64,000 nucleotides of DNA from positions 148,563 to 212,562 of the forward strand of contig JAFEBQ010000012.1 in assembly GCA_018242585.1 (NCBI GenBank), given 5' to 3'. How positions within the stretch are numbered: the stretch's first letter is position 1; every line of letters starts with the position of its first letter. This document shows, one piece after another, positions 1 through 64,000 of this stretch. A program made the translations under genes and the position numbers. This stretch comes from Planctomycetota bacterium. GTDB lineage: Bacteria > Planctomycetota > Planctomycetia > Pirellulales > PNKZ01. Below the pieces are notes generated by a model, which was not told the origin of the DNA, ran no database searches, and saw nothing but the letters and a program-made list of their open reading frames with translations.

Positions 1-303
1 GAGTTGTGGCAAAAGCTGGTGGGCAAGCAGGAGAACTTCATCCTCACGCTCAACGGTCACGTGCTGAATGACGGACTGGGGCGAACCGTCACGCCGACCG
101 CCGCGGGACGCAACGTGCATCAATGTCTGGTCAATTTCCAGATGAAGCCCAACGGCGGCGATGGTTGGCTGCGGCTGCTCGAGTTCCGGCCCGATGGCAC
201 GACCGTCGAGGTTTACGACTACTCTCCCACTCGTGGCGAGCGGAATGAATCGAGCCAGAATCGCTTCACCATGAATATCGCCGCGCTAAAGAAGACGGTC
301 TAG
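1..303 (+). CDS. C-terminal fragment of a protein that starts upstream of the window. Function unassigned; the LTLNGHVLND stretch is only weakly reminiscent of metallophosphoesterases.
   Basis: Frame 1 is open from the window edge to TAG at 301-303 (track ORF 4..303). No in-window start is needed. Confidence 0.5.
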   Translation, partial: ELWQKLVGKQENFILTLNGHVLNDGLGRTVTPTAAGRNVHQCLVNFQMKPNGGDGWLRLLEFRPDGTTVEVYDYSPTRGERNESSQNRFTMNIAALKKTV

Positions 304-413
304 GCCAGCGTGCCGCATACCCCGACGTTGAGTCATGAGGTCGTCCCGGCGATTCGCGAGGGGGCAAGCTTCGCCTTCCGGCTGGCGAAAACCGCACGCA
401 GAAAGCAGCGAGC

Positions 414-1595
414 GTGGCACGCGCCAAGAAAACCAAGTCGTTGCCCCACGTGGCGCTGCTGATCGAAACCTCGCGCTCATTCGCACGCGACATGCTGCGC
501 GGCATTCATCAGTACATTGCCGAGCACGGTCCCTGGTCGGTGTTCATGGAACTGCGGTCGCTCGAATCGCGGCCGCCGTCATGGCTGGCCGGGTGGCGCG
601 GCGATGGCATCATCACCCGCACGGTTAGCCAGTCGGTGGCCAACGCCATCGAAGCCACCGGCGTGCCGGCGGTCGAACTGCGGGCCACTCGGCTGCGCCA
701 CCGCTTTCCGTTCGTGGGCGTCGGCAATCGCGCCATTGGCCGGCTGATCGCTGAACACCTACTCGAACGCGGCTTCCGCCAGTTCGGCCTCTACGCGCTG
801 AACACCGAATCGTACTTCGTCGAACGGAACGAGAACTTCATCGCCACGTTGCGCGCGGCCGGCTTTCCGTGCCAGGTGTTCCAGGCCGGCAGCCGCGAGC
901 AGCCTGCCCAGTGGGAGCGCCAGCAAGACGCCCTGGTCCGCTGGGTGGCCGGGCTCGACAAGCCGGTCGGCATCATGGCCTGTACCGATCAATTGGGCTT
1001 TTGGCTATTGGATGCCTGTCAGCGCGCCAGCGTCTCGGTGCCGGAACAAGCGGCGGTGGTCGGCGTCGAAAACGATGAGTCGCTCTGCTCGATGGCGACG
1101 CCGCCGTTGTCGAGCATGGCGTTCGATGCCGTCCGCAATGGCTATACGGCGGCCCAGGCGTTGCATCGCCTGATGCGCGGCCAGCGCGTGCCGCGCACCC
1201 AGTTGATTCCGCCGCTGGGGGTGCGGGTCCGCGCTTCGAGTGACATTGTGGCGATGGACGACGCGGAACTGGCGGCGGCTTTGCGCTGGATTCGCGAGCA
1301 CGCCTGCCAGGGGCTGGGCGTGCCCGAGTTGTTGCGCGCGGTGCCGGTGTCGCGCAGCCGATTGGAGCGTGGCCTGCGCGCGGCGCTGGGACGCTCGCCG
1401 CATGACGAGGTGCTGAGGATTCGCCTCGACCACGCGCGGCGGCTGCTCATTGAGACGGAGCTGTCGCTCGTCGAAATCTCGCGGCGGTCGGGCTTTTCGC
1501 GGGCTTCGTACTTCAACGAGGCGTTCAAGCGGCAATTCCAGACGCCGCCGGGGGGCTATCGGGCTGCCGCTCGCCGTGACAAAATATCGGAATGA
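414..1595 (+). CDS. XylR-like transcriptional regulator: periplasmic-binding-protein-like sugar-sensor domain fused to a C-terminal AraC-type HTH
   Basis: The N-terminus (VALLIETSRSFARDMLRGIHQYIAEHGPWSVF) is typical of XylR-type LacI-fold sensor domains. The C-terminus (ISRRSGFSRASYFNEAFKRQFQTPPGGYR) is an AraC HTH signature. The start is GTG at 414. Confidence 0.8.
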   Translation: MARAKKTKSLPHVALLIETSRSFARDMLRGIHQYIAEHGPWSVFMELRSLESRPPSWLAGWRGDGIITRTVSQSVANAIEATGVPAVELRATRLRHRFPFVGVGNRAIGRLIAEHLLERGFRQFGLYALNTESYFVERNENFIATLRAAGFPCQVFQAGSREQPAQWERQQDALVRWVAGLDKPVGIMACTDQLGFWLLDACQRASVSVPEQAAVVGVENDESLCSMATPPLSSMAFDAVRNGYTAAQALHRLMRGQRVPRTQLIPPLGVRVRASSDIVAMDDAELAAALRWIREHACQGLGVPELLRAVPVSRSRLERGLRAALGRSPHDEVLRIRLDHARRLLIETELSLVEISRRSGFSRASYFNEAFKRQFQTPPGGYRAAARRDKISE

Positions 1596-1701
1596 GTTTC
1601 CGCAATATCGGAATGTCCTTCCGAGTGTTTCGCGATAGCCTAGATCGAAACGCCATCGAGCGCGCCAGTCACGCTACTTCATCCACGCGAGCCCTTCAGT
1701 C

Positions 1702-2268
1702 ATGGAAAAAGTTCTGATCATCGTCGGCGATGCGACCGAAACGGTCGACACGCTGTATCCGTACTACCGTCTACAGGAAGCTGGCTTCGAGCCGGTCGTC
1801 GCCGGCCCCGAGGCCCGCAAGTTCCAAATGGTGATGCACGAGGTCCGGCCCGGTTGGACCATCACCCGCGAGTGGGAAGGCTATCAGATCGAAGCCAAGA
1901 TCGCCTTCAAGGACATCCGCCCCGAACAGTACGCCGGCATCTTCTTCTCGGGCGGCCGCGCGCCGGAATACATTCGCGAAGACGAAGATCTGTTGCGGGT
2001 CACCCGGTACTTCTTCGAGCATAACCTGCCGATCGCCAGCGTCTGTCACGGCGTGGAAATCCCCGCCCGGGCCGGCTGTGTGAAGGGGCGGCGAATGGCC
2101 ACCGTGCCCAAGTGCAAGTTCGACCTGGAAGTTTGCGGCGGCACGTTTGTGAATGAAGCGTGCGTCGTCGATGGCAATCTGGTCAGCGGCCGCACGTTTC
2201 ACGACCACGGGTACTACATGGGGCCGTGGATCAAGCTGCTCGAAGCCGCCCGCGCCAAGAAGAAATAG
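1702..2268 (+). CDS. DJ-1/PfpI family protein (intracellular protease/amidase-like)
   Basis: 188 aa. It has the nucleophile-elbow context IASVCHGVEIPA, the tail DGNLVSGRTFHDHG and a typical family length. Confidence 0.85.
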   Translation: MEKVLIIVGDATETVDTLYPYYRLQEAGFEPVVAGPEARKFQMVMHEVRPGWTITREWEGYQIEAKIAFKDIRPEQYAGIFFSGGRAPEYIREDEDLLRVTRYFFEHNLPIASVCHGVEIPARAGCVKGRRMATVPKCKFDLEVCGGTFVNEACVVDGNLVSGRTFHDHGYYMGPWIKLLEAARAKKK

Positions 2269-2333
2269 CCGCGCCGAATCCCGCCCGTAACCCTTCCCCC
2301 GATATTCATCCTCCGCTGTAGGAGTCACGTCCC

Positions 2334-3659
2334 ATGACCAAGCACTCGCCCGCCAATCGTCGCCAATTTCTCGGTTCCACGTTGGCCGCGGCCGCCGGCG
2401 CGGCGACGCCCTACTTCATGAGTTGGCCCGCCTTTGGCGCCGACGCCAGCTTGCCCAAGTCGAAAAATGACCGCTTTGGCATTGGCTCGATTGGCCTGCG
2501 CTATCAAGGTTCGGTGATCACGCGCCAGTCGTTGCCCCACGGGGACGTGGTCTGCATTGCCGACGTCGATAAGGACATCGGCGGCCAGGCGATCGCCTCG
2601 TTCGGCGGCACGCTGGTCGAGGATTATCGCAAGCTACTGGACCGGAAAGATGTCGACGTGGTGCTGATCGCCACGCCTGACCATTGGCACACCAAGATGG
2701 TTATCGACGCCTGCCGCGCCGGCAAAGACGTCTATTGCGAAAAGCCGATCACGCTGACGGTTGACGAAGGGAAGCTGCTGCGTAAGGTCGTCAAGGAAAC
2801 GGGGCGCGTGGTGCAGGTCGGCACGTGGCAGCGGAGCGATTGGAAGTTCCGCCTGGCTTGCGAGCTGGTCCGCGCCGGTCGCGTCGGCAAGTTGCACACC
2901 GTGACCGTCACGACCAGCCCAAACCCAGTCGGGGGGCCGTTCGAGGTGACCAAGCCCTACGCGAACCTGAACTGGGACATGTGGCAGGGTCAGACGCCCG
3001 ACGTCCCGTACATTCGCGAGCGCTGCCACTACACCTTCCGCTGGTGGTATGAATACTCCGGCGGCCAGCTTACCGACTGGGGCGCGCACGGCATCGACAT
3101 CGCCCACTGGGGGATCGGTTGCGACTCGTCCGGGCCACTCGAGATCAACGGCTATGCCGACGTGTTGCCCAACGATCCAAACAGCTACAACGTGCCGCCG
3201 ACGTTCCAGGTCGACTACAAGTACGCTGGCGATGTGACCTTGAAGATTCGCTGCGACGGGCGGGCGGGCATCTTGTTCGAAGGGGACCAGGGGCGAATCT
3301 TCGTCAACCGCGGCACCGTGGCCGGCAAGGCCGTTGACGAGTTGAAAGACAACCCGCTGCCGCACGAGCAGTTCAAGCTCTACGGCTTTGACAACCGCGA
3401 ACGTCCCGAGCGGACGGGCAAGCTCGACGCCATTGTCAATCACATGGGGAACTTCTTCGACTGCGTGAAGGCCCGCAAGACGCCCATTTCGGACCTGGAA
3501 AGCCAGCACCGGGTGGCGACGACGTGTCATCTGGGGAATATTTCCATTCGGCTCCGTCGTCCGCTAAAGTGGAACCCGGAAACCGAGCTGTTCGTCGGCG
3601 ACGACGAGGCGAACGGCTGGCTGCGCCGCGAGCAGCGGAAGAAGTACGCGATTACGTAA
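2334..3659 (+). CDS. Gfo/Idh/MocA family oxidoreductase with twin-arginine signal peptide
   Basis: Tat motif NRRQFLGSTLAAAAGAA. Rossmann region DVVLIATPDHWH followed by DVYCEKP. AGGAG lies about 10 nt upstream of the ATG. Confidence 0.85.
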   Translation: MTKHSPANRRQFLGSTLAAAAGAATPYFMSWPAFGADASLPKSKNDRFGIGSIGLRYQGSVITRQSLPHGDVVCIADVDKDIGGQAIASFGGTLVEDYRKLLDRKDVDVVLIATPDHWHTKMVIDACRAGKDVYCEKPITLTVDEGKLLRKVVKETGRVVQVGTWQRSDWKFRLACELVRAGRVGKLHTVTVTTSPNPVGGPFEVTKPYANLNWDMWQGQTPDVPYIRERCHYTFRWWYEYSGGQLTDWGAHGIDIAHWGIGCDSSGPLEINGYADVLPNDPNSYNVPPTFQVDYKYAGDVTLKIRCDGRAGILFEGDQGRIFVNRGTVAGKAVDELKDNPLPHEQFKLYGFDNRERPERTGKLDAIVNHMGNFFDCVKARKTPISDLESQHRVATTCHLGNISIRLRRPLKWNPETELFVGDDEANGWLRREQRKKYAIT

Positions 3660-3702
3660 TCGCCGCCGGCGTTGCAGCGGTTTCCTAACTGACAACCACA
3701 AG

Positions 3703-3728
3703 CCCAGGGGTTTCGCCCCCTGGGTTTT
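3703..3728 (+). terminator. Intrinsic terminator of the oxidoreductase gene
   Basis: An 8-bp stem CCCAGGGG (3703-3710) pairs with CCCCTGGG (3717-3724) around a 6-nt loop and is followed by TTTT (3725-3728). It overlaps the track start at 3727, which argues for the downstream ATG of the next gene. Confidence 0.6.
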
Positions 3729-3762
3729 GCATTTCCCGTTGGACTTGGTAGAGAGAGCTATC

Positions 3763-4647
3763 ATGCGCGCCGCGATCTACTCGTTGGGATTTATGCTCGC
3801 CTTCACGTCACTTGCCACGGCACAGGATCCCGCCATGTTGAATCTGCATCTGCGCTCGCGCACCGGCGGGATGAACGCCGAGGCCAAGTCGGAAATCGTC
3901 GAGAAGAAGGTCGTCTGGGATCCGTTGAAGACGGCGTTCATTGTCTGCGATATGTGGGACGCCCACTGGTGCCAGGGAGCGGCCGATCGCGTGGTCGAGT
4001 TGGCCGGGCCGATGAACCGGATGATCGGCAAAGCCCGCGATAAGGGCTGCCTGATCATTCACGCGCCGAGCTCGTGCATGGACTTCTACAAGGACTCGCC
4101 GGCGCGGTTGATCGCGCTGTCGGCGCCGTACAGCAAGCCGCCGATCGAGCTGTCGAAGCTCGAGCGTTGGGGAACCGCCTGGTGCTATCCCGATCCGCAG
4201 CGCGAGCCGGCCATTCCGATCGACGATTCTGACATGGGTTGCGACTGTGCCAAAAAGTGCGCGCAGGGGCATCCTTGGAAACGCGAGATCGACACGCTCA
4301 AGATCGACACCGGCGACGCGCTGACCGACAACGGGCAAGAGACTTGGAACCTGCTGACGGCGCAAGGCATCGACAACGTGGTGCTCTGCGGCGTCCATTT
4401 GAACATGTGCGTCCTGGGGCGGCCGTTCGCCATTCGCCAGATGGTCAAGCTGGGCAAGAACGTGGCCCTGGTCCGCGACATGACCGACACGATGTACAAC
4501 CACGAAATGTCGCCGCACGTCAGCCACTTTGAAGGGACCGACCTGATGATCGGCCACGTCGAGCGCTACTGGTGCCCAACATTCACGAGCAGCGACCTGA
4601 CCGGCGACCCGCCGTTCCGGTTCAAGGAAGACCCGCGCGGGAAATAG
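3763..4647 (+). CDS. Secreted isochorismatase-like cysteine hydrolase family protein
   Basis: Signal peptide MRAAIYSLGFMLAFTSLATAQD. Isochorismatase-like blocks are FIVCDMWDAHWC, LIIHAPS and VVLCGVHLNMCVLGRPFAIRQ. I moved the start to the in-frame ATG at 3763, downstream of the terminator. Confidence 0.7.
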   Translation: MRAAIYSLGFMLAFTSLATAQDPAMLNLHLRSRTGGMNAEAKSEIVEKKVVWDPLKTAFIVCDMWDAHWCQGAADRVVELAGPMNRMIGKARDKGCLIIHAPSSCMDFYKDSPARLIALSAPYSKPPIELSKLERWGTAWCYPDPQREPAIPIDDSDMGCDCAKKCAQGHPWKREIDTLKIDTGDALTDNGQETWNLLTAQGIDNVVLCGVHLNMCVLGRPFAIRQMVKLGKNVALVRDMTDTMYNHEMSPHVSHFEGTDLMIGHVERYWCPTFTSSDLTGDPPFRFKEDPRGK

Positions 4648-4682
4648 CAAGCTAGAGCGCTTCTTGCCACGTTCTAGCCTCT

Positions 4683-4783
4683 GGGTGGCACGCCCGTCCT
4701 TCGGGCGTGGGGAAGCACGTACCGGTCCCGATATTTGATTAACGATACCCCACGCCCTGCGCTGCGCTTGGGACGTGCCACCC
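4683..4783. repeat. Inverted pair of GGGTGGCACG...GGGCGTGGGG repeat units in a convergent intergenic region
   Basis: Unit 1 is 4683-4712 (gggtggcacgcccgtccttcgggcgtgggg). Unit 2 is 4748-4783, whose reverse complement is gggtggcacgtcccaagcgcagcgcagggcgtgggg. The ends are shared, the cores differ, and unit 1 contains its own hairpin. Confidence 0.6.
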
Positions 4784-4843
4784 CCGCTTCAGTCCCCTGA
4801 GAGCTGCTCTAACTCGCGCTGTCCTGCGCTTTGGCGGACTTGC

Positions 4844-6637
4844 CTATTCGTTCCCCTCGACTTCGGCTTGCAGTTCCAGCCAGCGTTCCTCGGCGGTCGA
4901 CAATTGCTGGCCGATGGCGGTCAGCTCTTGATGCAGCCGGAGCGCTTCGGCGGCGTCGGTCGAGTTCATCAGCCGGGCGTTGATGTCTTTCTTCTGCTCG
5001 TCCAGTTTGGCGATGTTCCGCTCGAGGTTCGTGATTTCCTTGCGCACGTCGCGCTCGCTGCGGCGCGGCTTGCCGGCCGGCTTGGCGGCGCTCTTCGGCG
5101 CGGTGGCTGGCTTGGACTTGGCTTTGGCGGCGGCTGCCTCGCGCTCGCCGGCTTCGATTTCCTGGTTGACCGAGTAGAGATACGCCTCGTAGTCGCCCCG
5201 GTAATTGGTCACATGGCCATCGCGGACTTCGACGATGCACGTGGCCACGCGCTTCATGAAGTGCCGATCGTGGCTCGTAAACACCACCGTCCCTTGGTAA
5301 TCGAGCAGGGCGTTGGCCAGCGCCTCGACCGTTTCGACGTCGAGATGGTTTCCTGGCTCGTCAAGGACCAGGACGTTGTAGCTGCCGAGTAGCAGGCCCG
5401 CGAGACATAGCCGAGCCCGCTCGCCACCCGAGAGGACCGAAATCGGCTTATTCACATGATCGCCGCGGAACAGCAGCGCCGCCGCCATGTTCAAGATCAC
5501 CTGGTCCTTGGTGCCCGAGGTGGCCATCCGTTCCAGGTAGCTGAGGACCGTGTGATTCTCGGGCAGACTGGTATACACGTGCTGGGCATAGACGCCGATC
5601 TGGCAGCCGTACCCCCAGCGAACTTCGCCGGCCAGCGGCGCCAGCGAGTCAACCACGGTACGCAGGAACGTCGTTTTCCCCTGGCCGTTGTCGCCCACCA
5701 CGGCGGCGCGCCAGCCGTGGTCGAGTTCCAGGTCGATGTCGCGGGCGACTTCCCGCTCGGCGTAACCAATCGCCACTCCGCGGCAGCGCAGGGCGGGGCC
5801 TTTGCGGGGTTCGACCTGCGGAGCGCGAATCACCGCCGTCGGGTCGTCGACTTCGACCTCAGCGAATTCAAGTTTCTCTAGCTCTTTGCTCTTCGAGCGG
5901 GCGCGGGCGGCGGTGCTGGCCCGGGCGCGATTGCGGGCGATGAAGTCTTCAAGATGCCGCTTCCGCGCCATGACCGACGCGTTGCTCCGCTCGTCGTGTT
6001 CGCGCTGGCCTTGGACATAGTCGATGAACGCACTCACCTTGCCGGGGAACATCGTCAACTTACCGCGGGCCAGCCCCAGCGTGTGGGTGCAGGTCGCTTC
6101 CAGGAAAGCGCGATCGTGCGAGACGATCAAACAGGCCTCCTGAAAGTGCCGCAGGAAGTGCTCGAGCAGAATCTGGGTGCGCAAGTCAAGAAAGTTGGTC
6201 GGCTCGTCCAACAGCAACAGGTTTGGATCGTGCAGCAGTAAGGCCGCCAGCTTGACGCGCGTTTGCCAGCCCCCCGAGAGTTTGGCGACCGGACCTTCGA
6301 GCAGCGAACCTTTCAACTCGAACTCGCCGGCCACCTCGCCACAGCGCCAGTCGGGCTGGCCGCTGTCGCGGATCAGGAAATCGAGCGCCGATTCACCGGG
6401 CAAGAACGGGTCGTGCTGTCGGAGGTAGCCCAGTCGCAGCTTGGGGTGGCGAATCACCTCGCCGGTGTCGAGTTCCTCTTCTCCCAGCAAAACGCGGAGC
6501 AGGGTGCTCTTGCCGGCGCCGTTGCGACCGACAAAGCCGACTTTCACGTCGTCGACGATCGTAGTTTCAGCGCCGTCGAGCAGCACTTGCTCGCCGTAGC
6601 TTTTGTGAGCGTCTTTGATTTGCAGCAGGACAGCCAT
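4844..6637 (-). CDS. ABC-F family ATPase (two ABC cassettes, no transmembrane domain, C-terminal coiled coil)
   Basis: Walker A motifs GRNGAGKS and GDNGQGKT. Signature motifs LSGGWQTR and LSGGERAR. The tail is K/E-rich. 597 aa. Confidence 0.9.
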   Translation of the reverse strand: MAVLLQIKDAHKSYGEQVLLDGAETTIVDDVKVGFVGRNGAGKSTLLRVLLGEEELDTGEVIRHPKLRLGYLRQHDPFLPGESALDFLIRDSGQPDWRCGEVAGEFELKGSLLEGPVAKLSGGWQTRVKLAALLLHDPNLLLLDEPTNFLDLRTQILLEHFLRHFQEACLIVSHDRAFLEATCTHTLGLARGKLTMFPGKVSAFIDYVQGQREHDERSNASVMARKRHLEDFIARNRARASTAARARSKSKELEKLEFAEVEVDDPTAVIRAPQVEPRKGPALRCRGVAIGYAEREVARDIDLELDHGWRAAVVGDNGQGKTTFLRTVVDSLAPLAGEVRWGYGCQIGVYAQHVYTSLPENHTVLSYLERMATSGTKDQVILNMAAALLFRGDHVNKPISVLSGGERARLCLAGLLLGSYNVLVLDEPGNHLDVETVEALANALLDYQGTVVFTSHDRHFMKRVATCIVEVRDGHVTNYRGDYEAYLYSVNQEIEAGEREAAAAKAKSKPATAPKSAAKPAGKPRRSERDVRKEITNLERNIAKLDEQKKDINARLMNSTDAAEALRLHQELTAIGQQLSTAEERWLELQAEVEGNE

Positions 6638-6766
6638 CGTGTGTTCCGTTCCTCTCGTGACGTCATGTTAGACGCCGAGAGTTATTTATCCCAGGGGGCT
6701 AGAGGTAGTCGCGTCGTGCGGCGTGCTTGCTAAAGCAGTTCTCAGAAGCATGTATCGTTTGCTTAC

Positions 6767-6817
6767 CCAAGCCGGCGGCTCTGCCGCCGATTTTCGGTGG
6801 CAAAGCCACCGGCTTGG
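6767..6817. repeat. 51-nt structured palindromic element, copy A (outer stem plus two internal hairpins)
   Basis: Sequence ccaagccggcggctctgccgccgattttcggtggcaaagccaccggcttgg, 43/51 identical to 15674-15724. Every stem difference is compensatory (see findings). Confidence 0.65.
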
Positions 6818-6856
6818 TAGATACGCACGCTACAATGAATCGAGAGTCGCTCTAGA

Positions 6857-7738
6857 ATGGCGAGCACCACTTCACACAATGATGACACCACCATGACCGT
6901 TGACGTTCACTCCCACACGTGGCAGTACCCCCAGCACTTTACCGACGATTTTCGCCGGCAGGCTCAGCGTGCGCGCGCCGGTCGCGAAGTCGATCTGTCG
7001 GTGCGCTATGACGAATATCAAAAGACCGTGCCCCCCGGCACACGCACCGTGGTCTTCGGCGGCAAGGCCCGGCTGAGCGGCGTGTGGGTCGACGACGCCT
7101 ACGTGGCCAGCTACGTCGCGGCGCACCCCGACACGCTGACTGGCTTTCTCTCGGTCGATCCGACCCAATCGGGCTGGCAAGAGGAAATGTGGCACGGGCA
7201 CGAAACGCTCGGCCTGCGCGGCATCAAGCTGCTGCCGATGTACGCCGGGTTTCGCCCCGACGAAGCCCGGCTTGATCCGCTGTGGCAATACGCCACCGAG
7301 CATCGCTTGCCGGTGCTGCTGCACACCGGGACGACGTTCGTGGCGCAGGCCCCGCTCGAATGCACCCTGCCGCGCCACCTCGACGCGGTCGCCATCCGCT
7401 GGCCCGAGGTGCGGATCATCATGGCCCACCTGGGGCATCCGTACGAGGCCGAGTGCGTGGTGACGATTCGCAAGCACCCGAACGTCTATGCCGACATCAG
7501 CGCGCTTCACTATCGGCCGTTCCAGCTCTATCACAGCCTGATGCTGGTGCAAGAGTATGGCGTGTGGGACAAGCTGCTGTTCGGCAGCGACTATCCGTTC
7601 ACGACGGTCAACGCTTCGATCGACGGGCTGAGGGCGCTCAACCAGATGACCGTCGGCACCGGCCTGCCGCGATTGAACGAAGCGGCGATCGAAGCGCTAA
7701 TCAACCGCGACGCGCTCAAGATTCTGGGGATTGAGTAG
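6857..7738 (+). CDS. Amidohydrolase-2 family metal-dependent hydrolase (TIM barrel)
   Basis: N-terminal VDVHSHTW metal-binding motif, then HTGT, IIMAHLGHPY and LFGSDYPF blocks typical of the family. Confidence 0.8.
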   Translation: MASTTSHNDDTTMTVDVHSHTWQYPQHFTDDFRRQAQRARAGREVDLSVRYDEYQKTVPPGTRTVVFGGKARLSGVWVDDAYVASYVAAHPDTLTGFLSVDPTQSGWQEEMWHGHETLGLRGIKLLPMYAGFRPDEARLDPLWQYATEHRLPVLLHTGTTFVAQAPLECTLPRHLDAVAIRWPEVRIIMAHLGHPYEAECVVTIRKHPNVYADISALHYRPFQLYHSLMLVQEYGVWDKLLFGSDYPFTTVNASIDGLRALNQMTVGTGLPRLNEAAIEALINRDALKILGIE

Positions 7739-7780
7739 AGGATTCCAAGCCCAGGGGCCGCATCTGCGCAAGAAGGTAGA

Positions 7781-8131
7781 ATGTCCCGGTTATCCCCCCC
7801 CATAATCCCCTTCGGTAACGATGATATGAAACTAGATTTGGATTGGGGGACAGCAACTCCCGAAGGATACGATTGCGAAAACGGGGTAGCATTGCATGTC
7901 CTGAACGTGAATTTCATCGGGGAAGAAAATAGAAACCGAGTGGTGAAATTTGTAGTTGCTAGGGTATTGCACTTTCACAAGCACTTACCCAAAGGCAGTT
8001 CTCAGCGGGTCAGATTCGATTTGAGAGGGCAATTGGTCAGCAATAAGAATTTGGATTCTGCGCGGCAAACAATACTTCGCGAAGCTGCTAAACATAGTGT
8101 CAGCGTATCAATCGAATTCTTGACGAACTAG
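7781..8131 (+). CDS. Hypothetical protein (116 aa) in a low-G+C island
   Basis: The ORF stays open in DNA of about 44% G+C, where stop codons should be frequent. GAAGG lies 5 nt upstream of the ATG, and the next ORF starts 2 nt after the stop. I recognise no family. Confidence 0.55.
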   Translation: MSRLSPPIIPFGNDDMKLDLDWGTATPEGYDCENGVALHVLNVNFIGEENRNRVVKFVVARVLHFHKHLPKGSSQRVRFDLRGQLVSNKNLDSARQTILREAAKHSVSVSIEFLTN

Positions 8132-8133
8132 CA

Positions 8134-8430
8134 ATGGCGTACAATTTTTCCGCTGAGAAACGTGGTCGCGAGGATCTGCAAGTCCTCCATCAAGCACTAA
8201 GGCACTTCGACTTATTCGAATTCTTTCCCATCGAAGTCAGCGACGAACTTTTGACTCTTGGCATTTCGATTCCGTTTAAGTCAATGGGCGACCCTCGATT
8301 TGAAGATGAACTGCAAGAAGTGATGACATACTTGGTTTTGAAGCATGAATTCAACATTACCGACCTTTTTACTGGAAATCCGATACTCGCTAGTAACATA
8401 TCCGGTCTTGCCAAGCAGATTTCACGCTGA
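8134..8430 (+). CDS. Hypothetical acidic protein (98 aa) in a low-G+C island
   Basis: The ATG is 2 nt after the stop of the preceding ORF, and it shares the same low-G+C composition. I recognise no family. Confidence 0.55.
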   Translation: MAYNFSAEKRGREDLQVLHQALRHFDLFEFFPIEVSDELLTLGISIPFKSMGDPRFEDELQEVMTYLVLKHEFNITDLFTGNPILASNISGLAKQISR

Positions 8431-8551
8431 TCGCGCGGCAAGAGGATAGACTGAGGGAACGTGTTAGTTTTTTGCGAGTCTGAAGCGACACTACGCTTGT
8501 TAACTGGCAAATTCATCGTCCGTAAACCGCACGCCCTGGGGAGAATCATTC

Positions 8552-9250
8552 ATGTTCAACTTGCTGCACCGGTTTCTGATTATCGCATTGATCGTGTTGT
8601 CACAAAGCCAGGCGGTTCGGGCGGAAGACAAGGCCGCTCCCGAAGTGGCGCCGCGCGCAGAAACGAGCGAAACGATTGAGCTATTCAACGGGCGTGACCT
8701 GAAGGGCTGGGTCGGCCACGAGAAGTATTGGTCGGTCCAGGGCGGCGTGATCGTGGGTAAGAACACCGACCCGATTGCCGTCAGCACCTACCTGCTCACC
8801 GAGCGCAAGTTCACCGACTTCCGACTGGTGTTCGACTTCAAATTGGTCGAGTCGGAAATGCACTCCGGCATTTCGCTGTGGGGACGCGTGGCGCCCGAAC
8901 GGGGCGATCCGTACACCTATGCGGGGCATCTGGTGATGTTCCCGTCGGGCTATGGCTTTTGGGATTTGTACGGCCGCTCGATGATTCACAAGAACGCCGA
9001 AGTGGCCAAGCCGTTGGGCAAACAGCACGACTGGAACCACATGGAGATTCTGGCCCAGGGCAACCGGATTCGCTTTGCGCTGAACGGCAAGCTGGTTTCT
9101 GACTGGCGCGAGCCCGAGCCTGACCGGATCAAGGAAGCGCCGATTGGTTTGCAGCTTCACTCGAACAAAGTGCCGCAAGAAGTGCAGTTCAAGAACCTGA
9201 CGCTCGAGACGTTCCCGGCGGACAAGCTGCTGACCGTTGAAGGAAAATAG
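8552..9250 (+). CDS. Secreted DUF1080 (3-keto-disaccharide hydrolase-like, concanavalin-fold) protein
   Basis: Signal peptide MFNLLHRFLIIALIVLSQSQAVRA. It also has the DUF1080 opening LFNGRDLKGWVGHEKYWSVQGGVIVG and the closing IGLQLHSNKVPQEVQFKNLTL. Confidence 0.85.
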   Translation: MFNLLHRFLIIALIVLSQSQAVRAEDKAAPEVAPRAETSETIELFNGRDLKGWVGHEKYWSVQGGVIVGKNTDPIAVSTYLLTERKFTDFRLVFDFKLVESEMHSGISLWGRVAPERGDPYTYAGHLVMFPSGYGFWDLYGRSMIHKNAEVAKPLGKQHDWNHMEILAQGNRIRFALNGKLVSDWREPEPDRIKEAPIGLQLHSNKVPQEVQFKNLTLETFPADKLLTVEGK

Positions 9251-9311
9251 AGCGCTCTTCAAATTTCGTTGTAGTCGTCGATCTAGTGATCGATGTCAGG
9301 AAGTGAGTATT

Positions 9312-9491
9312 CTTTTCCGTAGCCCAGGCGTTCACGCCTGGGATTGCCGCGCCGAAAAATGCCGGTAGCCCGGTTCACCGGGCTTTCACGTACCCCAGCG
9401 GTGCGGTCACCGATAAGCCCCGTAGAACGGGGCTGAAATGCTGAAAACTCTTGCGTTCGCCCCAGGCGTAAACGCCTGGGCTACGGAAAAG
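9312..9491. repeat. 180-bp MITE/BIME-like unit bounded by 31-nt terminal inverted repeats
   Basis: The left end 9312-9342 is cttttccgtagcccaggcgttcacgcctggg. The reverse complement of 9461-9491 is cttttccgtagcccaggcgtttacgcctggg (30/31 identical). Each end is itself a hairpin, and the core holds two more hairpins (cccggttcaccggg, ccccgtagaacgggg). Confidence 0.6.
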
Positions 9492-9619
9492 TGTCAGCGT
9501 CATATCGTCACTCACACGTGTCACTGCACAGATGGCATCGATGGATAGATCGACCGGAAATGTGCCAATCTCGGCCGTTATTCCCGTGCAGGCCAGAACC
9601 CAGTTGGATCGTCGCACGC

Positions 9620-9924
9620 CTAGATTCCCGCCTGCGCGGGAATGACGGAACCTGGGCTAGTGCGCGTCTCACCACGTTATCGTGTCTGAGGTGGCACCGA
9701 TGGCTTGGCCATCGGTGTTGCGCAGCAACAAGAAACTCGATGGGCACGCGCAACCCAAATGGAAACTCGCCACCGGCTCGGGCCGGCGCTCGAGGTTTCT
9801 TGTGGCCTTCGGCCACCCAGGTGCAAGCACCTGGGCCACCCACGCAGGCCGTCATTCCCGCGCAGGCGGGAATCTAGTGGTTGCGGTTACCCTCTAGATT
9901 CCCGCCTGCGCGGGAATGACGGAA
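9620..9924. repeat. Three copies of a 29-nt palindromic REP-like unit ctagattcccgcctgcgcgggaatgacgg
   Basis: The 29-nt unit sits at 9620-9648 (plus orientation), 9849-9877 (inverted) and 9894-9922 (plus orientation). The plus-orientation copies continue with 'aa' (to 9650 and 9924). All three are identical over 29 nt and share the internal hairpin attcccgc/gcgggaat. Confidence 0.7.
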
Positions 9925-9941
9925 GAAAGATGGGCTCCGGG

Positions 9942-9980
9942 CAACTGACAACCAACCACGGACAACGGACAACTGACCAA
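9942..9980. repeat. Half-copy of the GGACAACTGACAA / TTGTCAGTTGTCC repeat family
   Basis: caactgacaaccaaccacggacaacggacaactgaccaa lies directly after the stop of the TPR gene. It is related to the hairpin arms at 47922-47998 and 57042-57120 and to aactgacaacc at 3688-3698. Confidence 0.5.
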
Positions 9981-9981
9981 G

Positions 9982-10605
9982 TCACTTGGCGACCGTATTC
10001 GTCGCGGGCGTCAAATAGTACTTGGCGTTCGCGTTGTTCGGGTCGAGCGTCAGAATGCGCTCGGCAAAGGCCCGCACGTCGTTCTGGTTCGACGCCACGC
10101 TGACGAACATCTGCTCGGTCAGGATGGCGATGTCGGTGGGGTAATACTCCAGCAGTTGCGTGTTCAATTCCCGCGCCTGGCGGAATTTGCCCTGCATCCG
10201 CAGGGTGTACGTCAGCCGCACGCGGGCCGTGTAGTTGCTCGGGTCGATGGCCAGGATGGCGCGGACCGCCATTTCGGTCTCGTCGTACTTGCCCAGCGCC
10301 AGCGTCGGCAAGGTGAAGCCCAGCCGCGGCTCGATGGCCTTGGGCGAGATGCGCATCGCGTTCTGGTAATGACGCCGGGCTTCCTGGTAATCGGCGGCCT
10401 GGTACTTAAGCCAGCCGCGCCGCACCTCGGCCAGGTAAGTGGGTTTCTTGCCGTCGACGCCGTTCAAAACATCGAATGCCTTGGCATAGTCGCCGGCCCG
10501 TTCCGCCTCGTATGACTCCGAGAACGCGGCCATTTCCTTTTCCGACGCCCAGGCCGGCGCGACGGCCAGCAACGTGAGCGCCAGGGTCAGCAGCGTGGCT
10601 TTCAT
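9982..10605 (-). CDS. Secreted TPR-repeat protein (last gene of the PqqD/ATP-grasp operon)
   Basis: I moved the start to the in-frame ATG at 10605, which gives the signal peptide MKATLLTLALTLLAVAPAWA. TPR-like repeats include DYAKAFDVLNG, DYQEARRHYQNAMRISP and KFRQARELNTQLLEYYP. Confidence 0.75.
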   Translation of the reverse strand: MKATLLTLALTLLAVAPAWASEKEMAAFSESYEAERAGDYAKAFDVLNGVDGKKPTYLAEVRRGWLKYQAADYQEARRHYQNAMRISPKAIEPRLGFTLPTLALGKYDETEMAVRAILAIDPSNYTARVRLTYTLRMQGKFRQARELNTQLLEYYPTDIAILTEQMFVSVASNQNDVRAFAERILTLDPNNANAKYYLTPATNTVAK

Positions 10606-10639
10606 CGGTGGTTTCCTTGCGAGTGGTTGACGCATTGGA

Positions 10640-12889
10640 TTATTCGGTGGCGATGGCCGATTCGTCGTGGGCCGAGTCGGCGACTGACACGACGTTGCCA
10701 GTGTCACGGCTCGCAGCGGGGCGGCTGCTCGGCTGAGCCGATCGGCTGACAACGTCGGTGTCATCGACAGGGCTTTCCTCGGTGAGCGTGTCGGCGGTGC
10801 GGACCAGTTCCAGCCCGCCGGTTTCAATCCACATCAAGCCGTCTAACTCGTCGACTTCGGCCGTGGCTTTCTGGGCGATACCCCACATGGCCGACGTGGC
10901 GACGGTTTCGATCACCCCTTCGGCCACGTAACGGTGCGAAGTGTGGGCCAGTGCCGCGCCGCCGAAGAATGGCGCGACCAGGTGGGCCAACGCCCGCCGC
11001 CAGCCCGAGGCGACCAGCCCAATGGGCACGACGTCGTTCCATTGCCAGCGCCCGGCGCGGACCAACGGCAAGCTTGGCAGTGCGCGATACATGGCCGCCA
11101 GCCAGCGGTCCGATCCATCGAGCCGGTAGCAGTAGAACGTCCCGTTGTGCTTGCCAAAGTACAACCGCCCGCCGGCCGATGACTCGAAGTACAGCGTCCC
11201 GTCGACGGCCATTTTGACAGCCAATTCCAGCTTGCCCGCTGGACGATCGTGCTCGAACAGATCGAAACAGAGCGTCTGGTTCAGCAGGTAGTCGGTCGCC
11301 GCGTCCAACGTCGGCAGCACGGCGGCCGGCTCGACACGCTCGCCGCATTGCGGCCGGGCGTCGGCAAAGAACGTCTGCTCGGTGGCGTAACGGACGAAGC
11401 TGAATGGGACCGTCGGGCTCCCGAGCGGCTCGGCCAGTTGCACGTGAATATGCAAGTGCGGCTGCGGCGAGTAGCCCGAGTTGCCGCACAGGCCGAGCAG
11501 ATGCCCCGGCTCGACCCGATCGCCGACGCGGACCTTGATCGACTGATAGGCAAAGTGGGACAGCTCGACGTAGAAACCGCGATCGTCCAGGAGCAGCACA
11601 TAGTTGCCCCAGTTGTGCGTCTTGTTGACCCGATTGATCGGATTGTCGGGCAGGTCGTCAACCACGGCCACCACTCGGGCGCGACACGGCGAGAGGACCG
11701 GCTTGCGGAAGCAGTAGTAGTCCTTTAGCTCGGTTCCGTCATCGGCGTGGGTGTTCCCCTCGTGATCGGTGATGACAAAGTCGAAAGCGTGCTGCCAGGG
11801 GCCCTTGTGCGTCCAGGGGCCGTCGCAACCTTGCCAGACGCTCCACGCGCCATGGAACGGCAACGCCAGTCCGCGGCCGGCATGGTCGAACCGCGCGCGA
11901 CGGACCAGGTCGTTTTCCAAGGTTTCTTCCGGCGTCGCGCCAAAGTAGCGCGTCATTCCCTGGTACTGGCAGATTGTCAAGGCATAGACCACGCCCAGCG
12001 TCACCAGATTGAACGGCAGCGTATAGAACGGCACGGCAAAGGCGTAGCTAAAGACTTGCACCGCGTCGACCAGCACCATCGACACCGCCACGCCGACGGC
12101 AGCGATCAGAAACGACGACCAGCTTGGGACCAGGAATACGCCGCCGAGGGCCATCGCCACGAGCATGAAGTTGAAGTTCATCATGTCGCCGGCCGCTTGC
12201 TCGTACGAACCTACCAGCGAGCCGCGCAAGAGTACGCCGAACGCATAGCCCCCCACGGCCAGGAAGAACAAAATGCGCGAGCGCACCCAGAGGATGAGGC
12301 TGAAGACCATGCCGATCGGGACGCTGGGGACAAAGAAAATGCAGCCCAGTGTTTTGAAGAACGCCGGGATCAACAGGGGCAGTCCGAAATCACCCGCCAG
12401 GTACGGCGCCACGGCCCGGGGTTCGACCGGCAAGCTCGAATAATGGAGCGCCGCCACATGGGCCACGGCGCCGGCCAGCACGAACGGCAGCGTCAGCACC
12501 GGCAGGCTGAAATAATAGCGCAGCACGTGTACCGCCGCGGCGGTCAGCATGAACGTCATCATGCCAGCAATGGCGATCAGCACCGCCGTCAGCGGCGTGA
12601 GCGACAGCTTGGCCCCCAGCGACAAGCCGACGAGCAACGGGTTGTAAGTGTAAAAGCCGGATTCGAGCAGCCGGCTTCCCATGCCCACCAGCCGGGCGAA
12701 CAAGCAAGCCGCCGCCACGGCGATCAACCCGCACACGCCGACGTTCCAGTTCAGCAACGTCCCGACCAGCAGCACCAGCCCGACGGTCGCGCGGCTGAGG
12801 AAGAAGACTTCGGCATAAGCGCGGACCAGCCCGCTGGCCAAGCGCCAGAGACGAACGAACGGCTCGGTAGCAAGCGAAACGAGAGGCAT
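10640..12889 (-). CDS. Fusion protein: urea-transporter (UT) family channel domain, M23 (LytM-type) metallopeptidase domain, and an uncharacterised C-terminal domain of about 250 aa
   Basis: The first ~330 aa are polytopic with UT-like blocks (AEVFFLSRATVGLVLLVG, ESGFYTYNPLLVGLSLG). The M23 block is NWGNYVLLLDDRGFYVELSHFAYQSIKVRVGDRVEPGHLLGLCGNSGYSPQPHLHIHVQ. I do not recognise the C-terminal domain. Confidence 0.75.
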   Translation of the reverse strand: MPLVSLATEPFVRLWRLASGLVRAYAEVFFLSRATVGLVLLVGTLLNWNVGVCGLIAVAAACLFARLVGMGSRLLESGFYTYNPLLVGLSLGAKLSLTPLTAVLIAIAGMMTFMLTAAAVHVLRYYFSLPVLTLPFVLAGAVAHVAALHYSSLPVEPRAVAPYLAGDFGLPLLIPAFFKTLGCIFFVPSVPIGMVFSLILWVRSRILFFLAVGGYAFGVLLRGSLVGSYEQAAGDMMNFNFMLVAMALGGVFLVPSWSSFLIAAVGVAVSMVLVDAVQVFSYAFAVPFYTLPFNLVTLGVVYALTICQYQGMTRYFGATPEETLENDLVRRARFDHAGRGLALPFHGAWSVWQGCDGPWTHKGPWQHAFDFVITDHEGNTHADDGTELKDYYCFRKPVLSPCRARVVAVVDDLPDNPINRVNKTHNWGNYVLLLDDRGFYVELSHFAYQSIKVRVGDRVEPGHLLGLCGNSGYSPQPHLHIHVQLAEPLGSPTVPFSFVRYATEQTFFADARPQCGERVEPAAVLPTLDAATDYLLNQTLCFDLFEHDRPAGKLELAVKMAVDGTLYFESSAGGRLYFGKHNGTFYCYRLDGSDRWLAAMYRALPSLPLVRAGRWQWNDVVPIGLVASGWRRALAHLVAPFFGGAALAHTSHRYVAEGVIETVATSAMWGIAQKATAEVDELDGLMWIETGGLELVRTADTLTEESPVDDTDVVSRSAQPSSRPAASRDTGNVVSVADSAHDESAIATE

Positions 12890-12919
12890 GGCGAACGATC
12901 ACCGCAAGGAGAACAGTTT

Positions 12920-14302
12920 TCAGACGGCCCGCAATTGACGCGATGGCGACAGCTCGGGCGTTAATCGCTCGGGCAGCAGCTCGCGCCGCTCGATGTCGGA
13001 CAAATCTTCGTGATGGCGGATCAACTCGACATCGCCATTTTCCATGACCATCACCACGTTGGGGCGATACTCGATGAACTGCAACCACTGGGTGTTGTTG
13101 TAGGCGCCGACTGGCGAGAAGACGAGCCGGTGGCCGCGGTCCAGCGGGGGCAGGCTGATCCCTTCGTCGATGGCGTCGATGTTCATGCACATGGGGCCGT
13201 AGACGACGCTGGTTTCCTGGGGGCCGGAAACTTCGCGATCGACCTCGACGTGGAACTTGTACCAGAACGACGTGAAGAGCAGATTGATTCCGGCGTCGGC
13301 CACATAGGCGCGCGTGCCGTCGGCCAACCGCTTCGAGGCCTGGATCGTCGTGACCAGGTAGCCCGCCTCGTCGACCAGCGTGCGGCCGGCTTCGACGATC
13401 AACCGCGGTCGGTGCCCCGGAGCCAGCGAATTGGCCAGCGCGTCGCAGACCTGCTCGGCATAGTCGTCGATCGAGGGGACCGACACATCCGGAGCCAGGT
13501 ACGTCCCCTTCAGCTTGCTCCGCGAGGGGAAGCCGCCGCCGATGTCGAGATATTCAAGTTCGAAGCCGAACAGGTCACGTACCTCGTAACCAAAGCGGAC
13601 CATCTTCTCGACCTGGCGCGCGTAGGCCGTTTCGTCCATCACGAACGTGCCTAGATGACAGTGCAGGCCATTGAGCCGCAGGCGGCCGCTGCGCGCGATG
13701 CGCTTGACGGCATCCATCGCCTGGCCCGATTCCAGATTGAAGCCAAACCGGGACCATTGCGGATAGATGCCGACGTCCATGTTCAGCCGAATGCCCACCG
13801 AAATCGTCCGTCCCAGCCGCGTGGCAATGCGATCGAGATCGTCGATCTCGTCCAGGTGGTCGACGTTGATCGTGGCCCGTTCGGCCACGGCGCGCATTAA
13901 TACATCGGCCGGCTTGTAAGGGCCGTTGAAGATGATCTGCTCGCCTGGCACGCCGAGTGCCTTGGCCTTTTCGTACTCCATCTTCGAGACGATCTCGGCG
14001 TGGGCCCCTTCCTGGTGCATCAGGCCGCAGATCGCCTTAAGGTAGTTCGTCTTGTACGACCAGCCGAAGGTGACGTTCGGATAGCGGGTAGTGAAGGCGC
14101 TGTGCAATTGACGGTAGCGGCGGCGCAAGGCCCGTTCGCTGTAGACGAACAGCGGGGAGCCGTACTTTTCGACCAGCTCGGAGATCGCCACCCCTTCGAT
14201 CGCTTTGCGCACGCGCTGGTTGCTGCGGCGCTGGGTGCCGAACTTGTTCATCAGCCGGCTTTGCAGCTTCATGATGAACGGTTTTTCGTACGTGGCTTTC
14301 AT
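12920..14302 (-). CDS. PLP-dependent decarboxylase, alanine-racemase fold (diaminopimelate/ornithine/arginine decarboxylase family)
   Basis: Family motifs are SYKTNY (PLP-lysine region), HCHLG, DIGGGF, EAGRTLV and GPMCMNID. I moved the start to ATG 14302, so the protein begins MKATYEKPF. That start overlaps the upstream stop by 4 nt (ATGA). Confidence 0.85.
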   Translation of the reverse strand: MKATYEKPFIMKLQSRLMNKFGTQRRSNQRVRKAIEGVAISELVEKYGSPLFVYSERALRRRYRQLHSAFTTRYPNVTFGWSYKTNYLKAICGLMHQEGAHAEIVSKMEYEKAKALGVPGEQIIFNGPYKPADVLMRAVAERATINVDHLDEIDDLDRIATRLGRTISVGIRLNMDVGIYPQWSRFGFNLESGQAMDAVKRIARSGRLRLNGLHCHLGTFVMDETAYARQVEKMVRFGYEVRDLFGFELEYLDIGGGFPSRSKLKGTYLAPDVSVPSIDDYAEQVCDALANSLAPGHRPRLIVEAGRTLVDEAGYLVTTIQASKRLADGTRAYVADAGINLLFTSFWYKFHVEVDREVSGPQETSVVYGPMCMNIDAIDEGISLPPLDRGHRLVFSPVGAYNNTQWLQFIEYRPNVVMVMENGDVELIRHHEDLSDIERRELLPERLTPELSPSRQLRAV

Positions 14303-15345
14303 AGGGAACCTCCGCGCATCATCAGGCTTTGCAACCGCTGCATATCGGTGACCATTTCGTAGGTGTAACGCATGAACAACTGGCCCGCTTCGTAGTCGGG
14401 CAACTCGGCCACGGGCATGCCGCTGGCGTGGCGGATCATCCGACCGGGCAAGTTGATCCCCACGCCGGTGGCAAAGTACGACCAGGCCGGAAAGCGAGGA
14501 TTGATTTCGATCAGGTACAACTCGTCGTCCGACGGATCGAGCATACATTCCAGCTCGAACGGCCCGCGCCAATTCAGCGCCGCGACCAACCGTTCGGCGG
14601 CTTGCTGCAGCGCGGCATTCTTCAAGGTGACCGCCGACCAGACTTTGCCTAGCGACGTGAGCGAAACCTTTTTCATCGCCACCGAGCCGAGCAGACCGCC
14701 GCGTCCGTCGCCGACGCCGACCAGGTTCACCTCTTCGCCGGTGATCACCTGTTGCACAATGACCGGGTAGCCCCACTCGGCGGCGATAGCGCGGAACTTG
14801 GCCACGGCCTCGAGCGCGGTGTACGCCCGGAACGCCTGGTAATAGGCCCCTTTGACCATCACCGGATAGCCGATCTTTTCGCAGGCCTCGTACAACATCT
14901 CTTCGCTCGACACGACAGCCGTCTTGGGAACGGCCATATCAATGCGGGCGGCGATCTCGGGCAACTTGTCCTTGCCGCGCAGACGGAACTGCGACATGGT
15001 CGGCAAGAAGGTTTGAATGCCGTTCCGCGCCAGCTCGTCGGCGTACTTGATGTAAAGGGGCAGTTCCACGTCGAGATTTGGAATCACCCAGTCGAGCCCT
15101 TCGCCGGCTTGGATTTCGAGCAACCGATCGAGGAACTCGCGTCCCTCGGTCGAAGGGTAGGGAAGCGTGAACGAGCGGTCGAACAGCCAGTCCATGTAAA
15201 TGCCGGGCTCGAGCGCGTCGTACGCCAGCCCGATCAGCTCGACGTTCAGCTCGCGATCTTCTTTCAGGCTGCGGGCGATGCCGGTCCCTGGCCCCGGGTT
15301 GTCGGCGGCGTTGATGCCCGAGACGCCGATTCGCAACGTGCGCAT
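14299..15345 (-). CDS. ATP-grasp family ligase (substrates unknown)
   Basis: 348 aa. ATP-grasp core blocks are GYPVMVKG, GYPVIVQQVITGEE and LYLIEINPRFPAW (Mg/ATP site). Confidence 0.8.
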   Translation of the reverse strand: MRTLRIGVSGINAADNPGPGTGIARSLKEDRELNVELIGLAYDALEPGIYMDWLFDRSFTLPYPSTEGREFLDRLLEIQAGEGLDWVIPNLDVELPLYIKYADELARNGIQTFLPTMSQFRLRGKDKLPEIAARIDMAVPKTAVVSSEEMLYEACEKIGYPVMVKGAYYQAFRAYTALEAVAKFRAIAAEWGYPVIVQQVITGEEVNLVGVGDGRGGLLGSVAMKKVSLTSLGKVWSAVTLKNAALQQAAERLVAALNWRGPFELECMLDPSDDELYLIEINPRFPAWSYFATGVGINLPGRMIRHASGMPVAELPDYEAGQLFMRYTYEMVTDMQRLQSLMMRGGSL

Positions 15346-15371
15346 GATGCGGACCTTTACAACGGGTGTGT

Positions 15372-15617
15372 TTACAGCAGGTGGAGCGAACGGAGCCGGA
15401 CCATCAGGTCGGCGACGTCGCGGGTGGCTTCGGTCTCGGAAACTTCAAACCGGGTGGTCAGCGCGGCCACGGCGTCGGCTTCGTCGCCGCCGTCGCGCAG
15501 CGATTCGAGGACCGCGACCGCCACCGGGTTGGCGACAAAGCTGTCCCCCGAAGTCGGGTCAAACAGGAACCCATCGGGGTTGATCGTCAGATGCGAAAGT
15601 CGCGTCGGGTTGCTCAT
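15372..15617 (-). CDS. PqqD-family (RiPP-recognition-element-like) small protein
   Basis: 81 aa. The pattern FLFDPTSGDSFVANPVAVAVLESLRDGGDEADAVAALTTRFEVSETEATRDVADLMVRLRSLHLL matches the PqqD beta-strand plus winged-helix layout. AGGAA lies about 9 nt upstream of the ATG. Confidence 0.75.
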   Translation of the reverse strand: MSNPTRLSHLTINPDGFLFDPTSGDSFVANPVAVAVLESLRDGGDEADAVAALTTRFEVSETEATRDVADLMVRLRSLHLL

Positions 15618-15673
15618 GGTTCAGTTCCTGGTTCTGTCGCCATTTATCCACCCGGGGTGCCAACGGGCATTCA

Positions 15674-15724
15674 CCAAGCCGGCGACTCCGTCGCCACTTT
15701 TCGGCGGCATAGCCGCCGGCTTGG
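15674..15724. repeat. 51-nt structured palindromic element, copy B, in the leader/divergent promoter region of the PqqD operon
   Basis: Sequence ccaagccggcgactccgtcgccacttttcggcggcatagccgccggcttgg. It has the same architecture as 6767-6817 and lies 57 nt upstream of the PqqD-like start. Confidence 0.65.
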
Positions 15725-15981
15725 AAGAAAAGTTGGGGATGAACCCGGCGCAACCCCTCAGGGTGGGAAACGGGGGTGGCCGCCGGTTGTCTACTGGCGG
15801 GGCAGACTTTTCCGGCCAGGATGGCGGAACTTAAAGAATTGGGGTCATTCGTCCGGTTTTGGTCGGTCGCCCGAGGTCCGTTGGGCGGACTCTTGACCGG
15901 CCCCCAGTGGTGTGGTCAGATTCTCGCTCCGCACACGTTTTCCTGCCCCACATCGCCCGTCTTACATAGGTTCAACTGCTG

Positions 15982-17472
15982 ATGGCCACCGCGATCGAAC
16001 GTCCCTGGTACAAAGAACTTACCGGCTATCACTGGTTCGTGTTCGTGGTGGCCGCCCTGGGTTGGCTATTCGACTGCTTGGATCAGCAGTTGTTTGTCCT
16101 GGCACGACCGGCCGCCATGGCGGAGTTGGTCACGGGGATCGACGATCCGAAGTTACTGGAAATAGCGCGACGCGACGCGGGCAACTGGGCGACAAGTCTG
16201 TTTTTGATTGGCTGGGCGTCGGGTGGATTGTTCTTTGGCGTGCTCGGCGACCGGATCGGCCGCGCCAAGACCATGATGTGGACCATCATCCTATATTCAC
16301 TTTTTACCGGGTTGAACTCGTTTGCCACCGGGCCTTGGACGTTTTCCCTCTTTCGTTTTCTGACCGGACTCGGCGTCGGTGGTGAGTTTGCCGTCGGTGT
16401 CGCGCTGATTGCCGAAGTCATGCCGGCGCGCGCGCGACCCTATACGCTGGGATTATTGCAAGCGCTTTCCGCGCTCGGAAATGTGAGCGCGGCACTGATC
16501 AATATGGGGCTCGGCGTGGCCGAAGAAGAAGGTTTGGTGACCAGCCCGTGGCGGATCATGTTTCTGGTCGGCGCGGTCCCGGCGTTGTTGGCCTTGGTCA
16601 TTCGCAGTAAGCTGAAAGAACCCGAGCAATGGCAGAAGGCTTCGCATGACCAGGCGGTTGCCAAGCAGCTTGGTTCGTACTCCGAACTGTTTACCAACCC
16701 ACGCTGGCGCAAAAACGCGATCATTGGATTGTTGCTGGCGTGTTCCGGGGTCATCGGCTTGTGGGCGGTCGGCTTCTTTGCGCCCGACCTGACGCGGTAT
16801 GTCCAGCGCAAACGCGTCGCCACCGAAGTCTATACCGAACTGGCCGCCAAGGCCGACGCTGGCGACAAGAAGGACGTCGCCGCGAAGTATCGGCAATTGA
16901 TCGATCTGGAGCGGGCGGCGGCCACGTCGGGATACCAGGTGCCCGAGGAGTTAAAAGCGGCTCGGAACGACGCGGAGCCAATCGTGCAAGGACGCCTTTC
17001 GCGCTGGGCTAGCTACACCTCGATCATGATCAATATCGGCGCCTTTTGTGGGATGTTCGGGTTTACGGCCTTGTCCCAAAAGATCGGCCGCAAGCCGACG
17101 TTCGCGCTGGCGTTGGTGGCGGCGTTTGTCAGCACCGCTTCGGTGTTCTGGTTCCTCAGCGAGTTTTGGCAGATCTTTGTGCTGGTGCCGATCATGGGCT
17201 TTTGCCAGTTGTCGTTGTTCGGCGGTTACGCGGTCTATTTTCCGGAATTGTTCCCGACGCGACTGCGCAGCACCGGCACGTCGTTCTGCTACAACGTCGG
17301 TCGCTTTGTGGCCGCCGGTGGGCCGTTGGTTAAATCGCAGTTGGAAAGCGCCTTTCGCGACACGCCCGAGCCGCTCCGGTATGCCGGCGTGGCGATGTGC
17401 GCCGTATTCCTGATCGGCTTGTTCGTCCTGCCATTCGCTCCGGAAACGAAGGGACAACCGCTGCCGGAGTAA
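15982..17472 (+). CDS. MFS transporter
   Basis: 496 aa and polytopic, with the MFS loop motif GVLGDRIGRAKTM and a central hydrophilic loop. Transcribed divergently from the PqqD operon. Confidence 0.85.
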   Translation: MATAIERPWYKELTGYHWFVFVVAALGWLFDCLDQQLFVLARPAAMAELVTGIDDPKLLEIARRDAGNWATSLFLIGWASGGLFFGVLGDRIGRAKTMMWTIILYSLFTGLNSFATGPWTFSLFRFLTGLGVGGEFAVGVALIAEVMPARARPYTLGLLQALSALGNVSAALINMGLGVAEEEGLVTSPWRIMFLVGAVPALLALVIRSKLKEPEQWQKASHDQAVAKQLGSYSELFTNPRWRKNAIIGLLLACSGVIGLWAVGFFAPDLTRYVQRKRVATEVYTELAAKADAGDKKDVAAKYRQLIDLERAAATSGYQVPEELKAARNDAEPIVQGRLSRWASYTSIMINIGAFCGMFGFTALSQKIGRKPTFALALVAAFVSTASVFWFLSEFWQIFVLVPIMGFCQLSLFGGYAVYFPELFPTRLRSTGTSFCYNVGRFVAAGGPLVKSQLESAFRDTPEPLRYAGVAMCAVFLIGLFVLPFAPETKGQPLPE

Positions 17473-17708
17473 TGGGTTCATTCTCTACAGCATCGAAAGA
17501 GTGGCACTGACGGCAAGCCACCAGTGGCACTCCCGTCACTGTTCGATTTGCACACAAACTGATTCGCACTAAGGACTTGTTTCCTGGTGTGATCGCCCTC
17601 AACTCGTCTTGTCCCAGCCTGGGGGGGCCAGTAGAATCCGCCCCCTAGCTGCCAACCCGCCGGGTGTTGGCACTGCGTAGGAAATGGATTTCCTCGTAAG
17701 GGTCGGAC

Positions 17709-20537
17709 ATGTCGGCTGATAACTCTGGGCCGCACAAGGGCTCGTTCCTGACGGCGCCCTTGATGCTCTTCACGCGCCTCGCGCTGCGCTATCCCGTCGC
17801 TACTATTGCGCTCTCGATTGGCTTGGCGCTGGTTTGCACAGTCTATAGCGGCACTCGTCTGGGCTACCGGACCAGCCGCATCGACCTGATGAACCCCAAC
17901 AGCGACTACAACCGGCTCTGGAACGAATACATCAACGAGTTCGGCGACGAAGACGACGCCGTCATCGTGGTCGAAGGCAAGAACCGCGATGCCGTGGTGC
18001 CAGTGCTGCAGGAAGTGTCGCAGCGGCTGTCGCGCGAGCAGCGGTTGTTCCATGCCGTGTTGCATGGCGTTGACCTGGAGAAAATACGCTCCAAGGGCTT
18101 GCATTATCTGTCGGCCGAAGACTTGGCTGGCATCGAACGCTTCTTGGACCAGTCGGGACCGATCATCGACGGCAACTGGGCCCAGTTAAACCTGGGCAAC
18201 CTGGCGCAAGGCCTGGCGATGAAGCTCAATATGCTGTCGGCCAAACCCGACTCGCCCGAGCTAGCCGCCACGCAAGAAGAAGTCTCGCGCTTGGTCGACA
18301 GCCTGCAGACCATGCTCGCGCAGCGCAAGAATTACATCAGCCCCTGGCCCGGCATGCCTTCGAGCTTTGCCACCCTCAGCGAGTTGAGCGCTGAATACCT
18401 GCTGACCAACGAGGGGAAGCTCGGTTTCGTACTGTTGCGTCTGGCACGCAACGAAGACGGCTTTGCCCGCAATGACGAAGCCATCGACGAACTGCGCCGC
18501 TTGATCACCCAGATTGAAGCTCACCATCCCGGCACGCGCCTCGGTCTGACCGGCTTGCCCGTGATGGAAAACGACGAGATGCGGTCGAGCCAGTCGTCGA
18601 TGATGTGGGCCAGCTTGGTCTCGCTGGCCGGCGTGGCCATTCTGTTCATCGCCGGTTTCGGCGGCATTCGGCATGCGTTGTTGGCCAACCTGATTCTATT
18701 GATCGGCATGGCCTGGACGTTTGGCTATGTGACGTTGTTCGTCGGGCACTTGAACATCCTCAGCGTGTCGTTCACCTCGACGCTGATCGGCATTGGCATC
18801 GACTATGGCGTGCATTACGTCGCGCGCTATTTGCAGTTGGCCGGCCGCTTGCGCGATCCGAAGAGCACGCTGCTCGAAACCAGTCACGGCGTCGGGCCGG
18901 CGATTCTGACCGGCGCGTTGACCACGGCGGTGTCGTTCTTTGCCGCCGGTTTCACCAGCTTTACCGGCGTGGCCGAACTGGGCATCATCGCCGGTGGCGG
19001 CGTGTTGATCTGTTGCGTGGCCGAGCTGTTGATCCTGCCGGCGGCGATCAGCCTGGTCGATCGCTCGGGTATCGGCCGTAAAATGCCCGAGCCCCTCGAA
19101 GTCCATCGCTGGATCGAGCCGGTAGTCCGCAACCCGCGGTTCGTGCTCGTGGCGACTGTCGCCTTCACGGGGCTGCTGGCATGTGGCATCACACGACTCT
19201 GGTACGATCACAATTTGTTGAACATGCAGGCCGAAGGGCTCGAAAGCGTCGAGCTCGAACGCCGCCTGCTGGAAGAATGCAATCAAAGCGTCTGGTTCGC
19301 CGTGTCGATCGCCGACAGCCGCGAAGAGTTGCTGGCTCGCAAGGAGCAACTGCTCAAGTTGCCCAGCGTCGAGCGGACCGAGGAAATCGTCTCGCTGTTG
19401 CCCAGCGATCGGGACGTAAAGCGCCCATTGATTGCGGGCATTCAGAAGCGGCTGGCGTCGCTCCCCGAGCGGCCGCCGTTGATTCCCGTCGATCATCCCG
19501 AGGAGTTGGGACGCGGCCTGGCTCGCCTGCAGCAATGGTTCGCCGATCATCGCGAGCCGCGCGCGGCCCGACAACTCGAACAGGTCCGCGACTCGCTCCG
19601 CAAGTTGCCGCTTAACGATTGCTACAATGTTCTTTCACAGTTCCAGCAGCACATGGCGGGCGATCTGCTCAGCCGGCTGTACGTGCTGCGAAGCATGTCG
19701 AATCCCGAGCCGCCGCAACTGAGCGACCTGCCGCAAAGCCTGGTCCACCGCTTTGTCGGCCAGCACGATCGCTACCTGCTCAAGATTTTCGGCCGCGGCA
19801 ATATCTGGGACTTCGAGGCGTTGCAACGCTTTGTCCAGGATGTGCGGAGCGTCGATCCGCGCGTGACGGGCAATCCGCTGCAAGCCTACGAAGGCACGCT
19901 CGAGATGAAGGGAAGCTACGAGCGGGCGGCCATGTTTGCCCTGGTGATCATTTTGATCGTGTTGTGGATCGACTTCCGCAACGTGGGCTATACGTTGCTG
20001 GCCGCGCTGCCGTTGACGATTGGCGTGCTGCAGATGTTCGGCATCATGGGCTTGCTGAACGTGCCGTTGAACCCGGCTAATACGATCGCCCTGCCGCTGA
20101 TCTTGGGCATTGGCGTTGATTATGGCGTCCATCTGATTCACGACTACCGCGAACAGACCGGGCGATTCCGCATGTCGCCGTCGACGGCGGTGGCGGTGCT
20201 GGTCGATTCGCTGACTACGATCGTCGGGTTTGGCGCGATGATGATCGCCACGCACCGCGGGCTGCAAAGCCTGGGGCGCGTGTTGACCATCGGCGTCACC
20301 TGCTGCCTGTTCACGTCGCTGGTGATGTTGCCGGCGCTATTGAGCTGGATGAGCTGGAAGCGCGGCGGCGAGGACGAGGCTCAGCCAACGCCCGAGCCGA
20401 AGCGATTGCGGCACGGATACGCCACCGGCGATCAACACCCCGGCGAACATGCCGACGAGCACGGCCATCCGATCGTGGCCGACGGACGCGTGGTGGGGCG
20501 CGAAATCAGCTTTCCCGAGCGCGAAAGCAAAGTCTAA
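17709..20537 (+). CDS. MMPL/RND-superfamily exporter (HpnN-like architecture)
   Basis: 942 aa with two 6-TM bundles, each followed by a large periplasmic loop. Duplicated blocks LIGIGIDYGVHYVARY and ILGIGVDYGVHLIHDY are typical of MMPL/HpnN proteins. Confidence 0.8.
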   Translation: MSADNSGPHKGSFLTAPLMLFTRLALRYPVATIALSIGLALVCTVYSGTRLGYRTSRIDLMNPNSDYNRLWNEYINEFGDEDDAVIVVEGKNRDAVVPVLQEVSQRLSREQRLFHAVLHGVDLEKIRSKGLHYLSAEDLAGIERFLDQSGPIIDGNWAQLNLGNLAQGLAMKLNMLSAKPDSPELAATQEEVSRLVDSLQTMLAQRKNYISPWPGMPSSFATLSELSAEYLLTNEGKLGFVLLRLARNEDGFARNDEAIDELRRLITQIEAHHPGTRLGLTGLPVMENDEMRSSQSSMMWASLVSLAGVAILFIAGFGGIRHALLANLILLIGMAWTFGYVTLFVGHLNILSVSFTSTLIGIGIDYGVHYVARYLQLAGRLRDPKSTLLETSHGVGPAILTGALTTAVSFFAAGFTSFTGVAELGIIAGGGVLICCVAELLILPAAISLVDRSGIGRKMPEPLEVHRWIEPVVRNPRFVLVATVAFTGLLACGITRLWYDHNLLNMQAEGLESVELERRLLEECNQSVWFAVSIADSREELLARKEQLLKLPSVERTEEIVSLLPSDRDVKRPLIAGIQKRLASLPERPPLIPVDHPEELGRGLARLQQWFADHREPRAARQLEQVRDSLRKLPLNDCYNVLSQFQQHMAGDLLSRLYVLRSMSNPEPPQLSDLPQSLVHRFVGQHDRYLLKIFGRGNIWDFEALQRFVQDVRSVDPRVTGNPLQAYEGTLEMKGSYERAAMFALVIILIVLWIDFRNVGYTLLAALPLTIGVLQMFGIMGLLNVPLNPANTIALPLILGIGVDYGVHLIHDYREQTGRFRMSPSTAVAVLVDSLTTIVGFGAMMIATHRGLQSLGRVLTIGVTCCLFTSLVMLPALLSWMSWKRGGEDEAQPTPEPKRLRHGYATGDQHPGEHADEHGHPIVADGRVVGREISFPERESKV

Positions 20538-20742
20538 TCGCGAGCGCGGGCAGAATAAATACGCGCTTTAATCGTTGATTCGCCCGGATCGACTGCAATC
20601 AACGGCCAGAGGAAAGATGCTATGCCCCTTGCGACTGCGCTGGCGGCAAAGCACAATGCCTTTCCCGTGAATGCACTTTACGGCGCATCGCCCTTGATGA
20701 GCACGAGGGCCGCATCCATCCTTCTGACCAGCGGAAGTTCCC

Positions 20743-21756
20743 ATGGCTGACAAGACCGGCGTGATCCTCAGCGGCCTGGCCGACGAAGCGGCAAACCAGA
20801 AAACGGCCGTGCAACAGTTCGCAGCCTTTGCCGCGCTGGGGTTGCAATACTACAGCTTGCGCTGGATCGACGTCGGCGAAGGCATCAAGAACGTGATGCA
20901 ACTGACGACCAAGGAAATCACGCAGCTCCGCCACCTGGAAGATGAGTACGGCCTGAACGTGGCGTCGATCGCTTCGCCGATCGGCAAGATCAAGCTCGTC
21001 GACAAGGAAGATGGCACCAAGAACACGTTCGTGCCGTTCAAGAAGTATCTGGCCAAGGACGTCAAGCGCGTGTGCGAGTTGTCGCACGCCTTTGAGACGA
21101 AATTGATCCGCGGCTTTTCGTTCTATCCACCTAAGAATGAAGATCCCTGGAAGTACGTCGAGCAAGCGGCCGACTATCTGGGACAAATTGCCGAAGTCTG
21201 CCATCGTAGCGACCTGACCTTTGGTTTGGAAATCGAAGCCAACCTGGTCGGGCAGACCGCCGAGTTGCTCGTGGCGCTGCAAAAGAAGGTGAACCATCCG
21301 GCGATGGTGATGATCTTCGATGCGGCTAATGTCCTGTGCCAGGGCTACACCACGGCCCAGACATTTGAACAGTACACGTTGCTCAAGCCGTATATTGGCT
21401 GGCTGCACATCAAGGACTACAAACACCCCAAGCCGCCGGAGCGCGTGGGGCACGTCGACGAGGACGCGATCAAGAACTTTGTGCCGGCCGACCGTGGGCA
21501 CGCAGGCCACGAGTTGATCTTGCGCGACTTTGCCGAGCTGGTTCCCAAGCTGCACGCCAAACTGCATCGCCGCGGGATTCCCGGCGTGTTCCTGGACTTG
21601 GAGCCACACGTCAAGGGTGGCGGCCAGTTCGGCGGCTTCAGCGGCCCCGATGGTTTTGGCGTGGCGCTGCGCGGTCTGTGCCGGGTGCTCGACTTTGTCG
21701 GCCTGGACTACCACCTGCGCGATTTCGGCGACATTCAGGACGCGCGCGGGTTCTAG
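20743..21756 (+). CDS. Sugar phosphate isomerase/epimerase (xylose-isomerase-like TIM barrel)
   Basis: 337 aa with family-like blocks LRWIDVG, LIRGFSFY, FGLEIEANLV and GWLHIKDY. Its TAG stop shares the palindrome CTAG (21753-21756) with the convergent FHA gene. Confidence 0.75.
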   Translation: MADKTGVILSGLADEAANQKTAVQQFAAFAALGLQYYSLRWIDVGEGIKNVMQLTTKEITQLRHLEDEYGLNVASIASPIGKIKLVDKEDGTKNTFVPFKKYLAKDVKRVCELSHAFETKLIRGFSFYPPKNEDPWKYVEQAADYLGQIAEVCHRSDLTFGLEIEANLVGQTAELLVALQKKVNHPAMVMIFDAANVLCQGYTTAQTFEQYTLLKPYIGWLHIKDYKHPKPPERVGHVDEDAIKNFVPADRGHAGHELILRDFAELVPKLHAKLHRRGIPGVFLDLEPHVKGGGQFGGFSGPDGFGVALRGLCRVLDFVGLDYHLRDFGDIQDARGF

Positions 21757-24700
21757 GCCTTCTGATCGCGCTTCAGCTTCAGCGCCATGTTGAAGTACTT
21801 GCCGCCCCACAGCAGCGTGACGACCAGTCCGGCCAGCATGCCGTACAAGGCCATCGGGTGTTCCAGCACAAAGTGAATTCCCGCGGCGGCCGTCGTACAC
21901 AAGCCGCCGACCAGCGCCAACAGCAGCGTGCCTGATTTCTTGCTGGTGATCTGTTGCTTGCGGTGAGCGCTGATCGCGTTCTGGGCGTTCATATTGGCCA
22001 GTTCGCGCATCGCCGACAGGTTAGCCGACATTTCGGGCGGCAGGGAACGGGGGGCCATCGCCCGCGGCGTCAGCGGCGCGTCGTTGTCGACGTTCGCTTC
22101 GGCCACGTCGGCAGGTTCGGGCAGTCGGGTGCGCGGCGCCGGCTTGGGCTCGGTAGGCTTGCTGCTGGGCTCTGATTTAGCGGCCGATTCCGACTTGCTG
22201 GCAGGCTCCGGCTTGCTGGCGGGAGCGGTGCTCGCAGCCGGTTGCGTTGAGCGTCCCCCATTGCGCGCCAACAACTGGGCCATGTAATTGCCGATGTCGT
22301 CTTCTTCGTTCTCGACAAGTGCAGCCGGAGCGGGCGCGACGGCTGCGGGTTCAACCGGCATATTGCGTTCGCTGGCCGAGCGGCGTGCGCTGCTGATCGA
22401 TTCGAGCGACACTTGCCGCTGACGCGACGGCTTGGGTTCAGAGACCGCCTCGTCGTCGAAGTTGACGCCGTATTTGGCTAACAACGCGGCGCTCGACAGC
22501 CCCGAGCATTGGCCAGATGTGTTTTCGTTCGCGGGTTCTTCCGCGGATGGTTCGCTGGTCTCGTCGGCTTCGCTCGTCGACGGCTCCTCGTCGGTTTGCG
22601 CTGTGGCGGACTCTTGTTCATCAACAACACTCTCGGTCGCGGGTTCGTAACCGCTCGACGTGTCGTCGCCGAGCGTCTCTTCGTTCGCCACGTCGGCTGC
22701 CGCAGGCTGCTCATCGTCGAAACCCTGCGGCAATTGGACATCGTCCGTATGGTGGGACGATTCGCGCAATTGGCGGATGATCCGCTCGACGTCGGCCGCC
22801 GGGTCGTAGCCTCGCTCCGCCGATTGGCCGACAGCATCCCCTTCGGAGCGAGCGATCTGCACGCCGCGGTCCTCGATTGTCTTCTCACGCGCGGCCAATT
22901 CGGTGTCGAGCCGTTGGCGGCGTTCCTCGAGCGTCTGCTGCAACGATTCGAGCTGCCGTGTCTGGTCGGCTAGTTGTTGCGATTGGGCGCTCAGTTGCTG
23001 TTGGCGCAGCTCCACGTCGGCCCGCTCGATGGCCAGTTTTTGCTGTGTGTCGGCGAGCTCTTGCTCCTTGGCCGCCAGCGCCGTCGTGTCGACTGGTGTG
23101 CTGGCGCGCTCGGCCAATTGCTGGCTCCAATGTTCACGCTCAAGCTGAAGCGTCTCTTGCGCCGTTAACAGCTCGGCCGCGTCCCGCGCATAGGCTTCCT
23201 CGCGTCGGTTCAATAGTTGCTGCTGCTCGTCCAGCGTGGCTTCCATTCGTGTCAGTTCGGCCTGGCGGGCTTCAATCGCAGTTTGGCGTTCGGCCAACTC
23301 TCGCTGTTCGGTGGCCAGAGTTTCGTGAGCGGCGGCCAGTCGCGACTGTGCCTGTTCAATTTCGGTACGGTTGTTGGCCAGTTGCGTACGTTCGGCCACT
23401 AGCGCCTGTTGCTCGGCTTCGAGCGCGCCACGGTCAGCGGCCAGTTGTTGTTGCTGCTCGGCTAGCAGCCATTGCTGATCGGTTTTGCCCACCTGCTCTT
23501 CGGCGAGTAACTGACGATCGGCCTCTAAGGCAGCCCCTTGGCTTTGCAATGCAGCTTCCCGTGCGGTCAATTCCTGCTCGGTTGCCGCACACGCCTGTTG
23601 ACGCGATTCGAATTCGGCCACTTGGGCAGCCAACGAACGCTCGCGCTCGGCCAAGGCCGCTTCGCGTTGTTGTGAGGCCAGCGTCCGCTCCACGTAGTCG
23701 TGCTCGGCCTGTTGCAACGAGCCTTGCCGCTCGGCCAGCGGCGCCATGAAGGCCGACTGCTGGGCCAGCAGTTCGTTGCGCTGGGCTTCCAGCTGTTGCT
23801 TGGCTTGCTCAAGACTCGCCGTGTCGCGCTCGTGCTGCTGGTGACGCTCGTCGATCTCGCGGGACCAGCCGTCGAGCTGGCGCTGGCGCTGCGCGACGTC
23901 TCGTTCCATCCCGGTCAGCTTGTCCTGCTGCTGGCGCAGGGTTTCGTCCCGCTCCAATGTTTGGACCGTCCAGGCAGCGCGTTCTTGTTCCCACTTGAGC
24001 CGCGCTGAGTCAAGTTCGGCCCGCAGGCGCGCGACGTCGGAACTCAGCGCCAATTGCGCTCCCTGGGCTTGTTGCTGGTTGGCCAGCGCCGCTTCGCGAC
24101 GCGCCAATTCAGCTTCATGCTTGTCGAGCTCTTGACGCAGCGTGTCGCACTCGGCGCGGCGCTGTTCCACCTCGAGCTGCTGCGCATACCAGCCGGCGTT
24201 AAGCCGTTCACGCTCCGCCAACCATTGCAAGTGGTCCTGCTCCCAGACGCGTCGTGTGGCTTCCAACTCAGTGGACTGGCAGCGTAAATGTTCGGCTTGC
24301 TGGTTCAGGTCGTCCTCGCGGCGTGTCAATTCACGCCACGTCAACTCGGCTTCGGTTTGTCGGCGCGAGATGGCGGCCTGTTGTTCGCCCAGAGTCCGCT
24401 CGAATTGCTGACGATCGGAGGAGATGGTCGTCTGGGCCATCGCCAACGCGGCGAACTCGGCGTCGAGCTGCGTGTGGCGCGCCACAAGCTGCTGATGCCG
24501 GGCGTCGAGTTCGGTCTCGCGGACAGTCAATTGTTGTGCTTGCGCGGTGGTCCGCTCGGTTAATTGCGCCGCGTCCTGTTGCAACTGCCTCCGATGGGCG
24601 TCAAGGTCGACCCGGTGCAAGGCCAACTCGGCCTTCTGGTCGGCCAGCGCCGCGCGCTCGGCTTGCAACGCGGCCATTTCCTGGGCAATCTGCTGGCGGC

Positions 24701-25187
24701 GCGCGTCCCAGTCGGCCTGACGATGTTTCAACTTGCGCATCCGGTCCAGCAGCCGGCGCATCCGCCCGCGGGCCTGTCGGCGGGTCGTTTGCACGACTTC
24801 GGCCAATTGGGCCACCTGCCGCCGCGCGGATTCGGGATGAAAGGCCTCGTGGGCGTCGCTGGTCACCACTTCGAGTTCAACCGCGCCGAGTCCGATCCGG
24901 TCGCCAAGTTGCAACAGCCCGTCGCCGAGCGGCCGCTGGTTGAGCCGCGTGCTCCCCTGCCAGTTGCGAATCACCGTCCGTTGCTCGCCGCGCAGGATGA
25001 CGCACTGCAACCGTTCGAGGCCGGCGCCGCGCAGGCGCAGCGTGCATTCTGGCCCCGAGCCGACCGTGCATTTGGCGGCGCTCAGTTGCACCGTCTTGCC
25101 GCGCTGCGAACCGTTCATCACGCGCAGCGCCAGTGGCGCCGGAGGGGCGCCAAGCATCGAAACCATCGACGTGTTCGATTGGACCAT
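21753..25187 (-). CDS. FHA-domain protein with a coiled coil of about 640 aa, an acidic low-complexity region and a C-terminal double transmembrane anchor
   Basis: N-terminal FHA pattern: KCTVGSGPECTLRLRGAGLERLQCVILRGEQRTVIRNW...TRLNQRPL. A long Q/E/A/L/R heptad-like region follows. The C-terminus (LLLALVGGLCTTAAAGIHFVL...LYGMLAGLVVTLLWGG) is hydrophobic. Confidence 0.8.
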   Translation of the reverse strand: MVQSNTSMVSMLGAPPAPLALRVMNGSQRGKTVQLSAAKCTVGSGPECTLRLRGAGLERLQCVILRGEQRTVIRNWQGSTRLNQRPLGDGLLQLGDRIGLGAVELEVVTSDAHEAFHPESARRQVAQLAEVVQTTRRQARGRMRRLLDRMRKLKHRQADWDARRQQIAQEMAALQAERAALADQKAELALHRVDLDAHRRQLQQDAAQLTERTTAQAQQLTVRETELDARHQQLVARHTQLDAEFAALAMAQTTISSDRQQFERTLGEQQAAISRRQTEAELTWRELTRREDDLNQQAEHLRCQSTELEATRRVWEQDHLQWLAERERLNAGWYAQQLEVEQRRAECDTLRQELDKHEAELARREAALANQQQAQGAQLALSSDVARLRAELDSARLKWEQERAAWTVQTLERDETLRQQQDKLTGMERDVAQRQRQLDGWSREIDERHQQHERDTASLEQAKQQLEAQRNELLAQQSAFMAPLAERQGSLQQAEHDYVERTLASQQREAALAERERSLAAQVAEFESRQQACAATEQELTAREAALQSQGAALEADRQLLAEEQVGKTDQQWLLAEQQQQLAADRGALEAEQQALVAERTQLANNRTEIEQAQSRLAAAHETLATEQRELAERQTAIEARQAELTRMEATLDEQQQLLNRREEAYARDAAELLTAQETLQLEREHWSQQLAERASTPVDTTALAAKEQELADTQQKLAIERADVELRQQQLSAQSQQLADQTRQLESLQQTLEERRQRLDTELAAREKTIEDRGVQIARSEGDAVGQSAERGYDPAADVERIIRQLRESSHHTDDVQLPQGFDDEQPAAADVANEETLGDDTSSGYEPATESVVDEQESATAQTDEEPSTSEADETSEPSAEEPANENTSGQCSGLSSAALLAKYGVNFDDEAVSEPKPSRQRQVSLESISSARRSASERNMPVEPAAVAPAPAALVENEEDDIGNYMAQLLARNGGRSTQPAASTAPASKPEPASKSESAAKSEPSSKPTEPKPAPRTRLPEPADVAEANVDNDAPLTPRAMAPRSLPPEMSANLSAMRELANMNAQNAISAHRKQQITSKKSGTLLLALVGGLCTTAAAGIHFVLEHPMALYGMLAGLVVTLLWGGKYFNMALKLKRDQKA

Positions 25188-25929
25188 GGACTTTTGCCTT
25201 TGTCGGACCTGGACTCGGCTGGCCGCGCGCGAGCACGGCTACCTATTTGGGGGTCGCTGCGATGCCGAGCGGCCGAGGGCCTTTGCAGGCCCAAGGTTTA
25301 CGCCGTCACCGCAGATTGGCCGAACCGCCTGCCCGAAGCTTGTCGGGCGCACCTTCCGGCCTGGGGCATGTACCTTACGCCAATGGCAAAGTCAAAACCG
25401 GAATGGCATAAGCACTTGCGCATGGCCTGCAACGACGTTTTGCTCGCTGACGAGCACCCCCGGCGGGAGCCCTTTGATCAAGAATGGCAAAATCGGCTGC
25501 ATAACTAGGCGGATTTTGCCGATTATCCCAAAGCCAACGATGAACCAAGCTGTAGCGTGGGCCAGCAATGGCCTCAAGCAGCTTTGTTCAGCGGGCACAA
25601 GTGTCCAGTCGTGCGGTCGACATTGTGACAACCGTTACAAGCGTCGCGGCAGCCGACGCAACTTGCCTCGCGACAAGCGATTGGCTCGTTTGCCAGGCGA
25701 CGCTGGCGTGCGCTGACGGACTGTCCCACCGGTGAGAACCGGCAGGGCTGGAACTGCGTAGTATATTTGCTCTGCGGATTGCACCAGGCGAAACGCCGTG
25801 GGCAGTTTGCCAGAGGTTGCGGAACTTTACAGGTCACCGTTTTCTCTCAAGGAATGTTCGAGGCAGGCAGATGCGGCAGGGGGGGCAATCCCTGACAGTC
25901 GGCCAGATCGGACAGAATCAGGACCAGGT

Positions 25930-26376
25930 ATGGCACGCAAAGACGCGATCATGAACATGCGCGAAATCCTGCTAATGCGCCGCGATGCGCTGCGACAAGC
26001 TTTGGCCGGCGACCTTAGCCTGCTCAACCAGTTGCGCGAGCAAACCGCTGGCGACGTGATCGACTTCGCGCTTGACTGTGCCCAGGACGAAATCAACTCG
26101 CAGCTCGCCGAAGTGGAAAGCCGCGAATTGGCCTACATCGAAAACGCGCTCGAGCGGATGCGCACGGGCCAATATGGCGTCTGCGAAGGCTGCTCGACCA
26201 AGATTCCGGTGGCGCGGCTCAACGCGCTGCCCTATGCCACGACCTGCATCAAGTGCCAGCGCGAAGCCGAAGAGCGCGGCGAATCGGACCAGGACGGTCG
26301 CGACTGGGGCCGTGTTTCGGACGGCGGTGGCGACAACGATGTCTCGGTCAACGACCTGGAAATCGATGTGTCGTAA
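25930..26376 (+). CDS. DksA/TraR-family C4 zinc-finger protein
   Basis: I moved the start to ATG 25930, so the protein begins MARKDAIMNM. A coiled-coil region is followed by the C4 finger CEGCSTKIPVARLNALPYATTCIKC. Confidence 0.8.
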   Translation: MARKDAIMNMREILLMRRDALRQALAGDLSLLNQLREQTAGDVIDFALDCAQDEINSQLAEVESRELAYIENALERMRTGQYGVCEGCSTKIPVARLNALPYATTCIKCQREAEERGESDQDGRDWGRVSDGGGDNDVSVNDLEIDVS

Positions 26377-26635
26377 CGCCGACCGGCAGTTGTAATCTTT
26401 CTCCGGTCTGTGGCGATATTCCCGAGCCGGCGAGCGGTCTGCCATGATTTGGCGTACCGGTTGCCGGCTCGAACTTTTGGTGGCGACCGGCGATAACAGC
26501 CCCCTCCGGGCCACCTCACCCTCGATTCACGCGGGTTTTGGTGTATGCTTATCGCAGCTAGCCGTTCCTGGCCGGCGGTTGCGCCGTGCCCCAAGTCACC
26601 AGTCAAGCGGCTGCCCAAGCTGCGGAGAGTATTTC

Positions 26636-27802
26636 ATGGTTGGGCTTCCCCGTGTCGTGGTTCAAGCGATTGCGCGCCCGGCGGTCTTTGCCGCGGCCCT
26701 GGCCGCCTCGCTGTTGGCCAGCGCCAAGTCGCCGGCTCAGGCGATCCCGGCCACACCGGTCGCCGAACCCAACACAACCCTCACGCCGCAACAGCGCGAG
26801 GCCATGTTCGCCAAGCTAGCCAAGGAAGTCGATGAGTTCGAGCGGCAGCAGAACATCCTCAAGACGGTCGTCAAGCTCGTGTCACCTAACGTCGTGCATA
26901 TCGACGCCGAAGTCCGCGAGGCCCCCAACCGATCGTACCAGCGGACCCTCCAGGAGACTGGCTCGGGCGTGATCATTGAACTCAAGGGAAGCTTCTACGT
27001 GCTGACCAATCGGCACGTGGTCCGCAACGCCAAGCTCGAAAACATTGTCATCCGCTTCGACGATGGCCGCTCGGCTCACCCGACCAAGGTTTGGACCGAC
27101 GCCGACACCGACATTGGCGTGCTGGCGATCGAGTTCAAGAGCCTGATCCCCGCGCGCATCGGCAACAGCGACATCCTGGAAATTGGCGACACCGTCGTCG
27201 CCGTTGGCAGCCCGTTCGGCCTCAGCCATTCGGTCACCACCGGGATCATCAGCGCCAAAGGCCGCCGCGACCTTGAACTAGGCGAAGGGGGCGTCCGATT
27301 CCAGGATTTCATTCAGACCGACGCCGCGATCAACCCTGGAAATAGCGGCGGGCCGCTGTTGAATCTGCGCGGCGAGTTGGTGGGCATCAATACCGCCATC
27401 GCCAGCAGCTCGGGCCATTTCGAGGGAATCGGCTTCTCGATCCCCGTGAACATGGCCATGATCGTGGCCCGGCAATTGACCGAACACGGCGTCGTCTCGC
27501 GGGCTTACCTGGGCGTGCGACTCGATTCCAAGTTCAACGCCAACGACGCCGCCAAGATCGGCCTGCCGCGACTGCAAGGGGCTCGGTTGCTGCGGATCGA
27601 GCCAGGTTCCCCGGCCGAGGCCGTCGGTCTGCAAGAAGGGGACGTGATTATGACGTTCAACGGCATCCGCGTGGAAAGCGACACTCACCTGGTCAACCTG
27701 GTCGGGCTGACGGCGGTGGGCACCGAAGTGCCGATCGCCGTCTTTCGCGATCGGAAGCAGTTGAACATGAAGGTCCGTGTCGGCAACGCGAACCCCCAAT
27801 AG
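26636..27802 (+). CDS. HtrA/DegP-type periplasmic serine protease with one PDZ domain
   Basis: I moved the start to ATG 26636, which gives the signal peptide MVGLPRVVVQAIARPAVFAAALAASLLASA. The catalytic triad contexts are LTNRHVV, DTDIGVLAI and GNSGGPLLN. The PDZ block is PAEAVGLQEGDVIMTFNG. Confidence 0.85.
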   Translation: MVGLPRVVVQAIARPAVFAAALAASLLASAKSPAQAIPATPVAEPNTTLTPQQREAMFAKLAKEVDEFERQQNILKTVVKLVSPNVVHIDAEVREAPNRSYQRTLQETGSGVIIELKGSFYVLTNRHVVRNAKLENIVIRFDDGRSAHPTKVWTDADTDIGVLAIEFKSLIPARIGNSDILEIGDTVVAVGSPFGLSHSVTTGIISAKGRRDLELGEGGVRFQDFIQTDAAINPGNSGGPLLNLRGELVGINTAIASSSGHFEGIGFSIPVNMAMIVARQLTEHGVVSRAYLGVRLDSKFNANDAAKIGLPRLQGARLLRIEPGSPAEAVGLQEGDVIMTFNGIRVESDTHLVNLVGLTAVGTEVPIAVFRDRKQLNMKVRVGNANPQ

Positions 27803-27823
27803 CCGGCGCGTAGGCCACGGTGT

Positions 27824-28759
27824 TTAAGCCACGGCGTTTAGTTGCCGCACCAGCGAGTCCAGCAGCCCGGTGGCGTCGACTTCGGTGGCGACGTCAAAGT
27901 TCACCCGCCATTCGCGCTGGGGCCGGCGATCAAAGACCGTCATGCCGCGGGTCAGCTCGCCGTGCAATTCAACATCGCCCGCCATTCGCTCAAAGGTGAA
28001 CCGCTCGGGCTCAATCAGTGCCCACAGCGCCACCACCCCGGGCAGCCAGATGCTCTCCATCCCCTGGTCTTGCCGATAGGCGCGAAACGCCACGGGGAGC
28101 AGATTGCGCAGCACACGTCCCAAGTTCGTCGTCAAGTCGGGCAGTTGGTCCAGGCGGTCGAGCCCAAACGGCACGCGCGTGGTCACGTCGCGCGGCACCA
28201 GCAGCTTGGTCAGCCGAGCGTGGAACAGATCGCGGGCCGCGACGGGATCGAAGAAAATATTGAACTCGGCAGCCGGTGTCACGTTTCCCGGCGCGGCCAA
28301 GGCACCGCCGCCAACGACGGCCCGGTCGATCATGGCGGCCAGCGTGGTATCGCGGCGCAGCGCTTGCCACACATTGGTTAGCGGCCCCAAGCAGACCAGC
28401 GACACTTCGTCCGGCGCGCGGCGAATCTCCTCGGTGATCACCTTTTCGGCCGGGTGCCGATGATGCAAGTCGGCCACCGCCAGGTTCGCGCCACCGAGTC
28501 CATCGGGCCCGTACTGAGCGCTTAGCAAGCGAGCAGCCGGCGCGGCTTCCGGTTCGCTGGCGGCGCCGATGCGCGGCCAGCGGGGGGGATCCAACTGTTC
28601 GACCAGCGCCACTACATTGCGGGTCGCTTGCTCGGCGGAAAGACTTCCCGCCACGGCCGTCACGGCCACGACGTCCAAGCGCGGATCGGTCAGCGCCACG
28701 GTCAGCGCCAGCGCGCCGTCGACGTGGGGGTCGATATCGAGAATCACCTTCCTTCGCAT
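27824..28759 (-). CDS. Inosine-uridine-preferring nucleoside hydrolase family protein (N-terminal Asp cluster degenerate)
   Basis: I moved the start to ATG 28759. MRRKVILDIDPHVDGALALTVAL aligns with the family motif DxDxxxDD but reads DIDPHVDG. The later block is VTAVAGS instead of the usual GN. Confidence 0.7.
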   Translation of the reverse strand: MRRKVILDIDPHVDGALALTVALTDPRLDVVAVTAVAGSLSAEQATRNVVALVEQLDPPRWPRIGAASEPEAAPAARLLSAQYGPDGLGGANLAVADLHHRHPAEKVITEEIRRAPDEVSLVCLGPLTNVWQALRRDTTLAAMIDRAVVGGGALAAPGNVTPAAEFNIFFDPVAARDLFHARLTKLLVPRDVTTRVPFGLDRLDQLPDLTTNLGRVLRNLLPVAFRAYRQDQGMESIWLPGVVALWALIEPERFTFERMAGDVELHGELTRGMTVFDRRPQREWRVNFDVATEVDATGLLDSLVRQLNAVA

Positions 28760-29019
28760 CGTTCGGACGATCTCCGTATCACGATTCACCCCCGGCTGGG
28801 GCGGTTCGGCGCGTCTGGTGGCTCGGCATGCCCCCAGAAGGGCCGCCTGGGCTCGACGCATTGTATAAGAGGACACCGGCCCGTTGGAAGGAAACTTGCC
28901 CCGGTTTTCGCCCCCGACTTGACGTGCAAGATGGAACGCTTATTGTCGGTTGAGGGCCTTGGCTACCCACCTGCGGTTCCTCATCAACTGACCCCGCACC
29001 CGCCAGCGACCGAGCGCGC

Positions 29020-30042
29020 ATGACCGTCAATTCACGGCAGATTTTAGATCGCGTCAACGCGGGAGGGCACCTTTCCCAGGCCGAAACGGCCGACGTGATC
29101 GACTCGATCATGCGTGGCCAGTGGCAGCCCGAGGCGATTGGCGCGTTGCTGCTGGGCCTGCGCCAAAATGGCGAGACGGCCGAGGAAGTGACCGGCGCGG
29201 CCGAGGCGATGCGCCGACACATGACCCCGCTGGAGTCGCGATTTCGCAACCTGGTCGATACTTGTGGCACGGGTGGCGATGGCTCGGCCACGTTCAACAT
29301 CAGCACCGCCGCCGCCCTGGTCACCGCCGCCGCCGGCCAGCCGGTGGCCAAGCACGGCAACCGTCGCGTCACCAGCCGTAGCGGCTCGGCCGACGTGCTA
29401 CAGCAATTGGGCCTGAACATCGAGGCCGGTGTGGCCGAGGTCGAGGGACTGTTAAACGAACTGGGCATTTGTTTCTGCTTTGCCCCGCTTTACCACGGCG
29501 CCATGAAGCAGGTGGGAGCGGTGCGCCAGAGTCTGGGCGTGCCGACGATCTTTAACATCCTGGGACCGCTGGCCAATCCAGCCCGGGCGCCGTTTCAGGT
29601 CGTGGGCGTGGGGCGCGAGGCATTGCGCCCGCTGGTGGCCCATGCGCTACGGAAGCTGGGCACGCAGCGGTCCCTGGTCGTCCGAGGCGAGGACGGGCTC
29701 GACGAGGTAACTTGCTCGGGCACGACCCGCGTTTCTGATGTTACGCCCGAGGGAATCAAGGAATTCGTCTGGCAGCCAGCCGATTTCGGCCTGACCGCCA
29801 GTCCGCTCGACGCCCTGCGCGTTGATGGACCGGAAGCCAGCGCGGCCATGATCGACCGTGTGCTGCGTGGTGAACGCGGCGCGCCGCGCGATGTGGTGGT
29901 GCTGAACTCGGCGGCGGCCCTGTGGGTGACTGGGGCCGAGCGGAGCTTGCCGGCCGCGGCTGAACGCGCCGCGGCGGCCATCGACACCGGCGCGGCCCAC
30001 GCCTTGTTGACGCGGCTGGCCAACCGCTCGCATGGACGTTAA
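29020..30042 (+). CDS. trpD: Anthranilate phosphoribosyltransferase
   Basis: 340 aa with the hallmark blocks DTCGTGGDGSATFNISTAAALV, KHGNRRVTSRSGSADVL and IFNILGPLANP. Confidence 0.9.
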   Translation: MTVNSRQILDRVNAGGHLSQAETADVIDSIMRGQWQPEAIGALLLGLRQNGETAEEVTGAAEAMRRHMTPLESRFRNLVDTCGTGGDGSATFNISTAAALVTAAAGQPVAKHGNRRVTSRSGSADVLQQLGLNIEAGVAEVEGLLNELGICFCFAPLYHGAMKQVGAVRQSLGVPTIFNILGPLANPARAPFQVVGVGREALRPLVAHALRKLGTQRSLVVRGEDGLDEVTCSGTTRVSDVTPEGIKEFVWQPADFGLTASPLDALRVDGPEASAAMIDRVLRGERGAPRDVVVLNSAAALWVTGAERSLPAAAERAAAAIDTGAAHALLTRLANRSHGR

Positions 30043-30089
30043 GCTCGGCGGCATTGCTTTTTTCATTCGCCCAAGGCAGGAACGACGAC

Positions 30090-30734
30090 ATGTCCAAGCC
30101 AACTATCCTCGATCGGCTGCTCGAATCGGGCATTGTCGCCATTCTGCGAGCGCCCGACGGAAACAAGCTGGCCGACGTGGCCGAGGCGCTGTACGCCGGC
30201 GGCGTGACGGGTATCGAAGTCACCTTCACCGTGCCACAGGCGCACCGCGTGCTCGAGCAAGTCGCAAGCCGACTTGGAGATAAAATTACGCTTGGCGCCG
30301 GCACGGTGCTCGATACCGAAACGGCGCGGATCGCGATCCTGTCAGGGGCACAGTTCATCGTCACGCCGGTCGTCCGTCCCGAAGTGATTACCATGTGTCG
30401 TCGCTACGACAAGCCGATCATGCCCGGCGCGATGACTCCGACCGAGATCCTGACCGCCTGGGAAGCCGGGGCCGACGTGGTGAAAGTCTTCCCGTGCGAT
30501 AGCCTGGGACCAAGTTACGTCAAAAACATCCGCGGACCATTGCCCCAGGTGCGACTGATGCCGACCGGCGGCGTGACGCTGGAAAACATCGGGGCGTTCA
30601 TCAAGGCGGGGGCCTGTGCCGTGGGGGTCGGCTCGTCGATGGTCGAGGCCGACGCGATCGCCCGGGGGGATTTCAAGCGGATCGAAACGGTGGCCCGCGA
30701 GTACGTGGACGCGGTTCGCAGCGCCCGGGGCTAA
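30090..30734 (+). CDS. eda: KDPG/KHG aldolase (2-dehydro-3-deoxyphosphogluconate aldolase family)
   Basis: I moved the start to ATG 30090. Family blocks are GIVAILRA, GIEVTFT, GAGTVL, the VVKVFP Schiff-base lysine context and PTGGV. Confidence 0.8.
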   Translation: MSKPTILDRLLESGIVAILRAPDGNKLADVAEALYAGGVTGIEVTFTVPQAHRVLEQVASRLGDKITLGAGTVLDTETARIAILSGAQFIVTPVVRPEVITMCRRYDKPIMPGAMTPTEILTAWEAGADVVKVFPCDSLGPSYVKNIRGPLPQVRLMPTGGVTLENIGAFIKAGACAVGVGSSMVEADAIARGDFKRIETVAREYVDAVRSARG

Positions 30735-30932
30735 TTGCCTTTCGACAACCGTTCGGTGCGCTGCTTCCGCCACACCCCATTGCCAGCAGCTATCACCATT
30801 CCGTAACACCCTACCCCAGCATGGTTTGCGCCGCCGGCAAACTTGCGTCAATCGCTTCCCTCGCCTCAAGACGCAGGCTTTTTACGTCCGATAAATAGAA
30901 GGAGATAGTATCGGCATTTTGGGGGTGAGTGT

Positions 30933-32681
30933 ATGCGTCGGCGGGCGGCCCATTGGTTGGCTTTGGCGTGCGTGGCCGCGTGCTGCGCCAGCGCCCAGGC
31001 CAACGGCCCGGTGCCGATACGAACCCGGACGGTGCCGATCACCTTCAACTTCGACGCCGCCCGGCCGACCGCACTTCCGACCGAAGTGCAATTGGACGTC
31101 TCGGAAGACCGAGGCGCGACCTGGCGGTTTGTCGAGCGCGCCCGAGCCGACGCCCGGCGCTTCATTTTCCAAGCGCCACACGACGGCGAGTTCTGGTTCG
31201 CGGTTCGTTCGCTCGACGCCCAGGGGCGGTTGCATCCCGAAGGCCAGCCGCAACCGAGCTTGCAAGTTCAGATCGATACCGAACTGCCGCAGATCGAACT
31301 CGACGCGCGGCGCGGACCCGCCAACGAAATCGAAATCCGCTGGCGGATTGTCGACGCTGATTTGAAGCGCCAATCATTCAAGCTTTCCTATCAGGCGGCG
31401 GGCGCGGCCGGCGAAGGTTGGCAGCCGATCGCCGTTGACCCGAACCGCTATCAGAACACCGGCGACCGGTTTACCGGCGAGACGACGTTGTGGCCCGATC
31501 GGACCCAGTCGTTGTCGATTCGCGCCGAGATTACCGACGTGGCCGGCAACCGGGCGATTGCCCAAGCCGAGGTCCAAGCCGCCCCACGCCAGCCAACACA
31601 AGTCCCCTTGGCACGCAACGGCGAGCCGATACAAACCGGGCAGCGTCACGTCGCCAGCGGTGAACCAATCGCCGCGCCGCGACCGGAAATGGGCCCGCGC
31701 ATCGACGGCGAAATGATCGGTCGCGGCGTTCCAACGAACAACGTGCCGCACCTGCCGCGGACGTTTCCCGTTTCAAATGGCAACGATCTGCCGACGCCGA
31801 CAACCAGCCAGCGCCCGGCCAACGCGCCGCTCGCGATCACGCCGAACAATTCGGGCTGGTCGCCGATTCGCTCTGAGCGGGCTTCGCCCACGGGGGACTT
31901 GGGACCGATTCGGATGTTGCCTGCCGAGGCACAGGCCGATCGCGCGGTTGAACTGTTGCCCGAGCCGCCGGCCAACCTGGCTGGGCCACGATTGTCGGGC
32001 GCGCCGGCTGCTTCGCAAGGCTCACACCTGCCCGCCGGCGTTCACGCGCCGATGGTCAACAAGCGGCGTTTCGAACTGGCCTATGACATCGCCAGCGTCG
32101 GCCCCGAAGGCGTGTCGAAGGTCGAGTTGTGGATGACCCGCGATGGCGGACTGAATTGGGATCTATGGCAAGCCGACGACGACAATCGCTCGCCGATGGT
32201 CGTCAGCGTGCCCGAAGAGGGAACGTACGGATTCCGCATTGTCGTCGAGACCGCTTCGGGCTTGCGCAGCTCGCTGCCGCGTAGCGGCGATCTGCCCGAG
32301 ATTTGGGTCGGCGTCGATACGACCCCGCCCGAGGCGCAATTGGACGTGGACGTGGCGTCGATGACGGCGCGCCCCGGTGAACTGACCATTCACTGGCACG
32401 CGGCCGATCAGCAATTTGCGGCGCGGCCGATCAGTCTGGCCTATGGCCCCACGGCTCAAGGCCCGTGGACGACGATTGCCGCCGGCCTGGAGAACACCGG
32501 CAAGTACGATTGGCGGCTCGACAGCCGGGTGGCCGACGAGGTGTTCATTCGCCTGGAAGTGCGCGACGAAGCCGGCAACACAACAACCGTAGTGACACCC
32601 AAGGCGGTGTCCATCGAACGGGTGCGGCCGCAAGCCCGGCTGCTGAACGTCCGCCCGGTGATCGACGCCACGGATAAGTAG
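30933..32681 (+). CDS. Secreted hypothetical protein (582 aa)
   Basis: Signal peptide MRRRAAHWLALACVAACCASAQA. Two beta-rich modules ending ...DVAGNRAIAQAEV and ...DEAGNTTTVVTPK are separated by a Pro/Ser-rich linker. I recognise no family. Confidence 0.65.
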   Translation: MRRRAAHWLALACVAACCASAQANGPVPIRTRTVPITFNFDAARPTALPTEVQLDVSEDRGATWRFVERARADARRFIFQAPHDGEFWFAVRSLDAQGRLHPEGQPQPSLQVQIDTELPQIELDARRGPANEIEIRWRIVDADLKRQSFKLSYQAAGAAGEGWQPIAVDPNRYQNTGDRFTGETTLWPDRTQSLSIRAEITDVAGNRAIAQAEVQAAPRQPTQVPLARNGEPIQTGQRHVASGEPIAAPRPEMGPRIDGEMIGRGVPTNNVPHLPRTFPVSNGNDLPTPTTSQRPANAPLAITPNNSGWSPIRSERASPTGDLGPIRMLPAEAQADRAVELLPEPPANLAGPRLSGAPAASQGSHLPAGVHAPMVNKRRFELAYDIASVGPEGVSKVELWMTRDGGLNWDLWQADDDNRSPMVVSVPEEGTYGFRIVVETASGLRSSLPRSGDLPEIWVGVDTTPPEAQLDVDVASMTARPGELTIHWHAADQQFAARPISLAYGPTAQGPWTTIAAGLENTGKYDWRLDSRVADEVFIRLEVRDEAGNTTTVVTPKAVSIERVRPQARLLNVRPVIDATDK

Positions 32682-32809
32682 TTCGCTGTGGCATCAAACG
32701 GCGGGCGTACGCTATCCTAAGGCATCCTGCGCCAATCGCTCGTTAATTAGCTGGCCCCCTGCTCAGGGCCTCTCTTCCGCGGGAACCACTCCAAGAATCG
32801 CGCTACCAA

Positions 32810-33904
32810 GTGTCACGTCCTCACAAACCTGCACCCTGCCCCCCCGCACCGCCGGTTGATTGGAACCTTTGGCTACCGCGAGGGGTTCGCTTTGCTGCCG
32901 TCTTGGGGCAGGTGGCCACGGTGGCCGTGACGTGGGACTTGTGGCAGGTGCGCGAGTTCCCGCCGATGTTGCCCCTGCTGCCCCTGCCGCAGGTCGGGTT
33001 TGCCTTGCTGATGATCGTCACGGCGCTGTGGGTTTTGGCGCAGCCGCGCTGGGGCATGGTGGCGCACCTGGCGACGATCGTGCTGGCGATTGTCTGCGAC
33101 CAGACGCGCGAACAGCCCGAGATCATCTCGATGGCCCTGGTGATGCTCGGCACGCTCGAAGCTCCGTCGGCGCGCTTCGTCGGTCGGGCCCACCTGATGA
33201 CCATGTGGCTGTGGGCCGGCGGGCACAAGCTGCTCAGCGCTGGCTTCTACGATAACGTCGTCCCCTACCTGATGGACCCTTGGCTTGGAGAAGTCTCGGA
33301 CGACCAAACCCGACCGCTGGGCATCGCCATGGCGCTGCCCGAACTGCTGTTCGGCGTGTTGTTGTGGTGGCCGCGACTGCGACGACCGGTGGTCGTGGCG
33401 GCCACGCTGTTTCACCTGGGCATCTTTCTAACCTTATCACCAGTAGGCTTGTACTGGAACGAATCGGTGTGGGCCTGGAACCTGGTGCTCGCCGTGGCTG
33501 GCTGGGGATTGTTCTGGCCGTGGCACGAGCCTGTGATGGTCGACTGGCGGCATGTGGCGCGGTGGGCTCAAGTCGCCGCCGTGCTGCTGCTGGTCTCGCC
33601 GATCGGCTATTACTTTGGCGTGGTCGACGCTTACCTGTCCCACTGCCTGTATTCGGGTAACACGCTCCATGCCGAGACAGTAGGAGCTGAGCCGGGCTTC
33701 GTGTTGCCCGGTGCCACGTGGGAAAAGCTGGCCGTGCCGGTGTCGCCGAGTTACCGCAACTTTCGCACGTATTTCCAGCGGGCGGGCAAGCCGGGACAGA
33801 CGCTGCGGATCACCGACCCACGCTACTTCGCCGATTGGTGGGGCGGGCGCGTGCAAGAAGTTCCGCTCGATGCGCCGTCGGAAAACAAAGACGCGATCAA
33901 GTGA
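32810..33904 (+). CDS. Polytopic membrane protein, unknown function
   Basis: About 8 hydrophobic segments. The GTG start at 32810 is uncertain, and the first in-frame Met lies further in (MLPLLPLPQ). Confidence 0.55.
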   Translation: MSRPHKPAPCPPAPPVDWNLWLPRGVRFAAVLGQVATVAVTWDLWQVREFPPMLPLLPLPQVGFALLMIVTALWVLAQPRWGMVAHLATIVLAIVCDQTREQPEIISMALVMLGTLEAPSARFVGRAHLMTMWLWAGGHKLLSAGFYDNVVPYLMDPWLGEVSDDQTRPLGIAMALPELLFGVLLWWPRLRRPVVVAATLFHLGIFLTLSPVGLYWNESVWAWNLVLAVAGWGLFWPWHEPVMVDWRHVARWAQVAAVLLLVSPIGYYFGVVDAYLSHCLYSGNTLHAETVGAEPGFVLPGATWEKLAVPVSPSYRNFRTYFQRAGKPGQTLRITDPRYFADWWGGRVQEVPLDAPSENKDAIK

Positions 33905-33928
33905 GAGCGTAATCACTGGCAAACACAA

Positions 33929-33953
33929 AGCCCCCGATCATTGACCGGGGGCT
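33929..33953. terminator. Bidirectional terminator-like hairpin between convergent genes
   Basis: An 8-bp stem agcccccg (33929-33936) pairs with cgggggct (33946-33953) around a 9-nt loop. It is flanked by an A-rich run upstream (aaacacaaa) and a T-rich run downstream (aatgtttt). Confidence 0.5.
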
Positions 33954-34001
33954 AATGTTTTGGTGCTGAGTCGGCGAAAGGTTCTGCAACTCGCGAGCCG
34001 A

Positions 34002-35036
34002 CTACTTCGACAAGATGCCCAGTCGCTTACGCTGGCTATCGGTTAGCAACTTCAGCGCCTGGTCGCGGGCTTGTTCCAAGCGCGAATTGGCTTCGACGAG
34101 CAACTTTGCCCGATTACCGCGGCGATCGACTTCGGCCTCGCGCTTCAGCGCTTCGGCGTCTTCCAGGGCCTTTTCCACCAGCGCTGGCAGTTGCCGCCGT
34201 TGCTCGGTCGTAAACTCCAGGCTGTCGGCCACGCGCGGCAGCGCCAAGGCCCCCATGCCCAGCCGGCGATACAACTCGGCCGAATCGGCCGTGGGCCAGC
34301 GGCTGGCATATTGATTCAACTTGGTCAGCGGGCTCGAGGCTGCGTCGAGAATCGTGTGCAACCTCAACTGCTGATCGACGCGGAGCAATTCGACTGCGTG
34401 ATTAAACAATGTTTGCGCATCGTCCTTCGAGTCGCCGCTGGCCAACGCACCAATTGCCCCTTGCTGGGCGCTGGTCAGATCAAGTATCCGAACCATTTCG
34501 TCATTGAGCAGATTGACCACATCCGGACCTTGTCGCAATCGGGCCCGCAGTTCATCGCTCATGCCGTTGTAGGCCGGCAACGCTTGCTTGTCGCTTTCGT
34601 TTGACTTCGACGGCCCAACATATTGCTGATAGGCGAACACCACGGTCAGCGCCGCCAACATGCCCAGCGTGGCGATCGCCAGCCAGGTTCCCTTGCGACG
34701 GGCCACCGGGATGCGGTTCGAATCAGTGATGTCGAACGTGGTGCCGCGTTCGTCATAGCTCAGCTCGCGAACCAGTTCGAGCCCAATCCGTGTCCGTGAA
34801 CCGTCGCGTCCAAAGCGGGCCACTCGCACTTCCAGCCGGCGGTCGCCGACCTGGAAGCGCAACACCTCGCCGACATTCATCTCGTTCAAGTGATCAGCGG
34901 CCACCAGAAAGCCCGTGGCCGATTCGTTAACGACACTGACCGGAATGGCCTCTTTGCCGCGAACCAGCGTGCCGTTCCGCTGATTCGGTGGCAGTGGCGA
35001 TCGAAAGGCGCTGCGGCGATCGGGTTGGGTAGCCAT
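34002..35036 (-). CDS. PilZ-domain protein with a single TM helix and a C-terminal LTXXQ (Spy/CpxP-like) region
   Basis: I moved the start to ATG 35036. The PilZ motifs are RRSAFR (RxxxR) and NESATG (D/NxSxxG). The TM segment is WLAIATLGMLAALTVVFAY. The C-terminal helical region carries LTSAQQ and LTDSQRKRL. Confidence 0.7.
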   Translation of the reverse strand: MATQPDRRSAFRSPLPPNQRNGTLVRGKEAIPVSVVNESATGFLVAADHLNEMNVGEVLRFQVGDRRLEVRVARFGRDGSRTRIGLELVRELSYDERGTTFDITDSNRIPVARRKGTWLAIATLGMLAALTVVFAYQQYVGPSKSNESDKQALPAYNGMSDELRARLRQGPDVVNLLNDEMVRILDLTSAQQGAIGALASGDSKDDAQTLFNHAVELLRVDQQLRLHTILDAASSPLTKLNQYASRWPTADSAELYRRLGMGALALPRVADSLEFTTEQRRQLPALVEKALEDAEALKREAEVDRRGNRAKLLVEANSRLEQARDQALKLLTDSQRKRLGILSK

Positions 35037-35352
35037 GATCTTCTGCCCGGAGCTCGCGCTTCGGGCCTGAATCAACAAAGAATCCGTGGTCGTTTTCGTC
35101 CACTAGTCGACCTTGCTGTCTTCACGCAAGCTCGACTTTGGACAAACGTAGGTCACCACTGGCGCCGCATTCGACAAACCAGATGGGGTGGTTTGCTTTT
35201 GCCGGCGAGAAACCGCCGCCCGTCGCTAATGTCGGCACAACCGGCATCGGCGGCATGACACTTTGTCGTTGCTCGGTGTCTGGCGACACGCCAGCCTGCA
35301 TTCTACCGACTGTTGGGCGGCAAGCGAGAATGCCCCGCCGCGCCAGGCGCGC

Positions 35353-37344
35353 TTAGCGCCGCGTGCGATCAGCGCCGGCTGCCTCGATATGCAGCGGCAA
35401 ATACCGGTAATAGACCTCGAAGCAGAGCGCCCCCAAGGCCGTCGCATAGACCCGGCCGCCGTGAGCGCCCCAAGTCGGGTCAGGATCCCAACTGCCGGCC
35501 AACGATCCGTCGCGACGCTGCAGGTCGAGCAACCGTCCGGACAGAGCCTGATTCCAACGACCCCAGCGCGAATCTTGCAACTGATACAACCCTAGCGTCG
35601 CGTAGTACCAGTAATAGAAGTTGGCCGGCGACGTGCCCGGCACTTCCTCGATCACAAAGTCAGCCGCCTCGGCCAAGGACGCCGGGCTGTTGTGGGATCC
35701 CAGGAACACGCGGCAGACGAGTCCCTCGGCCGTCATGGTGCGGCTCACCTGTTCGCCGGCGCGATAACTGGCTAGTCCGCCATGCTTGCCGGTCGAAGCG
35801 CTGGCCAGGAATCGCTGCATCAATTCTCGCGTGCCTGCCCCCAATGGTATACCTGCGAGGTCCGCGCTCTTCAGAAACATCAACTGCCAGCCGAACTGGC
35901 TCATATCGCCCACGTCGCCGGCCCGGTAGCGCCAGCCGCCGGTGGCCCTATTCTGGCTAGCCACGGTGTAGGCCACGGCCCGCTGTACCGGCGCGGCCAG
36001 GCGTTTATCGCCGGTCATGGCGTACGCTTCGCTCAAGGCGAGCGCCGCCATGCCGTGACAGTACATGAACTCGTAAACCGCGGCGTGGCCGCCCAACTCG
36101 CCGCGTGGCCCTTGCATCGCGATCAAATAGTTCAGGCCGCGAGCAACTTGCGGCTGGTATTCGCCTTGGGTGTGGGTCTGGCCAGAACCCAGGAACGCCA
36201 GCAAAGCCAATCCCGTGATCCCGGTGTCGGCCTCGGCCCCCGCGCCGCGGCGGTCTTGCCCTAGCAAGTGCGGCTCTTGCCCCGCGCCAAACCGGTCGGC
36301 GTCCCAGCGGCCGTCGGGGCTTTGCGCCTTGGCCAACCAGCGCAATGCGGCGCGAACCGACGCCTCGGTGTCCTCGGAGCCGCCGCTCTGTTCGGCCGTG
36401 GCGGCGCGGTCGGGCGAGAAGCGCAGATCGTAGATGTGCGGCCGGGCGTGGTCCGGTGTGACCGGGCCAGCCGTGACTTTGGGCAGCGACGCCCCAGCCG
36501 CGCCGAGCATCTGTTTGACGAGCGGGTCGTTGGCCAGCGGCGCTGTCGGCTGCTGATTCGACGCGGTCTCAGTGGTCGGCGCTGTGGTCGTTTCAGTCGG
36601 CGCTGGTCCAGGGCGATCGTTCGGATCGATGGCCGGCGGCGGCGCGGCCGCGGTCATGGTGGGACGCAATTCCGGCGTCGTGGGGGCGGGGCCCAGGTCC
36701 GTCGGCGCAGGATCGGGCCGCGTCATCCGCGTGACGTCAGGCGCTGGCTGATCGCTCGCGGCACGCGGCAACTCGGCCGGAGTCGCCGTCGGTAAGTGGG
36801 CCGCCGTTTTTTCGGGCACCGCGGCAACGGCTGTGGCCGGCGGAGCGGGGGTACGTTCCGGAGCTTCTAGCGGCGGCAATGTAACCGTCGGCGCGGAGGT
36901 AGCAATCGCGGCAACCGATTCAACCGCCGGGCGGTGTGCCGCGGCCGGTAGTGCCAGGGCCGCGTCGGTCGTCGTCAGACGTTCGAGCGTTTGCTCCGCC
37001 AGGTGTGGAATCTCTTCGGTCGAGAATTGCTCCCAGGGTGCTTCAAGGTCGGCCCCATCAAGGCCCGATGGCTCTGATGTCCCGTGTAAAGCGACCGTGG
37101 TGTACGAAGTGCCCGTGCCGGGCGGGTTGGTGGCAATGTGAATCGTGGCGGCGTATAGCGCCAACATCAAGTGAACCAGCAGGGACAGGGCCACGCACTT
37201 GTGCAGCGGCTCGGAGTGTCCCCAGCGCGTGAGCATGAGGACGACCAGGCCCGCGGTCACCAGGCCCAAGACGCCCCACAGCGCCAGCCAACCCCAGCCC
37301 AGGTTGACGGCCAGCAAGCTCGAGATGTGCAGCGCGGTCGGCAT
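35353..37344 (-). CDS. Membrane-anchored prenyltransferase/squalene-oxidase-repeat (terpenoid-cyclase-fold) protein with a long Pro/Ala/Thr-rich linker
   Basis: The N-terminus has hydrophobic helices, followed by a P/A/T-rich segment of about 230 aa. The C-terminal repeats are ALRWLAKAQSPDGRWD, LNYLIAMQGPRGELGG, VASQNRATGGWRY and LLDLQRRDGSLAGSWD. The start is 3 nt after the ExbD stop. Confidence 0.8.
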   Translation of the reverse strand: MPTALHISSLLAVNLGWGWLALWGVLGLVTAGLVVLMLTRWGHSEPLHKCVALSLLVHLMLALYAATIHIATNPPGTGTSYTTVALHGTSEPSGLDGADLEAPWEQFSTEEIPHLAEQTLERLTTTDAALALPAAAHRPAVESVAAIATSAPTVTLPPLEAPERTPAPPATAVAAVPEKTAAHLPTATPAELPRAASDQPAPDVTRMTRPDPAPTDLGPAPTTPELRPTMTAAAPPPAIDPNDRPGPAPTETTTAPTTETASNQQPTAPLANDPLVKQMLGAAGASLPKVTAGPVTPDHARPHIYDLRFSPDRAATAEQSGGSEDTEASVRAALRWLAKAQSPDGRWDADRFGAGQEPHLLGQDRRGAGAEADTGITGLALLAFLGSGQTHTQGEYQPQVARGLNYLIAMQGPRGELGGHAAVYEFMYCHGMAALALSEAYAMTGDKRLAAPVQRAVAYTVASQNRATGGWRYRAGDVGDMSQFGWQLMFLKSADLAGIPLGAGTRELMQRFLASASTGKHGGLASYRAGEQVSRTMTAEGLVCRVFLGSHNSPASLAEAADFVIEEVPGTSPANFYYWYYATLGLYQLQDSRWGRWNQALSGRLLDLQRRDGSLAGSWDPDPTWGAHGGRVYATALGALCFEVYYRYLPLHIEAAGADRTRR

Positions 37345-37347
37345 CGG

Positions 37348-37767
37348 TTAACGTCGTTCCTGGCTCAGTCGAACCGAAATCGCCAGCTCGGAAATCCCCG
37401 CCCGCTTGCAGGCGTTGAGCACTTCGGCCACGTTCTGGAACTGTCCCTGGCCATCGCCGCGCACCAACACGCCCAGGTCGTGATATTGCGAACGGGCCGA
37501 AGCCAGCGTCGCCGTCAACTCGTCGAGCGTGACCGGCTGACGATCGATGACGATCTGGCCATCGCGATAGACGTTGACGACTTTCTTTTCGGGGGCCGGC
37601 GACAGCGCGGCATGGTCGCTCACCTGGGGCACGCGCAGCCCGAGCTTCCGCTCCAACTCGGTGAACTTGGTGCCAGCCATAAAGAAGATGATCAGCAGGA
37701 ACATCACGTCGAGCATCGACGTCAGGTTCAAGCCGGGCGCTTCGTCGACATGAGTTTTCAGCGGCAT
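37348..37767 (-). CDS. ExbD/TolR family biopolymer transport protein
   Basis: 139 aa. LNLTSMLDVMFLLIIFFM is the TM helix with the conserved Asp, and the periplasmic domain is of the VLVRGDGQGQFQNVAEVLNACKRAGI type. Confidence 0.85.
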   Translation of the reverse strand: MPLKTHVDEAPGLNLTSMLDVMFLLIIFFMAGTKFTELERKLGLRVPQVSDHAALSPAPEKKVVNVYRDGQIVIDRQPVTLDELTATLASARSQYHDLGVLVRGDGQGQFQNVAEVLNACKRAGISELAISVRLSQERR

Positions 37768-37828
37768 GGTCGTAGGCTACCGACGCGGAGGATGGATATT
37801 CGGTTCAGTGCGGCGCGCGGCAATGTGC

Positions 37829-38668
37829 CTAGGCGGCTTCGCGGCGCGAGCGGCTGCTTTTGGGCGTGGGGGTGCTTTGCAGCCCTTCGGCCGAGATGAT
37901 GTGGACCACGTCTTGTCCCAGCGAGTCGATCGCCATGACCAACTGGTCGACGCGGCTGATGAAGAACAGATAGCAAGCCAGGGCCGGAATCGCCACGCAC
38001 AAACCAGCAGCCGTGGTAATCAGTGCTTCGCTGATACCGCCGGCCAGCAATTCGGGCCGTCCCATCGCGTCGGACGAGGCGATCTCGTTGAACGCGCGGA
38101 TCATGCCAAATACCGTGCCTAGCAGACCCAAAAGCGGGCTGATGGTAGCCACGCCGTTGAATACGCGGACGTATTTGCGCAGCCCGTTGACCGTGCGTTC
38201 CCCTTGATCGAGGACCGCTTGTTCAACTTCCACACCTGGGCGACCCCACTTGCGAATCGCGGCGCCAAACACCTCGGACACCGGGCTGCGGTTTTCCTGA
38301 CACAGTTCCAGGGCTTCGTCCCGGTCGAGCTGCCCTTCGCGCAATTGGTGCAACAGCCGCTTGACGAACGGGCCAGGAATGACCCGCGACCGGCGCAGGG
38401 CCAGTCCTCGTTCGAGCGTGAACACCATCGTCAGAATCGAACAGAAGAAGATCGGAATCATCAGCACGCCGCCGGCCTGGATGATCTCGAGCAGATTCTT
38501 CGATGGAATCGAGCCGCCTGGCGCACCGTCGGCGGCCGCGGCACCCGGCGCCCCGTCGGCCAGACCGATACCCGTGTTGGCCAGCAAGATCGCCAGCGTC
38601 AGCGCCAGCGCCACGCCGTAGCGAATCAGATCCGTGCGGCGGTTGCGCGTTGGTTGTCGTGATTTCAT
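37829..38668 (-). CDS. MotA/TolQ/ExbB family proton-channel protein
   Basis: I moved the start to ATG 38668, which has GAGGAAAG about 8 nt upstream. The C-terminal block ISEALITTAAGLCVAIPALACYLFF is typical of ExbB/TolQ. Confidence 0.85.
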   Translation of the reverse strand: MKSRQPTRNRRTDLIRYGVALALTLAILLANTGIGLADGAPGAAAADGAPGGSIPSKNLLEIIQAGGVLMIPIFFCSILTMVFTLERGLALRRSRVIPGPFVKRLLHQLREGQLDRDEALELCQENRSPVSEVFGAAIRKWGRPGVEVEQAVLDQGERTVNGLRKYVRVFNGVATISPLLGLLGTVFGMIRAFNEIASSDAMGRPELLAGGISEALITTAAGLCVAIPALACYLFFISRVDQLVMAIDSLGQDVVHIISAEGLQSTPTPKSSRSRREAA

Positions 38669-38719
38669 CGCAAGGCTTTCCTCGTTTTCAAACAGACGAT
38701 GCAATTGGAGTAAAAGCGT

Positions 38720-41700
38720 TTAACGCTTCTCGCCGGGTTGCTGGCTCGATTGCAGCAGCCGGGCCGCATCGGCCTGGTAAGGTGTGTTCGGGTAGTGTTT
38801 CAACAGGCGGACATAGCTTTCGACAGCCTGGGCCGATTGGCCCAGAGCGGTGTAACATTTACCGGCTTCGAGCAGGGCGGCAGCCTGCCAGTTGGGGTAG
38901 GCGTAGAGGATTTCCACGCGCAGGTATTCGCGAAGCGCTGACTCGTAGTTCTTCTGATGAAAATAAGTCTCGCCGATCATCCATTGGGCCATGGCCGCCG
39001 TCTCGGTTCGCGCGCCCTGATCGGAACGGACTACTTGCTGAAAGGCGGTTCGGGCTTCGTCGAACTGGGCTGCCGCCGCCAGGCAGCGACCGCGCACGTA
39101 ATCCAACTCGTAACGAGGCTCGAAGTCCGGGCGCTCGGCCAGCAAACGATCGGCCAGCTCGCGGGCGTCGTCCCAACGCTTTTCCTGGGCGGCGATTTGC
39201 GCGCGACGCAGCGCCGTCATGTCGGCCGACGTATCGTGGGCCGGCTCTTTGGCCAAGGTGTCGAAGGCTGACGCGGCAGCCTTGATATCTCCCCGGCGGT
39301 ACGAACGCTCGGCCAGCCAGAATCGGGCTAGACGTGCCAGTTGTACATCGGCAGTCTGAGCGGCTAGTTGTTCGAGTGGCTCGGTTGCCTCGTCCCAGCG
39401 GCCAGCACGAATGGCGCACTGTACCAGGAGGTACTGCGCGTGACGGCGAACCGACTCGCTGGGGTTCGCGCCCAGCAACTCGCCCAGCAGTTGCGAGCTG
39501 CGCACTTCATCGCCGGCCTGCAAGGCGTGCTCAGCCAGGCGGTAGACCGCATCGTGCCAGTATTGGCTGTCGGGAAACTTGACGTGCAGTCGTTCGAGCG
39601 CGCTGTCGGCCCCCTTGGCATCTCCCGCCTGGCGACGCGCCCAGGCCAGGCCATACAGCGCCGTGTCATGCTGCGCGGCGGCCGCCGACAGATTCAGCAA
39701 TTGCTCATAGAGTCGCGCCGCGCGCTCGCTGTGTTCGAGTTGTTCTTCCAGTCGCGCCGCCGCCAGCAAGGCCGCCGGAACCCGCGGACTCGCCGGATCA
39801 CGAATCGGCACGTTCAGGTAATGCTCAATCGCGGCCGCATGTTGCGTTTGCTGCTGGGCAATGTAGCCGAGCATGAACTCGGCTTCGGCCGCCTGAGCCG
39901 CCGAACCAAGCTTGGCCGCTTCGATGAACAACGGCCGGGCTGCGTCAAGCTTGCCGGCGTGATAATGCTGCCAAGCCTGGCCCAATAGCCCCTTGCTTCG
40001 CGCACTCGGCGCGCGCTCGGGAGCGGCCAGCCAGGCGAGCCAGGTCGCGGCCTTGTCGGTTTGGTTTGTTTGTTGAGCCGCTTCGGCCAGCGCCTCGGCG
40101 GCCGGCGTCAGGCGCGCGCTTTCGACTTGCATTGCCTCCAGCGACTTCCACACCCGCTCGGCCTCGTCAAGCCGGCCGGCGTAAGCCAGCGCGACACAAC
40201 ACTGGATATCGATCGTCGCGCGGTCGGGAGTGTTGATCGCCCAGTCGGCGTCGAGCAGCTTGTGGCAAGCCGCCAGTTGTGCCAGAGCCTCGTCCCAGCG
40301 TCCCAGGTCCAAACAAGCCCCGGCCCACAGATTCAACGCCTGGGCCTGCAGGGCGCCGGCCGAATGACCGGCGACGTCGGCCGCGATTTCGCGCGCGGCC
40401 GAGGGATCGGATGGGCGCCAGATGTGGGCGGCCAAAAGCTGCCTCGCCGGCCACTGTGACACCGGCAGCGAGGGTGACTCGCCGATCTCCTGCAACCGAG
40501 CCAATGCTTCGTCGGGCCGGTGCCGTTGAATCAGGATTTGCACGTCGAGTTGATCGGCAATCGCCGTCAGGTTCGGATCGTTAACGGCGGCGCGCAATTC
40601 CTCGGCCAGCAGTTTTGTCGCGGCAAAGTCGCCGCGGCCGAGGGCCAGGTTCACGCGAGCCAGTGCCGCCGCGCAGGCTTCGGCGCTATTGGGCCAGTCG
40701 CGAGTGACCCGGGCAAAGTGCTTGTCGGCGGCGTCACGCTGGCCAGCGGCCAATAAGGCCTGGGCCGCGCCGTGGCACAAAGCCGGCGCCAAACGATGTG
40801 GCGTATGCTTTTCCAATGCGGCCAGCCAGGTGGCTGCCGCGGCCTCGGACTCCCCTTCAGCCAGCAGGATCGAACCGAGCCAGTATTGTGCGTCGACCGA
40901 AAGCGTGGACGTACCGGGAACCTCGGCCAGCGTCTGACGCGCGGTGTGGTACTTGTGCAACTGGTACAGCGATTGGGCCTGACCCAGCCGGGCGCGATCG
41001 ACGCTCGAGCTGCGCGCGAAGCGTTGCACCACGTCGGCGTAAGCGCGCTCGGCCGCGGCAAAGTCCCCCGCCTGGTAAACCATGTCGGCCTGCATCACCG
41101 CGGCGTCGTCGATTAAGTGGGACGGACCATGCCTGGCAATGTCGGCGATGAACGTCCGAGCCTCGGCCAAATGCTGCTCTTGCGATGGCTGCTCGCGTAC
41201 AAAGACTCGCGCCAGTCCCAAACGAGCGTCAGGTGCCAGCGCCCCCTTGGGAAAGCGCTCAATGGCCTGGCGATAATTTTGCTCGGCGTCCGTTAGCCGG
41301 TCGAGTTCGAGATTGGCGTCTCCCAGATAGACCAGGGCGTAAGCCGCCAGCGGGTCGTCATTCCAGCGTGCCAGCCAGGCCGACAGATCGCGTTCGGCGG
41401 CCGACCAGCGGCGGGCAAAGTAGTTCGATTCGCCGGCGCGGAACAACGCCTTGCGGGCAATCACATCGCTTTTGGTCGCGGCGGCCAACTCGTGAAACAG
41501 CTCGATCGCTTCGTCCCAGCGCCGTAGTTGCACCAAGGACTCGCCCGTGAAGAACCGGGCGTCATCGGCCAGCCGGTGCGCGGCGAACTGTTGGCTGAAG
41601 TCTTGAAACTCGGTCCAGGCCAACTGCCAGCGATGGGCCTCGTAGTGCCCGGCCGCCACGCGGTATTGATCCTCGGCCACGTCGGCGCGGGCCAGCGCGG

Positions 41701-41761
41701 CCAACAGCCAGCCGAGAATCGCGATCGCGATCGTGCGATGGTTGGCAGGCATGATCGGCAA
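38720..41761 (-). CDS. Large secreted TPR-repeat protein (1013 aa)
   Basis: Signal peptide MPIMPANHRTIAIAILGWLLAALARA, then TPR-like A/L/W/Y-rich repeats throughout. Confidence 0.8.
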   Translation of the reverse strand: MPIMPANHRTIAIAILGWLLAALARADVAEDQYRVAAGHYEAHRWQLAWTEFQDFSQQFAAHRLADDARFFTGESLVQLRRWDEAIELFHELAAATKSDVIARKALFRAGESNYFARRWSAAERDLSAWLARWNDDPLAAYALVYLGDANLELDRLTDAEQNYRQAIERFPKGALAPDARLGLARVFVREQPSQEQHLAEARTFIADIARHGPSHLIDDAAVMQADMVYQAGDFAAAERAYADVVQRFARSSSVDRARLGQAQSLYQLHKYHTARQTLAEVPGTSTLSVDAQYWLGSILLAEGESEAAAATWLAALEKHTPHRLAPALCHGAAQALLAAGQRDAADKHFARVTRDWPNSAEACAAALARVNLALGRGDFAATKLLAEELRAAVNDPNLTAIADQLDVQILIQRHRPDEALARLQEIGESPSLPVSQWPARQLLAAHIWRPSDPSAAREIAADVAGHSAGALQAQALNLWAGACLDLGRWDEALAQLAACHKLLDADWAINTPDRATIDIQCCVALAYAGRLDEAERVWKSLEAMQVESARLTPAAEALAEAAQQTNQTDKAATWLAWLAAPERAPSARSKGLLGQAWQHYHAGKLDAARPLFIEAAKLGSAAQAAEAEFMLGYIAQQQTQHAAAIEHYLNVPIRDPASPRVPAALLAAARLEEQLEHSERAARLYEQLLNLSAAAAQHDTALYGLAWARRQAGDAKGADSALERLHVKFPDSQYWHDAVYRLAEHALQAGDEVRSSQLLGELLGANPSESVRRHAQYLLVQCAIRAGRWDEATEPLEQLAAQTADVQLARLARFWLAERSYRRGDIKAAASAFDTLAKEPAHDTSADMTALRRAQIAAQEKRWDDARELADRLLAERPDFEPRYELDYVRGRCLAAAAQFDEARTAFQQVVRSDQGARTETAAMAQWMIGETYFHQKNYESALREYLRVEILYAYPNWQAAALLEAGKCYTALGQSAQAVESYVRLLKHYPNTPYQADAARLLQSSQQPGEKR

Positions 41762-41873
41762 ACATCCGGTGATTAAACGACGAAACCATGCTCCACATTT
41801 CGCGGAGCATGGTATCGGTCGAAAGCTTTCGGCAAAAGGCCGAAGCGCGGCCCGCTAGCAACGAATTGCTGGC

Positions 41874-42461
41874 TTACATGCCGGCTCCCGGGCCTTCGTC
41901 GACGTTCCCCACCATGTGCAGGTGGTTGTGGTCGATGTAGATGACTTCGCGAGAATCTTCGTCGACGTGGGTGTTGGGCAAGGGCCAGCCCACGCGGGTG
42001 ACTTGCGTGTAGTAGATGGTGCACTTGTAGTGTGCGTGGTGCTGCTGGGCCGGCCCGATCAGCGGGTACACCCGTGGCGGATCGATATAGTCGGCGATCG
42101 GCTCGATGGTCATGCGCACGTTGTTACGCTGGATTTCAAACAACAGCGGCGTGCCGCCTTGCAGCGGCTGGGCCTTTTCCAAAGCCCGCATCACTTCGTC
42201 CGGCGACGGCGGATCGAGCGCCACGGCAGGACCGCCAGCGGTGATCGGCCCCAGGATGGGCACGCGCTCGTAGCGTTCCTTGTTCCAAAATTTGTCTTCC
42301 GGAACCTTCTGCCAGTACGGGCTAACCGGGATCGGAAAGGGGAAATGGACGACCGGCGACGCCCCCAGGGTGTTGAACGGCCAGGTGCAACCACTCGAGG
42401 TGGTCAACGTAGCCGCCGCCAAGAGCAGCAAGGCGAAGGTGAATCGTTTCGACATGGGCAA
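41874..42461 (-). CDS. Lipoprotein, unknown function
   Basis: Lipobox LTTSSGC after MPMSKRFTFALLLLAAAT. 195 aa. Confidence 0.65.
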   Translation of the reverse strand: MPMSKRFTFALLLLAAATLTTSSGCTWPFNTLGASPVVHFPFPIPVSPYWQKVPEDKFWNKERYERVPILGPITAGGPAVALDPPSPDEVMRALEKAQPLQGGTPLLFEIQRNNVRMTIEPIADYIDPPRVYPLIGPAQQHHAHYKCTIYYTQVTRVGWPLPNTHVDEDSREVIYIDHNHLHMVGNVDEGPGAGM

Positions 42462-42631
42462 GCCCTTGACTCGTGAGCGGTGTGGGGACGGTTGTTCGCT
42501 AACCCCTTCGGTCGGAGAACGCTCGTTCCGGTCAGGCGTAACTATCGGCGCTGGTGGTGACGATCTTGCGGATTATTCCGAAAAATCCGGCAAAACCTCC
42601 GGCGTTGACTGCTAGCGGCCTCGGGTCGAAC

Positions 42632-42670
42632 AAAAAAGCCTCGGCCGATCTGGTGATTCGGCCGAGGCTT
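42632..42670 (-). terminator. Intrinsic terminator of the BON-domain gene
   Basis: On the minus strand, a 12-bp perfect stem (42659-42670 with 42636-47) encloses an 11-nt loop and runs into the complement of the A-run 42632-42637 (a U-run in the transcript). It starts 29 nt after the stop. Confidence 0.7.
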
Positions 42671-42698
42671 CCGTTCGTTTCACACGCGCTGACATCGT

Positions 42699-43745
42699 TT
42701 AGTGATGGCAGTGCTTGTCTTTGAAGTCCAGGAACCACCACCCGTCGTCCCATTCCAGCGTGACCTTGCGCCAGCCGAGCGGCACTTGCGGATACGGGTA
42801 GAACGGTCCGATGTACGGCCACGCGGCGGCCGAGTACTGGTTCGGATAAGTCACCGCGGCGTAGTTCGGGTACGCGGCATACGACGGCCAGGCGTAGTTC
42901 GGCATGTGGGCCTGGTCGGACATGGCGCCGGCGCCACCCATCGAGCCCGCGCCACCGTAGGCGCCGCCACCCATCCCGCCGCCAGCACCACCATTGCAGG
43001 TGGCACAGGGAACTGGACCGCCGCCCACGTAACCGTGGTGGCGAATGCCGGTCTGCTGGACGGGAACTTGCTGAGCCCCTTGCGGCACGCGACGAATCGC
43101 GTTGGTCGCCGGCGTGCTCACGGCTTGAATGTTGCTAGCGGTCTGTTGCACCTGGCCGTTCGCACGGCCTTGGCCGGCCGGTCCACGAGTGACCGGCGCG
43201 GTGGCAAAGCGGCGCGAGTTGGTCGGAGCAAACTGGGCGTTACCCGAGCCGGCCAACGGGTCGCGAGGCTCACTGTAGTTGCTTTCGGCGGCAGCCATGG
43301 TTGGCTGGCCAGCGGTGCGAGCACGCGATTCCTGGTGAGCAACGATCTGGCCAGTGGCTGGTTCGCTGATCGGCTGGGGCTGCTTGTTGTTCAGGCCCAG
43401 GAAACTCATCGTCGATTGCTTCAGCGAGCGCGGCTGGCTGGGTTGGCCAGCTTCAGCCACATTCTTGGTCGGCCGAATTTCCAAGGCCGGCACCACTTGC
43501 TTGACGTAGGGCAGTTCGCTGGCCAGCGAGACGGCCTGCTGCATTTGTTCCTGGCTGGCCACGCGGCCGCTGATCCAGGCCGTGCCGTCTTCGTATTGCA
43601 CTCCAATGCTGTAATCCGAGAGCCGGCCACTGGAGCGCAGCGCTTGTGCAATACGCTGAGCTGTTTCCGGATCGGCTGCCATCGCACCACTTGGGGCGAG
43701 GCCGGCCAGAGCGCTGAGCGCCATGCCGAGGAACAAGCGTCGCAT
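42699..43745 (-). CDS. Secreted BON-domain protein with a Gly-rich and aromatic-rich C-terminus
   Basis: I moved the start to ATG 43745, which has AAGGAGG upstream and gives the signal peptide MRRLFLGMALSALAGLAPSGAMA. The BON-like block is IAQALRSSGRLSDYSIGVQYEDGTAWISGRVASQEQMQQAVSLASELPYVKQVV. Confidence 0.75.
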   Translation of the reverse strand: MRRLFLGMALSALAGLAPSGAMAADPETAQRIAQALRSSGRLSDYSIGVQYEDGTAWISGRVASQEQMQQAVSLASELPYVKQVVPALEIRPTKNVAEAGQPSQPRSLKQSTMSFLGLNNKQPQPISEPATGQIVAHQESRARTAGQPTMAAAESNYSEPRDPLAGSGNAQFAPTNSRRFATAPVTRGPAGQGRANGQVQQTASNIQAVSTPATNAIRRVPQGAQQVPVQQTGIRHHGYVGGGPVPCATCNGGAGGGMGGGAYGGAGSMGGAGAMSDQAHMPNYAWPSYAAYPNYAAVTYPNQYSAAAWPYIGPFYPYPQVPLGWRKVTLEWDDGWWFLDFKDKHCHH

Positions 43746-44400
43746 AACCCCCTCCTTGAACGAACGGTTAGTCGCCAAAATTGTCGAGCAACGCGGCCCG
43801 GACTCTCCGGGCTGCCGCCGGCGATTGGATTCAAATCGCGCGAGCGGCGACGGGTGTTCCCGGCGCTGGCCGTGTTGTTGCCTGTCTCGCCCTATGCGGT
43901 GATCCATGCGCCGTAACTCGGCGCGGACTATCGAGGCTGCGCGTCTGGCGCGGTGGCCGACGATCGACCGTAATCACTCGCCCTGCCATTGCAGACCCGT
44001 GCGGCCTGGCCCGGCATTCAATTCGCCGCGCGATCGAGTGCTCGCCGCGCGTCGTGTTATGCCGAACTTACCGCCTGTACGGGCTAATAATGGTTTTCGG
44101 TCGCGGCTTGGACGTTTGGGAATATTTTTTTCGGATTTACCGAGTCAGCGGGTTTTACCGTGCATGCTCGGTGCGTGTCGGTGCGCAAGAGACGACGGGG
44201 ATTGAAGTTGGCTACGAAACGCCGCGCCGCATGAAACGGCAAACAGAGACGCTAGCAACCCGATGAGCGGGTCAAGAGGCAACGTGCTAGCGGCGTTAAA
44301 CTAAACGCAAGTTTCCACGCCGCGTGCTGGCGCGCCGAGATGAAACGCGCATCAACGCCCGGCGATCAACGAAACACCGGGCGGTATCTCCGCCGTGATC

Positions 44401-44685
44401 TCAGCTCACGAATTGCTTCTGCTGCGAAAAGTCCCACGTGGCGGTGAGGACCATGACGCTCAGGGTGGCGCCACACGAAATGCAGGCCCCCGGCCCGAAC
44501 GACAGTGACAGCACCGTCAACGTCGCGACCAGGCTCAGGCAGAGGAAAAACAGCCGCTGGGCGAAGCCCTGGACCGATGAGCCTTCGCTGACGCGGGCCC
44601 ACCAACCGGCGAATAGGCCGGCGACTTGGATCAGGACAAAGCCGTACAAGTACGTCTGCGCGGAGAAGGTCGGCATGCGAATCAT
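44401..44685 (-). CDS. Small membrane protein (94 aa, about 3 TM helices), hypothetical
   Basis: The in-frame ATG at 44685 has GGAG 5 nt upstream. The upstream part of track ORF 44401..45102 looks non-coding (Arg/Cys-rich, no structure). Confidence 0.45.
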   Translation of the reverse strand: MIRMPTFSAQTYLYGFVLIQVAGLFAGWWARVSEGSSVQGFAQRLFFLCLSLVATLTVLSLSFGPGACISCGATLSVMVLTATWDFSQQKQFVS

Positions 44686-44996
44686 TCGCTCCGAGAGGCA
44701 GGCGGCGCGCCAGCGACCAGAACGGCCACCGAAACGCCATTTGAGGCGGGGACGACATCCATGTCGTCGTTCGCCGCCACAATAATGCAATGACTGTGCC
44801 AATGTCACTGCTGGCATGGCGCGGCGAGCAATGCCCAGCGCGCCTCGGTCGCTGAATGAACCGCGATTTCGCGAGCGCGCCAACTTGAGCGATTTGCGAA
44901 AAGTTTTTTGTTCCGCGAGCCGCGCCTTGTAAGAGTTACAAGAAATGACGCGGGCCGTTGCGTGAACTTTGCAAAACGCGCCGAGCGTAAATGACA

Positions 44997-45030
44997 ACGA
45001 TCCGCGAGGCGTTACCGCCTCGCGGATCGT
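44997..45030 (-). terminator. Strong hairpin downstream of the thioredoxin-like gene (terminator-like)
   Basis: A 15-bp perfect stem acgatccgcgaggcg / cgcctcgcggatcgt has the loop ttac and lies 35 nt after the stop. The trailing U-run on the minus strand is only partial. Confidence 0.4.
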
Positions 45031-45064
45031 GTGCTCCCCCTGGGCAAATCGGTAACCTGCGGAT

Positions 45065-46999
45065 TTACCGCAGCAATGCCCCAACTTCCTTGTCGAGTTC
45101 ACCGGCCGTCGCGGCCCGATTGGCGACCCGACCTTGCTTGTCGATGACCATGATGCTGGGCAGCGTCAAAATGCCCAAGGCATTGGCCAACGGGGCGTCC
45201 AAGCCCCCATCGTCGTAGATCTGCACCCACGCCAGCTTGTTCTTCTTCAGAAAGTCCTCGAGCGCCTTGCGATTGTCGTCCAGGCTGATGCCGACGATCG
45301 CGACATTCTTGCCATACTTGGCTTGCAATTGCTTGAGCGTTTCCAAGTCCCCCAGGCACGTCGGGCTGTTGCTGGCCCAATAGTGCAGGACGATGACCTT
45401 GTCGCGGAACTGGCCCAGGTTGACCGCTTGGCCCGTCAAGTTTTTGCCAGCCAGTTGGATCACCTTGCCGACCGAGTCAAGCCGCGCGATGGCGCCGGTC
45501 GCCTTTTTGGCGGGCTGGCTTTCGGGAAAGCCGGCCACGAGCTGGCCATAGACCTTCTTGGCGTCGTCTTCCTGGCCCGCGAACTCCTTGGCCACAGCCA
45601 ATTGCAACAACGCATCGGCCGTGTCGGCGACCTTGGGATACTTGCTGATAAAGGCTTGCAGGCCATCGAGCCAGCGCTGCTGCGTTTTGACGAAGTCCAT
45701 CTTCGGATCGCTGACGCGGACGCCGTAATCGGCCTGCAAAAAGCGGTATTCGACAAAGGCGGCCAGTTCGGCGTCGGCCGGGTTGGCCTCGAGCTTCTTG
45801 GCCGTCGCTTCCAGAATGGCGACTCCTTCGGGGAACTCGCCCATCTGGGCCGCGGCGCTGCAGGTGTCGGCCAGTTGGCGGACCCACAACGCCCGAGTTT
45901 CACCCGTGGTCTGACGAATCAGGTCGTCGAGGAGCTTGGCTCGCTGGGCGTGCAGCGCCGGCTTTTTGGCGGCCACGGCGGCGCCAAGTTCCTGATCGAG
46001 CTTTTCGACCTTGGCCATCAGATCGGTGACTTCGGCTGGCTGGCTACCGTCGGTGCCGCCAGGTCCAGCCGGCATCTCGGGGCGTGGCGTCGCCTCGCTC
46101 GAAAAGAAAAAGCCCGAGCCGGCGGCCAGTTCGTTCGAGTCGCTGGGGGCCGGCGGCGCATCGATCAAACGCCAGCTATCTCCCACGCGGACCAAGGTGC
46201 CGACCATGATTTGTTCGTGCTTGTCGTCCAGTTGGACCATGGCCGCCACGTTCTCGTAAGCGACGACGTCCTTGGTCGCGCCAGCAGTGCCAGCAGGAAC
46301 CAGCCCCGGCAGCGTGCCGCCAAAGTGCGTCCAGCGCAGCTTGTTGCCCGCCGAGGCGAAACGCGTGGCCGATTCTTTCTTGGAACTGACAAAGGTGCGG
46401 AACTTGTCGCCGGCCGCTTGGACCTGCTTCTTCAGCGTTTCGGATTGTTCCGTACCAAGCCCGAGCGAGGCGATTTCGTCTTCGGTGATCAGCACGCGAT
46501 TGAAGCGGGCCGAGTCCCGATCGCCGATGGCGCGGACCAACTCGGCCGAGACTTCTTCGGCCGAAATCAGCTTCCAGCTATCGATCTTGCCGTCTTCGTT
46601 CGCGTCGATCCCCCAGCGGGTGCCGGCCGAATTGAGCCAGCGCAGTTGGTCGGCCTTGCCGTTGAAATTCAGATCGATATCGCGGTAGACCTCGATGCCG
46701 TTCAGGTAATAGCACCACTGATCGACGACGTTGTCGTTGTTCGTATCGACAAAGCGGCGGAGTATCCGCGCTTCGGCGTCGCGCACCACCCACCCCGTGT
46801 GGCCGTTGATCTGCTCGGCTTTGATCGTGCATTTGGCCGCGACATCGGCCGCGGGGCGATCGTATTCCACATCGCGCTGCGTCGGCTGAAGCTGCAAGGC
46901 ATCGGTGGCCGTCGGATTGGCGGCCCAGACCGAGTCGGCGTTCGAAGCGGCGGCCGCGACCAGGGCGGCGCGCAACCAGCGTTGACGATTGGGACTCAT
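45065..46999 (-). CDS. Secreted protein with EF-hand-like Asp-rich repeats and a C-terminal TlpA/thioredoxin-like domain (active site SxxC)
   Basis: I moved the start to ATG 46999 (MSPNRQRWLRAALVAAAA). The DTNNDNVVD and DANEDGKID motifs are EF-hand-like. The C-terminal block VIVLHYWASNSPTCLGDLETLKQL...TLPSIMVIDKQGRV is a TlpA-like fold with SPTC in place of CxxC. Confidence 0.75.
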   Translation of the reverse strand: MSPNRQRWLRAALVAAAASNADSVWAANPTATDALQLQPTQRDVEYDRPAADVAAKCTIKAEQINGHTGWVVRDAEARILRRFVDTNNDNVVDQWCYYLNGIEVYRDIDLNFNGKADQLRWLNSAGTRWGIDANEDGKIDSWKLISAEEVSAELVRAIGDRDSARFNRVLITEDEIASLGLGTEQSETLKKQVQAAGDKFRTFVSSKKESATRFASAGNKLRWTHFGGTLPGLVPAGTAGATKDVVAYENVAAMVQLDDKHEQIMVGTLVRVGDSWRLIDAPPAPSDSNELAAGSGFFFSSEATPRPEMPAGPGGTDGSQPAEVTDLMAKVEKLDQELGAAVAAKKPALHAQRAKLLDDLIRQTTGETRALWVRQLADTCSAAAQMGEFPEGVAILEATAKKLEANPADAELAAFVEYRFLQADYGVRVSDPKMDFVKTQQRWLDGLQAFISKYPKVADTADALLQLAVAKEFAGQEDDAKKVYGQLVAGFPESQPAKKATGAIARLDSVGKVIQLAGKNLTGQAVNLGQFRDKVIVLHYWASNSPTCLGDLETLKQLQAKYGKNVAIVGISLDDNRKALEDFLKKNKLAWVQIYDDGGLDAPLANALGILTLPSIMVIDKQGRVANRAATAGELDKEVGALLR

Positions 47000-47457
47000 C
47001 GGTCGTGTTACCTCGCTAGGAAGGACAGATCGAGTCGGGCCGGACGTTTCCGTTTCGAGCGCGCGAGCGCCCGACGATACGTGGCCGGCGACGGGTTGGT
47101 TCAAGGGTTTTGTGCGTGTACCATTTGCGCACGCCACTGCTGGCTTGGGCGAACGCCGGCGGTAGCGGTGCTGGCGTTCGCAGGCCGAGCGCGTCTGGCG
47201 TGTAGGTGGAGCTAATCTTCGGAAGGCCGGGCTTGGCAACATAAGCCGTTTGTGCCGGTTTTTCCGGTCAGGCGACGTTTACCGCCGCTGGCAAGGCTAT
47301 AGGTATTTGCAATCCCTGCTCGCTTTCCTTCGCCACCTGCAAACTGGGCTGACGCCGAACGACTTCCTCCGCCTGCCCGCCTCCCTCCGTGCAACCCTCC
47401 GCGTCTCCGTGCCACCGTGGCAAAACATTCCCGGTTTTCACCGTAAACCAGGGGCAT

Positions 47458-47485
47458 TTGACAGCTTGGGTCTTGATTCTAAAAT
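47458..47485 (+). promoter_or_regulatory. Sigma70-like promoter upstream of the tRNA-Ile/tRNA-Ala pair
   Basis: TTGACA (47458-47463), a 16-nt spacer, then TAAAAT (47480-47485). This is about 150 nt upstream of tRNA-Ile. Confidence 0.4.
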
Positions 47486-47636
47486 GATGGGCTCGCCCCG
47501 ACCGGCTCCTTTTCGCTGGACGGAGCGAAGGCAGAAGGTAGCTTTGGACCACCGTACTCGGGGGCATGAGCCGGCAACGTAGGTCGCCGGCAAGCGTCGC
47601 CCAGGTGGTGGTCCGCTAGCAAGTTGGCAGTTCCGA

Positions 47637-47710
47637 GCGCGCGTAGCTCAGTTGGTTAGAGCGCAGCCCTGATAAGGCTGAGGTCCCAAGTTCGAGTCTT
47701 GGCGCGCGCA
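47637..47710 (+). tRNA. tRNA-Ile (anticodon GAU)
   Basis: Hand-folded cloverleaf: acceptor GCGCGCG/CGCGCGC, D-arm gctc-agttggtta-gagc, anticodon stem cagcc/ggctg with loop ctGATaa, T-arm ccaag-ttcgagt-cttgg, discriminator A. CCA is not encoded. Confidence 0.9.
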
Positions 47711-47843
47711 TTTTCTGGCGTCGATCCGCGGAGGCGGAGCGACGCGACCGGCAGTAATCGTTCAAACACCGCGATCGTTCAACCGCCGCTCCTGTGCGGT
47801 GCTCGTTCCCAGGCGAGCGAAGGATCGATTCACGACCCACCTT

Positions 47844-47916
<73 letters not shown>

Positions 47917-47921
47917 CTGGC

Positions 47922-47998
47922 TTGTCAGTTGTCCGTGGTCAGTTGCACTCCAATGGAACGCCTTTCGCAACTGACAACTGGCCACGGACAACTGACAA
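47922..47998. repeat. Long hairpin of the TTGTCAGTTGTCCGTGG repeat family directly after tRNA-Ala
   Basis: The left arm is 47922-47946 and the right arm 47967-47998. Pairing is 17 bp plus 8 bp perfect, with a 7-nt bulge and a 20-nt loop. No U-run follows. Confidence 0.65.
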
Positions 47999-48029
47999 AG
48001 GCGAGAAACTCTGCGCTCGTCCCTGATGG

Positions 48030-49451
48030 TCATTCCTCAGCGCAATACATCAGCAGATTCGTCGTCGTTTTCCAGAGCATGAATCTGGACTTCATGGCCG
48101 ACGACACTGGCTCGGGCCAGACCCAGTTGGCCGGCGCGGGTCGCGACAGAATCAGCAGCTTGATCTTGCCGCGGTGAATGTCCTCGGCCAGCGGTTCGGC
48201 GTCGAGCGTGCCGTTGGCCGCTCGCAGGTAATACGCGAACGGATCGTTCACCCGCGGCTCGACACTGGCGGCCAGGGCCAGATCGACCAGTCGATCTTCG
48301 ACAAGCAACTCGCCATCGCTCACGCCCAGTTGTTGAATGGCCGTACGGACGTGTTCGTATTCGATCGGCGCCTCGCGCCGGTCGTTCGGCAGGGCCATCA
48401 TTTCACGCGCCGGGTGAACGGCCGCCGCGGCTGCCAAGACGCCAATGCCGATCAACGTGCGAAACCGGTTGATCGACGCCAGCGGCGCAAAGCCGTGCTC
48501 GACCACGACCACGGCCACCCAGCAGGATGGTTCGAGCAGATAGTTAACCGACGAGCCGAGCTTGCACCCCATCACGACCTGGTAAAGAAAACTCGTCACC
48601 AGGGCTACCGCCGGTAGCGACTGGCTGAGCCGGACGCCATTGAGCCGGGCATGTATCAGCACCGCCACGGCCGCCACGCCCAATGGCGAGATCACCAGCC
48701 GGGTGCCGAGTTTCAGTCCCTCGCTCACGCGCATGGCGGCCAGTTGCGAGTTGATGGCCGCGTCGAGCCAATAGCCGTGCGAACCAAAATGAAGCCCTCC
48801 CCAGGCCAGCGCGCCCAGCAGCCCGACCAGCGCCAGATACTTGCTGGCCCAGCGCGATTCCCCCTGACACCACCAATAGACCGCCACCGGCAAGGCCGAG
48901 CAGGCGGCGGTTTGTCGCGCCAGCGACGCAATCACAACCAGCACGGCCGACGCGACCATCGCCCGAGTGTCGGCTTTTTTTGCGGCGACGATCGTGGCGG
49001 CCGCCGTGAACAGCAGGGCCGTGGCATCGACGCGCGCGAAGGGAATCCACTCGGCCACCGGCACGCCGACCAGCACGAACAGCACGGTGACTAGCCCCAA
49101 CTCAGGCAATCGCGTTCGCCGATAGACCCAAGCGCCCAATAGCGCCGCGGTTAACAACATAGCGACCAGACTGATCACACGCCCCGGCGTCAACGAAGGC
49201 CGCTCGGCGAACGAGCCTGCCCAGGCGACCGCCCGATAATACAGCGGACCGTAGGAGGCGATCGTGTACTCGGGGCCTTCGAACCAGGCGTGGGTCGGCG
49301 ACTCGTGGCGCATCCGCGCGGCGACGGCCAGCAGCGGTCCTTCGCAGTTGTCGCGCCACTGCAGGTTGACCGTTCGCGCGGCATAGCACGTCGCCACGGT
49401 CGCCAGCGCGGCCAGCAAGACGATCGCAATCAAATAGCGAAGCGCGGCCAT
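48030..49451 (-). CDS. Polytopic membrane protein, possibly a GT-C-type (ArnT/PMT-like) glycosyltransferase
   Basis: 473 aa with at least 10 hydrophobic segments and a soluble C-terminal domain of about 110 aa. The function is a guess from architecture only. Confidence 0.55.
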   Translation of the reverse strand: MAALRYLIAIVLLAALATVATCYAARTVNLQWRDNCEGPLLAVAARMRHESPTHAWFEGPEYTIASYGPLYYRAVAWAGSFAERPSLTPGRVISLVAMLLTAALLGAWVYRRTRLPELGLVTVLFVLVGVPVAEWIPFARVDATALLFTAAATIVAAKKADTRAMVASAVLVVIASLARQTAACSALPVAVYWWCQGESRWASKYLALVGLLGALAWGGLHFGSHGYWLDAAINSQLAAMRVSEGLKLGTRLVISPLGVAAVAVLIHARLNGVRLSQSLPAVALVTSFLYQVVMGCKLGSSVNYLLEPSCWVAVVVVEHGFAPLASINRFRTLIGIGVLAAAAAVHPAREMMALPNDRREAPIEYEHVRTAIQQLGVSDGELLVEDRLVDLALAASVEPRVNDPFAYYLRAANGTLDAEPLAEDIHRGKIKLLILSRPAPANWVWPEPVSSAMKSRFMLWKTTTNLLMYCAEE

Positions 49452-49579
49452 AGCCCCGAGCGCTCAAGGAACCGAGTTGCCCCCGCCTTGAAGATACCCG
49501 AACGCTCGCCGCAGGTCAGGTATCTTGTTCCTAACGAATGGAATTGGGCACCTCGCCACGAGGGCAATCCGAATCGAAG

Positions 49580-49659
49580 GGTGGCACGGCCGCTAGCCGG
49601 CCGTGTTGCGCAGCAACAAGAAGAATTAGCGACATCGCAGGTGTTTCTTGTCGCTGCGC
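49580..49659. repeat. GGTGGCAC-hairpin-GTGTTGCGCAGCAACAAGAA repeat unit
   Basis: It consists of GGTGGCAC (49580-49587), the palindrome ggccgctagccggcc, and then a 20-mer (49603-49622) identical to 9715-9734. The 15-bp stem 49608-49622 / 49645-49659 has one mismatch. Confidence 0.6.
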
Positions 49660-49729
49660 GACCCAGCCGGCAAGCGGCTGGGCCATCCGTGTCGAACACT
49701 GGTGCATTGGCGACGTAAAACCGCGGCGA

Positions 49730-50902
49730 CTATACCGAATCCTGGCTCCAGCCCTTGGTGGCCCCTTGAATGGCCGCGGCGATAGCGCCCAGACGTTTGT
49801 TCCCGCGGGCACGGATGATGCGACATTCGGCAAAGCTGGGGTTCAAGGCTCGGCGCTCGGTTCGGGCCGCGAAATCGGCGAACGATGCGTCGTCCAGGTC
49901 GAACATCCGGCCAAAAACGAACAAGTGGCTCGGATTGAAAATGTTGATCACCGCGGCCGCGCCAACCGCCAGATAGTCGAGTACGCGGTTGAGTTGCGCG
50001 CGGACGTCGACCTGGCCCGCCTGCACGGCGGCGCTCAACTCGTCGATCGTCCACTCGCGACCGGTTGCCTGGTTCACTGCGTTCAGCAGCGCCGTGTCGG
50101 TGGCTTCGGTTTCCAAACAGCCCTGATTGCCACAGCCACACTGCCAGCCGTCGAGCTTGACGGTGATGTGCCCGATCTCGCCTGCCAGCCCCCCTGCCCC
50201 GCGCAGCAGGCGGCCGGCGTGAATCACCCCCATGCCGAGCCCCGCCGAAATATCCAGCAGGGCAAAGTCGCTGGCCCGCCCCGCTTCACCGAACATCTGC
50301 TCGGCCAGGCACAAGGCATGACATTCTTGAAGCACCAGGGTATCGACCTGCAATCGCTCGCGCAGGTCGACCGCCAGGTTATGGCCATCGAGCTGGTGCA
50401 AGTTCGGCGAGACGATCGATGTCCCCTGCCGGCGGTCGATCAAGCCCGGCACGCTCAGACCGACGCCCAGCACGGTCGTGCCGCGGGCAGTCATCAACGC
50501 GCGGGCTTGCTGCACGCACTGGTGCAGCAGTTCGTGATAATCGGCGGGGGTCTCAAATCGCCGGATGTCGCGTTCGTCAATCGTACCATCGAGCCCCGCG
50601 GCAACTAGCTCGCACGACTGGGCGTCGATCACACAGCCAATCACACAGACATTCTTGGACGCCAGCCGGACGAGTTTCCCCGGCCGACCGACCGAGGCCT
50701 GCTTGGGGTACTGCTCTTCGAGCAATCGCGCAGCCAGCAACGTGCCGACCACGCGCGTGACCGTGGGCCCGCTAATACCGGTGCGGCGGGAGATGTCGGC
50801 GCGAGAGAGGGGGCCGTGCTCTTGCAACGTCGCCAGCACCTGCCGCTGGTTCAGTTCGCGCAACAGAGACGGGACAGCTTTCGACGAGGGAGCGCGGGGC
50901 AT
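49730..50902 (-). CDS. ROK-family transcriptional regulator (NagC/XylR type)
   Basis: I moved the start to ATG 50902. The N-terminal wHTH is LSRADISRRTGISGPTVTRVV. The ROK blocks are GLSVPGLID and the zinc motif CGCGNQGCLE. Confidence 0.85.
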   Translation of the reverse strand: MPRAPSSKAVPSLLRELNQRQVLATLQEHGPLSRADISRRTGISGPTVTRVVGTLLAARLLEEQYPKQASVGRPGKLVRLASKNVCVIGCVIDAQSCELVAAGLDGTIDERDIRRFETPADYHELLHQCVQQARALMTARGTTVLGVGLSVPGLIDRRQGTSIVSPNLHQLDGHNLAVDLRERLQVDTLVLQECHALCLAEQMFGEAGRASDFALLDISAGLGMGVIHAGRLLRGAGGLAGEIGHITVKLDGWQCGCGNQGCLETEATDTALLNAVNQATGREWTIDELSAAVQAGQVDVRAQLNRVLDYLAVGAAAVINIFNPSHLFVFGRMFDLDDASFADFAARTERRALNPSFAECRIIRARGNKRLGAIAAAIQGATKGWSQDSV

Positions 50903-51317
50903 CAAGGTAGACCTGCCTTTTTGATAAACCTTGGTCGCTAGTGGATCGAAACGGTAGGCGTGAGCAGATGGCGGGAGTTGTCGACAATCGGGGCGGGCGA
51001 AGGCGGGCGGGCGAAAAAGCTGTTGCATTGTATCAGACCGAATATTAGATTCAAACCTTTAGAAATTATTTATTGCCCGAGTTTCCCGAGGTTTTGCTGC
51101 GGATTTGGCGGTTTTTCGCTCCTGCCTGATAAGCGATAGGCCGGGCGATCGCCACCGATCCACTGACCGAATTCGTGCCGTGTACGGATCGGCTGCCGTA
51201 ACATGGAAGCATGTCGTCGAGGGCCGCGAGACCGAAAGCGACAGTGACCTTCCCGCCTGACAGCCGATTGCACCCGCCCCCACCGAGTCATTCGTTCCCC
51301 TCGCGCCGAGAGAGCTG

Positions 51318-54300
51318 ATGAGCAAGCGCCACCAAGCAGATCGACGAGGCTTCGCGGTTCGCGCAACGACGGCGTTCGGCTTTTGTGCGTTGCTGCTCGG
51401 TGCGGTGTTGTTCAACGGAGTGGGGTTCGTAGTCCAGGCGGCCGAAGAGCCCGCCGCGCCGCCAGCCAATCCGCCGGTCGTACAGGCTCAAGAGAACACC
51501 TCCCCCGAGGCGCTGGCTCAAGCCGAGCGGTTTTTTGAAAGTAAGATTCGCCCGGCGCTGCATGAGCATTGTCTGAAGTGTCACGGCGCCGAGAAGCAAA
51601 AAGGTGGCCTGCGTCTCGACACGCTTGGCGCGATGCTTACGGGCGGCGACTCCGGCGCGGCCATCGTGCCGGGCGATGTAGCGCACAGCCCGCTGATTCA
51701 AGCAATCGAGTACGGCGAAGACTTCGTCCAGATGCCGCCGAGCAAGAAGCTCCCCGAGGGGGTGATCGCCGACTTCCGCACCTGGATCAAGTTGGGCGCT
51801 CCCTGGCCCGGAGCGGAAAAGGAAGCGGCCGCCGCCCGCCCGCAACCCAAATCGAAAGACATCACCGACGAAGATCGAAAGTATTGGGCCTATCAACCCG
51901 TCCGCCAGCCCAAGTTGCCGAAGAGCGCCCGCGCGGGCTGGGACACCAACCCGATCGACATGCTGATCGACGCGCGACTGCAAGCCAAAGGCCTCGCGCC
52001 GAACCCGCGGGCCAGCAAGGTCCAACTGATTCGCCGCGCGTATTTCGATCTGATCGGTTTGCCGCCGACGCCCGAGGAAGTGGCCAAGTTCGTGGCCGAT
52101 GAATCTCCCGGGGCGTTTGCCCGCGTGATCGACGATTTGCTTGCCCGGCCGCAATACGGCGAGCGTTGGGCGCGCCACTGGCTTGACGTGGTTCGCTACG
52201 CCCAATCGAACGGCTATGAACGCGACAGCGAAAAACCCTTCGCCTGGCGCTATCGCGATTACGTGATTCGCTCGTTGAACGCCGACAAGCCTTACCATCA
52301 GTTCTTGCTCGAACAGTTGGCCGGTGACGAACTGGACGAAGTCACCGACGATAGCTTGATCGCCACCGGCTACTACCGGCTGGGCGTGTGGGACGATGAA
52401 CCCGACGACGCGCGGATGGCCGAGTTCGACGCGCTGGACGATGTGATCGTGACGACCGGAGCGGCCATGCTGGGCATGACCGTCGGCTGTGCCCGCTGCC
52501 ACGATCATCGGCTCGATCCAATTCCGCAAACCGATTACTACCGGCTGCTGGCGTTCTTTCGTAACGTGCGCCCCTTTGACGGCAACCGCGCGACCGAAGG
52601 GGCCTCGGGGTTCTTGCCTCTGGGAGATCGCGAGCGCGCGGCGCAACACTTTGCCGCCGTCAACGAGCGGATCAAGCCGCTGGAAGAGCAAATCAAAACG
52701 GCCAATGAGAAGACCAAGAAAGCGCTGCGCAAAGAGATCGACCGGCTGCGCAACGACGCCGGCGCTAAAGTCGAGTGGGCCCTTTGCGTGCGCGAGCGCG
52801 GCGATCAACCGACCCATGTTCTCATCCGCGGCAATTCCGGCTCGCCCGGCGAGGAAGTGCAGCCGGGCTTTCCCACGGTGCTGGGAAGCGCGACGCCCGA
52901 GATTAGCAAGCCGAAGTCCGGCGCATCGAGCGGTCGCCGATTGGCGCTGGCCCGCTGGATCACCGATCCGAGTCATCCGCTGACCGCTCGCGTGATGGCG
53001 AACCGCGTGTGGCACTATCACTTTGGCCGCGGTATCGTCAAAACGACGACCGATTTCGGCCACGGCGGGCAACTGCCCACTCATCCCGAGCTGCTCGATT
53101 GGCTGGCCAGCGAGTTCCAGCAGTCGGGCTGGTCGATCAAACGGCTGCATCGCTCGATCATGCTCAGCGAAGCGTACCAGATGTCGTCGCGAGCTGATCG
53201 CGCCGACGCGCTGGCCGCCGATCCGGCGAACGATCTGTTCTGGCGACAGAACCTGCGACGACTGGAAGCCGAGACGATTCGCGATTCGATCTTGGCCGTC
53301 AGTGGCCAATTGAAAGACGTGCCGGGAGGTCGCGGGTTCTTTCCGCACCTCGGGGGCGAAGTGCTGGCCGGTGGTTCGCGCCCCGGCGACGGCTGGGCCA
53401 CGTCGACGCCGCGCGAGCAATCGCGGCGGAGCATCTACGCCTTTATCAAGCGCTCGATGGTGCCGCCGATCTTCGAAGGGTTCGACTACGCCAACACCGC
53501 GGCCCCGCTGGGCGAGCGCCCGACCACGACCGTCGCGCCCCAGGCGCTGATGCTGCTGAACGACCGTTTCGTCCAGGACCAGGCGACGGCCCTGGCGCGG
53601 CGCATTGTCGAGTCGAAGCCGGACACCGCCAGCAATGACCCCGATGTCCAGATTCAGCGCCTGTTTCAATTGACGCTCAATCGAGCACCGACCGAGCGCG
53701 AGCGGCAAGCGGCGCTCGAATACCTGGACCGCCAGACTGGCGCTTACGCGCTCCTGGAATCGCGGCTGACATTCGCTCCCGACGTGCCGTTGTCGCTGCA
53801 CCGCAGCTACTTGGACAAGTTGCAGCCGGCCGACATTCTGATCGGTCCACGACAGGGGTGGAACTTTTATCGCGGCCGCTGGACCGGCGGCTATGAAGGG
53901 ATCATGACCGTCGAACGCCAGCGCGGGCCGTTTGCCCTTTGGTTGGGGCCGGCGTTCGCCGATGGAACGATCACGGCAAATGTCACGCTGCAAAATGCCG
54001 TCGAGTTCGGCTCGTTGATCTTCCGCGCGGCCGCCGAAGGAGAAGTTTTCCGCGGCTATGAAGTCGAGCTGAACGCCCGCGAGCAGTCGATCGCCCTGCG
54101 GCGTCACGGGGCGGATGTGACGCTGCTGGCCAATGTCGACGCGGTGCTGCCGGTGGGCAAGCCGATGCCGGTGAAGATCGAGGTACGCGGCGCGCAGATT
54201 CGTGTTTTTGTCGCGCACGAGCGCGAACCGCTAGTCGAGGTGACCGATCCGCAGCCGTTGCGCGACAGTGGTCGCTTGGGCGCGCGGTCGTGGGGCGCCG

Positions 54301-55025
54301 CGATGCACTTGGATAATCTAAAGGTTCACGCCGACGGGCGCGTGTTGGACGTGGCGCGAATGACACCTGCGGCCGAGGCCGGCGCGCCGAGCACGACGCC
54401 ACCGGCGGGTTGGCGACTGTACGGCGGTCGCTGGCAATTGCACGACGACAGCTACACGGCCGAACCGTCGCCAGGGGCCAAGGCTGTCTGGGACGGCGGC
54501 CCGCTGGCCGACGGTGTGATCGAGGCCGACTTCAAATTGCTTGCGCCGGGTGGCGACGCGGGGCTGGTGCTGCGTGTGTCGCAGCCGACCGACGGGGTCG
54601 ACGCGCTGAATGCCTATAATATCAACTTTCAGCCCGGCGCGCTCCGGCTGGGCAAGCATCGCAACAACTGGAAACAGTTGGTGCGCGTGCCATTGGACCT
54701 GGGCGTCGATCGCTGGCACCACGTGCGCGTGGACCTGGCCGGCGACCGAATCAAGATCACGATCGACAGGGCCGAGAAGCCGCAAATCGATTACACCGAC
54801 GAGCAGCCCTTGCCGCCGGGGAATGTCGGCTTGCGAACGATGAACGCGAAGTTCGTGACGAAGAACCTGACGGTGACGGCGGGTGGCAAAACGACACTCG
54901 CTGAGTTCAAGCCAACGAAGACCGAGCCTGTGGCCGTCGTCGCTGGCCCCACGCCGCGCGAGCGCGCCCTGGCGTCGTTGTGTTTGTTGATGTTTAACTT
55001 GAATGAGTTTGTCTACGTGGATTGA
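51318..55025 (+). CDS. Planctomycete cytochrome-c (PSCyt) / DUF1549 / DUF1553 protein with two inserted concanavalin-like (DUF1080-type) modules
   Basis: It has a signal peptide and the heme-binding block CLKCHGAEKQKGGLRLD. The DUF1549 block is RRAYFDLIGLPPTPEEV, and the DUF1553 blocks are CARCHDHRLDPI and the terminal LMFNLNEFVYVD. Two modules of about 170 aa begin GWNFYRGRW and GWRLYGGRW. Confidence 0.9.
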   Translation: MSKRHQADRRGFAVRATTAFGFCALLLGAVLFNGVGFVVQAAEEPAAPPANPPVVQAQENTSPEALAQAERFFESKIRPALHEHCLKCHGAEKQKGGLRLDTLGAMLTGGDSGAAIVPGDVAHSPLIQAIEYGEDFVQMPPSKKLPEGVIADFRTWIKLGAPWPGAEKEAAAARPQPKSKDITDEDRKYWAYQPVRQPKLPKSARAGWDTNPIDMLIDARLQAKGLAPNPRASKVQLIRRAYFDLIGLPPTPEEVAKFVADESPGAFARVIDDLLARPQYGERWARHWLDVVRYAQSNGYERDSEKPFAWRYRDYVIRSLNADKPYHQFLLEQLAGDELDEVTDDSLIATGYYRLGVWDDEPDDARMAEFDALDDVIVTTGAAMLGMTVGCARCHDHRLDPIPQTDYYRLLAFFRNVRPFDGNRATEGASGFLPLGDRERAAQHFAAVNERIKPLEEQIKTANEKTKKALRKEIDRLRNDAGAKVEWALCVRERGDQPTHVLIRGNSGSPGEEVQPGFPTVLGSATPEISKPKSGASSGRRLALARWITDPSHPLTARVMANRVWHYHFGRGIVKTTTDFGHGGQLPTHPELLDWLASEFQQSGWSIKRLHRSIMLSEAYQMSSRADRADALAADPANDLFWRQNLRRLEAETIRDSILAVSGQLKDVPGGRGFFPHLGGEVLAGGSRPGDGWATSTPREQSRRSIYAFIKRSMVPPIFEGFDYANTAAPLGERPTTTVAPQALMLLNDRFVQDQATALARRIVESKPDTASNDPDVQIQRLFQLTLNRAPTERERQAALEYLDRQTGAYALLESRLTFAPDVPLSLHRSYLDKLQPADILIGPRQGWNFYRGRWTGGYEGIMTVERQRGPFALWLGPAFADGTITANVTLQNAVEFGSLIFRAAAEGEVFRGYEVELNAREQSIALRRHGADVTLLANVDAVLPVGKPMPVKIEVRGAQIRVFVAHEREPLVEVTDPQPLRDSGRLGARSWGAAMHLDNLKVHADGRVLDVARMTPAAEAGAPSTTPPAGWRLYGGRWQLHDDSYTAEPSPGAKAVWDGGPLADGVIEADFKLLAPGGDAGLVLRVSQPTDGVDALNAYNINFQPGALRLGKHRNNWKQLVRVPLDLGVDRWHHVRVDLAGDRIKITIDRAEKPQIDYTDEQPLPPGNVGLRTMNAKFVTKNLTVTAGGKTTLAEFKPTKTEPVAVVAGPTPRERALASLCLLMFNLNEFVYVD

Positions 55026-55035
55026 TGGAAGAGGT

Positions 55036-55064
55036 GGGGGCGTGGGGGTGTTGGGGGGTGGGGG
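55036..55064. repeat. G-run tract (four runs of 5-6 G) upstream of the four-helix-bundle gene
   Basis: ggggg c gt ggggg tgtt gggggg t ggggg. It is the imperfect inverted counterpart of the CCCCCACT array at 55513-55544 and fits a G-quadruplex-type pattern. Confidence 0.7.
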
Positions 55065-55095
55065 AGCAAAGGACTTGCTGTACTGAGGCACTACG

Positions 55096-55506
55096 ATGAG
55101 CGACGAAGTGCGAAATGGAATTGGGAAGCCGGGGATAGTCAAGAAGCACACCGAGCTCGACGTCTATCGATTGGCTTTCGATGCAGCGATGCAGTTATTC
55201 GAGTTAACCAAGAACTTCCCACGTGAGGAAACGTATTCGCTGACAGATCAGGTGCGGCGATCGTCTCGCTCGGTTTGCGCAAACCTGGCCGAAGCGTGGC
55301 GGAAACGGCGCTATCCGGCAGCATTTACCAGCAAACTCTGCGAATGCGAGGCGGAAGCCGCTGAAACGCAAACCTGGCTCCAATTCGCCGTCGAATCGAA
55401 TTACCTCGACCGCGATCAAGCCAGGCCGCTCTATCAGAATTACGACAGAATCATGGCGATGCTGGTGACAATGATCCAACACGCCGAGGATTGGAACGTC
55501 AAATGA
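55096..55506 (+). CDS. Four-helix-bundle protein (the family first found in 23S rRNA intervening sequences)
   Basis: 136 aa. LDVYRLAFDAAMQLFELTKNFPREETYSLTDQVRRSSRSVCANLAEAWRKRRYPAAFTSKLCECEAEAAETQTWLQFA is the family pattern. GAGG lies 7 nt upstream of the ATG. Confidence 0.85.
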   Translation: MSDEVRNGIGKPGIVKKHTELDVYRLAFDAAMQLFELTKNFPREETYSLTDQVRRSSRSVCANLAEAWRKRRYPAAFTSKLCECEAEAAETQTWLQFAVESNYLDRDQARPLYQNYDRIMAMLVTMIQHAEDWNVK

Positions 55507-57035
55507 CTCACCCCCCCACTCCCCCACTCCCCCACTCCCCCACTTCAGCCTGCACCGGCAGTCGGCGGGAGTTTCTCTGGCAGATCGGCGCTGGCTTCGG
55601 CGGCGTGGCGCTGAGCGCCATGTTGCAACAGGACGGCTTCTTCGGCGCGCTTGGCTCGCGGGCCCAGGCCGCCGAGTTGGCCGCGGCCGGCGGTGCGCCG
55701 AATCTGTCGGCGGGACCGCTCGCGCCGCGGATCGCCCATTTCCCGGCCAAGGCCAAGTCGTGCATCTTCTTGTTCATGTATGGCGGCCCGTCGCAGATGG
55801 ACTTGTTCGACTACAAGCCCGAACTGCAAAAGCGCGACGGCCAGGAAGTGCCGATGGAAATTCGCCGCCGCAGCGTCAAGCCGTCGAAGCTGTTGGCCAG
55901 CAAGCGCAAGTTCGCCCAACATGGCGAGTCGGGGCAGTGGTGCTCGGACGCGCTGCCGAACCTGTCGCAACACATGGACAAGCTGGCGGTGATCAAATCG
56001 CTATACTCCGACTCGTTCATTCACGGCTCGGCCATGTTGCAGATGAACTCGGGACGCATCTTGCAAGGCTACCCGTCGATGGGCTCTTGGCTGGGCTATG
56101 GCCTGGGGACGGTGAATCAGAACCTGCCGGGCTACGTGGTGATGTTGGACCCGCGCGGCGGGCCGATCAGCGGGGCGATGAACTGGTCGGCGGGGTTCAT
56201 GCCGGCGGCTTACCAGGGGACCGTATTCCGCGCCAGCGGCCAGCCGATCCTAAACCTGGGCTCGACCGCCGGCGACACGGCCGCCATGCAGCGCGACCAG
56301 ATCGACACACTGAACGCGATGAACCAGCAGCACCTCCTCGGCCGGCCGGGCTATAGCGAGCTGCAAGCGCGAATCGCCAGCTATGAGCTGGCGTTTCAGT
56401 TGCAGACGACCGCGCCCGAGGCGTTGGACCTGGCCGAGGAAAGCGAAGAGACCAAGACGATGTACGGCCTGTACGACGAGCCGGGGGACCACTCGTTGAC
56501 GGTTGGGCCGGCGCCGTTTGGGCGGCAATGCCTGATCGCGCGGCGGCTGGTCGAGCGTGGCGTGCGGTTCGTCCAGATCTATCACGGCGGCGGGCATCAG
56601 CAGCAAAACTGGGACGCCCACTTCGGCGTGGAAGAGAACCTGAAAATCCATTGCCCCGAAATCGACAAGCCGATCTCGGGTTTGCTGGCTGACTTGGACC
56701 GGCGCGGCCTGCTGGACGAGACGTTGGTGATCTGGGGTGGCGAGTTCGGTCGCCAGCCGGTCGTGCAAGGTACCGGCGACGGTCGCGATCACAACCCCAA
56801 GGGGTTCACCTACTGGTTGGCTGGCGGCGGCGTGAAGCGCGGCTTCAGCTACGGCGAGACCGACGAGCTGGGGCACGAAGCGACGGTCAATCGGCACCAT
56901 ATCCGCGACCTGCACGCAACGATCTTGCACCTGTTGGGACTCGACCATCACAAGCTGACGTACTTCTACGGCGGGCTGAATCACAAGCTGACCGGCGTGG
57001 TCGAAGCCGAGGTAATTCGTGAGTTGCTAGCGTGA
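55503..57035 (+). CDS. DUF1501 (sulfatase-fold) protein with Tat signal
   Basis: Tat motif SRREFLWQIGAGFGGVAL and the DUF1501 block VIWGGEFGRQP. The ATG at 55503 overlaps the upstream stop (ATGA). The track start at 55491 is also possible. Confidence 0.85.
   Translation: MTHPPTPPLPHSPTSACTGSRREFLWQIGAGFGGVALSAMLQQDGFFGALGSRAQAAELAAAGGAPNLSAGPLAPRIAHFPAKAKSCIFLFMYGGPSQMDLFDYKPELQKRDGQEVPMEIRRRSVKPSKLLASKRKFAQHGESGQWCSDALPNLSQHMDKLAVIKSLYSDSFIHGSAMLQMNSGRILQGYPSMGSWLGYGLGTVNQNLPGYVVMLDPRGGPISGAMNWSAGFMPAAYQGTVFRASGQPILNLGSTAGDTAAMQRDQIDTLNAMNQQHLLGRPGYSELQARIASYELAFQLQTTAPEALDLAEESEETKTMYGLYDEPGDHSLTVGPAPFGRQCLIARRLVERGVRFVQIYHGGGHQQQNWDAHFGVEENLKIHCPEIDKPISGLLADLDRRGLLDETLVIWGGEFGRQPVVQGTGDGRDHNPKGFTYWLAGGGVKRGFSYGETDELGHEATVNRHHIRDLHATILHLLGLDHHKLTYFYGGLNHKLTGVVEAEVIRELLA
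55513..55544. repeat. Four perfect tandem copies of CCCCCACT
   Basis: Four 8-nt copies at 55513-55520, 55521-55528, 55529-55536 and 55537-55544. They lie inside the first codons of the DUF1501 ORF and are translated PPTPPLPHSPT. Confidence 0.8.
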
Positions 57036-57041
57036 GAGTTG

Positions 57042-57126
57042 GTCCGTTGTCAGTTGTCCGTGGTCCGTTGTTGGGATGGAAGAGTTCACGCTCGGTGGCA
57101 ACGGACCACTGACAACGGACATTTTT
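57042..57126 (+). terminator. Intrinsic terminator of the DUF1501 gene, built from the GTCCGTTGTCAG repeat family
   Basis: Arms 57042-57070 and 57099-57120 pair over 12 bp plus 10 bp with a 7-nt bulge. ATTTTT follows at 57121-57126. Confidence 0.65.
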
Positions 57127-57444
57127 CGCGTGGAATGTTTAAGGCTGCGCAAGGCCAGACGCGAAAAAACCCTCAGTTCCGCTACCATCGTGCCGATACA
57201 TACGATTGAACAAGTCGGTCGCGTCCGGTAGGATTCGCGTAATCGGCAAAATCGTTCAAGCTTGCCTGGTCGATTGCTCGATACCAGGGAAGCCTGCCGA
57301 CCGGGCTGACACCGAAATGCCAGTCGCTAGCGGTCTTCGATCGCTGGCAGTATTCGGTCTCTGGCAGGTTTGCTTTGCCAGCAACGATCAACACGTATTC
57401 AACCGCGAAAAGTCCTGGAAAGGGCGATTCGCGTCCTTGAGCAT

Positions 57445-57516
57445 GGCTCCGTAGCCAAGTGGCTAAGGCAGCGGATTGCAAATCCGCCATCGTGAGTTCG
57501 ACTCTCACCGGAGCCT
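57445..57516 (+). tRNA. tRNA-Cys (anticodon GCA)
   Basis: Hand-folded: acceptor GGCTCCG/CGGAGCC, anticodon stem gcgga/tccgc with loop ttGCAaa, T-arm gtgag-ttcgact-ctcac, discriminator U. Confidence 0.9.
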
Positions 57517-57608
57517 TTTGCTCTTTCTTCCGCAGCAATCGCGGCCAAAACGTGGCCCGGTTGCAACTTGCGTTCATCGCTCATTACCACTTGGGCCGCT
57601 TCCACTCG

Positions 57609-58511
57609 TCAATCGATTACGAACGAGCTGGCTATCAGGATCGCGAATAGCGCCTGGGTGATTGCCATCGCCAGCCAGAAGATCGCGTAGCCATATTGGC
57701 CGCTCCGCAGGAATCGCCAGGCCGCCTGGCAATTGACGGCCACATAGACGAGCATCCCCAGGCCGATCACGGCCATGGCAACACGCATGCCGACCAGCAT
57801 CGTCCGGTTGGCAACCGCGGCCACGTCGGGAGGAAGTTCCCACTTCATCACTCCAGCCACGCCGGCCAGCGCGCACAACACCGCGACCACGACAAACAGC
57901 CCGACCAGCGTGCGCCGATTCTTCGTCCGCGTGGTCAGGTAGGCGGGCATTTGCGCATCGACGTCGGCGGCTAACTCGGGCGCGAATTGCCGCAGTTGCG
58001 CGAGCGCGTCGCCGCGACGGAACCAATAGGCGAAGCCCTTTAAGATCAGGTAGCGTTGCTGAGCGATTAAGGCTTGCTGCTCGGCATCGTAGAACTGCAT
58101 GCCGTTGATCCGCACGCCAGCCCAGTTGCGCATATGCCGCGAGGCTGGGTCGGTCATTGGCTCGCGCAGGACGATTCCTTCCTTGCCCGGCTGCCACAGA
58201 ATCCGCTCGATGCTCGACCAGGGAACCAGCTGGGACGAAAAGCCGAGCGTGCCGCGGAGCTTGATTCCGTCGGGCCTGATCCACATTCGCGATCCGAGCG
58301 CGGCCCAAAGAATGAACGCGACGGCCGGCGAGATGACCAGGGCCACGACGATGGCCGCCCCAAGCGTCGAGTTGTTCTCAGACATCACGGCCGCGACGGC
58401 GAGCCCGAGCGGCATCAGCAACAGCGCGCCGACAATCGCCAGGCAAGTCGCCACCAGCGCGGGACTGATCCCATAGCCACGTTCGCTGCCGCTTGTCGAA
58501 GTCGCCGTCAT
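57609..58511 (-). CDS. Membrane protein, unknown function (two TM pairs flanking a soluble beta-rich insert)
   Basis: 300 aa. Hydrophobic segments sit at both ends, and the central region is GIKLRGTLGFSSQLVPWSSIERILWQPGKEGIVLREP. Confidence 0.6.
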   Translation of the reverse strand: MTATSTSGSERGYGISPALVATCLAIVGALLLMPLGLAVAAVMSENNSTLGAAIVVALVISPAVAFILWAALGSRMWIRPDGIKLRGTLGFSSQLVPWSSIERILWQPGKEGIVLREPMTDPASRHMRNWAGVRINGMQFYDAEQQALIAQQRYLILKGFAYWFRRGDALAQLRQFAPELAADVDAQMPAYLTTRTKNRRTLVGLFVVVAVLCALAGVAGVMKWELPPDVAAVANRTMLVGMRVAMAVIGLGMLVYVAVNCQAAWRFLRSGQYGYAIFWLAMAITQALFAILIASSFVID

Positions 58512-58698
58512 GAATGGGCCCGCCCGTTAGATTGCCAGCGCGGCCTCTTGCTCGTTCCCGCGTTTATCGTTAATTCTACTCGCGAAGGTCATCTTCGCCC
58601 CGGCAAAATTTGCTTTCTTCGCTTGGTTACTCCTACACTACTCGATTGGTTGCCTGGGACGACTAACGCGCTCGGCAGGAACCTCTGGGGGAAGAATC

Positions 58699-59967
58699 AT
58701 GCGTCGGCATTCGTTGCGTGCGGTCTTAGCGGGTCGATTGTTGGCGGCGCTGCTGGCCTTGACGATCGGCTTTGGCGCCGCGGCCAACGTCGCCACGGCT
58801 GGCGAGGTCGACAAGCAGGCCGAGCCCGTCCTCAAAGCCCTGACTGACGCCAACTCCACGCTCAAGACCTTCCGCACCGAAATCACGGCCGCGTTCAAGG
58901 TGCAGCCGGCCTCGGGCGCGGCCAGTCGCGGGAATCTGGTTTACGCCGTCGTCGGCGCCGCGCCGAATAAGCTGGCCCTGACGCCGCGCTTGGGGGACGG
59001 TCCCACGATCATTGCCGACGGCGAGCAACTGTACACGTTCATGCCTTCGACTAGCCGTTATGTGCGCAGCGTCGCTCCCGATTCGATCGCCGACATCGCC
59101 AAGTCCAATGAAGTGCAGTCGACCGGGCCAGCCTGTGTCGTCGTTTCGGGAGCATTGCTCCTGTGCCAGCCCTACGAGCAACTGGTCAGCGCGATCGAAA
59201 CCGTCACCTACGTCGGCGAAGAGAAAGCCGGCGCTGGCAAGGCGCACCACCTTAAGCTGACGCAAGCCGATTTTGTTTGGGACGTGTGGATCGACGCGGG
59301 CAAGAAGCCGGCGCTGCGCCGGGCCGAAGTCGACATCAGCCGTTGGCGCGACAAGCATCCCGACGCGCTGCCGGCCGAGGCCAAGGTCGAAACGCAGCTC
59401 ACCTTCAAAACCGTAACTGGCACGCCGGCCGCCAAGGACAAGGATTTTGCGATTGTCCCACCGCCGACGGCCAAGGAAGTGGCCTCGTTCGCACCGGGCG
59501 AAAAGGAAGACTCGCCGCAACTGCTCAAGGACAAGCCAGCGCCGGCGTTTCAGGCCGCGCTGTTGAGCGGCGGCGCGGTCAGCTCATCGCAACTGCTGGG
59601 CAAGCAGGTGGTGATTCTCGATTTCTGGGCCACCTGGTGCCCGTATTGCGTCAAGTCGCTGCCGGGCGTGGCCGAGGTGGCCGCCGCGTATCGCTCGAAA
59701 GGGGTCTCGGTCGTGGCGGTCAACGTCAAGGAAGACGCGCCGACAGTGATGGCGTTCATGCGCGAGAAGCAGATCGACATACCCGTGGCCATGGACACCG
59801 ATGGCGCATTGAGCAAGCGGTATCGCGCCAGCGGGCTGCCCCAGTTGGTCATCATCGACCGCGCGGGCAAGGTGCGCATCGTCCACCAGGGCGCACCGGC
59901 CGACGTGAAGGAAGTTCTTTCGCGCGAGCTTGATATGATTCTGGCCGTAAAGACCGCCAGCAACTGA
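58699..59967 (+). CDS. Secreted TlpA/ResA-type thiol-disulfide oxidoreductase with an N-terminal LolA-like/DUF2092-like domain
   Basis: It has a signal peptide. The thioredoxin block is VVILDFWATWCPYCVKSLP...GLPQLVIIDRAGKV. Confidence 0.8.
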   Translation: MRRHSLRAVLAGRLLAALLALTIGFGAAANVATAGEVDKQAEPVLKALTDANSTLKTFRTEITAAFKVQPASGAASRGNLVYAVVGAAPNKLALTPRLGDGPTIIADGEQLYTFMPSTSRYVRSVAPDSIADIAKSNEVQSTGPACVVVSGALLLCQPYEQLVSAIETVTYVGEEKAGAGKAHHLKLTQADFVWDVWIDAGKKPALRRAEVDISRWRDKHPDALPAEAKVETQLTFKTVTGTPAAKDKDFAIVPPPTAKEVASFAPGEKEDSPQLLKDKPAPAFQAALLSGGAVSSSQLLGKQVVILDFWATWCPYCVKSLPGVAEVAAAYRSKGVSVVAVNVKEDAPTVMAFMREKQIDIPVAMDTDGALSKRYRASGLPQLVIIDRAGKVRIVHQGAPADVKEVLSRELDMILAVKTASN

Positions 59968-60010
59968 AGGATCGCGCAATGGGTCGCGAAGTGCGCACCG
60001 CCAGCGGACG

Positions 60011-60223
60011 TCAACCTTTCCGCTTGGGCTTCTTCAGTTCTCTTTCCATCGCCTGCAAGCTGGACTTCAGCACCGTGGGCAGCAGGAACAGCGTCGGCGC
60101 GTAGAAGCCCTTGAGACAGCGATTGCAATGCGCCGGCCAGACCAGCCACACGAACATCCACTCGATCCCCTTCGGCCGATCGAGCCGCGTGGGCGATTTC
60201 GACATACAAACCAGACAGCGCAT
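60011..60223 (-). CDS. Possible small Cys-pair membrane protein (70 aa), doubtful
   Basis: It has CLVC ... CNRC pairs around a hydrophobic segment and a K-rich tail. There is no Shine-Dalgarno sequence, and I recognise no family. Confidence 0.25.
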   Translation of the reverse strand: MRCLVCMSKSPTRLDRPKGIEWMFVWLVWPAHCNRCLKGFYAPTLFLLPTVLKSSLQAMERELKKPKRKG

Positions 60224-60486
60224 GGCGTCGTGAATCTCGGGATTTCGCGTGCCGGCTGCCAGGCAGAGGAAGCGGCCTAACGTCGCCCGTCGCGCTGATC
60301 AAAACCTGCCGCCATGACGAGCCACCGTAGAACATCGTACACCGAGGTGCCGCTTCTACAAGGCAACGGTTGTTGCGGCCACGAACATCAATGTGGCAGC
60401 AAAAAACAAAGGACGGGCGCCGCGGGGACGCCCGTCCTCTAGTCAATTCTATTCCGCCAATTCTGGGCCCGAGTTTGCGCCCTGGT

Positions 60487-61095
60487 TTACTTCCCCTTGG
60501 CGTCGGCCAGTTCTTTGGCCCGTTTGGTGTCGGCGGCGGCTTTGTCGGCGTCGCCCTTCTTGGTGTACTGGGCAGCCCGCGCGGTGTAGGCCTCTTCCAT
60601 TTCGTCGTTCTGGGTGATGGCCGCGGTGAAGTCGGCGATCGCCTTGTCGGCGTCTCCCTTCAGGGCGTGCGCCTTGCCGCGCGAAAGGAATGCCTCGGAG
60701 TCATCAGGATTCAGCTTCAGCGCCTTGTCCAGGTCAGCGATCGCCTTGTCGGCGTCACCCATCGCCACGTACAACTCGCCCCGGTCGCCGTACGGCGCGT
60801 CGTAGTCGGGCTTCATCTTGATGGCGGTGGCAAAGTCAGCCTCGGCCTTGGCCTTGTCACCCTTGCGCGCGTACGCGTTGCCACGGGTGTTAAAGGCGAC
60901 GACGTGATCGGGCTTCAACTCGATCACCCAGGTCAACGAGGCAATTGCCTTGTCGTAGTTCTTGGCTTCCATGGCCGCCACGCCTTCTTCCAGGGCCTGT
61001 TGCCACTCGGGCACCTTGGGAGGCTCGGCGCAGCCCACCAGCCCCAGGAACACCAACGCCACCATCAGAGAAACGCCACGATTTGCCATTCGCAT
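60487..61095 (-). CDS. TPR-repeat lipoprotein
   Basis: Lipobox FLGLVGC. About five canonical 34-aa TPR units follow, with a repeating DKAIADF/DKAIASL pattern. Confidence 0.85.
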   Translation of the reverse strand: MRMANRGVSLMVALVFLGLVGCAEPPKVPEWQQALEEGVAAMEAKNYDKAIASLTWVIELKPDHVVAFNTRGNAYARKGDKAKAEADFATAIKMKPDYDAPYGDRGELYVAMGDADKAIADLDKALKLNPDDSEAFLSRGKAHALKGDADKAIADFTAAITQNDEMEEAYTARAAQYTKKGDADKAAADTKRAKELADAKGK

Positions 61096-61393
61096 AGTTG
61101 CTGTGCCCTTGTGTTGGTCGAAGAAGGACCGAATAGGTATTGCCGCTTACCGATCACGCCGCGTCGAAAGCTGGACGCGATCTCCCCGGCCCGCAATCGT
61201 AACCGATTGCCTAGGGCATTTCACCTGTCCGTCCGAACTTCGCACACTCCACGACCCGAACCTCGGGACCACTAGTGAATCGCCCTTAACGGCAGCGGTA
61301 GAACGCCGGTCGGCGACTCGTCAGCTTTCGCATAACCAATAGAATGATTTTGCCTCGTCGACTTCCGTACTATCCCGCTCAAGGAACTTGCGT

Positions 61394-61735
61394 ATGCCTG
61401 TGATGGTTCAAACCGTCGGCTTGTTGATCTTGTCGAACGTGTTCATGACGTTCGCCTGGTATGCCCACTTGAAGAATCTAGCCGATCGCCCCTGGTACAT
61501 CGCGGCCTTGTTGAGTTGGGGCGTGGCGCTGTTTGAGTACCTGGCCCAGGTGCCGGCCAACCGCATCGGCCACAGCGAGCTGAGCGTCGGCCAACTCAAA
61601 ATCATCCAAGAGGTGATCACCCTGTCCGTGTTCGTGCCGTTCTCGGTCCTCTATTTGCAAGAGCCGATCAAGCTCAATTACTTGTGGGCGGCGCTGTGCA
61701 TGTGTGGGGCGGTGTTCTTCGTCTTTCGCGGCTGA
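61394..61735 (+). CDS. DMT-superfamily small membrane protein (DUF486-like)
   Basis: MPVMVQTVGLLILSNVFMTFAWYAHLK...LSVGQLKIIQEVITLSVFVPFSVLYL is typical of this family. AAGGAA lies about 7 nt upstream of ATG 61394. Confidence 0.75.
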   Translation: MPVMVQTVGLLILSNVFMTFAWYAHLKNLADRPWYIAALLSWGVALFEYLAQVPANRIGHSELSVGQLKIIQEVITLSVFVPFSVLYLQEPIKLNYLWAALCMCGAVFFVFRG

Positions 61736-62001
61736 TGGAGCATTTGAGTTGCCGACTGGCACAACGTCATTTCAAGCCGAGGGCCCGATCCACGAGAATT
61801 GATCGCATCATGGGCGATCTCCTGGATTGGGATGATGTTAAACGGCGATATCTCTTCGATGCCGCTCCGCGTCCCCCTCGCCCACCTGGGCAGGTCATTG
61901 CAGTTCTCGGTGGCTGGGATAGCATTATGGTCAACGCCTTCGCACTCGCCGACATTGATTCGTTCCGTTGCCCACTGGCCGTGATCTGGGACCGAAAATG
62001 A
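61735..62001 (+). CDS. Possible small protein (88 aa; alternative start 61810) bridging the DMT gene and moaD
   Basis: Its ATG overlaps the DMT stop (TGATG at 61733-61737) and its TGA overlaps the moaD ATG (ATGA at 61998-62001). I recognise no family. Confidence 0.3.
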   Translation: MEHLSCRLAQRHFKPRARSTRIDRIMGDLLDWDDVKRRYLFDAAPRPPRPPGQVIAVLGGWDSIMVNAFALADIDSFRCPLAVIWDRK

Positions 62002-62243
62002 TCGTTCGTGTGCAGTTGTTCGCCGTGGCGCGCGAAAAAGTCGGCGCTCAGGCTGTCGATCTCGAAGTGTCCGAGCCGGCCACGGTCGGAGCCTTGCGTC
62101 GTTCGCTGGCTCAGTACTTTCCCGCCCTCGGCCCGCTGGTCGGCAAGTTGATGTTCTCGGTCAACGCCGACTACGCCGACGACCGAACTCCGATCACCTC
62201 GGCCAGCGACATCGCCGCCATTCCGCCCGTAAGTGGCGGCTAG
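61998..62243 (+). CDS. moaD: Molybdopterin synthase sulfur-carrier subunit
   Basis: 81 aa, ubiquitin-like, beginning MIVRVQLFAVAREKVG and ending in the diagnostic Gly-Gly (PPVSGG). Confidence 0.85.
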   Translation: MIVRVQLFAVAREKVGAQAVDLEVSEPATVGALRRSLAQYFPALGPLVGKLMFSVNADYADDRTPITSASDIAAIPPVSGG

Positions 62244-62362
62244 GCATGGGATTCCGCCCCCGGTGGGACGCTCGGCAGGCAACGTGTCGCTATAATCAAT
62301 GGTGCGTTATCCAAGTGCGCCGCGCCCTCCATAAACGCTTCTCGCTCAGTTCGGCACGCCCC

Positions 62363-62806
62363 ATGATCGCCATCACTACCCAGCCGATCGACACCCAACA
62401 AATCCTGGCCGACGTCGCCTCGCCGGCCGCCGGGGCGGTGGTGCTGTTCCTGGGGACGGTGCGCGAGATGACCGGCGAGCGGCGAACCGCGTCGCTGAAC
62501 TATGAATGCTACCCCGAGATGGCTCAGCGCAAGCTGGCCGAACTCGAAGCCGAAGCTCGGCGGCGCTGGCCCCTGGTCGGTTGCGCAATCGTCCATCGTG
62601 TCGGCCACTTGGAACTCGGCGAGGCGAGCGTGGCCGTGGCCGTCAGCTCGCCGCATCGAGGCGAGTCGTTCGCCGCCGGCCAATGGTTGATTGACACGCT
62701 CAAGCAAATCGTGCCGATCTGGAAACAGGAACATTGGGCCGACGGCACAACCGAGTGGGTCCACCCCGGGCTGGACGCCAGCGCGCCGCAGAACAGTACG
62801 CCATGA
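62363..62806 (+). CDS. moaE: Molybdopterin synthase catalytic subunit
   Basis: MoaE blocks are GAVVLFLGTVRE, YECYPEMA, VAVAVSSPHRGESF and IVPIWKQEHW. I moved the start to ATG 62363. Confidence 0.85.
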   Translation: MIAITTQPIDTQQILADVASPAAGAVVLFLGTVREMTGERRTASLNYECYPEMAQRKLAELEAEARRRWPLVGCAIVHRVGHLELGEASVAVAVSSPHRGESFAAGQWLIDTLKQIVPIWKQEHWADGTTEWVHPGLDASAPQNSTP

Positions 62807-63957
62807 GTACGCCTCCCGAAACTTTCGAGCAGACACAGCGCGTAGGCCCGCTAGGCGTCCCCGGACCAACGAGCGCGCTGCCGCTGCTGCCCGTGGTGAG
62901 CTTGCCGGCCGCAAGCAAAGCGGCAGCACACGACCCGCTCGCCCCGGTCGATGAATCGATCTGGGAGGGCTCGCTGGTCGACACGTTCGGCCGGGTCCAC
63001 ACCGACCTCCGGGTCAGCGTGACCGACCGGTGCAATATCCGCTGCGTCTATTGCATGCCGGCCGAGGCCGTGCAGTTCAAGCCCAAGCACGAGTTGCTGA
63101 CGTTCGAGGAGATCGAACGGCTGGTCCGCGTGGCGGCGCGACTCGGCGTGAACAAGCTGCGGCTCACCGGTGGCGAGCCACTGGTCCGTCGCGAGTTGCC
63201 CAAGCTAGTCGCGCGGCTTAGTCGCATCTCAGGGATTCGTGACATCGCGCTGACGACCAATGGGATGCTGTTGGCCGAACAGGCAGCGCCGCTGCGTCGC
63301 GCGGGCTTGCACCGCCTGAACATTTCGCTCGACGCCCTTGATGCCGAAACCTTCCAACGAATCGCTCGACGCGAAGGCTTGGAACAAGTGCTGGCCGGCA
63401 TTGCCGCCGCCAAGCGCGCTGGCTTTGGGCGCATTCGCCTCAACGCCGTCGCCCTGCGCGGCGTGACCGAGTCGCAGATTGTGCCGCTGGTCACGTTCGC
63501 GCGCGAGCAGGGGCTGGAAATGCGGTTCATCGAGTACATGCCGCTCGACGCCGATCACGGCTGGGACAATGCCCAAGTGCTATCGGGCCAGGAAATCCGC
63601 GCCATCATCGAACGCGAGATCGGCCGACTCGAACCCTTGCCGGTGACGGCACCGCATCAGCCGGCGACCGATTACCGCTTTGTTGACGGCTGCGGCACGC
63701 TCGGGTTCATTAACCCGGTGACCCAGCCGTTCTGCTCGGCGTGTAATCGCCTGCGGCTGACCGCCGAGGGGCAGTTGCGCAACTGCCTGTTCTCGCTGGA
63801 AGAATGGGATGCACGGCACGTGATCCGCGCCGGCGGCAGCGACGCGCAACTAGCCCGGCTGCTGCGCGATTGCGTAGCCCAAAAACGGGCCGGACATGGC
63901 ATCAACAGCGACGAGTTCCGTCGACCCGAGCGCTCGATGTACGAGATTGGCGGTTAA
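62803..63957 (+). CDS. moaA: GTP 3',8-cyclase (radical SAM, molybdenum cofactor biosynthesis), with an N-terminal extension of about 55 aa
   Basis: The radical SAM block is VSVTDRCNIRCVYCMP and the second cluster is CSACNRLRLTAEGQLRNCLF. The C-terminus is Gly-Gly. ATG 62803 overlaps the moaE stop (ATGA). Confidence 0.9.
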   Translation: MSTPPETFEQTQRVGPLGVPGPTSALPLLPVVSLPAASKAAAHDPLAPVDESIWEGSLVDTFGRVHTDLRVSVTDRCNIRCVYCMPAEAVQFKPKHELLTFEEIERLVRVAARLGVNKLRLTGGEPLVRRELPKLVARLSRISGIRDIALTTNGMLLAEQAAPLRRAGLHRLNISLDALDAETFQRIARREGLEQVLAGIAAAKRAGFGRIRLNAVALRGVTESQIVPLVTFAREQGLEMRFIEYMPLDADHGWDNAQVLSGQEIRAIIEREIGRLEPLPVTAPHQPATDYRFVDGCGTLGFINPVTQPFCSACNRLRLTAEGQLRNCLFSLEEWDARHVIRAGGSDAQLARLLRDCVAQKRAGHGINSDEFRRPERSMYEIGG

Positions 63958-64000
63958 GCCGATGCATTCGCCGCACCCAGGTTCCGAGCCGCTCGGCGAA

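What the first reader, a model, noticed from the sequence alone, without database searches (positions are those of the whole stretch)
6767..6817. 51-nt three-way-junction element present twice, with every stem difference compensatory
Copy A (6767-6817) is CCAAGCCGGCGGCTCTGCCGCCGATTTTCGGTGGCAAAGCCACCGGCTTGG. Copy B (15674-15724) is CCAAGCCGGCGACTCCGTCGCCACTTTTCGGCGGCATAGCCGCCGGCTTGG. They are 43/51 identical.

Both copies fold the same way:
- an outer 6-bp stem (positions 1-6 with 46-51);
- hairpin 1 (8-13 with 17-22);
- hairpin 2 (29-35 with 39-45).

The 8 differences fall as follows:
- Two compensatory pairs: 12:18 is G:C in A and A:T in B, and 32:42 is T:A in A and C:G in B.
- Two loop positions (16 and 37).
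- Two positions in the unpaired linker (23 and 24).
No difference breaks a base pair.

Both copies sit in divergent promoter regions. Copy A lies between the ABC-F and amidohydrolase genes, and copy B between the PqqD operon and the MFS gene. The element could be a structured RNA leader, a cruciform operator or a REP-like element. I do not recognise it as a known riboswitch.
Basis: seen in the sequence. Interest (0 to 1): 0.6.

Follow-up and report, generated by a model that had tools for sequence, protein, structure and literature searches.

The report
Planctomycete REP-like hairpin-doublet repeat
The two 51-base elements are copies of a short palindromic repeat scattered between genes, made of two inverted "tag plus hairpin" units like those that flank a hairpin-recognising transposase gene in related bacteria; they are not a gene-specific RNA switch.

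Summary
Both copies are real: same coordinates, 43/51 identical, and no difference breaks a pair of the proposed fold. The predicted minimum-energy fold of every copy, on both strands, is one long imperfect hairpin. The three-way junction is 4-17 kcal/mol weaker (RNA parameters).

Comparative data still favour the two local hairpins:
- Six further copies occur in two other planctomycete MAGs.
- All 152 pair cells of the two-hairpin fold are paired, with compensatory changes.
- The long-hairpin pairing scores no better than shuffles.

Each half of the element is a 7-nt tag, CCAAGCC, followed by a 6-7-bp stem with a 3-nt loop. The element is two such units, inverted.

The copies lie between convergent, co-directional and divergent genes. 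A syntenic close relative lacks the element at both window sites.

In seven loci from other Planctomycetes, units of this type flank both sides of a small gene. Its product has conserved HUH and Tyr residues. Its best structural match is the E. coli REP-associated tyrosine transposase.

Best reading: a REP/REPIN-like doublet, a new member of a known kind. It is not a riboswitch or operator. Mobilisation, and a cognate transposase in this genome, are inferred, not shown.

The parts
6767..6817 (.). Copy A, the whole 51-nt doublet: tag, hairpin, spacer, hairpin, inverted tag
   Evidence: The covariance model scores it 75.0 bits on + and 72.4 bits on -.
6767..6773 (+). Copy A, left tag CCAAGCC. 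C at 6773 can also close hairpin 1.
   Evidence: The tag is invariant in all 33 distinct units. It recurs beside the Y1-transposase-like genes found through protein homology.
6774..6788 (+). Copy A, hairpin 1: GGCGGC TCT GCCGCC. It extends to 7 bp with C6773:G6789.
   Evidence: pair counts. HP1 with closing pair (6773-6789) plus the ATTTTC after it was also the only terminator-like hit in the region, and only a weak one.
6790..6794 (+). Copy A, spacer ATTTT
   Evidence: The spacer varies in sequence and length among copies.
6795..6811 (+). Copy A, hairpin 2: C GGTGGC AAA GCCACC G. It is the inverted second unit, and its stem differs from hairpin 1 at one base pair.
6811..6817 (-). Copy A, right tag: GGCTTGG on +, which reads CCAAGCC on -
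15674..15724 (.). Copy B, the whole 51-nt doublet. Units are CCAAGCC GGCGAC TCC GTCGCC on + and CCAAGCC GGCGGC TAT GCCGCC on -, with linker/spacer ACTTTT (positions 23-28, 15696-15701); A15696 takes the place of the G that closes hairpin 1 in the other copies.

Best explanation
The element is a compact REP doublet, of the REPIN or BIME kind.

Anatomy:
- It consists of two inverted copies of a 23-nt unit.
- Each unit is the tag CCAAGCC followed by a GC-rich hairpin with a 6-7-bp stem and a 3-nt loop.
- The units are placed with the tags outward and are separated by 5-6 nt.
- The 'outer stem' exists because the two tags are inverted copies of each other.
- The long hairpin exists because the two unit hairpins are nearly the same sequence.

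Inferred mechanism, by analogy with REP/RAYT and IS200/IS605 systems:
- On single-stranded DNA each unit folds on its own.
- A Y1 HUH transposase of a planctomycete-specific, RAYT-like family recognises the hairpin together with the tag.
- That enzyme copies or moves the doublet into intergenic DNA.
- Once inserted, the element is mostly a passenger. Where it is transcribed at gene ends, its stable hairpins may protect or end transcripts.
- Nothing indicates that the two window copies regulate the flanking divergent genes.

Shown: the family, the hairpin covariation, the scattered extragenic distribution, the absence at orthologous sites, the association of the tag-plus-hairpin unit with Y1-transposase-like genes elsewhere, and the fold of that protein.

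Inferred: mobilisation itself, and the presence of a cognate transposase in this genome.
For: 1. The family exists.
- Six more full copies (51-52 nt) and one decayed copy occur in two other planctomycete MAGs, CAYLYE01 and CAZZBK01, at loci not syntenic with the window.

2. The local hairpins are what is kept.
- For the two-hairpin fold, 152/152 pair cells are paired and 3 pairs change on both sides. The covariation score is above all 500 shuffles.
- For the long hairpin, 90.8% of cells are paired, no better than shuffles. Pair 12:41 is broken in 6 of 8 copies.
- In every copy the two hairpin stems differ from each other.

3. At an orthologous site the stems are frozen.
- L021 and L034 are orthologous loci; the flanking esterase is 92% identical in protein.
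- The element is 48/52 identical, and all 4 changes are in loops or linker.
- The adjacent spacers have diverged strongly.

4. The positions are those of a dispersed extragenic repeat.
- Convergent gene ends: L057, L021/L034.
- Co-directional genes, 12-24 nt after a stop codon: L089, L113.
- Upstream of a gene: L094, L119.
- Divergent genes: the two window copies.

5. The closest relative lacks it.
- L136 is syntenic across both intergenic regions, with an amidohydrolase 86% identical in protein.
- It lacks the element at both sites.

6. Units of this type flank a Y1-transposase-like gene.
- L075, in a Gemmataceae MAG, carries a 172-aa gene flanked on both sides by doublets with the same 7+15+8+15+7 layout and the same CCAAGCCGG arms.
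- Six further homologue loci were found by protein similarity alone: L142, L143, L144, L145/L146, L147 and L148.
- All are flanked on both sides by hairpin repeats that start with CCAAGCC. L147 has the variant CTAAGCC.

7. The unit hairpin covaries.
- Across 33 distinct units, 5 of 7 stem pairs change on both sides.
- 34 cells change on both sides, against 10.2 +/- 2.3 in shuffles.
- The covariation score is 0.418 against 0.157.

8. The flanked protein looks like a RAYT.
- H100 and Y158 are invariant and H102 nearly so (HUH and catalytic Tyr positions).
- 15 of 40 members hit Pfam Y1_Tnp.
- There is a weak NCBIfam hit to REP-associated tyrosine transposase.
- The AlphaFold model has pLDDT 87. 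Its best PDB match is 4ER8, the E. coli REP-associated tyrosine transposase bound to a REP hairpin. IS608, ISDra2 and IS200 TnpA follow.

9. The genome holds other REP-type repeats.
- The window contains three CGTC-tagged REP units.
Against: - No Y1-transposase-like gene lies in the window or in the MAG loci that carry this exact family. The rest of those genomes could not be read, so the link to the transposase rests on the shared tag and hairpin geometry.
- Copy number per genome is unknown.
- All copies outside the window were retrieved with a pattern that fixes positions 1-9 and 43-51. Conservation of the tag within this family is therefore partly by construction.
- No precise empty site or target sequence could be defined, because the flanks in the relative have diverged too far.
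- The tag is neither GTAG nor CGTC.
- The Foldseek TM-scores are modest, at 0.51-0.53.
- Conservation of the stems at the orthologous L021/L034 site could reflect a host function rather than transposase recognition.
- Two divergent-promoter positions out of two in the window is unusual for classical REPs.
Confidence: 0.75

Rival explanations
1. The element is a host-retained hairpin, whatever its origin. It would act as a bidirectional transcription terminator, a 3'-end mRNA stabiliser, or an insulator between neighbouring transcription units. On this view host selection maintains it and it is no longer mobile.
For: - Three loci have the element filling an 81-90-nt gap between convergent stop codons.
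- Stems are frozen at the orthologous L021/L034 site while the flanks diverge.
- Relatives carry unrelated GC-rich hairpins at equivalent positions: L136 at intergenic region B and L137 after the esterase gene.
- The hairpins are very stable, with folding z-scores of -6 to -9.
Against: - No T-tract follows the element on either strand. Only 3-4 T lie inside the spacer.
- Near-identical sequence at unrelated loci and in different genomes is not expected of ordinary terminators.
- The two window copies lie between divergent gene starts, where a terminator has no obvious role.
- This reading is compatible with, not exclusive of, a REP origin.
Confidence: 0.12
2. The element is a strand-specific structured RNA. 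It would be a three-way-junction leader or small RNA that regulates the flanking genes, possibly a new riboswitch-like motif.
For: - The two hairpins show compensatory changes.
- Both window copies are upstream of genes.
- No Rfam family matches, so if real it would be new.
Against: - The three-way junction is 4-17 kcal/mol less stable than the long hairpin in all 8 copies.
- Loops and linker are not conserved. The linker is T-rich in some copies and A-rich in others relative to the hairpin order, so there is no consistent strand.
- The covariance model scores both strands almost equally.
- Other copies sit after stop codons or between convergent genes.
- The syntenic relative has the same genes without the element.
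- The flanking genes share no function.
Confidence: 0.04
3. The element is a double-stranded DNA operator or cruciform site. A dimeric regulator or nucleoid protein would bind the 15-bp palindromes GGCGRC-N3-GYCGCC.
For: - Each hairpin is a perfect 15-bp palindrome, a typical shape for a homodimer binding site.
- Two copies lie in divergent promoter regions.
Against: - Stem sequences change freely while pairing is kept. Across units the same positions read GCGA/TCGC, GTGG/CCAC, CCGC/GCGG, ATGG/CCGT and ACCG/CGGT. That pattern indicates base pairing, not sequence read-out.
- Copies lie at gene ends and between convergent genes.
- The element is absent at the same promoters in the relative.
Confidence: 0.05
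4. The element is a miniature inverted-repeat element (MITE). A DDE transposase would move it by acting on its 13-nt terminal inverted repeats.
For: - The termini CCAAGCCGGCGRC and GYCGCCGGCTTGG are inverted repeats.
- The distribution is dispersed, and presence differs between relatives.
Against: - No target-site duplication appears in any of the 9 copies.
- At 51 nt the element is far shorter than usual MITEs.
- The same tag and hairpin flank Y1 HUH transposase-like genes, not DDE genes, in seven loci.
Confidence: 0.04

Closest known systems
REP / BIME / REPIN elements with their RAYT (TnpA_REP) transposases, as in E. coli and Pseudomonas (PMC3116915, PMC3337134, PMC3733652; PDB 4ER8)
   Same: - A short extragenic palindromic unit with a conserved tag 5' of a hairpin that covaries.
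- Units paired in inverted orientation, so that together they can form a longer hairpin.
- The two partners of a pair differ in their stems ('heterodimers', PMC3733652).
- Units of this type flank a small Y1 HUH gene whose model best matches 4ER8.
- Presence at a given site differs between relatives.
   Different: - The tag is CCAAGCC, not GTAG or CGTC.
- The unit is small, with a 6-7-bp perfect stem and a 3-nt loop.
- The doublet is only 51-52 nt with a 5-6-nt spacer. From my own knowledge, Pseudomonas REPINs are roughly 90-110 nt.
- The associated protein is so divergent that Pfam Y1_Tnp misses 25 of 40 members.
- No cognate gene has been seen in this genome.
Class 3 TnpA_Y1 'REPtron-like' systems of Planctomycetes, Acidobacteria and Proteobacteria (Quentin et al. 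2018, PMC6006769)
   Same: - Found mainly in Planctomycetes.
- Proteins of about 178 aa with HVH and W[TA] motifs.
- Genes flanked by several secondary structures that can reach high copy number.
- The listed structures begin CCGAGCCG, CAGAGCCG or ACGAGCCGG. These are one base away from CCAAGCCG.
   Different: - The published foot is CnGA; here the equivalent bases are CCAA.
- The published hairpins are 7-9 bp with internal mismatches and 4-nt loops. Here the stems are perfect with 3-nt loops.
- The published Tyr motif is YV[VI][AENY]EQ. This family has YVRxH, with an invariant His at Y+4.
- I could not test membership directly, because no class 3 sequence was available to compare.
IS200/IS605 transposon ends (IS608, ISDra2)
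   Same: - Subterminal hairpins with an adjacent short recognition or cleavage sequence, acted on as single-stranded DNA.
- Their TnpA structures are the next-best structural matches after 4ER8.
   Different: - Here the hairpin units are dispersed on their own.
- They flank the gene as inverted doublets on both sides, rather than forming distinct left and right ends.
Rho-independent (intrinsic) bidirectional terminators
   Same: - A stable GC-rich hairpin.
- Several copies sit just after stop codons or between convergent genes.
   Different: - No flanking U-tract.
- Near-identical sequence at unrelated loci and in different genomes.
- Also found between divergent gene starts.

Membership tests
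REP/REPIN-RAYT system | Short palindromic unit: a hairpin kept by covariation next to a conserved, unpaired sequence tag | tested here: met
   - 33 distinct units all carry CCAAGCC followed by a 7-bp stem and a 3-nt loop.
- 89% of pair cells are paired and 5 of 7 pairs change on both sides.
- The covariation score is 0.418 against 0.157 in shuffles.
- Caveat: the units were chosen by the presence of the tag.
REP/REPIN-RAYT system | Units occur as inverted doublets that can form a larger hairpin | tested here: met
   All 8 full copies are tags-outward doublets. Their minimum-energy fold is one long hairpin.
REP/REPIN-RAYT system | Multi-copy, dispersed and extragenic, with presence varying between related genomes | tested here: met
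   - There are 9 copies at 8 non-homologous intergenic sites in 3 genomes.
- The element is absent at both orthologous sites in L136.
- Copy number per genome was not measurable.
REP/REPIN-RAYT system | The same repeats flank a Y1 HUH transposase (RAYT) gene in the same genome | not testable with these tools
   - This is met in other Planctomycetes for units with the same tag and geometry: 7 loci.
- No such gene lies in the window or in the loci held from the MAGs that carry this family.
REP/REPIN-RAYT system | The associated protein has the HUH and catalytic Tyr motifs and the RAYT/IS200 fold | tested here: met
   - H100 and Y158 are invariant and H102 nearly so.
- 15 of 40 members hit PF01797.
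- The top Foldseek hit is 4ER8_A, with E = 1.4e-4 and TM 0.51-0.53.
- The NCBIfam hit to REP_Tyr_transpos scores only 18 bits against a cutoff of 80.
REP/REPIN-RAYT system | GTAG or CGTC terminal tag (the super-families of PMC3733652) | tested here: not met
   The tag is CCAAGCC. GTAG occurs only by chance next to copy A.
REP/REPIN-RAYT system | Mobilisation by the transposase | not testable with these tools
   This needs biochemistry or population sequencing.
Class 3 TnpA_Y1 REPtron (PMC6006769) | 5' foot CnGA, hairpins with internal mismatches, and protein motifs NHVH / W[TA] / YV[VI][AENY]EQ | tested here: inconclusive
   - The tag CCAAGCCG is one base from the listed CCGAGCCG.
- The HVH and WA motifs are present, but the Tyr motif is YVRxH.
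- The hairpin shape differs.
Riboswitch or cis-regulatory leader RNA | Conserved unpaired nucleotides, fixed strand, and a conserved position in the 5' UTR of functionally related genes | tested here: not met
   - Loops and linker vary and the strand is not consistent.
- Positions include gene 3' ends.
- The element is absent from the orthologous leaders.
- There is no Rfam match.
Intrinsic terminator | GC-rich hairpin directly followed by a U-tract, downstream of a gene | tested here: not met
   - No T-run follows the element.
- The only terminator-like call is hairpin 1 plus the 4-T spacer of copy A.
- The two window copies are not downstream of any gene.

The most novel reading that the evidence does not exclude
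The compact 51-52-nt doublet may be more than a passenger. On this reading it has been taken over by the host as a nested-hairpin (three-way-junction or cruciform) element with a function of its own. That function could be a bidirectional transcript-end or insulator module. Selection would keep the two hairpin stems different, so that the two-hairpin fold stays available and a perfect long palindrome is avoided. The frozen stems at the orthologous L021/L034 site, and the unrelated hairpins at equivalent positions in relatives, fit this reading.
Probability: 0.15. Interest if true: 0.5.

Novelty: new member of a known kind. Interest (0 to 1): 0.3.

Why it matters
- **A candidate is removed.** The element looked like a possible new structured regulatory RNA. 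It is instead a dispersed palindromic repeat of the REP kind.
- **Modest positive value.** The work defines a CCAAGCC-tagged REP family and its compact doublet form in Planctomycetes. It links that unit type to a divergent RAYT-like protein family that standard Pfam annotation mostly misses. That family is close to, or part of, the little-studied class 3 TnpA_Y1 group.
- **A caution for motif discovery.** Nested palindromes give convincing 'compensatory' patterns and alternative three-way folds. High-GC genomes that are rich in such repeats can therefore mislead RNA-motif searches.

Tried and rejected
- **Rfam.** The gathering search on the whole window and the E-value searches on both intergenic regions gave only tRNAs and noise-level microRNA hits.
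- **More copies in the window.** blastn-short, a covariance model of the family and a tag-plus-hairpin scan found none beyond the two doublets.
- **Viral contigs.** Two scans gave only chance hits or none.
- **JGI metagenome scan with a family-specific pattern.** It returned four unrelated or loosely similar hairpins, so the family is essentially absent there.
- **Exact look-up of the window's amidohydrolase.** It was not on record, so the source contig beyond the window could not be read.
- **More distant relatives.** L137-L141 hold no family copy and are not syntenic.
- **A precise empty site.** It could not be defined, because the flanks in L136 are too diverged.
- **Extra CCAAGCCGGC 10-mers in the window** (5076, 15103, 22138). 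They lie in coding sequence and have no hairpin.
- **Profile search of the transposase-like family against PDB sequences.** It found nothing. Only the fold comparison showed the relationship.
- **Cluster look-up.** It gave no assembly accessions that could tie a transposase homologue to the MAGs carrying the family.
- **Literature.** Searches for the motif and for RAYT with Planctomycetes found no description of this family.

Full report
**Observation**

They are 43/51 identical. The eight differences are two compensated pairs (12:18 and 32:42), two loop positions and two linker positions.

Chance does not explain this:
- The pattern gave no match in 100 shuffles.
- With eight random substitutions, the chance of breaking none of the 19 proposed pairs is about 0.001.
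- blastn-short, a covariance model and a tag-plus-hairpin scan find no further copy in the 64 kb.

The gene context is as described:
- Copy A lies between ABC-F (4844-6637, -) and an Amidohydro_2 gene. The database entry for that gene starts at 6893.
- Copy B lies between an 81-aa PqqD-like ORF (15372-15617, -) and an MFS transporter gene (15982-17472, +).

**Fold**

The three-way junction is not the predicted structure.
- For both window copies, on both strands, with RNA and with DNA parameters, the minimum-energy structure is one long imperfect hairpin in which position i pairs with 52-i.
- For all eight full family copies, the long hairpin scores -34.7 to -47.4 kcal/mol as RNA. The junction scores -26.9 to -30.9.
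- Both folds exist because hairpin 1 and hairpin 2 have nearly the same stem. The 5' arm of one can therefore pair with the 3' arm of the other.

**Family**

A genome-collection scan with only the outer 9+9 nt fixed returned mostly chance hits. It also returned six full copies and one decayed copy from two planctomycete MAGs:
- CAYLYE01: L021, L057, L089, L094.
- CAZZBK01: L034, L113, and the decayed copy in L119.

These loci share no synteny with the window. The family is essentially absent from the JGI metagenome collection and from viral contigs. No Rfam family matches.

**Which pairing is conserved**

On the 8-copy alignment:
- The two-hairpin fold has 152/152 pair cells paired and three pairs with changes on both sides. 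Its covariation score is above all 500 shuffles.
- The long-hairpin pairing is 90.8% paired and no better than shuffles. Pair 12:41 is broken in 6 of 8 copies.
- In every copy the two hairpins differ by at least one base pair: GGCGAC/GTCGCC with GGCGGC/GCCGCC, GGCGGC/GCCGCC with GGTGGC/GCCACC, or GGCGGC/GCCGCC with GGTGAC/GTCGCC.
- The loops and the linker vary. The linker is 7 or 8 nt. It is T-rich in some copies and A-rich in others relative to the order of the hairpin types, so the element has no consistent strand.
- The covariance model scores both strands almost equally.

Caveat: positions 1-9 and 43-51 were fixed by the search pattern.

**Selection**

L021 and L034 are orthologous loci; the flanking esterase is 92% identical in protein. 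There the element is 48/52 identical, and all four changes fall in loops or linker. The 23-nt spacer beside it is largely unalignable. So the stems are constrained, or homogenised, relative to neutral intergenic DNA.

**Position**

The flanking genes were checked with Pfam.
- L057: between convergent PNP_UDP_1 and phosphoglucomutase genes.
- L021 and L034: between convergent esterase and 3-keto-disaccharide hydrolase genes. The element fills an intergenic gap of 84-90 nt.
- L089: 24 nt after a stop codon and 175 nt before the next co-directional gene.
- L113: 12 nt after the PhoU stop codon and directly upstream of DHDPS.
- L094 and L119: upstream of a gene.
- The window: two divergent intergenic regions.

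There is no bias towards 5' regions and no common gene function.

**Orthologous sites in the closest relative**

L136 is a Logan contig whose amidohydrolase is 86% identical in protein. It is syntenic over at least ten genes and contains both intergenic regions. The model finds no copy there.
- Its ABC-F/amidohydrolase intergenic region is 119 nt, against 255 nt in the window.
- At the PqqD/MFS intergenic region it has an unrelated GC-rich hairpin where the window has copy B.
- Sequence further downstream in that region is conserved.

The element is therefore not a conserved regulatory part of these genes.

**Link to a transposase**

One scan hit, L075 from a Gemmataceae MAG, had the same arms (CCAAGCCGG...CCGGCTTGG) and the same 7+15+8+15+7 layout, but different hairpin stems (GGTCGC GTG GCGACC).
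- Reading the locus showed such doublets on both sides of a 172-aa ORF.
- Its 126 homologues come from Planctomycetes wherever the source is named, and two are named 'Transposase IS200 like'.
- Six further homologue loci were fetched by protein identity alone: L142, L143, L144, L145/L146, L147 and L148.
- All are flanked on both sides by hairpin repeats that begin with CCAAGCC. L147 has the variant CTAAGCC.
- Most units have the same geometry as the window units. Examples are CCAAGCC GGCCGC TTG GCGGCC, CCAAGCC GACCGC TTG GCGGTC and CCAAGCC GATGGC TTC GCCGTC.

Across 33 distinct units the stem shows strong covariation:
- 5 of 7 pairs change on both sides.
- 34 cells change on both sides, against 10.2 +/- 2.3 in shuffles.
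- The covariation score is 0.418 against 0.157.

In the loci examined (L146 was not included), only about 1 in 12 of the CCAAGCC occurrences outside the elements is followed by such a hairpin.

The protein family looks like a RAYT:
- H100 and Y158 are invariant, as is H162, and H102 is nearly so.
- 15 of 40 members hit Pfam Y1_Tnp.
- There is a weak NCBIfam hit to REP-associated tyrosine transposase.
- The AlphaFold model has pLDDT 87. Its best PDB match is 4ER8, the E. coli REP-associated tyrosine transposase bound to a REP hairpin. IS608, ISDra2 and IS200 TnpA follow.

**Interpretation**

The 51-nt element is two inverted REP-type units, each a tag plus a hairpin. That makes it a compact REPIN/BIME-like doublet. 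This reading accounts for:
- the locally compensated hairpins;
- the invariant 'outer stem', which is two inverted tags;
- the lack of polarity;
- the extragenic scatter and the presence/absence difference between relatives;
- the fact that the two partners always differ. The same preference for 'heterodimers' has been noted for REP dimers, with the suggestion that perfect long palindromes are unstable (PMC3733652).

Still inferred: mobilisation by the transposase-like protein, and the existence of a cognate gene in this genome. tblastn found none in the window or in the held MAG loci, and the full genomes could not be read.

**Comparison with known systems**

The closest described system is class 3 TnpA_Y1 of Quentin et al. 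2018 (PMC6006769).
- Similar: the listed structures start CCGAGCCG, CAGAGCCG or ACGAGCCGG, one base from CCAAGCCG.
- Different: the hairpin shape, and the Tyr motif (YVRxH here, YV[VI][AENY]EQ there).

Membership is therefore open. The GTAG and CGTC tags of the classical REP super-families are absent.

**Verdict**

The 'three-way junction' is an alternative fold of a nested palindrome. The element is a new member of a known kind, a REP doublet, and not a new regulatory RNA. Interest is modest.

Noticed in passing
window 9624-9647 (-), 9850-9873 (+), 9898-9921 (-); palindrome 9849-9922: Three copies of a different repeat unit, CGTC ATTCCCGC GCAG GCGGGAAT. Two of them form a 74-nt head-to-head doublet. 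The unit fits the published CGTC-tagged REP type: CGTC tag, 8-bp stem starting with AT, and a 4-nt loop (PMC3733652). The chance expectation is 0.02 matches.
   Followed up: partly
window 47922-47998 and 57048-57121: Two copies of a third palindromic repeat of about 75 nt (TTGTCAGTTGTCCGTGGTCAGTTG ... CAACTGGCCACGGACAACTGACAA). The first lies 6 nt downstream of a tRNA gene; the second lies about 320 nt upstream of another. The tRNAs are at 47637-47710, 47844-47916 and 57445-57516.
   Followed up: no
window about 15750-15980, compared with L136 16610-16855: The part of the PqqD/MFS intergenic region downstream of copy B is conserved with the relative, for example GGTTGTCTAC and GGTGTGGTCAGATTCTCGCT. 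It could be a promoter or leader of the MFS gene. Rfam gives no match.
   Followed up: partly
L136 about 16547-16574: The close relative has an unrelated GC-rich hairpin, AGCCCCCGGC tgttccgg GCCGGGGGCT, at the position where the window has copy B.
   Followed up: no
L137 1752-1813: A more distant relative has yet another nested palindrome between its convergent esterase and TPR genes. Its outer arms are GTGGCTAGGGGCT / AGCCCCTAGCCAC and its inner hairpin is GTGAATC..GATTCAC.
   Followed up: no
L142 and L148 (both from GCA_975303595.1): One MAG carries two different RAYT-like genes, P0245 and P0255. Each is flanked by its own CCAAGCC-tagged repeat type: CCCGGCCCCC-type for one and GACCGC TTG GCGGTC-type for the other.
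   Followed up: partly
window 12920-15617 (-) and L136 11574-16504: A conserved gene cluster runs PqqD-like (81 aa), ATP-grasp, then PLP-dependent decarboxylase. In the relative it continues with a urea-transporter/M23-peptidase fusion. It looks like a small-peptide or small-metabolite modification cluster.
   Followed up: no
window, both strands: CCAAGCCGGC with up to one mismatch occurs 39 times, against 12.3 +/- 3.8 in dinucleotide shuffles. The three exact matches outside the elements, the only ones inspected, lie in coding sequence without hairpins. The excess is probably a codon-usage effect rather than decayed repeat units.
   Followed up: partly

What the first reader, a model, noticed from the sequence alone, without database searches (positions are those of the whole stretch)
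35353..42461. ExbB-ExbD module whose TonB slot is filled by a TM / Pro-rich linker / terpenoid-cyclase-fold protein, co-transcribed with a 1013-aa TPR protein and a lipoprotein
The gene order on the minus strand is lipoprotein, giant TPR protein, ExbB, ExbD and a 663-aa protein. Spacers are short, and only 3 nt separate ExbD from the last gene. The upstream BON gene is set apart by a canonical terminator at 42632-42670.

The last protein copies the TonB layout of an N-terminal membrane anchor followed by a Pro/Ala/Thr-rich spacer of about 230 aa. Its C-terminal domain, however, is a prenyltransferase/squalene-oxidase-repeat (alpha/alpha-toroid) domain and not the TonB C-terminal domain. No TonB-like gene and no TonB-dependent receptor is present in the window.

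Inference: this is a proton-motive-force-driven envelope machine with a different 'business end'. Its function is unknown.
Basis: partly seen in the sequence, partly recalled or inferred. Interest (0 to 1): 0.55.

Follow-up and report, generated by a model that had tools for sequence, protein, structure and literature searches.

The report
ExbBD motor with toroid-headed TonB-like partner
In a Pirellulales planctomycete, a proton-driven ExbB-ExbD membrane motor is always followed by a protein built like TonB/TolA (membrane anchor with the conserved Ser-x3-His, long Pro-rich stalk) but ending in an alpha/alpha-barrel head, so it is probably an undescribed variant of the machines that carry inner-membrane energy to the outer envelope.

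Summary
The five minus-strand genes, their short spacers (112, 15, 61 and 3 nt) and the strong terminator after the BON gene are all present.

The 663-aa protein has:
- a two-helix membrane hairpin;
- a 229-aa linker (P 18%, A 19%, T 16%);
- a confidently modelled single (alpha/alpha)6 barrel that matches SQHop_cyclase_C only through its QW repeats.

It lacks DxDD, DDxxD and CGEQ motifs, so it is not a recognisable cyclase, class I synthase or thioester domain.

The family is large (821 clusters at 50% identity; at least 592 species genomes) and, among the 80 loci inspected, confined to Pirellulales. ExbB-ExbD lies directly upstream in essentially every locus (ExbD 71/72, ExbB 63/63). The TPR protein (39/48), lipoprotein (31/48) and BON protein (24/45) are frequent but optional.

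The second helix carries Ser-x3-His (His 120/120, Ser 113/120), oriented as in TonB/TolA. A D-box-like strand pattern follows about 25 residues later, the TonB spacing.

Best reading: a TolA/TonB-analogous force transducer with a new head. The published precedent is the vWA-headed transducers (2025). I found no description of this toroid-headed family. The target, the function and the physical coupling are untested.

The parts
42699..43907 (-). BON-domain (OsmY-like) secreted protein. The likely start is Met at 43745 (MRRLFLGMALS...). The C-terminal residues 331-401 are very strongly conserved. A frequent upstream neighbour, probably a separate transcript.
   Evidence: PF04972 BON, 46.5 bits. 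Upstream in 24/45 loci. C-terminal 331-401 is 77-88% identical in many loci. Start checked.
42632..42670 (-). Intrinsic terminator between the BON gene and the lipoprotein gene.
   Evidence: Perfect GC-rich hairpin plus U-run, dG -34.9 kcal/mol, z -7.7.
41874..42461 (-). Lipoprotein, 195 aa, with lipobox Cys25 and invariant His-rich motifs: H141, H142, H144 in GPAQxHHAHYKC and H178, H180, H182 in YIDHNHxH. Orphan family. Candidate envelope partner with a possible metal site.
   Evidence: More than 2500 homologues, no Pfam or NCBIfam match. Invariant columns in alignment A2. Model pLDDT 72, no PDB fold match. Adjacent in 31/48 loci, but also found alone elsewhere.
38720..41761 (-). Secreted 1013-aa TPR protein made of about seven YbgF/CpoB-type TPR modules. 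Probably a periplasmic scaffold.
   Evidence: TIGR02795 tol_pal_ybgF, 240 bits in 7 stretches; PF13174 TPR_6, 110 bits. Present in 39/48 loci.
37829..38704 (-). ExbB/TolQ-type proton-channel subunit, 291 aa with an N-terminal extension. Keeps GT(198)VFGM and SE(226)ALIT(230)TAAG, which align with TolQ T145/E173/T178.
   Evidence: PF01618, 96.6 bits. Best NCBIfam match is tolQ at 85.7 bits, below its cut-off. PDB TolQ 49 bits, ExbB 41 bits, with alignment. Motif positions.
37348..37767 (-). ExbD/TolR-type subunit, 139 aa. Membrane Asp20 aligns with E. coli ExbD Asp25. The C-terminal strand LAISVRL is present.
   Evidence: PF02472, 93.1 bits. PDB ExbD alignments. Position.
35353..37344 (-). The 663-aa candidate force transducer: membrane hairpin, Pro/Ala/Thr linker and (alpha/alpha)6 head.
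37231..37296 (-). TM1 (residues 17-38) of the hairpin. It is followed by the conserved positively charged cytoplasmic loop TRWG(Q/H)SxPLxKC (residues 39-50).
   Evidence: Helix 3-38 in the model. T39, R40, W41, G42, K49 and C50 are conserved in at least 103/120 sequences. Coordinates.
37135..37206 (-). TM2 (residues 47-70), running from cytoplasm to periplasm like the TonB/TolA helix. It carries S54-x3-H58 (nt 37171-37185).
   Evidence: H58 in 120/120, S54 in 113/120, Y64 in 112/120. Coordinates.
37081..37104 (-). Position of the D-box / motor-box-like strand (residues 81-88). The pattern is clear at family level and degenerate in this copy (YTTVALHG, 5 of 7 positions).
   Evidence: The pattern Phi-z-Phi-z-Phi-Phi-z occurs 18-38 residues after the invariant His. 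It is perfect in 33% of sequences against 5.7% of control linker windows, and matches at least 6/7 in 92.5% against 46%. The modal offset is 25 residues.
36445..37131 (-). Disordered Pro/Ala/Thr-rich linker (residues 72-300), including the conserved PWEQF motif at residues 103-107 (nt 37024-37038).
   Evidence: Composition. pLDDT below 50. PWExF conservation.
35395..36444 (-). Single (alpha/alpha)6 barrel head (residues about 301-650) with QW-type repeats. It has DVGD at residues 477-480 and no DxDD.
   Evidence: pLDDT above 90 with 12 helices. Foldseek gives only weak hits to single-domain barrels. All 33/33 family members match PF13243. Motif counts.

Best explanation
The conserved core ExbB-ExbD-663 encodes a proton-motive-force machine of the Ton/Tol type. 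In it, the 663-aa protein plays the role of TonB or TolA.

Inferred mechanism:
1. ExbB (a pentamer) and ExbD (a dimer) form the ion-driven motor in the cytoplasmic membrane.
2. The 663-aa protein docks on the motor through its second membrane helix (Ser54-x3-His58), and possibly through the conserved cytoplasmic loop TRWGxSxPLxKC.
3. Its strand-forming segment just outside the membrane is captured by the periplasmic ExbD dimer.
4. The roughly 200-300-residue Pro/Ala/Thr stalk spans the wide planctomycetal periplasm.
5. The (alpha/alpha)6 head binds a ligand or partner at the outer envelope, and the motor pulls on or repositions it.

The head has lost the cyclase acid motif, so it is most likely a binding module and not a terpene cyclase.

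I favour an envelope-maintenance (Tol-like) job over nutrient import. The frequently co-located proteins are a YbgF/CpoB-type TPR protein, a His-rich lipoprotein and a BON protein, and no TonB-dependent receptor is present.

What is shown: gene content, conserved synteny, conserved motifs, and the fold of the head.
What is inferred: physical coupling to ExbBD, the direction of force, the target and the physiological role.
For: Synteny:
- ExbD is directly upstream in 71/72 loci and ExbB in 63/63, from different Pirellulales species.
- Independently annotated loci L081 and L083 show the same order.
- The gap between the ExbD stop and the nearest possible start is 10 nt or less, or an overlap, in 46/74 loci. 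The mode is 3 nt, as in the window (biased towards short gaps by construction).

Anchor:
- His58 is invariant (120/120) and Ser54 is present in 113/120. The loop is positively charged, so TM2 has the TonB orientation.
- A D-box-like pattern is enriched at a modal 25 residues after the His. In E. coli TonB, His20 to Ile45 is also 25 residues. The TonB sequence is from memory, and its 43-54 segment is confirmed by PMC10907165.

Motor:
- ExbD Asp20 and the ExbB Thr/Glu/Thr residues are conserved.

Stalk and head:
- The linker is disordered and Pro/Ala/Thr-rich.
- The head is a confident (alpha/alpha)6 barrel without DxDD, DDxxD or CGEQ.

Precedent:
- TolA/TonB-like transducers with a non-TonB (vWA) head sit downstream of TPR, tolQ-like and tolR-like genes in the PVC group. 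They are modelled to bind the motor through the conserved His (PMC12204202 section 8).

Tol-like hints:
- ExbB scores best against TolQ models.
- The TPR protein matches the YbgF/CpoB model in seven stretches.
- No TonB-dependent receptor was found in the ORFs scanned.
Against: - No complex prediction or experiment links the 663-aa protein to ExbBD.
- The N-terminal profile finds neither TonB nor TolA among solved structures. hhalign against E. coli TonB 1-105 gives a probability of 1%. The TolA hit of the full-length profile lies in the low-complexity linker.
- Only the Ser and His of the SHLS motif are kept.
- The anchor has two helices, unlike TonB and TolA.
- The window's own D-box-like segment matches only 5 of 7 positions.
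- The N-terminal module was not seen on any other head among the top 150 of 821 hits, so modularity is not demonstrated.
- No partner for the head has been identified. The TPR protein, lipoprotein and BON protein are each missing from many loci, and the lipoprotein also occurs alone.
- No TolB or Pal is in the cluster.
- Invariant polar residues at the starts of the presumed inner helices (D373, C429-H430, D480, E540, R631) leave room for an enzymatic or metal-binding head.
Confidence: 0.6

Rival explanations
1. The 663-aa protein is an independent membrane-anchored periplasmic enzyme or binding protein that acts on a glycan, an isoprenoid lipid or a metal. It merely shares an operon with ExbBD. 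The motor would then serve a conventional TonB or TolA encoded elsewhere, or the two would be linked only by regulation.
For: - The head is a fold used by many enzymes: weak Foldseek hits to GH76 mannanases, cellobiose 2-epimerases, AprG and single-domain terpene cyclases. Pec_lyase matches occur in 22/33 members.
- There is a set of invariant polar and aromatic residues: D373, C429-H430, GGWRY, D480, E540, YYWYY, R631.
- There is no significant sequence homology of the N-terminus to TonB or TolA.
Against: - A bystander would not be expected to keep near-universal adjacency with tight or overlapping spacing to exbD across an order.
- It would also not be expected to keep an invariant His four residues after a conserved Ser in a helix of TonB orientation, or a D-box-like strand at the TonB distance.
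- The known catalytic motifs DxDD, DDxxD and CGEQ are absent.
- A 200-300-residue Pro-rich stalk is hard to explain for an ordinary membrane-anchored enzyme.
Confidence: 0.2
2. The machine is a Ton-like importer rather than a Tol-like envelope stabiliser. The head engages an outer-membrane or surface component, possibly the His-rich lipoprotein acting as a metal or ligand receptor, to energise uptake in organisms that have few or no TonB-dependent receptors.
For: - The lipoprotein has invariant HHAHYKC and DHNHxH motifs, which suggest metal binding.
- ExbD scores best against solved ExbD, not TolR.
- No TonB-dependent receptor is nearby, so a different receptor would be needed.
Against: - The lipoprotein is absent from the locus in 17/48 cases and sits alone elsewhere in others.
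- No outer-membrane beta-barrel gene is in the conserved cluster.
- ExbB and the TPR protein lean towards Tol/CpoB models.
- Metal binding by the lipoprotein is only inferred.
Confidence: 0.15
3. The cluster is a mobile or defence-type MotAB-like system (Zorya-like), not a housekeeping envelope machine.
For: Zorya systems also use MotAB/ExbBD-like 5:2 motors with unusual partners (general knowledge).
Against: - None of the six proteins has a PADLOC match.
- The cluster sits in a conserved chromosomal neighbourhood (Redoxin, BON, lipoprotein, TPR, ExbBD, 663, tatA, tatA) across Pirellulales.
- Base composition is unremarkable here.
Confidence: 0.02

Closest known systems
[quoted passage not shown]
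   Same: - A membrane helix with the conserved His, a disordered or Pro-rich linker with a motor box, and a globular head unrelated to the TonB/TolA C-terminal domain.
[quoted passage not shown]
- Present in Planctomycetes.
- Function unknown.
   Different: - The head here is an (alpha/alpha)6 barrel, not a vWA fold.
- There is one ExbD gene, not a heterologous tolR pair.
- The anchor is a two-helix hairpin.
- The linker is roughly two to three times longer (193-315 residues against about 100).
- That paper does not mention squalene, prenyl, cyclase or toroid.
TonB-ExbB-ExbD (Ton system)
   Same: - ExbB and ExbD have the essential channel residues.
- The partner gene lies directly after exbD, as in exbB-exbD-tonB operons.
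- Ser-x3-His sits in a helix of the same orientation.
- A D-box-like strand lies about 25 residues after the His.
- The spacer is Pro-rich.
   Different: - There is no TonB_C domain.
- No TonB-dependent receptor is nearby.
- An extra N-terminal membrane helix is present.
- The Leu and Ser of the SHLS motif are not kept.
- No detectable sequence homology exists.
TolQ-TolR-TolA with CpoB/YbgF (Tol-Pal system)
   Same: - Gene order is motor A, motor B, transducer.
- ExbB scores best against TolQ.
- The neighbouring TPR protein is built of YbgF/CpoB-type repeats.
- Lipoprotein and envelope proteins are in the neighbourhood.
   Different: - There is no TolA domain III, no TolB beta-propeller and no Pal (OmpA-like) lipoprotein.
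- The TPR protein is about four times the size of CpoB.
- All Tol equivalog models score below their cut-offs.
Class II terpene cyclases, both squalene-hopene cyclase and the single-domain enzymes (PDB 8PAJ, 8PAK, MstE 6SBB), and the wider prenyltransferase / thioester-domain alpha/alpha-toroid superfamily
   Same: - (alpha/alpha)6 barrel with QW-type repeats.
- PF13243 matches in 33/33 members.
- Weak Foldseek matches (E about 1e-4, TM about 0.6).
   Different: - One barrel only, 10-18% identity.
- DxDD is replaced by DxGD.
- No DDxxD or CGEQ.
- Predicted periplasmic location on a long stalk.
- 31-33 bits against cut-offs of 323-431 bits for the cyclase models.
Agl-Glt gliding machinery of Myxococcus (the TolQR-like AglRQS motor with TonB-like GltG/GltJ) and other 5:2 motors with alternative periplasmic partners (GldLM/PorLM)
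   Same: A TolQR/ExbBD-type motor re-used to move a periplasm-spanning partner for a task other than siderophore import (general knowledge).
   Different: No Glt or Gld homologues were seen in the cluster. The partner's head fold differs. Not tested further.

Membership tests
TonB family | C-terminal TonB_C domain (PF03544) that binds the Ton box of receptors | tested here: not met
   No TonB_C match in Pfam or NCBIfam for the window protein or for 33 family members. The C-terminus is an (alpha/alpha)6 barrel.
TonB family | N-terminal membrane helix with the SHLS motif (S-x3-H-x6-L-x3-S) | tested here: inconclusive
   S54 (113/120) and H58 (120/120) are conserved in a helix of TonB orientation. 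The Leu and Ser positions are A65 and a variable residue. No significant profile match to TonB or TolA.
TonB family | D-box / motor-box strand (Phi-z-Phi-z-Phi-Phi-z) just after the membrane helix | tested here: met
   Met at family level: perfect in 33% of sequences against 5.7% of controls, at least 6/7 in 92.5% against 46%, modal offset of 25 residues from the His. The window copy matches only 5/7.
TonB family | Encoded with, and dependent on, ExbB-ExbD | tested here: met
   Adjacency in 71/72 and 63/63 loci. Dependence itself is not testable here.
TonB family | TonB-dependent outer-membrane receptors as targets | tested here: not met
   No Plug or TonB_dep_Rec domain in the 26 ORFs scanned. 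The rest of the genome could not be searched.
TolA / Tol-Pal system | TolA domain III, plus TolB and Pal in the cluster | tested here: not met
   No TolA, TolB or OmpA-like Pal matches among the cluster proteins. The lipoprotein has no known domain.
TolA / Tol-Pal system | TolQ and TolR equivalogs | tested here: not met
   tolQ scores 85.7 bits against a cut-off of 221. tolR scores 52.8 bits against 127.3. They are generic ExbB/ExbD-family members.
TolA / Tol-Pal system | CpoB/YbgF TPR protein | tested here: inconclusive
   TIGR02795 scores 240 bits, above its cut-off of 90.1, but as seven repeated stretches in a 1013-aa protein. This shows the repeat type, not orthology.
Squalene-hopene / class II terpene cyclases | DxDD general-acid motif | tested here: not met
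   No DxDD in the window protein. It occurs in only 16/120 homologues, without a check that the position is shared. DxGD[TMS]S occurs in 67/120 homologues and as DVGD at residues 477-480 in the window.
Squalene-hopene / class II terpene cyclases | Full-length match to the cyclase models and the two-barrel architecture | tested here: not met
   TIGR01507 scores 31.5 bits against 431. TIGR01787 scores 32.9 bits against 322.7, over about 90 residues. The model has a single barrel.
Alpha/alpha-toroid superfamily (fold level) | (alpha/alpha)6 barrel with QW-type repeats | tested here: met
   Twelve helices at pLDDT above 90. Foldseek hits are to (alpha/alpha)6 barrels only. The Qxxx[GD]xW motif is in 120/120 sequences. 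PF13243 matches 33/33.
Thioester-containing (alpha-2-macroglobulin TED) domains | CGEQ thioester motif | tested here: not met
   0/120. Only a marginal profile hit to TEP1, E = 0.006.
Protein prenyltransferase beta subunits | Zn site (Asp/Cys/His) at the barrel mouth | not testable with these tools
Invariant D373, C429-H430 and D480 exist, but their geometry is unknown. PF00432 matches only 2/33 members.
vWA-headed force transducers (PMC12204202) | vWA C-terminal domain | tested here: not met
   No vWA match. The head is an (alpha/alpha)6 barrel.
vWA-headed force transducers (PMC12204202) | Operon of TPR, tolQ-like and tolR-like genes followed by a transducer with a conserved His in the membrane helix | tested here: met
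   The same layout with a single ExbD. His58 is invariant.
Anti-phage MotAB-like systems (Zorya) | Matches to ZorA-D models | tested here: not met
   No PADLOC hits for six proteins.

The most novel reading that the evidence does not exclude
The toroid-headed transducer is the planctomycete-specific energy coupler for a process that has no known machinery in these bacteria. One candidate is PMF-driven handling of isoprenoid lipids (hopanoid-like) or glycans between the membranes through the cyclase-like cavity. Another is energising the uptake of macromolecules or metals across an outer membrane that lacks TonB-dependent receptors, with the His-rich lipoprotein and the BON protein as outer-envelope partners. 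In that case it would be a third functional branch beside Ton and Tol, not a mere head swap.
Probability: 0.12. Interest if true: 0.85.

Novelty: new variant of a known kind. Interest (0 to 1): 0.6.

Why it matters
Ton and Tol are the two textbook ways in which diderm bacteria deliver inner-membrane energy to the outer envelope. Planctomycetes have only a reduced Tol-Pal set (PMC8871954), an unusually wide periplasm, and no characterised energy coupler.

This protein family is order-wide and strictly linked to ExbBD. It keeps the motor-docking signatures of TonB/TolA but presents a different and very strongly conserved head. It therefore gives a concrete, testable candidate for that coupler.

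It also supports the recent idea that 5:2 motors drive a modular set of periplasm-spanning transducers with interchangeable heads.

The family includes cultured strains such as Bremerella cremea, so genetics and pull-downs are feasible.

Tried and rejected
1. Homology of the anchor to TonB or TolA. The full-length profile hit TolA (E = 5e-5), but across the low-complexity linker. An N-terminus-only profile found nothing relevant in the PDB. hhalign against E. coli TonB gave a probability of 1%. The claim of detectable homology is rejected, and only motif-level resemblance remains.
2. Whether the anchor module occurs on other heads. A profile search of 1.84 billion representatives gave 821 hits. 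The top 150 were all the same family or fragments of it. There is no evidence for modular reuse.
4. The fold of the lipoprotein. The model has moderate confidence and has no PDB match, and there are no weak Pfam hits.
5. The defence-system reading. There are no PADLOC hits.
6. The terpene cyclase, class I synthase and thioester readings of the head. The motifs are absent.
7. Sigma-70 promoter scan. Nothing was found, which is uninformative for this phylum.
8. Literature searches for a prior description. Only the vWA precedent turned up.
9. ORF clustering of the loci was noisy because of shadow ORFs in high-GC DNA. It was used only to spot the downstream tatA genes.

Full report
**1. What is there**

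The window comes from a Planctomycetes MAG. The 663-aa protein is identical to the NCBI entry with locus tag JSS27_06940.

Five ORFs lie head to tail on the minus strand:
- a 195-aa lipoprotein (41874-42461);
- a 1013-aa TPR protein (38720-41761);
- ExbB (37829-38704);
- ExbD (37348-37767);
- a 663-aa protein (35353-37344).

The spacers are 112, 15, 61 and 3 nt. Pfam confirms MotA_ExbB (96.6 bits), ExbD (93.1 bits) and many TPR families. For the last protein there is only a borderline SQHop_cyclase_C match over residues 322-416 (26.5 bits against a cut-off of 26.1). The lipoprotein matches nothing.

The BON gene upstream ends in a textbook terminator, with dG -34.9 kcal/mol, z -7.7 and a U-run.

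Twenty-six of the larger ORFs of the window were scanned, including all those of at least 450 aa. None has a TonB_C, Plug or TonB-dependent receptor domain. There is no second ExbB, ExbD or 663-aa copy in the window.

**2. Anatomy of the 663-aa protein**

The AlphaFold2 model was built with 33 homologues. It has two long N-terminal helices (3-38 and 45-67), a disordered stretch (71-262, pLDDT below 50), and a confident all-helical domain from about 270 to 650 with twelve main helices, i.e. an (alpha/alpha)6 barrel.

The linker, residues 72-300, is 18% Pro, 19% Ala and 16% Thr. In 62 homologues its length ranges from 193 to 315 residues.

The loop between the two helices is TRWG(Q/H)SxPLxKC. 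It is conserved and positively charged, so it should be cytoplasmic. That places the short N-terminus and everything after helix 2 in the periplasm, and gives helix 2 the same in-to-out orientation as the single helix of TonB/TolA (topology by the positive-inside rule, an inference).

Foldseek against the PDB finds only weak matches: E between 4e-5 and 1e-3, TM about 0.6 on the target, 10-18% identity. The hits are single-domain (alpha/alpha)6 barrels of diverse function: AprG, the single-domain cyclases 8PAJ and 8PAK, MstE, GH76 mannanases and cellobiose 2-epimerases.

Sequence signals tie the head to the terpene-cyclase / prenyltransferase repeat superfamily:
- All 33 members tested match SQHop_cyclase_C, and 22 also match Pec_lyase.
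- A profile aligns to squalene-hopene cyclase residues 511-590 through QW-type repeats.

The catalytic signatures are missing. There is no DxDD in the window copy (DVGD at 477-480), and no DDxxD or CGEQ in any of 120 homologues. The cyclase equivalog models score 31-33 bits against cut-offs of 323-431.

The domain is a single barrel and is not a recognisable cyclase.

**3. Is it tied to ExbBD?**

The 80 loci kept are all Planctomycetota. The named ones are Pirellulales: Bremerella cremea, Mariniblastus, Anatilimnocola and Thermoguttaceae.

Neighbours were mapped by tblastn. Denominators are the loci with enough flanking DNA to test each neighbour:

| Neighbour | Position | Loci |
|---|---|---|
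| ExbD | immediately upstream, same strand | 71/72 |
| ExbB | upstream, same strand | 63/63 |
| TPR protein | upstream | 39/48 |
| Lipoprotein | upstream | 31/48 |
| BON protein | upstream | 24/45 |

Three arrangements occur: lipoprotein-TPR-ExbBD-663, lipoprotein-ExbBD-663 and TPR-ExbBD-663. The invariant core is therefore ExbB-ExbD-663.

The gap between the ExbD stop and the nearest possible start of the next gene is 10 nt or less, or an overlap, in 46/74 loci. The mode is 3 nt (the estimate is biased towards short gaps by construction).

Two contigs with independent gene calls show Redoxin, BON, a 189-195-aa protein, TPR, MotA_ExbB, ExbD (3-nt gap), a 679- or 723-aa protein, TatA and TatA.

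**4. Is the N-terminus TonB-like in more than layout?**

In 120 homologues, His58 is invariant and Ser54 is present in 113. Together they give the Ser-x3-His half of the TonB/TolA SHLS motif near the cytoplasmic end of helix 2. The Leu and Ser half is not kept.

TonB has a D-box or motor box just outside the membrane. Its pattern is Phi-z-Phi-z-Phi-Phi-z (Phi hydrophobic, z hydrophilic) flanked by Pro, and it is bound by the ExbD periplasmic dimer (PMC10907165). TolA proteins have the same feature (PMC12204202).

In this family the aligned positions 82-88 read [IVFM][RNHQ][VLI][SAT][LIA][VI][DE], after a conserved Pro. I searched the 20 residues that begin 18 residues after the invariant His, and compared them with other 20-residue windows of the same linkers:

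| Pattern match | After the His | Control windows |
|---|---|---|
| Perfect (7/7) | 33% | 5.7% |
| At least 6/7 | 92.5% | 46% |

The modal offset from the His is 25 residues. This equals His20 to Ile45 in E. coli TonB. The TonB sequence is from memory, and its 43-54 segment is confirmed.

The window's own copy is degenerate (YTTVALH, 5/7). A further conserved PWExF motif follows at 103-107, and its role is unknown.

The motor subunits look functional. ExbD Asp20 aligns with ExbD Asp25. ExbB keeps GTVFGM and SEALITTAAG, which align with TolQ T145, E173 and T178.

There is a limit to this resemblance. The N-terminal profile has no significant match to TonB or TolA (hhalign probability 1%). The TolA hit of the full-length profile is a low-complexity artefact. 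The resemblance is therefore one of motifs and geometry, not demonstrable homology.

A profile search of 1.84 billion cluster representatives found 821 proteins with this anchor. The top 150 are all this family or fragments of it.

**5. Known context**

Williams-Jones et al. [quoted passage not shown] AF3 predicts that they bind the motor at the TonB/TolA site. Their function is unknown.

That paper does not mention a cyclase-like or toroid head. Full-text searches found no description of the present family.

Planctomycetes are reported to have only a largely reduced Tol-Pal set (PMC8871954).

The present system is therefore best filed as a new variant of an established and recently broadened kind. 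It has the same operon logic and docking signatures, but a new head fold, a hairpin anchor and a much longer stalk.

**6. Mechanism and function**

The most likely mechanism is that ExbB5-ExbD2 converts proton flow into movement. The 663-aa protein is held at the motor by helix 2 and by strand capture on ExbD. Its Pro/Ala/Thr stalk reaches across the wide periplasm. The barrel head binds something at the outer envelope that is then pulled or released. I give this a confidence of 0.6.

Which process is served is open.

Hints towards a Tol-like envelope role:
- ExbB scores better against TolQ than against ExbB models (85.7 against 54.6 bits in NCBIfam; 49 against 41 bits in the PDB search).
- The TPR protein consists of about seven YbgF/CpoB-type modules (TIGR02795, 240 bits in seven stretches).
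- The neighbours are a lipoprotein and a BON (OsmY-like) protein.
- No TonB-dependent receptor was found in the ORFs scanned.

Hints towards an import or ligand-handling role:
- The lipoprotein has invariant HHAHYKC and DHNHxH motifs.
- Invariant polar residues sit at the N-terminal ends of the six presumed inner helices of the head: D373, C429-H430, D480, E540, Y577-Y581 and R631. In (alpha/alpha)6 proteins these ends usually line the functional mouth of the barrel.

A bystander-enzyme reading cannot be excluded (0.2). It does not explain the invariant His, the D-box-like strand, the stalk or the strict adjacency. A defence-system reading is rejected.

**7. Verdict**

The conserved unit is ExbB-ExbD-663. 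The TPR protein, lipoprotein and BON protein are frequent accessories.
- The head is a non-cyclase (alpha/alpha)6 barrel.
- The anchor carries TonB/TolA-like docking motifs.
- Novelty: new variant of a known kind.
- Interest: 0.6. The family is large, order-wide and uncharacterised, includes cultured strains, and is a testable candidate for the missing envelope energy coupler of Pirellulales. The conceptual precedent was published in 2025, and nothing here shows physical coupling or function.

Noticed in passing
window 41874-42461 (-): The 195-aa lipoprotein belongs to an orphan family of more than 2500 proteins, all about 190-195 aa. It is far better conserved (62-81% identity) than the 663-aa protein. 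It has invariant His-rich motifs: H141, H142, H144 in GPAQxHHAHYKC and H178, H180, H182 in YIDHNHxH. In the model these lie on neighbouring beta-strands, which looks like a metal site. There is no PDB fold match.
   Followed up: partly
L081 12329-12904; L083 16868-17480; most other loci; absent from window 34000-35350: In most related genomes two tandem tatA/E genes follow the 663-aa gene on the same strand: at least one copy in 43/68 loci and two copies in 38/68. In this window they are missing. An unrelated 358-aa gene (34002-35078) follows instead, and it has no counterpart in any of the 80 loci.
   Followed up: partly
window 42699-43907 (-): The BON protein has a long Gly/Ala/Met/Gln-rich low-complexity middle. 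Its C-terminal segment of about 70 residues (residues 331-401, ...YPYPQVPLGWRKVTLEWDDGWWFLDFKDKHCHH) is 77-88% identical across genomes, much more conserved than its BON domain.
   Followed up: partly
window 45065-47242 (-) and 44401-45102 (-): A 725-aa Redoxin/AhpC-TSA thioredoxin-like protein with a TPR_6 repeat, together with the C-terminal hydrophobic part of a 233-aa ORF, lies upstream of the BON gene. Both recur in the same position in at least 13 related loci and in L081 and L083. The conserved neighbourhood is therefore larger than the five genes.
   Followed up: partly
window 47637-47917 (+): tRNA-Ile(GAT) and tRNA-Ala(TGC) lie 134 nt apart. This pair normally sits in the 16S-23S spacer, but no rRNA is detected anywhere in the window.
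   Followed up: no
window 10640-12889 (-): A 749-aa ORF combines a urea-transporter domain (PF03253, residues 21-303) with a Peptidase_M23 domain (residues 422-484). This is an unusual fusion.
   Followed up: no
window 17709-20537 (+): A 942-aa MMPL-family transporter with a sterol-sensing-domain-like second half lies about 15 kb from the cluster and is not part of the conserved synteny. It is the type of protein that includes hopanoid exporters (HpnN). It is of interest only if the toroid head handles isoprenoid lipids.
   Followed up: no
window 21753-25187 (-): A 1144-aa protein has an N-terminal FHA / YscD-cytoplasmic-type domain and no other recognised domain.
   Followed up: no
window about 7780-10520: This is a low-GC patch (0.55 against about 0.63). 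Its candidate ORFs have GC3 of only 0.51-0.62, so they are probably non-coding or foreign. It surrounds a 3-keto-disaccharide-hydrolase-domain gene (8552-9250).
   Followed up: no
L081 13228-22040: In one related genome a prophage-like block (integrase, capsid, TerL, S78 protease) is inserted right after the two tatA genes.
   Followed up: no
window 37024-37038 (-), residues 103-107 of the 663-aa protein: A conserved PWE(Q/R)F motif sits in the otherwise variable linker, about 20 residues after the D-box-like strand (P in 98/120, W in 95/119). In the model it forms a one-turn helix. Nothing explains it.
   Followed up: no

What the first reader, a model, noticed from the sequence alone, without database searches (positions are those of the whole stretch)
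55036..55544. Four-helix-bundle gene looks like an inserted cassette flanked by inverted G5-run / C5-run repeats between the DUF1553 and DUF1501 genes
The DUF1549/1553 and DUF1501 genes normally form an adjacent pair. Here a 136-aa four-helix-bundle gene sits between them. This family was first seen inside 23S rRNA intervening sequences and is often scattered in genomes. Its G+C is lower than the surroundings, at 30/60 in the one line I counted (55141-55200).

It is bracketed by four G5-6 runs (55036-55064, starting 11 nt after the upstream stop) and by four perfect tandem CCCCCACT units (55513-55544). These are the reverse complements of each other's unit (GTGGGGG versus CCCCCAC). Both tracts fit a G-quadruplex-type pattern on opposite strands.

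The downstream tract has been absorbed into the 5' end of the DUF1501 ORF, where it encodes PPTPPLPHSPT ahead of the Tat motif. The arrangement suggests a small mobile or recombination-prone cassette.
Basis: partly seen in the sequence, partly recalled or inferred. Interest (0 to 1): 0.55.

Follow-up and report, generated by a model that had tools for sequence, protein, structure and literature searches.

The report
rRNA-intron-like gene cassette inside an operon
A small four-helix-bundle gene, bracketed by two complementary runs of 8-base repeats, has been inserted between two normally adjacent genes; the same design surrounds this gene family across many bacterial phyla and in the intervening sequences of ribosomal RNA genes, which gives a long-mysterious family a testable handle.

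Summary
Window 55031-55066 (GTGGGGGN units) and 55509-55546 (CCCCCACT units) are 8-nt tandem arrays. They form a 34-nt inverted repeat, 85% complementary and unique in the window, around a PF05635/TIGR02436 four-helix-bundle (4HB) gene at 55096-55506.

Four orthologous DUF1553-DUF1501 junctions are empty (12-54 nt gaps). One keeps only the 3' arm and the last ~12 codons of a 4HB gene. Two hold ParD/ParE-like genes. So this is an insertion.

It is not a local oddity. In 60 of 70 homologous loci from at least seven phyla, the 4HB gene is bracketed the same way:
- a purine-rich tandem array upstream (period 8, median about 4.5 copies);
- its reverse complement downstream.

The unit differs between loci but matches between the two arms. 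Arms stay with the gene across unrelated contexts. A genuine 23S rRNA intervening sequence (Azospirillum) and the published Coxiella one share the design.

My reading is an IVS-type hairpin-loop cassette living in an mRNA operon. It is co-transcribed, looped out by a long stem that is a likely RNase III substrate, and it now supplies the DUF1501 start codon. The G-quadruplex pattern is real here but is not the conserved property (18 of 71 loci). How the cassette moves is unknown.

The parts
51318..55025 (+). Upstream host gene (PSCyt1-DUF1549-DUF1553-3-keto-disaccharide hydrolase domains, 1235 aa). Its stop codon lies 5 nt before the 5' arm.
   Evidence: ORF list. Pfam hits PF07587, PF07583, PF07635 and PF06439. 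Orthologs of the same architecture sit next to DUF1501 in L082, L091 and L092.
55031..55066 (+). 5' arm: about four tandem 8-nt units, GTGGGGGC GTGGGGGT GTTGGGGG GTGGGGGAG. It also matches a G4-type pattern.
   Evidence: Direct repeat family D2 and inverted repeats I1-I3. TRF period 8, 3.9 copies. Unique in the window. Pairs with the 3' arm in the RNA minimum-free-energy fold.
55085..55088 (+). Shine-Dalgarno-like GAGG, 7 nt upstream of the 4HB start codon.
   Evidence: Read from the sequence. Inference only.
55096..55506 (+). Four-helix-bundle gene (136 aa) of the 23S-rRNA-IVS-protein / S23p / Avd-like family. It carries the RxxxSxxxNxxE motif.
   Evidence: PF05635 at 102 bits. TIGR02436 at 98.8 bits. 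PDB relatives 2gsc and 2rld, each deposited with five chains. Motif present. G+C 54% and GC3 65% against GC3 of 78-86% in the neighbours.
55503..55506 (+). ATGA overlap: the DUF1501 start codon (55503-55505) overlaps the 4HB stop codon (55504-55506).
   Evidence: Sequence. The public annotation of the 510-aa DUF1501 protein starts here. No other start codon lies upstream of the twin-arginine motif (read).
55509..55546 (+). 3' arm: 4.5 tandem 8-nt units (CACTCCCC / CCCCCACT), the reverse complement of the 5' arm. It encodes residues 3-14 (HPPTPPLPHSPT) of DUF1501.
   Evidence: D1 and I1-I3. TRF period 8, 4.5 copies, 96% matches. Translation. A degenerate copy is retained in L081.
55503..57035 (+). 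Downstream host gene, DUF1501 (510 aa) with Tat signal SRREFLW. Homology to empty-site orthologs resumes at about 55551.
   Evidence: PF07394 at 503 bits. Ortholog N-termini. Junction alignment A1.
57037..57121 (+). Gene-less hairpin built from tandem 7-nt units (GTCCGTT/GTCAGTT) and their complement, followed by TTTTT, directly after the DUF1501 stop. It is a probable operon terminator and has the same 'tandem-repeat-armed hairpin' design without a cargo gene.
   Evidence: Inverted repeat I10. TRF 57042-57071. Sequence. RNA fold -52.1 kcal/mol, z = -5.4.
47920..47998 (+). Sister hairpin of the same heptamer family, directly after tRNA-Ala (47844-47917).
   Evidence: Inverted repeats I5 and I14. 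Sequence. tRNA. RNA fold -49.5 kcal/mol, z = -7.9.

Best explanation
The element at 55031-55546 is a non-ribosomal copy of the kind of cassette known from 23S rRNA intervening sequences (IVS). It is a promoter-less four-helix-bundle (S23p/Avd-like) gene carried in the loop of a long hairpin. The hairpin arms are short tandem repeats, G/purine-rich on the 5' side in the sense strand and the exact complement on the 3' side.

Shown:
- It was inserted into the tight DUF1553-DUF1501 junction. The junction is empty in relatives, and one relative carries a decayed copy.
- It points the same way as the operon and has no promoter or terminator of its own.
- Its 3' end now provides the start codon (ATGA overlap) and the first 14 codons of DUF1501.
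- The architecture (period about 8, about 4.5 copies, arms hugging the ORF) is shared by most relatives in many phyla and by true rRNA IVSs.
- The arms travel with the gene.

Inferred:
- The cassette is transcribed as part of the operon mRNA.
- The two arms pair into a stem of about 34 bp that loops the cassette out of the transcript.
- As in rRNA IVSs, this stem is a substrate for RNase III or otherwise controls processing and translation.
- The purine-rich 5' units act as Shine-Dalgarno-like ribosome landing sites, which the 3' arm can sequester.
- DUF1501 is translated by re-initiation coupled to 4HB termination. Active translation and stem formation would then be mutually exclusive.

How the cassette moves between sites is not known.
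For: Insertion. Empty orthologous junctions are seen in L082/83, L091, L092 and L095. The remnant is L081. The composition is foreign.

Stem. A 34-nt inverted repeat. The full 541-nt RNA fold pairs the arms, z = -4.2. The arms joined by a tetraloop fold at -76.8 kcal/mol.

No promoter, terminator or Rfam family lies in 54700-55800.

Family-wide design.
- Inverted-repeat score of 12 or more in 60/70 loci against 3/350 control positions.
- Period 8 in 55/79 upstream and 54/79 downstream flanks, with median 4.6 and 4.4 copies.
- Purine fraction 0.80 upstream and 0.14 downstream.
- Arms end a median 9 nt before the start and begin 10 nt after the stop.
- At least 20 flank-to-flank pairs in the RNA fold for 65/71 cassettes against 35/142 controls.
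- The upstream neighbour is co-directional in 60/69 loci, with a median gap of 46 nt.

Arms travel with the gene. Cassettes at 75% or higher aa identity in different contexts have arm similarity 14, against 8 for unrelated pairs, p = 1e-12.

SD-like words are enriched upstream and anti-SD-like words downstream.

True IVS comparators. Azospirillum 23S rRNA (L090) has a 4HB ORF flanked by GACGGAT GACAGAG GACGGAG GACAGAA and its complement. The Coxiella IVS has a 28-bp terminal stem, tandem GACAGAT heptamers before the S23p start, and RNase III cleavage shown in vitro (PMC4990558).
Against: (1) Mismatches between arms show no excess of G:U (91) over A:C (86). There is therefore no direct signature of selection on the sense-strand RNA helix. 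Complementarity could be kept at the DNA level.

(2) In this locus, RNase III cleavage inside the stem would cut DUF1501 mRNA between its start codon and codon 15. Simple 'excision' would be costly here.

(3) No target-site duplication, recombinase or reverse transcriptase was found. The nearest protein relative is only about 73% identical, so nothing shows recent movement.

(4) 11 of about 70 sampled loci, plus the window, sit inside PSCyt-type two-gene modules. This could mean a functional partnership rather than a selfish insertion.

(5) The SD enrichment statistic is inflated because repeats are not independent.

(6) Two distant family members on plasmids (30-36% identity) lack clear arms.
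Confidence: 0.6

Rival explanations
1. A DNA-level mobile element. The arms are recombination or transposition substrates (terminal inverted repeats, or a cruciform/hairpin recognised in single-stranded DNA). They are kept complementary by template switching or arm-to-arm gene conversion. Any RNA structure is incidental.
For: There is no G:U over A:C bias in arm mismatches. Arms and gene move together across contexts. Gene-less hairpins of the same design occur at other intergenic sites, like miniature derivatives of an autonomous element. Copy number of units varies between close relatives.
Against: Arms differ between copies even within one assembled genome: L009 has GGAGTGCA and L057 has GAAAGTGA/GAGGGTGA. 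That argues against a sequence-specific transposase. The near-universal polarity, purine-rich arm upstream of the gene in the sense strand (0.80 against 0.14), is not expected from a strand-symmetric DNA process. No duplication of the target is visible against empty sites. No recombinase is in the cassette.
Confidence: 0.2
2. A resident accessory gene of PSCyt-type operons, not a selfish insert. The 4HB protein works with these two-gene modules. The repeats evolved in place as a translational control device, with tandem SD-like sites masked by an anti-SD-like 3' arm.
For: Nine loci have the gene between a PSD/PSCyt3-type gene and DUF1552, and two more have the reverse order. The window has it between DUF1553 and DUF1501. 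SD-like and anti-SD-like words are enriched in the arms. There is an ATGA overlap with the downstream gene.
Against: Most orthologous DUF1553-DUF1501 junctions lack it. The 69 upstream neighbours fall into 52 unrelated clusters. The same design occurs inside rRNA, and the gene occurs inside cas operons (PMC3936711). The gene's composition is foreign. The same junction hosts ParD/ParE-like modules in other lineages, which fits a hitch-hiking site.
Confidence: 0.12
3. A G-quadruplex / i-motif switch. The G5 runs (sense strand) and C5 runs (G5 on the antisense strand) fold into four-stranded structures that regulate transcription or recombination at this junction.
For: The 5' tract fits G5-N3-G5-N4-G6-N1-G5, and the 3' tract is its C-rich mirror.
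Against: Only 18 of 71 related cassettes have a G4-type motif upstream, and 10 of 71 on both sides. The commonest units (AAGGTGAC, AAGGAGAC, AATGAGAC) cannot form G4. The predicted duplex between the arms is very stable, -76.8 kcal/mol, and would compete with it.
Confidence: 0.04

Closest known systems
ORF-containing intervening sequences of 23S rRNA genes (Leptospira, Coxiella burnetii helix 45; here also Azospirillum lipoferum 4B, locus L090)
   Same: Same protein family in the loop. Terminal inverted repeats close a long stem right at the ORF borders. The 5' arm is made of short purine-rich tandem repeats: GACAGAT heptamers in Coxiella (PMC4990558) and GACRGAN heptamers in L090. There is no own promoter, and the cassette is transcribed as part of the host RNA.
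   Different: The window copy sits between two protein-coding genes of an operon, not in rRNA. Its units are 8 nt and G-run based. Its 3' arm is translated as part of the downstream protein. RNase III cleavage, shown in vitro for Coxiella, is untested here.
Avd, the accessory protein of diversity-generating retroelements (bAvd of Bordetella phage BPP-1)
   Same: A homologous four-helix-bundle fold family (PF22296 and NF033474 give weak hits; homology discussed in PMC10053308). The solved relatives 2gsc and 2rld were each deposited with five chains.
   Different: Scores are below both curated cut-offs (32.1 against 40; 25.5 against 80). The genes on either side are DUF1553 and DUF1501, not a reverse transcriptase; template and variable repeats were not searched for.
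Miniature palindromic intergenic repeats (MITE/REP-type elements; cyanobacterial STRR heptamer repeats, which also occur inside RNase P RNA genes: Vioque 1997, title seen)
   Same: Gene-less hairpins with tandem-repeat arms occur at intergenic sites in the same loci and in the window. They relate to the 4HB cassette as miniature elements relate to an autonomous one. STRR repeats likewise lie inside the gene for a structured RNA.
   Different: Arms are not conserved in sequence between copies. No transposase or RAYT-type partner is known. The link between these hairpins and the 4HB gene is my inference.
Integron gene cassettes
   Same: A single promoter-less ORF, co-oriented with its neighbours, expressed by read-through, and associated with an imperfect inverted repeat.
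   Different: An attC site lies only at the 3' end of a cassette and needs an integrase. Here the repeat brackets the ORF, and the immediate neighbours are not an integrase.

Membership tests
PF05635 / TIGR02436 four-helix-bundle protein (23S rRNA IVS protein, S23p) | Profile match above the curated cut-off over the full domain | tested here: met
   PF05635 at 102.2 bits against 33.8, profile positions 2-105 of 106. TIGR02436 at 98.8 bits against 24.
PF05635 / TIGR02436 four-helix-bundle protein (23S rRNA IVS protein, S23p) | Conserved motif GxxRxxxSxxxNxxE (described in PMC3936711) | tested here: met
   RxxxSxxxNxxE is present in 78 of 79 sequences, including the window protein as RSSRSVCANLAE.
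PF05635 / TIGR02436 four-helix-bundle protein (23S rRNA IVS protein, S23p) | Four-helix bundle assembling into a pentamer | not tested
   Only sequence similarity to 2gsc (E = 6.5e-10) and 2rld, each deposited with five chains. No structure was predicted.
23S rRNA intervening sequence (IVS) element | Lies within a helix of the 23S rRNA gene | tested here: not met
   No Rfam match in 54800-55800. The flanks are protein-coding genes. The comparator L090 does lie in 23S rRNA.
23S rRNA intervening sequence (IVS) element | Terminal inverted repeats forming a stem that encloses the S23p ORF | tested here: met
   34-nt arms, 85% complementary. Paired in the RNA fold.
23S rRNA intervening sequence (IVS) element | Excision of the element from the transcript by RNase III | not testable with these tools
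   Shown in vitro for Coxiella (PMC4990558). Here the only support is a predicted near-continuous duplex of more than 30 bp.
Diversity-generating retroelement (Avd component) | Avd profile above cut-off, adjacent reverse transcriptase, and template/variable repeats | tested here: not met
   NF033474 at 25.5 bits against 80. PF22296 at 32.1 bits against 40. The neighbours are DUF1553 and DUF1501.
Transposon / MITE with terminal inverted repeats | Terminal repeats conserved between copies in one genome, and a target-site duplication | tested here: not met
   Two copies from one assembled genome have different units (L009 and L057). No duplication is evident against the empty sites, but the 18-19% protein divergence blurs the boundaries.
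G-quadruplex-forming sequence | Four runs of G3 or more with loops of 1-7 nt | tested here: met
   G5-N3-G5-N4-G6-N1-G5 at 55036-55064, with the C-rich mirror at 55511-55541.
G-quadruplex-forming sequence | Actual folding, and conservation of the motif among homologous elements | tested here: not met
   The conservation part fails: 18 of 71 upstream and 10 of 71 on both sides. Folding itself is not testable with these tools.

The most novel reading that the evidence does not exclude
The 4HB gene with its tandem-repeat arms may be the autonomous form of a widespread, cross-phylum class of hairpin-loop elements.

- Gene-less derivatives would be the tandem-repeat hairpins seen at intergenic sites, and perhaps short rRNA IVSs and STRR-type repeats.
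- The ring-shaped, Avd-like pentamer would bind the roughly 4-5 tandem units of its own arm.
- That binding would drive either processing or copying of the element, for example through an RNA intermediate and a host reverse transcriptase.
- The element would insert wherever a stem can loop it out harmlessly: the tips of rRNA helices and stop-start junctions of operons.

This would explain the origin of rRNA intervening sequences and give the family a function.
Probability: 0.2. Interest if true: 0.85.

Novelty: new variant of a known kind. Interest (0 to 1): 0.62.

Why it matters
The S23p / four-helix-bundle family is large. It has 6,807 clusters at 50% identity with E <= 0.001, and all 8,000 candidates scored in the first search passed E <= 1e-5. 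It has had no assigned function since it was found in rRNA intervening sequences in 1993.

Genes of this family have been noticed wedged inside operons, for example between cmr3 and cmr2 (PMC3936711), and read as functional partners of their neighbours.

The present analysis suggests a simpler common denominator: a self-contained hairpin-loop cassette with co-varying tandem-repeat arms, the same in rRNA and in mRNA operons. I found no description of this in the searched literature.

If it holds, three things follow.
- It warns against guilt-by-association annotation of these genes.
- It links rRNA IVSs to a general class of elements.
- It offers direct experiments: RNase III mapping, protein-repeat binding, and insulation of downstream translation.

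For this locus, it also shows a host gene (DUF1501) that has become dependent on the insert for its start codon.

Tried and rejected
- Rfam scan of 54800-55800 at E <= 1 gave nothing.
- The promoter and terminator scan found no promoter. The single terminator-like hit, on the minus strand, is within the number expected from shuffles (1 found, 1.4 expected).
- PADLOC defence models gave no hit.
- A search for further 4HB genes or remnants in the window found none (tblastn).
- The test for G:U over A:C bias, meant to assign the pairing to sense RNA, showed no bias: 91 against 86.
- I checked the idea that the family belongs to the HEPN superfamily. The HEPN survey (PMC3710099) does not mention it, so I dropped it.
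- The idea that the arms pre-exist at the target is rejected for this locus. Empty sites have 12-54 nt of unrelated sequence.
- I tried to read Ralph & McClelland 1993 and 1994 and Vioque 1997. None is held.
- Distant plasmid-borne members were ambiguous. L088 (36% identity, next to cas1-cas2) and L089 (30%) have one-sided repeats and no clear inverted pair. The claim is therefore limited to the sampled subfamily (56% identity or higher) plus two true IVSs.
- No formal covariation test was run. Tandem-repeat arms cannot be aligned column by column between loci.
Full report
**1. What is in the window**

The upstream gene (51318-55025) carries PSCyt1, DUF1549, DUF1553 and a 3-keto-disaccharide-hydrolase domain. 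The downstream gene is DUF1501. Between them lies a 136-aa ORF (55096-55506). It matches PF05635 at 102 bits against a cut-off of 33.8, and TIGR02436 at 98.8 bits against 24. It gives only sub-threshold hits to the two Avd models.

Tandem Repeats Finder reports two period-8 arrays: 55034-55064 (GTGGGGGC-type, 3.9 copies) and 55509-55544 (CACTCCCC, 4.5 copies). They form a 34-nt inverted repeat, 85% complementary. The motif occurs nowhere else in 64 kb: 6 matches, all in the two tracts, against 0.82 expected from shuffles, none of which reached 6.

The gene is compositionally distinct. It has 54% G+C and GC3 of 65%, against GC3 of 78% and 86% in its neighbours.

The 4HB stop overlaps an ATG (ATGA, 55503-55506). 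That ATG is the annotated start of the 510-aa DUF1501 protein, MTHPPTPPLPHSPTSACTGSRREFLW. I see no other start codon upstream of the twin-arginine motif. The 3' arm is therefore translated.

No promoter-like site and no Rfam family lie in the region, and the one terminator-like hit (minus strand) is within the number expected from shuffles.

**2. It is an insertion**

I took the closest DUF1501 orthologs (79-82% identity) and looked up their contigs.

| Locus | State of the junction |
|---|---|
| L082/L083 | Empty, 12 nt between the genes; divergent ROK regulator upstream |
| L091 | Empty, 54 nt; divergent ROK regulator upstream |
| L092 | Empty, 31 nt; divergent ROK regulator upstream |
| L095 | Empty, 19 nt |
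| L081 | Remnant of the cassette |
| L084, L093/L094 | 1.2-1.4 kb insert with ParE- or ParD-like ORFs |
| Window | Full cassette |

The empty junctions have no 4HB gene and no repeats.

L081 (82% identity) is the informative intermediate. It has no 4HB gene and no G-rich arm. Yet its DUF1501 starts with TCAAATGACTCACCCCCGCACCCCCGCACCCTCACCCCCCGACACC. That is the same ATG context followed by degenerate C-rich octamers. It is preceded by about 40 nt that read, in the 4HB frame, MISNAKRWVLK*. The window reads MIQHAEDWNVK*. I read L081 as a deletion derivative that kept the part of the cassette on which DUF1501 now depends.

So the junction is a place where small self-contained modules lodge.

**3. 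The flanking repeats are a property of the gene family**

A scan of one genome per species returned 80 loci encoding relatives at 56-72% identity. They come from Planctomycetota, Verrucomicrobiota, Chloroflexota, Acidobacteriota, Cyanobacteria, Bacteroidota and others. For each locus I aligned the 120 nt upstream of the start with the reverse complement of the 120 nt downstream of the stop.

- The inverted-repeat score was 12 or more in 60 of 70 loci. It reached that in 3 of 350 equally spaced control positions in the same loci (median 19.5 against 7).
- The arms are tandem arrays. TRF finds period 8 in 55 of 79 upstream and 54 of 79 downstream flanks, with median 4.6 and 4.4 copies. At a strict autocorrelation threshold, period 8 occurs in 23/71 and 19/71 flanks against 1/395 controls.
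- The arrays are polar. The purine fraction is 0.80 upstream and 0.14 downstream, in the sense of the gene.
- The arms hug the ORF. The 5' arm ends a median 9 nt before the start, the 3' arm begins 10 nt after the stop, and the median arm length is 35 nt.
- The unit differs between loci: AAGGTGAC, AAGGAGAC, AATGAGAC, GGGGAAGA, GGAGTGCA and others. The window's CGTGGGGG is unique in the sample. The two arms of each locus match each other.
- RNA folding predicts at least 20 flank-to-flank pairs in 65 of 71 cassettes, against 35 of 142 controls.

**4. Arms travel with the gene**

Close relatives have related units, with copy-number differences. I then took cassettes whose proteins are at least 75% identical but whose neighbours are not homologous. 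Their arms are significantly more alike than those of unrelated pairs (median score 14 against 8, p = 1e-12). One example is L017, binned as Thermoguttaceae, against L050, binned as Thermodesulfobacteriota. Both use GGAGACAA. Bin assignments of metagenome-assembled genomes can be wrong, but the contexts are different in any case.

Two copies from one assembled genome (L009, L057) use different units. This argues against a sequence-specific transposase.

**5. Context**

These figures rest on my own greedy ORF calls. The upstream neighbour is co-directional in 60 of 69 loci, with a median 46-nt gap that the 5' arm essentially fills. The downstream neighbour is co-directional in 48 of 70.

Neighbours are diverse: 52 clusters among 69. 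Even so, nine loci lie between a PSCyt1-PSD3-PSD5-PSD4-PSCyt3-PSD2 gene and a DUF1552 gene, and two more have the reverse order. That module is the sister of the DUF1553/DUF1501 pair. I cannot tell whether this reflects a preferred niche, shared descent of a three-gene block, or function. I keep it as evidence for a rival reading.

**6. The same design in true rRNA intervening sequences**

A tblastn hit on an Azospirillum lipoferum replicon fell in a stretch with no listed genes. Rfam shows it to be a complete 23S rRNA gene (L090, 828-4026). About 1,160 nt into the rRNA there is a 4HB ORF. It is bracketed by TCAGAGGACGGATGACAGAGGACGGAGGACAGAAAG and its complement, 36 nt with tandem GACRGAN heptamers.

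The Coxiella IVS paper reports the same features. The IVS lies in helix 45. It has a 28-bp terminal stem. Tandem GACAGAT heptamers, variable in number between strains, sit just upstream of the S23p start. RNase III cleaves within the stem in vitro (PMC4990558).

Cyanobacterial plasmid copies L085 and L087 also have arms. L086 has arrays of 150-200 nt. Two distant members at 30-36% identity do not show a clear pair.

**7. Gene-less hairpins**

In at least nine of the fetched loci there are hairpins at other intergenic sites. Each has a purine-rich tandem-octamer arm, a short loop and the complementary arm. In L032 and L006 they use nearly the same unit as the neighbouring cassette.

The window has two such hairpins of one heptamer family. 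One is at 47920-47998, right after tRNA-Ala. The other is at 57037-57121, right after the DUF1501 stop and followed by TTTTT. They may be miniature derivatives of the cassette, or simply terminators built in the same style. This was not resolved.

**8. How it most likely works**

The following points are shown. The cassette is an insertion. It is co-oriented with the operon and lacks a promoter. Its arms are strongly complementary. It supplies the DUF1501 start. The design is shared with rRNA IVSs.

The rest is inferred. In the operon transcript the arms would pair; joined by a tetraloop they fold at -76.8 kcal/mol. That stem would loop the cassette out, as IVS stems do in pre-rRNA, and would be a plausible RNase III substrate.

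The 5' units resemble Shine-Dalgarno sequences and the 3' units resemble the 16S 3' end. SD 4-mers number 652 against 473 +/- 23 in shuffles. Anti-SD 4-mers number 596 against 416 +/- 20. Both statistics are inflated by repetition. The stem could therefore mask the 4HB ribosome-binding region.

The ATGA overlap suggests that DUF1501 is made by re-initiation after 4HB.

Two results limit this picture. Arm mismatches show no G:U excess, 91 against 86 A:C. And cleavage inside the stem would sever the DUF1501 start from its body at this locus. Translation and stem formation may be alternatives here. The polarity of the arms argues for a strand-specific role at the RNA or translation level. The absence of wobble bias leaves room for maintenance of complementarity at the DNA level.

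**9. The G-quadruplex idea**

The pattern is satisfied here. But only 18 of 71 relatives have it upstream and 10 of 71 on both sides. It is a by-product of this copy's unit, not the conserved feature.

**10. Comparison with what is known, and novelty**

The protein is a member of PF05635/TIGR02436. The element fails the defining location of an rRNA IVS but shares its anatomy. It is not a DGR Avd.

Literature searches found the Coxiella description and a report of these genes wedged inside cas operons (PMC3936711). They found no account of the flanking tandem inverted repeats outside rRNA. The library is incomplete, and three key older papers could not be read.

I class the window feature as a new variant of a known kind. 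The family-wide pattern is the more interesting result.

Noticed in passing
L084 4891-5556 and L093/L094 3884-4937: In two other lineages the orthologous DUF1553-DUF1501 junction holds a 1.2-1.4 kb insert with small ORFs. One matches ParE toxin (L084) and one matches ParD antitoxin (L093). The same junction therefore collects different small selfish modules.
   Followed up: partly
L018, L021, L036, L052, L056, L064, L067, L069, L076 (about 3900-4450); also L005, L008: Nine 4HB cassettes lie between a PSCyt1-PSD3-PSD5-PSD4-PSCyt3-PSD2 gene and a DUF1552 (HXXSHH) gene, in Planctomycetota and Verrucomicrobiota. Two more lie in the reverse order. This is the sister module of DUF1553/DUF1501. The enrichment is unexplained.
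   Followed up: partly
window 47920-47998 and 57037-57121: Two hairpins of one family built from tandem heptamers (GTCAGTT/GTCCGTG and complement). One follows tRNA-Ala (47844-47917). The other follows the DUF1501 stop and is followed by TTTTT. They are gene-less counterparts of the tandem-repeat-armed design.
   Followed up: partly
window 9277-9922: A cluster of near-perfect palindromic repeats, for example CCGTCATTCCCGCGCAGGCGGGAATCTAG at 9620-9648, 9849-9880 and 9891-9922, plus a 31-nt pair at 9312/9461. They look like a REP-like intergenic repeat family, unrelated to the cassette.
   Followed up: no
window 57445-57516: tRNA-Cys (GCA) lies in the lower-G+C stretch downstream of the DUF1501 operon.
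   Followed up: no
L086 1755-1955, 2400-2545, 2690-2780 (Oscillatoria nigro-viridis PCC 7112 plasmid): Very long arrays surround this 4HB gene. About 200 nt of GGGAGAGT-type octamers lie upstream and about 150 nt of similar purine-rich repeats directly downstream. The complementary CTCCCACT array comes only about 300 nt further on. This layout is R-gene-R...Y rather than R-gene-Y.
   Followed up: partly
L006 about 2175-2270, 2645-2720, 3512-3604: In this Schlesneria assembly the 4HB gene has a complete hairpin (purine arm, loop, pyrimidine arm) on each side. A third, nearly identical hairpin lies about 900 nt downstream, before the next gene. It reads as a string of intercistronic hairpins.
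   Followed up: partly
L088 1-2378 (Pseudanabaena galeata plasmid): A distant family member (36% identity) sits directly after cas1-cas2. This fits the published note that these genes occur inside cas loci. It has only two GGGGGAT units upstream and no clear inverted partner.
   Followed up: no
L046 1-60: A run of about 52 G at the contig end, upstream of the 4HB gene. It is probably a sequencing or assembly artefact rather than a real arm.
   Followed up: no
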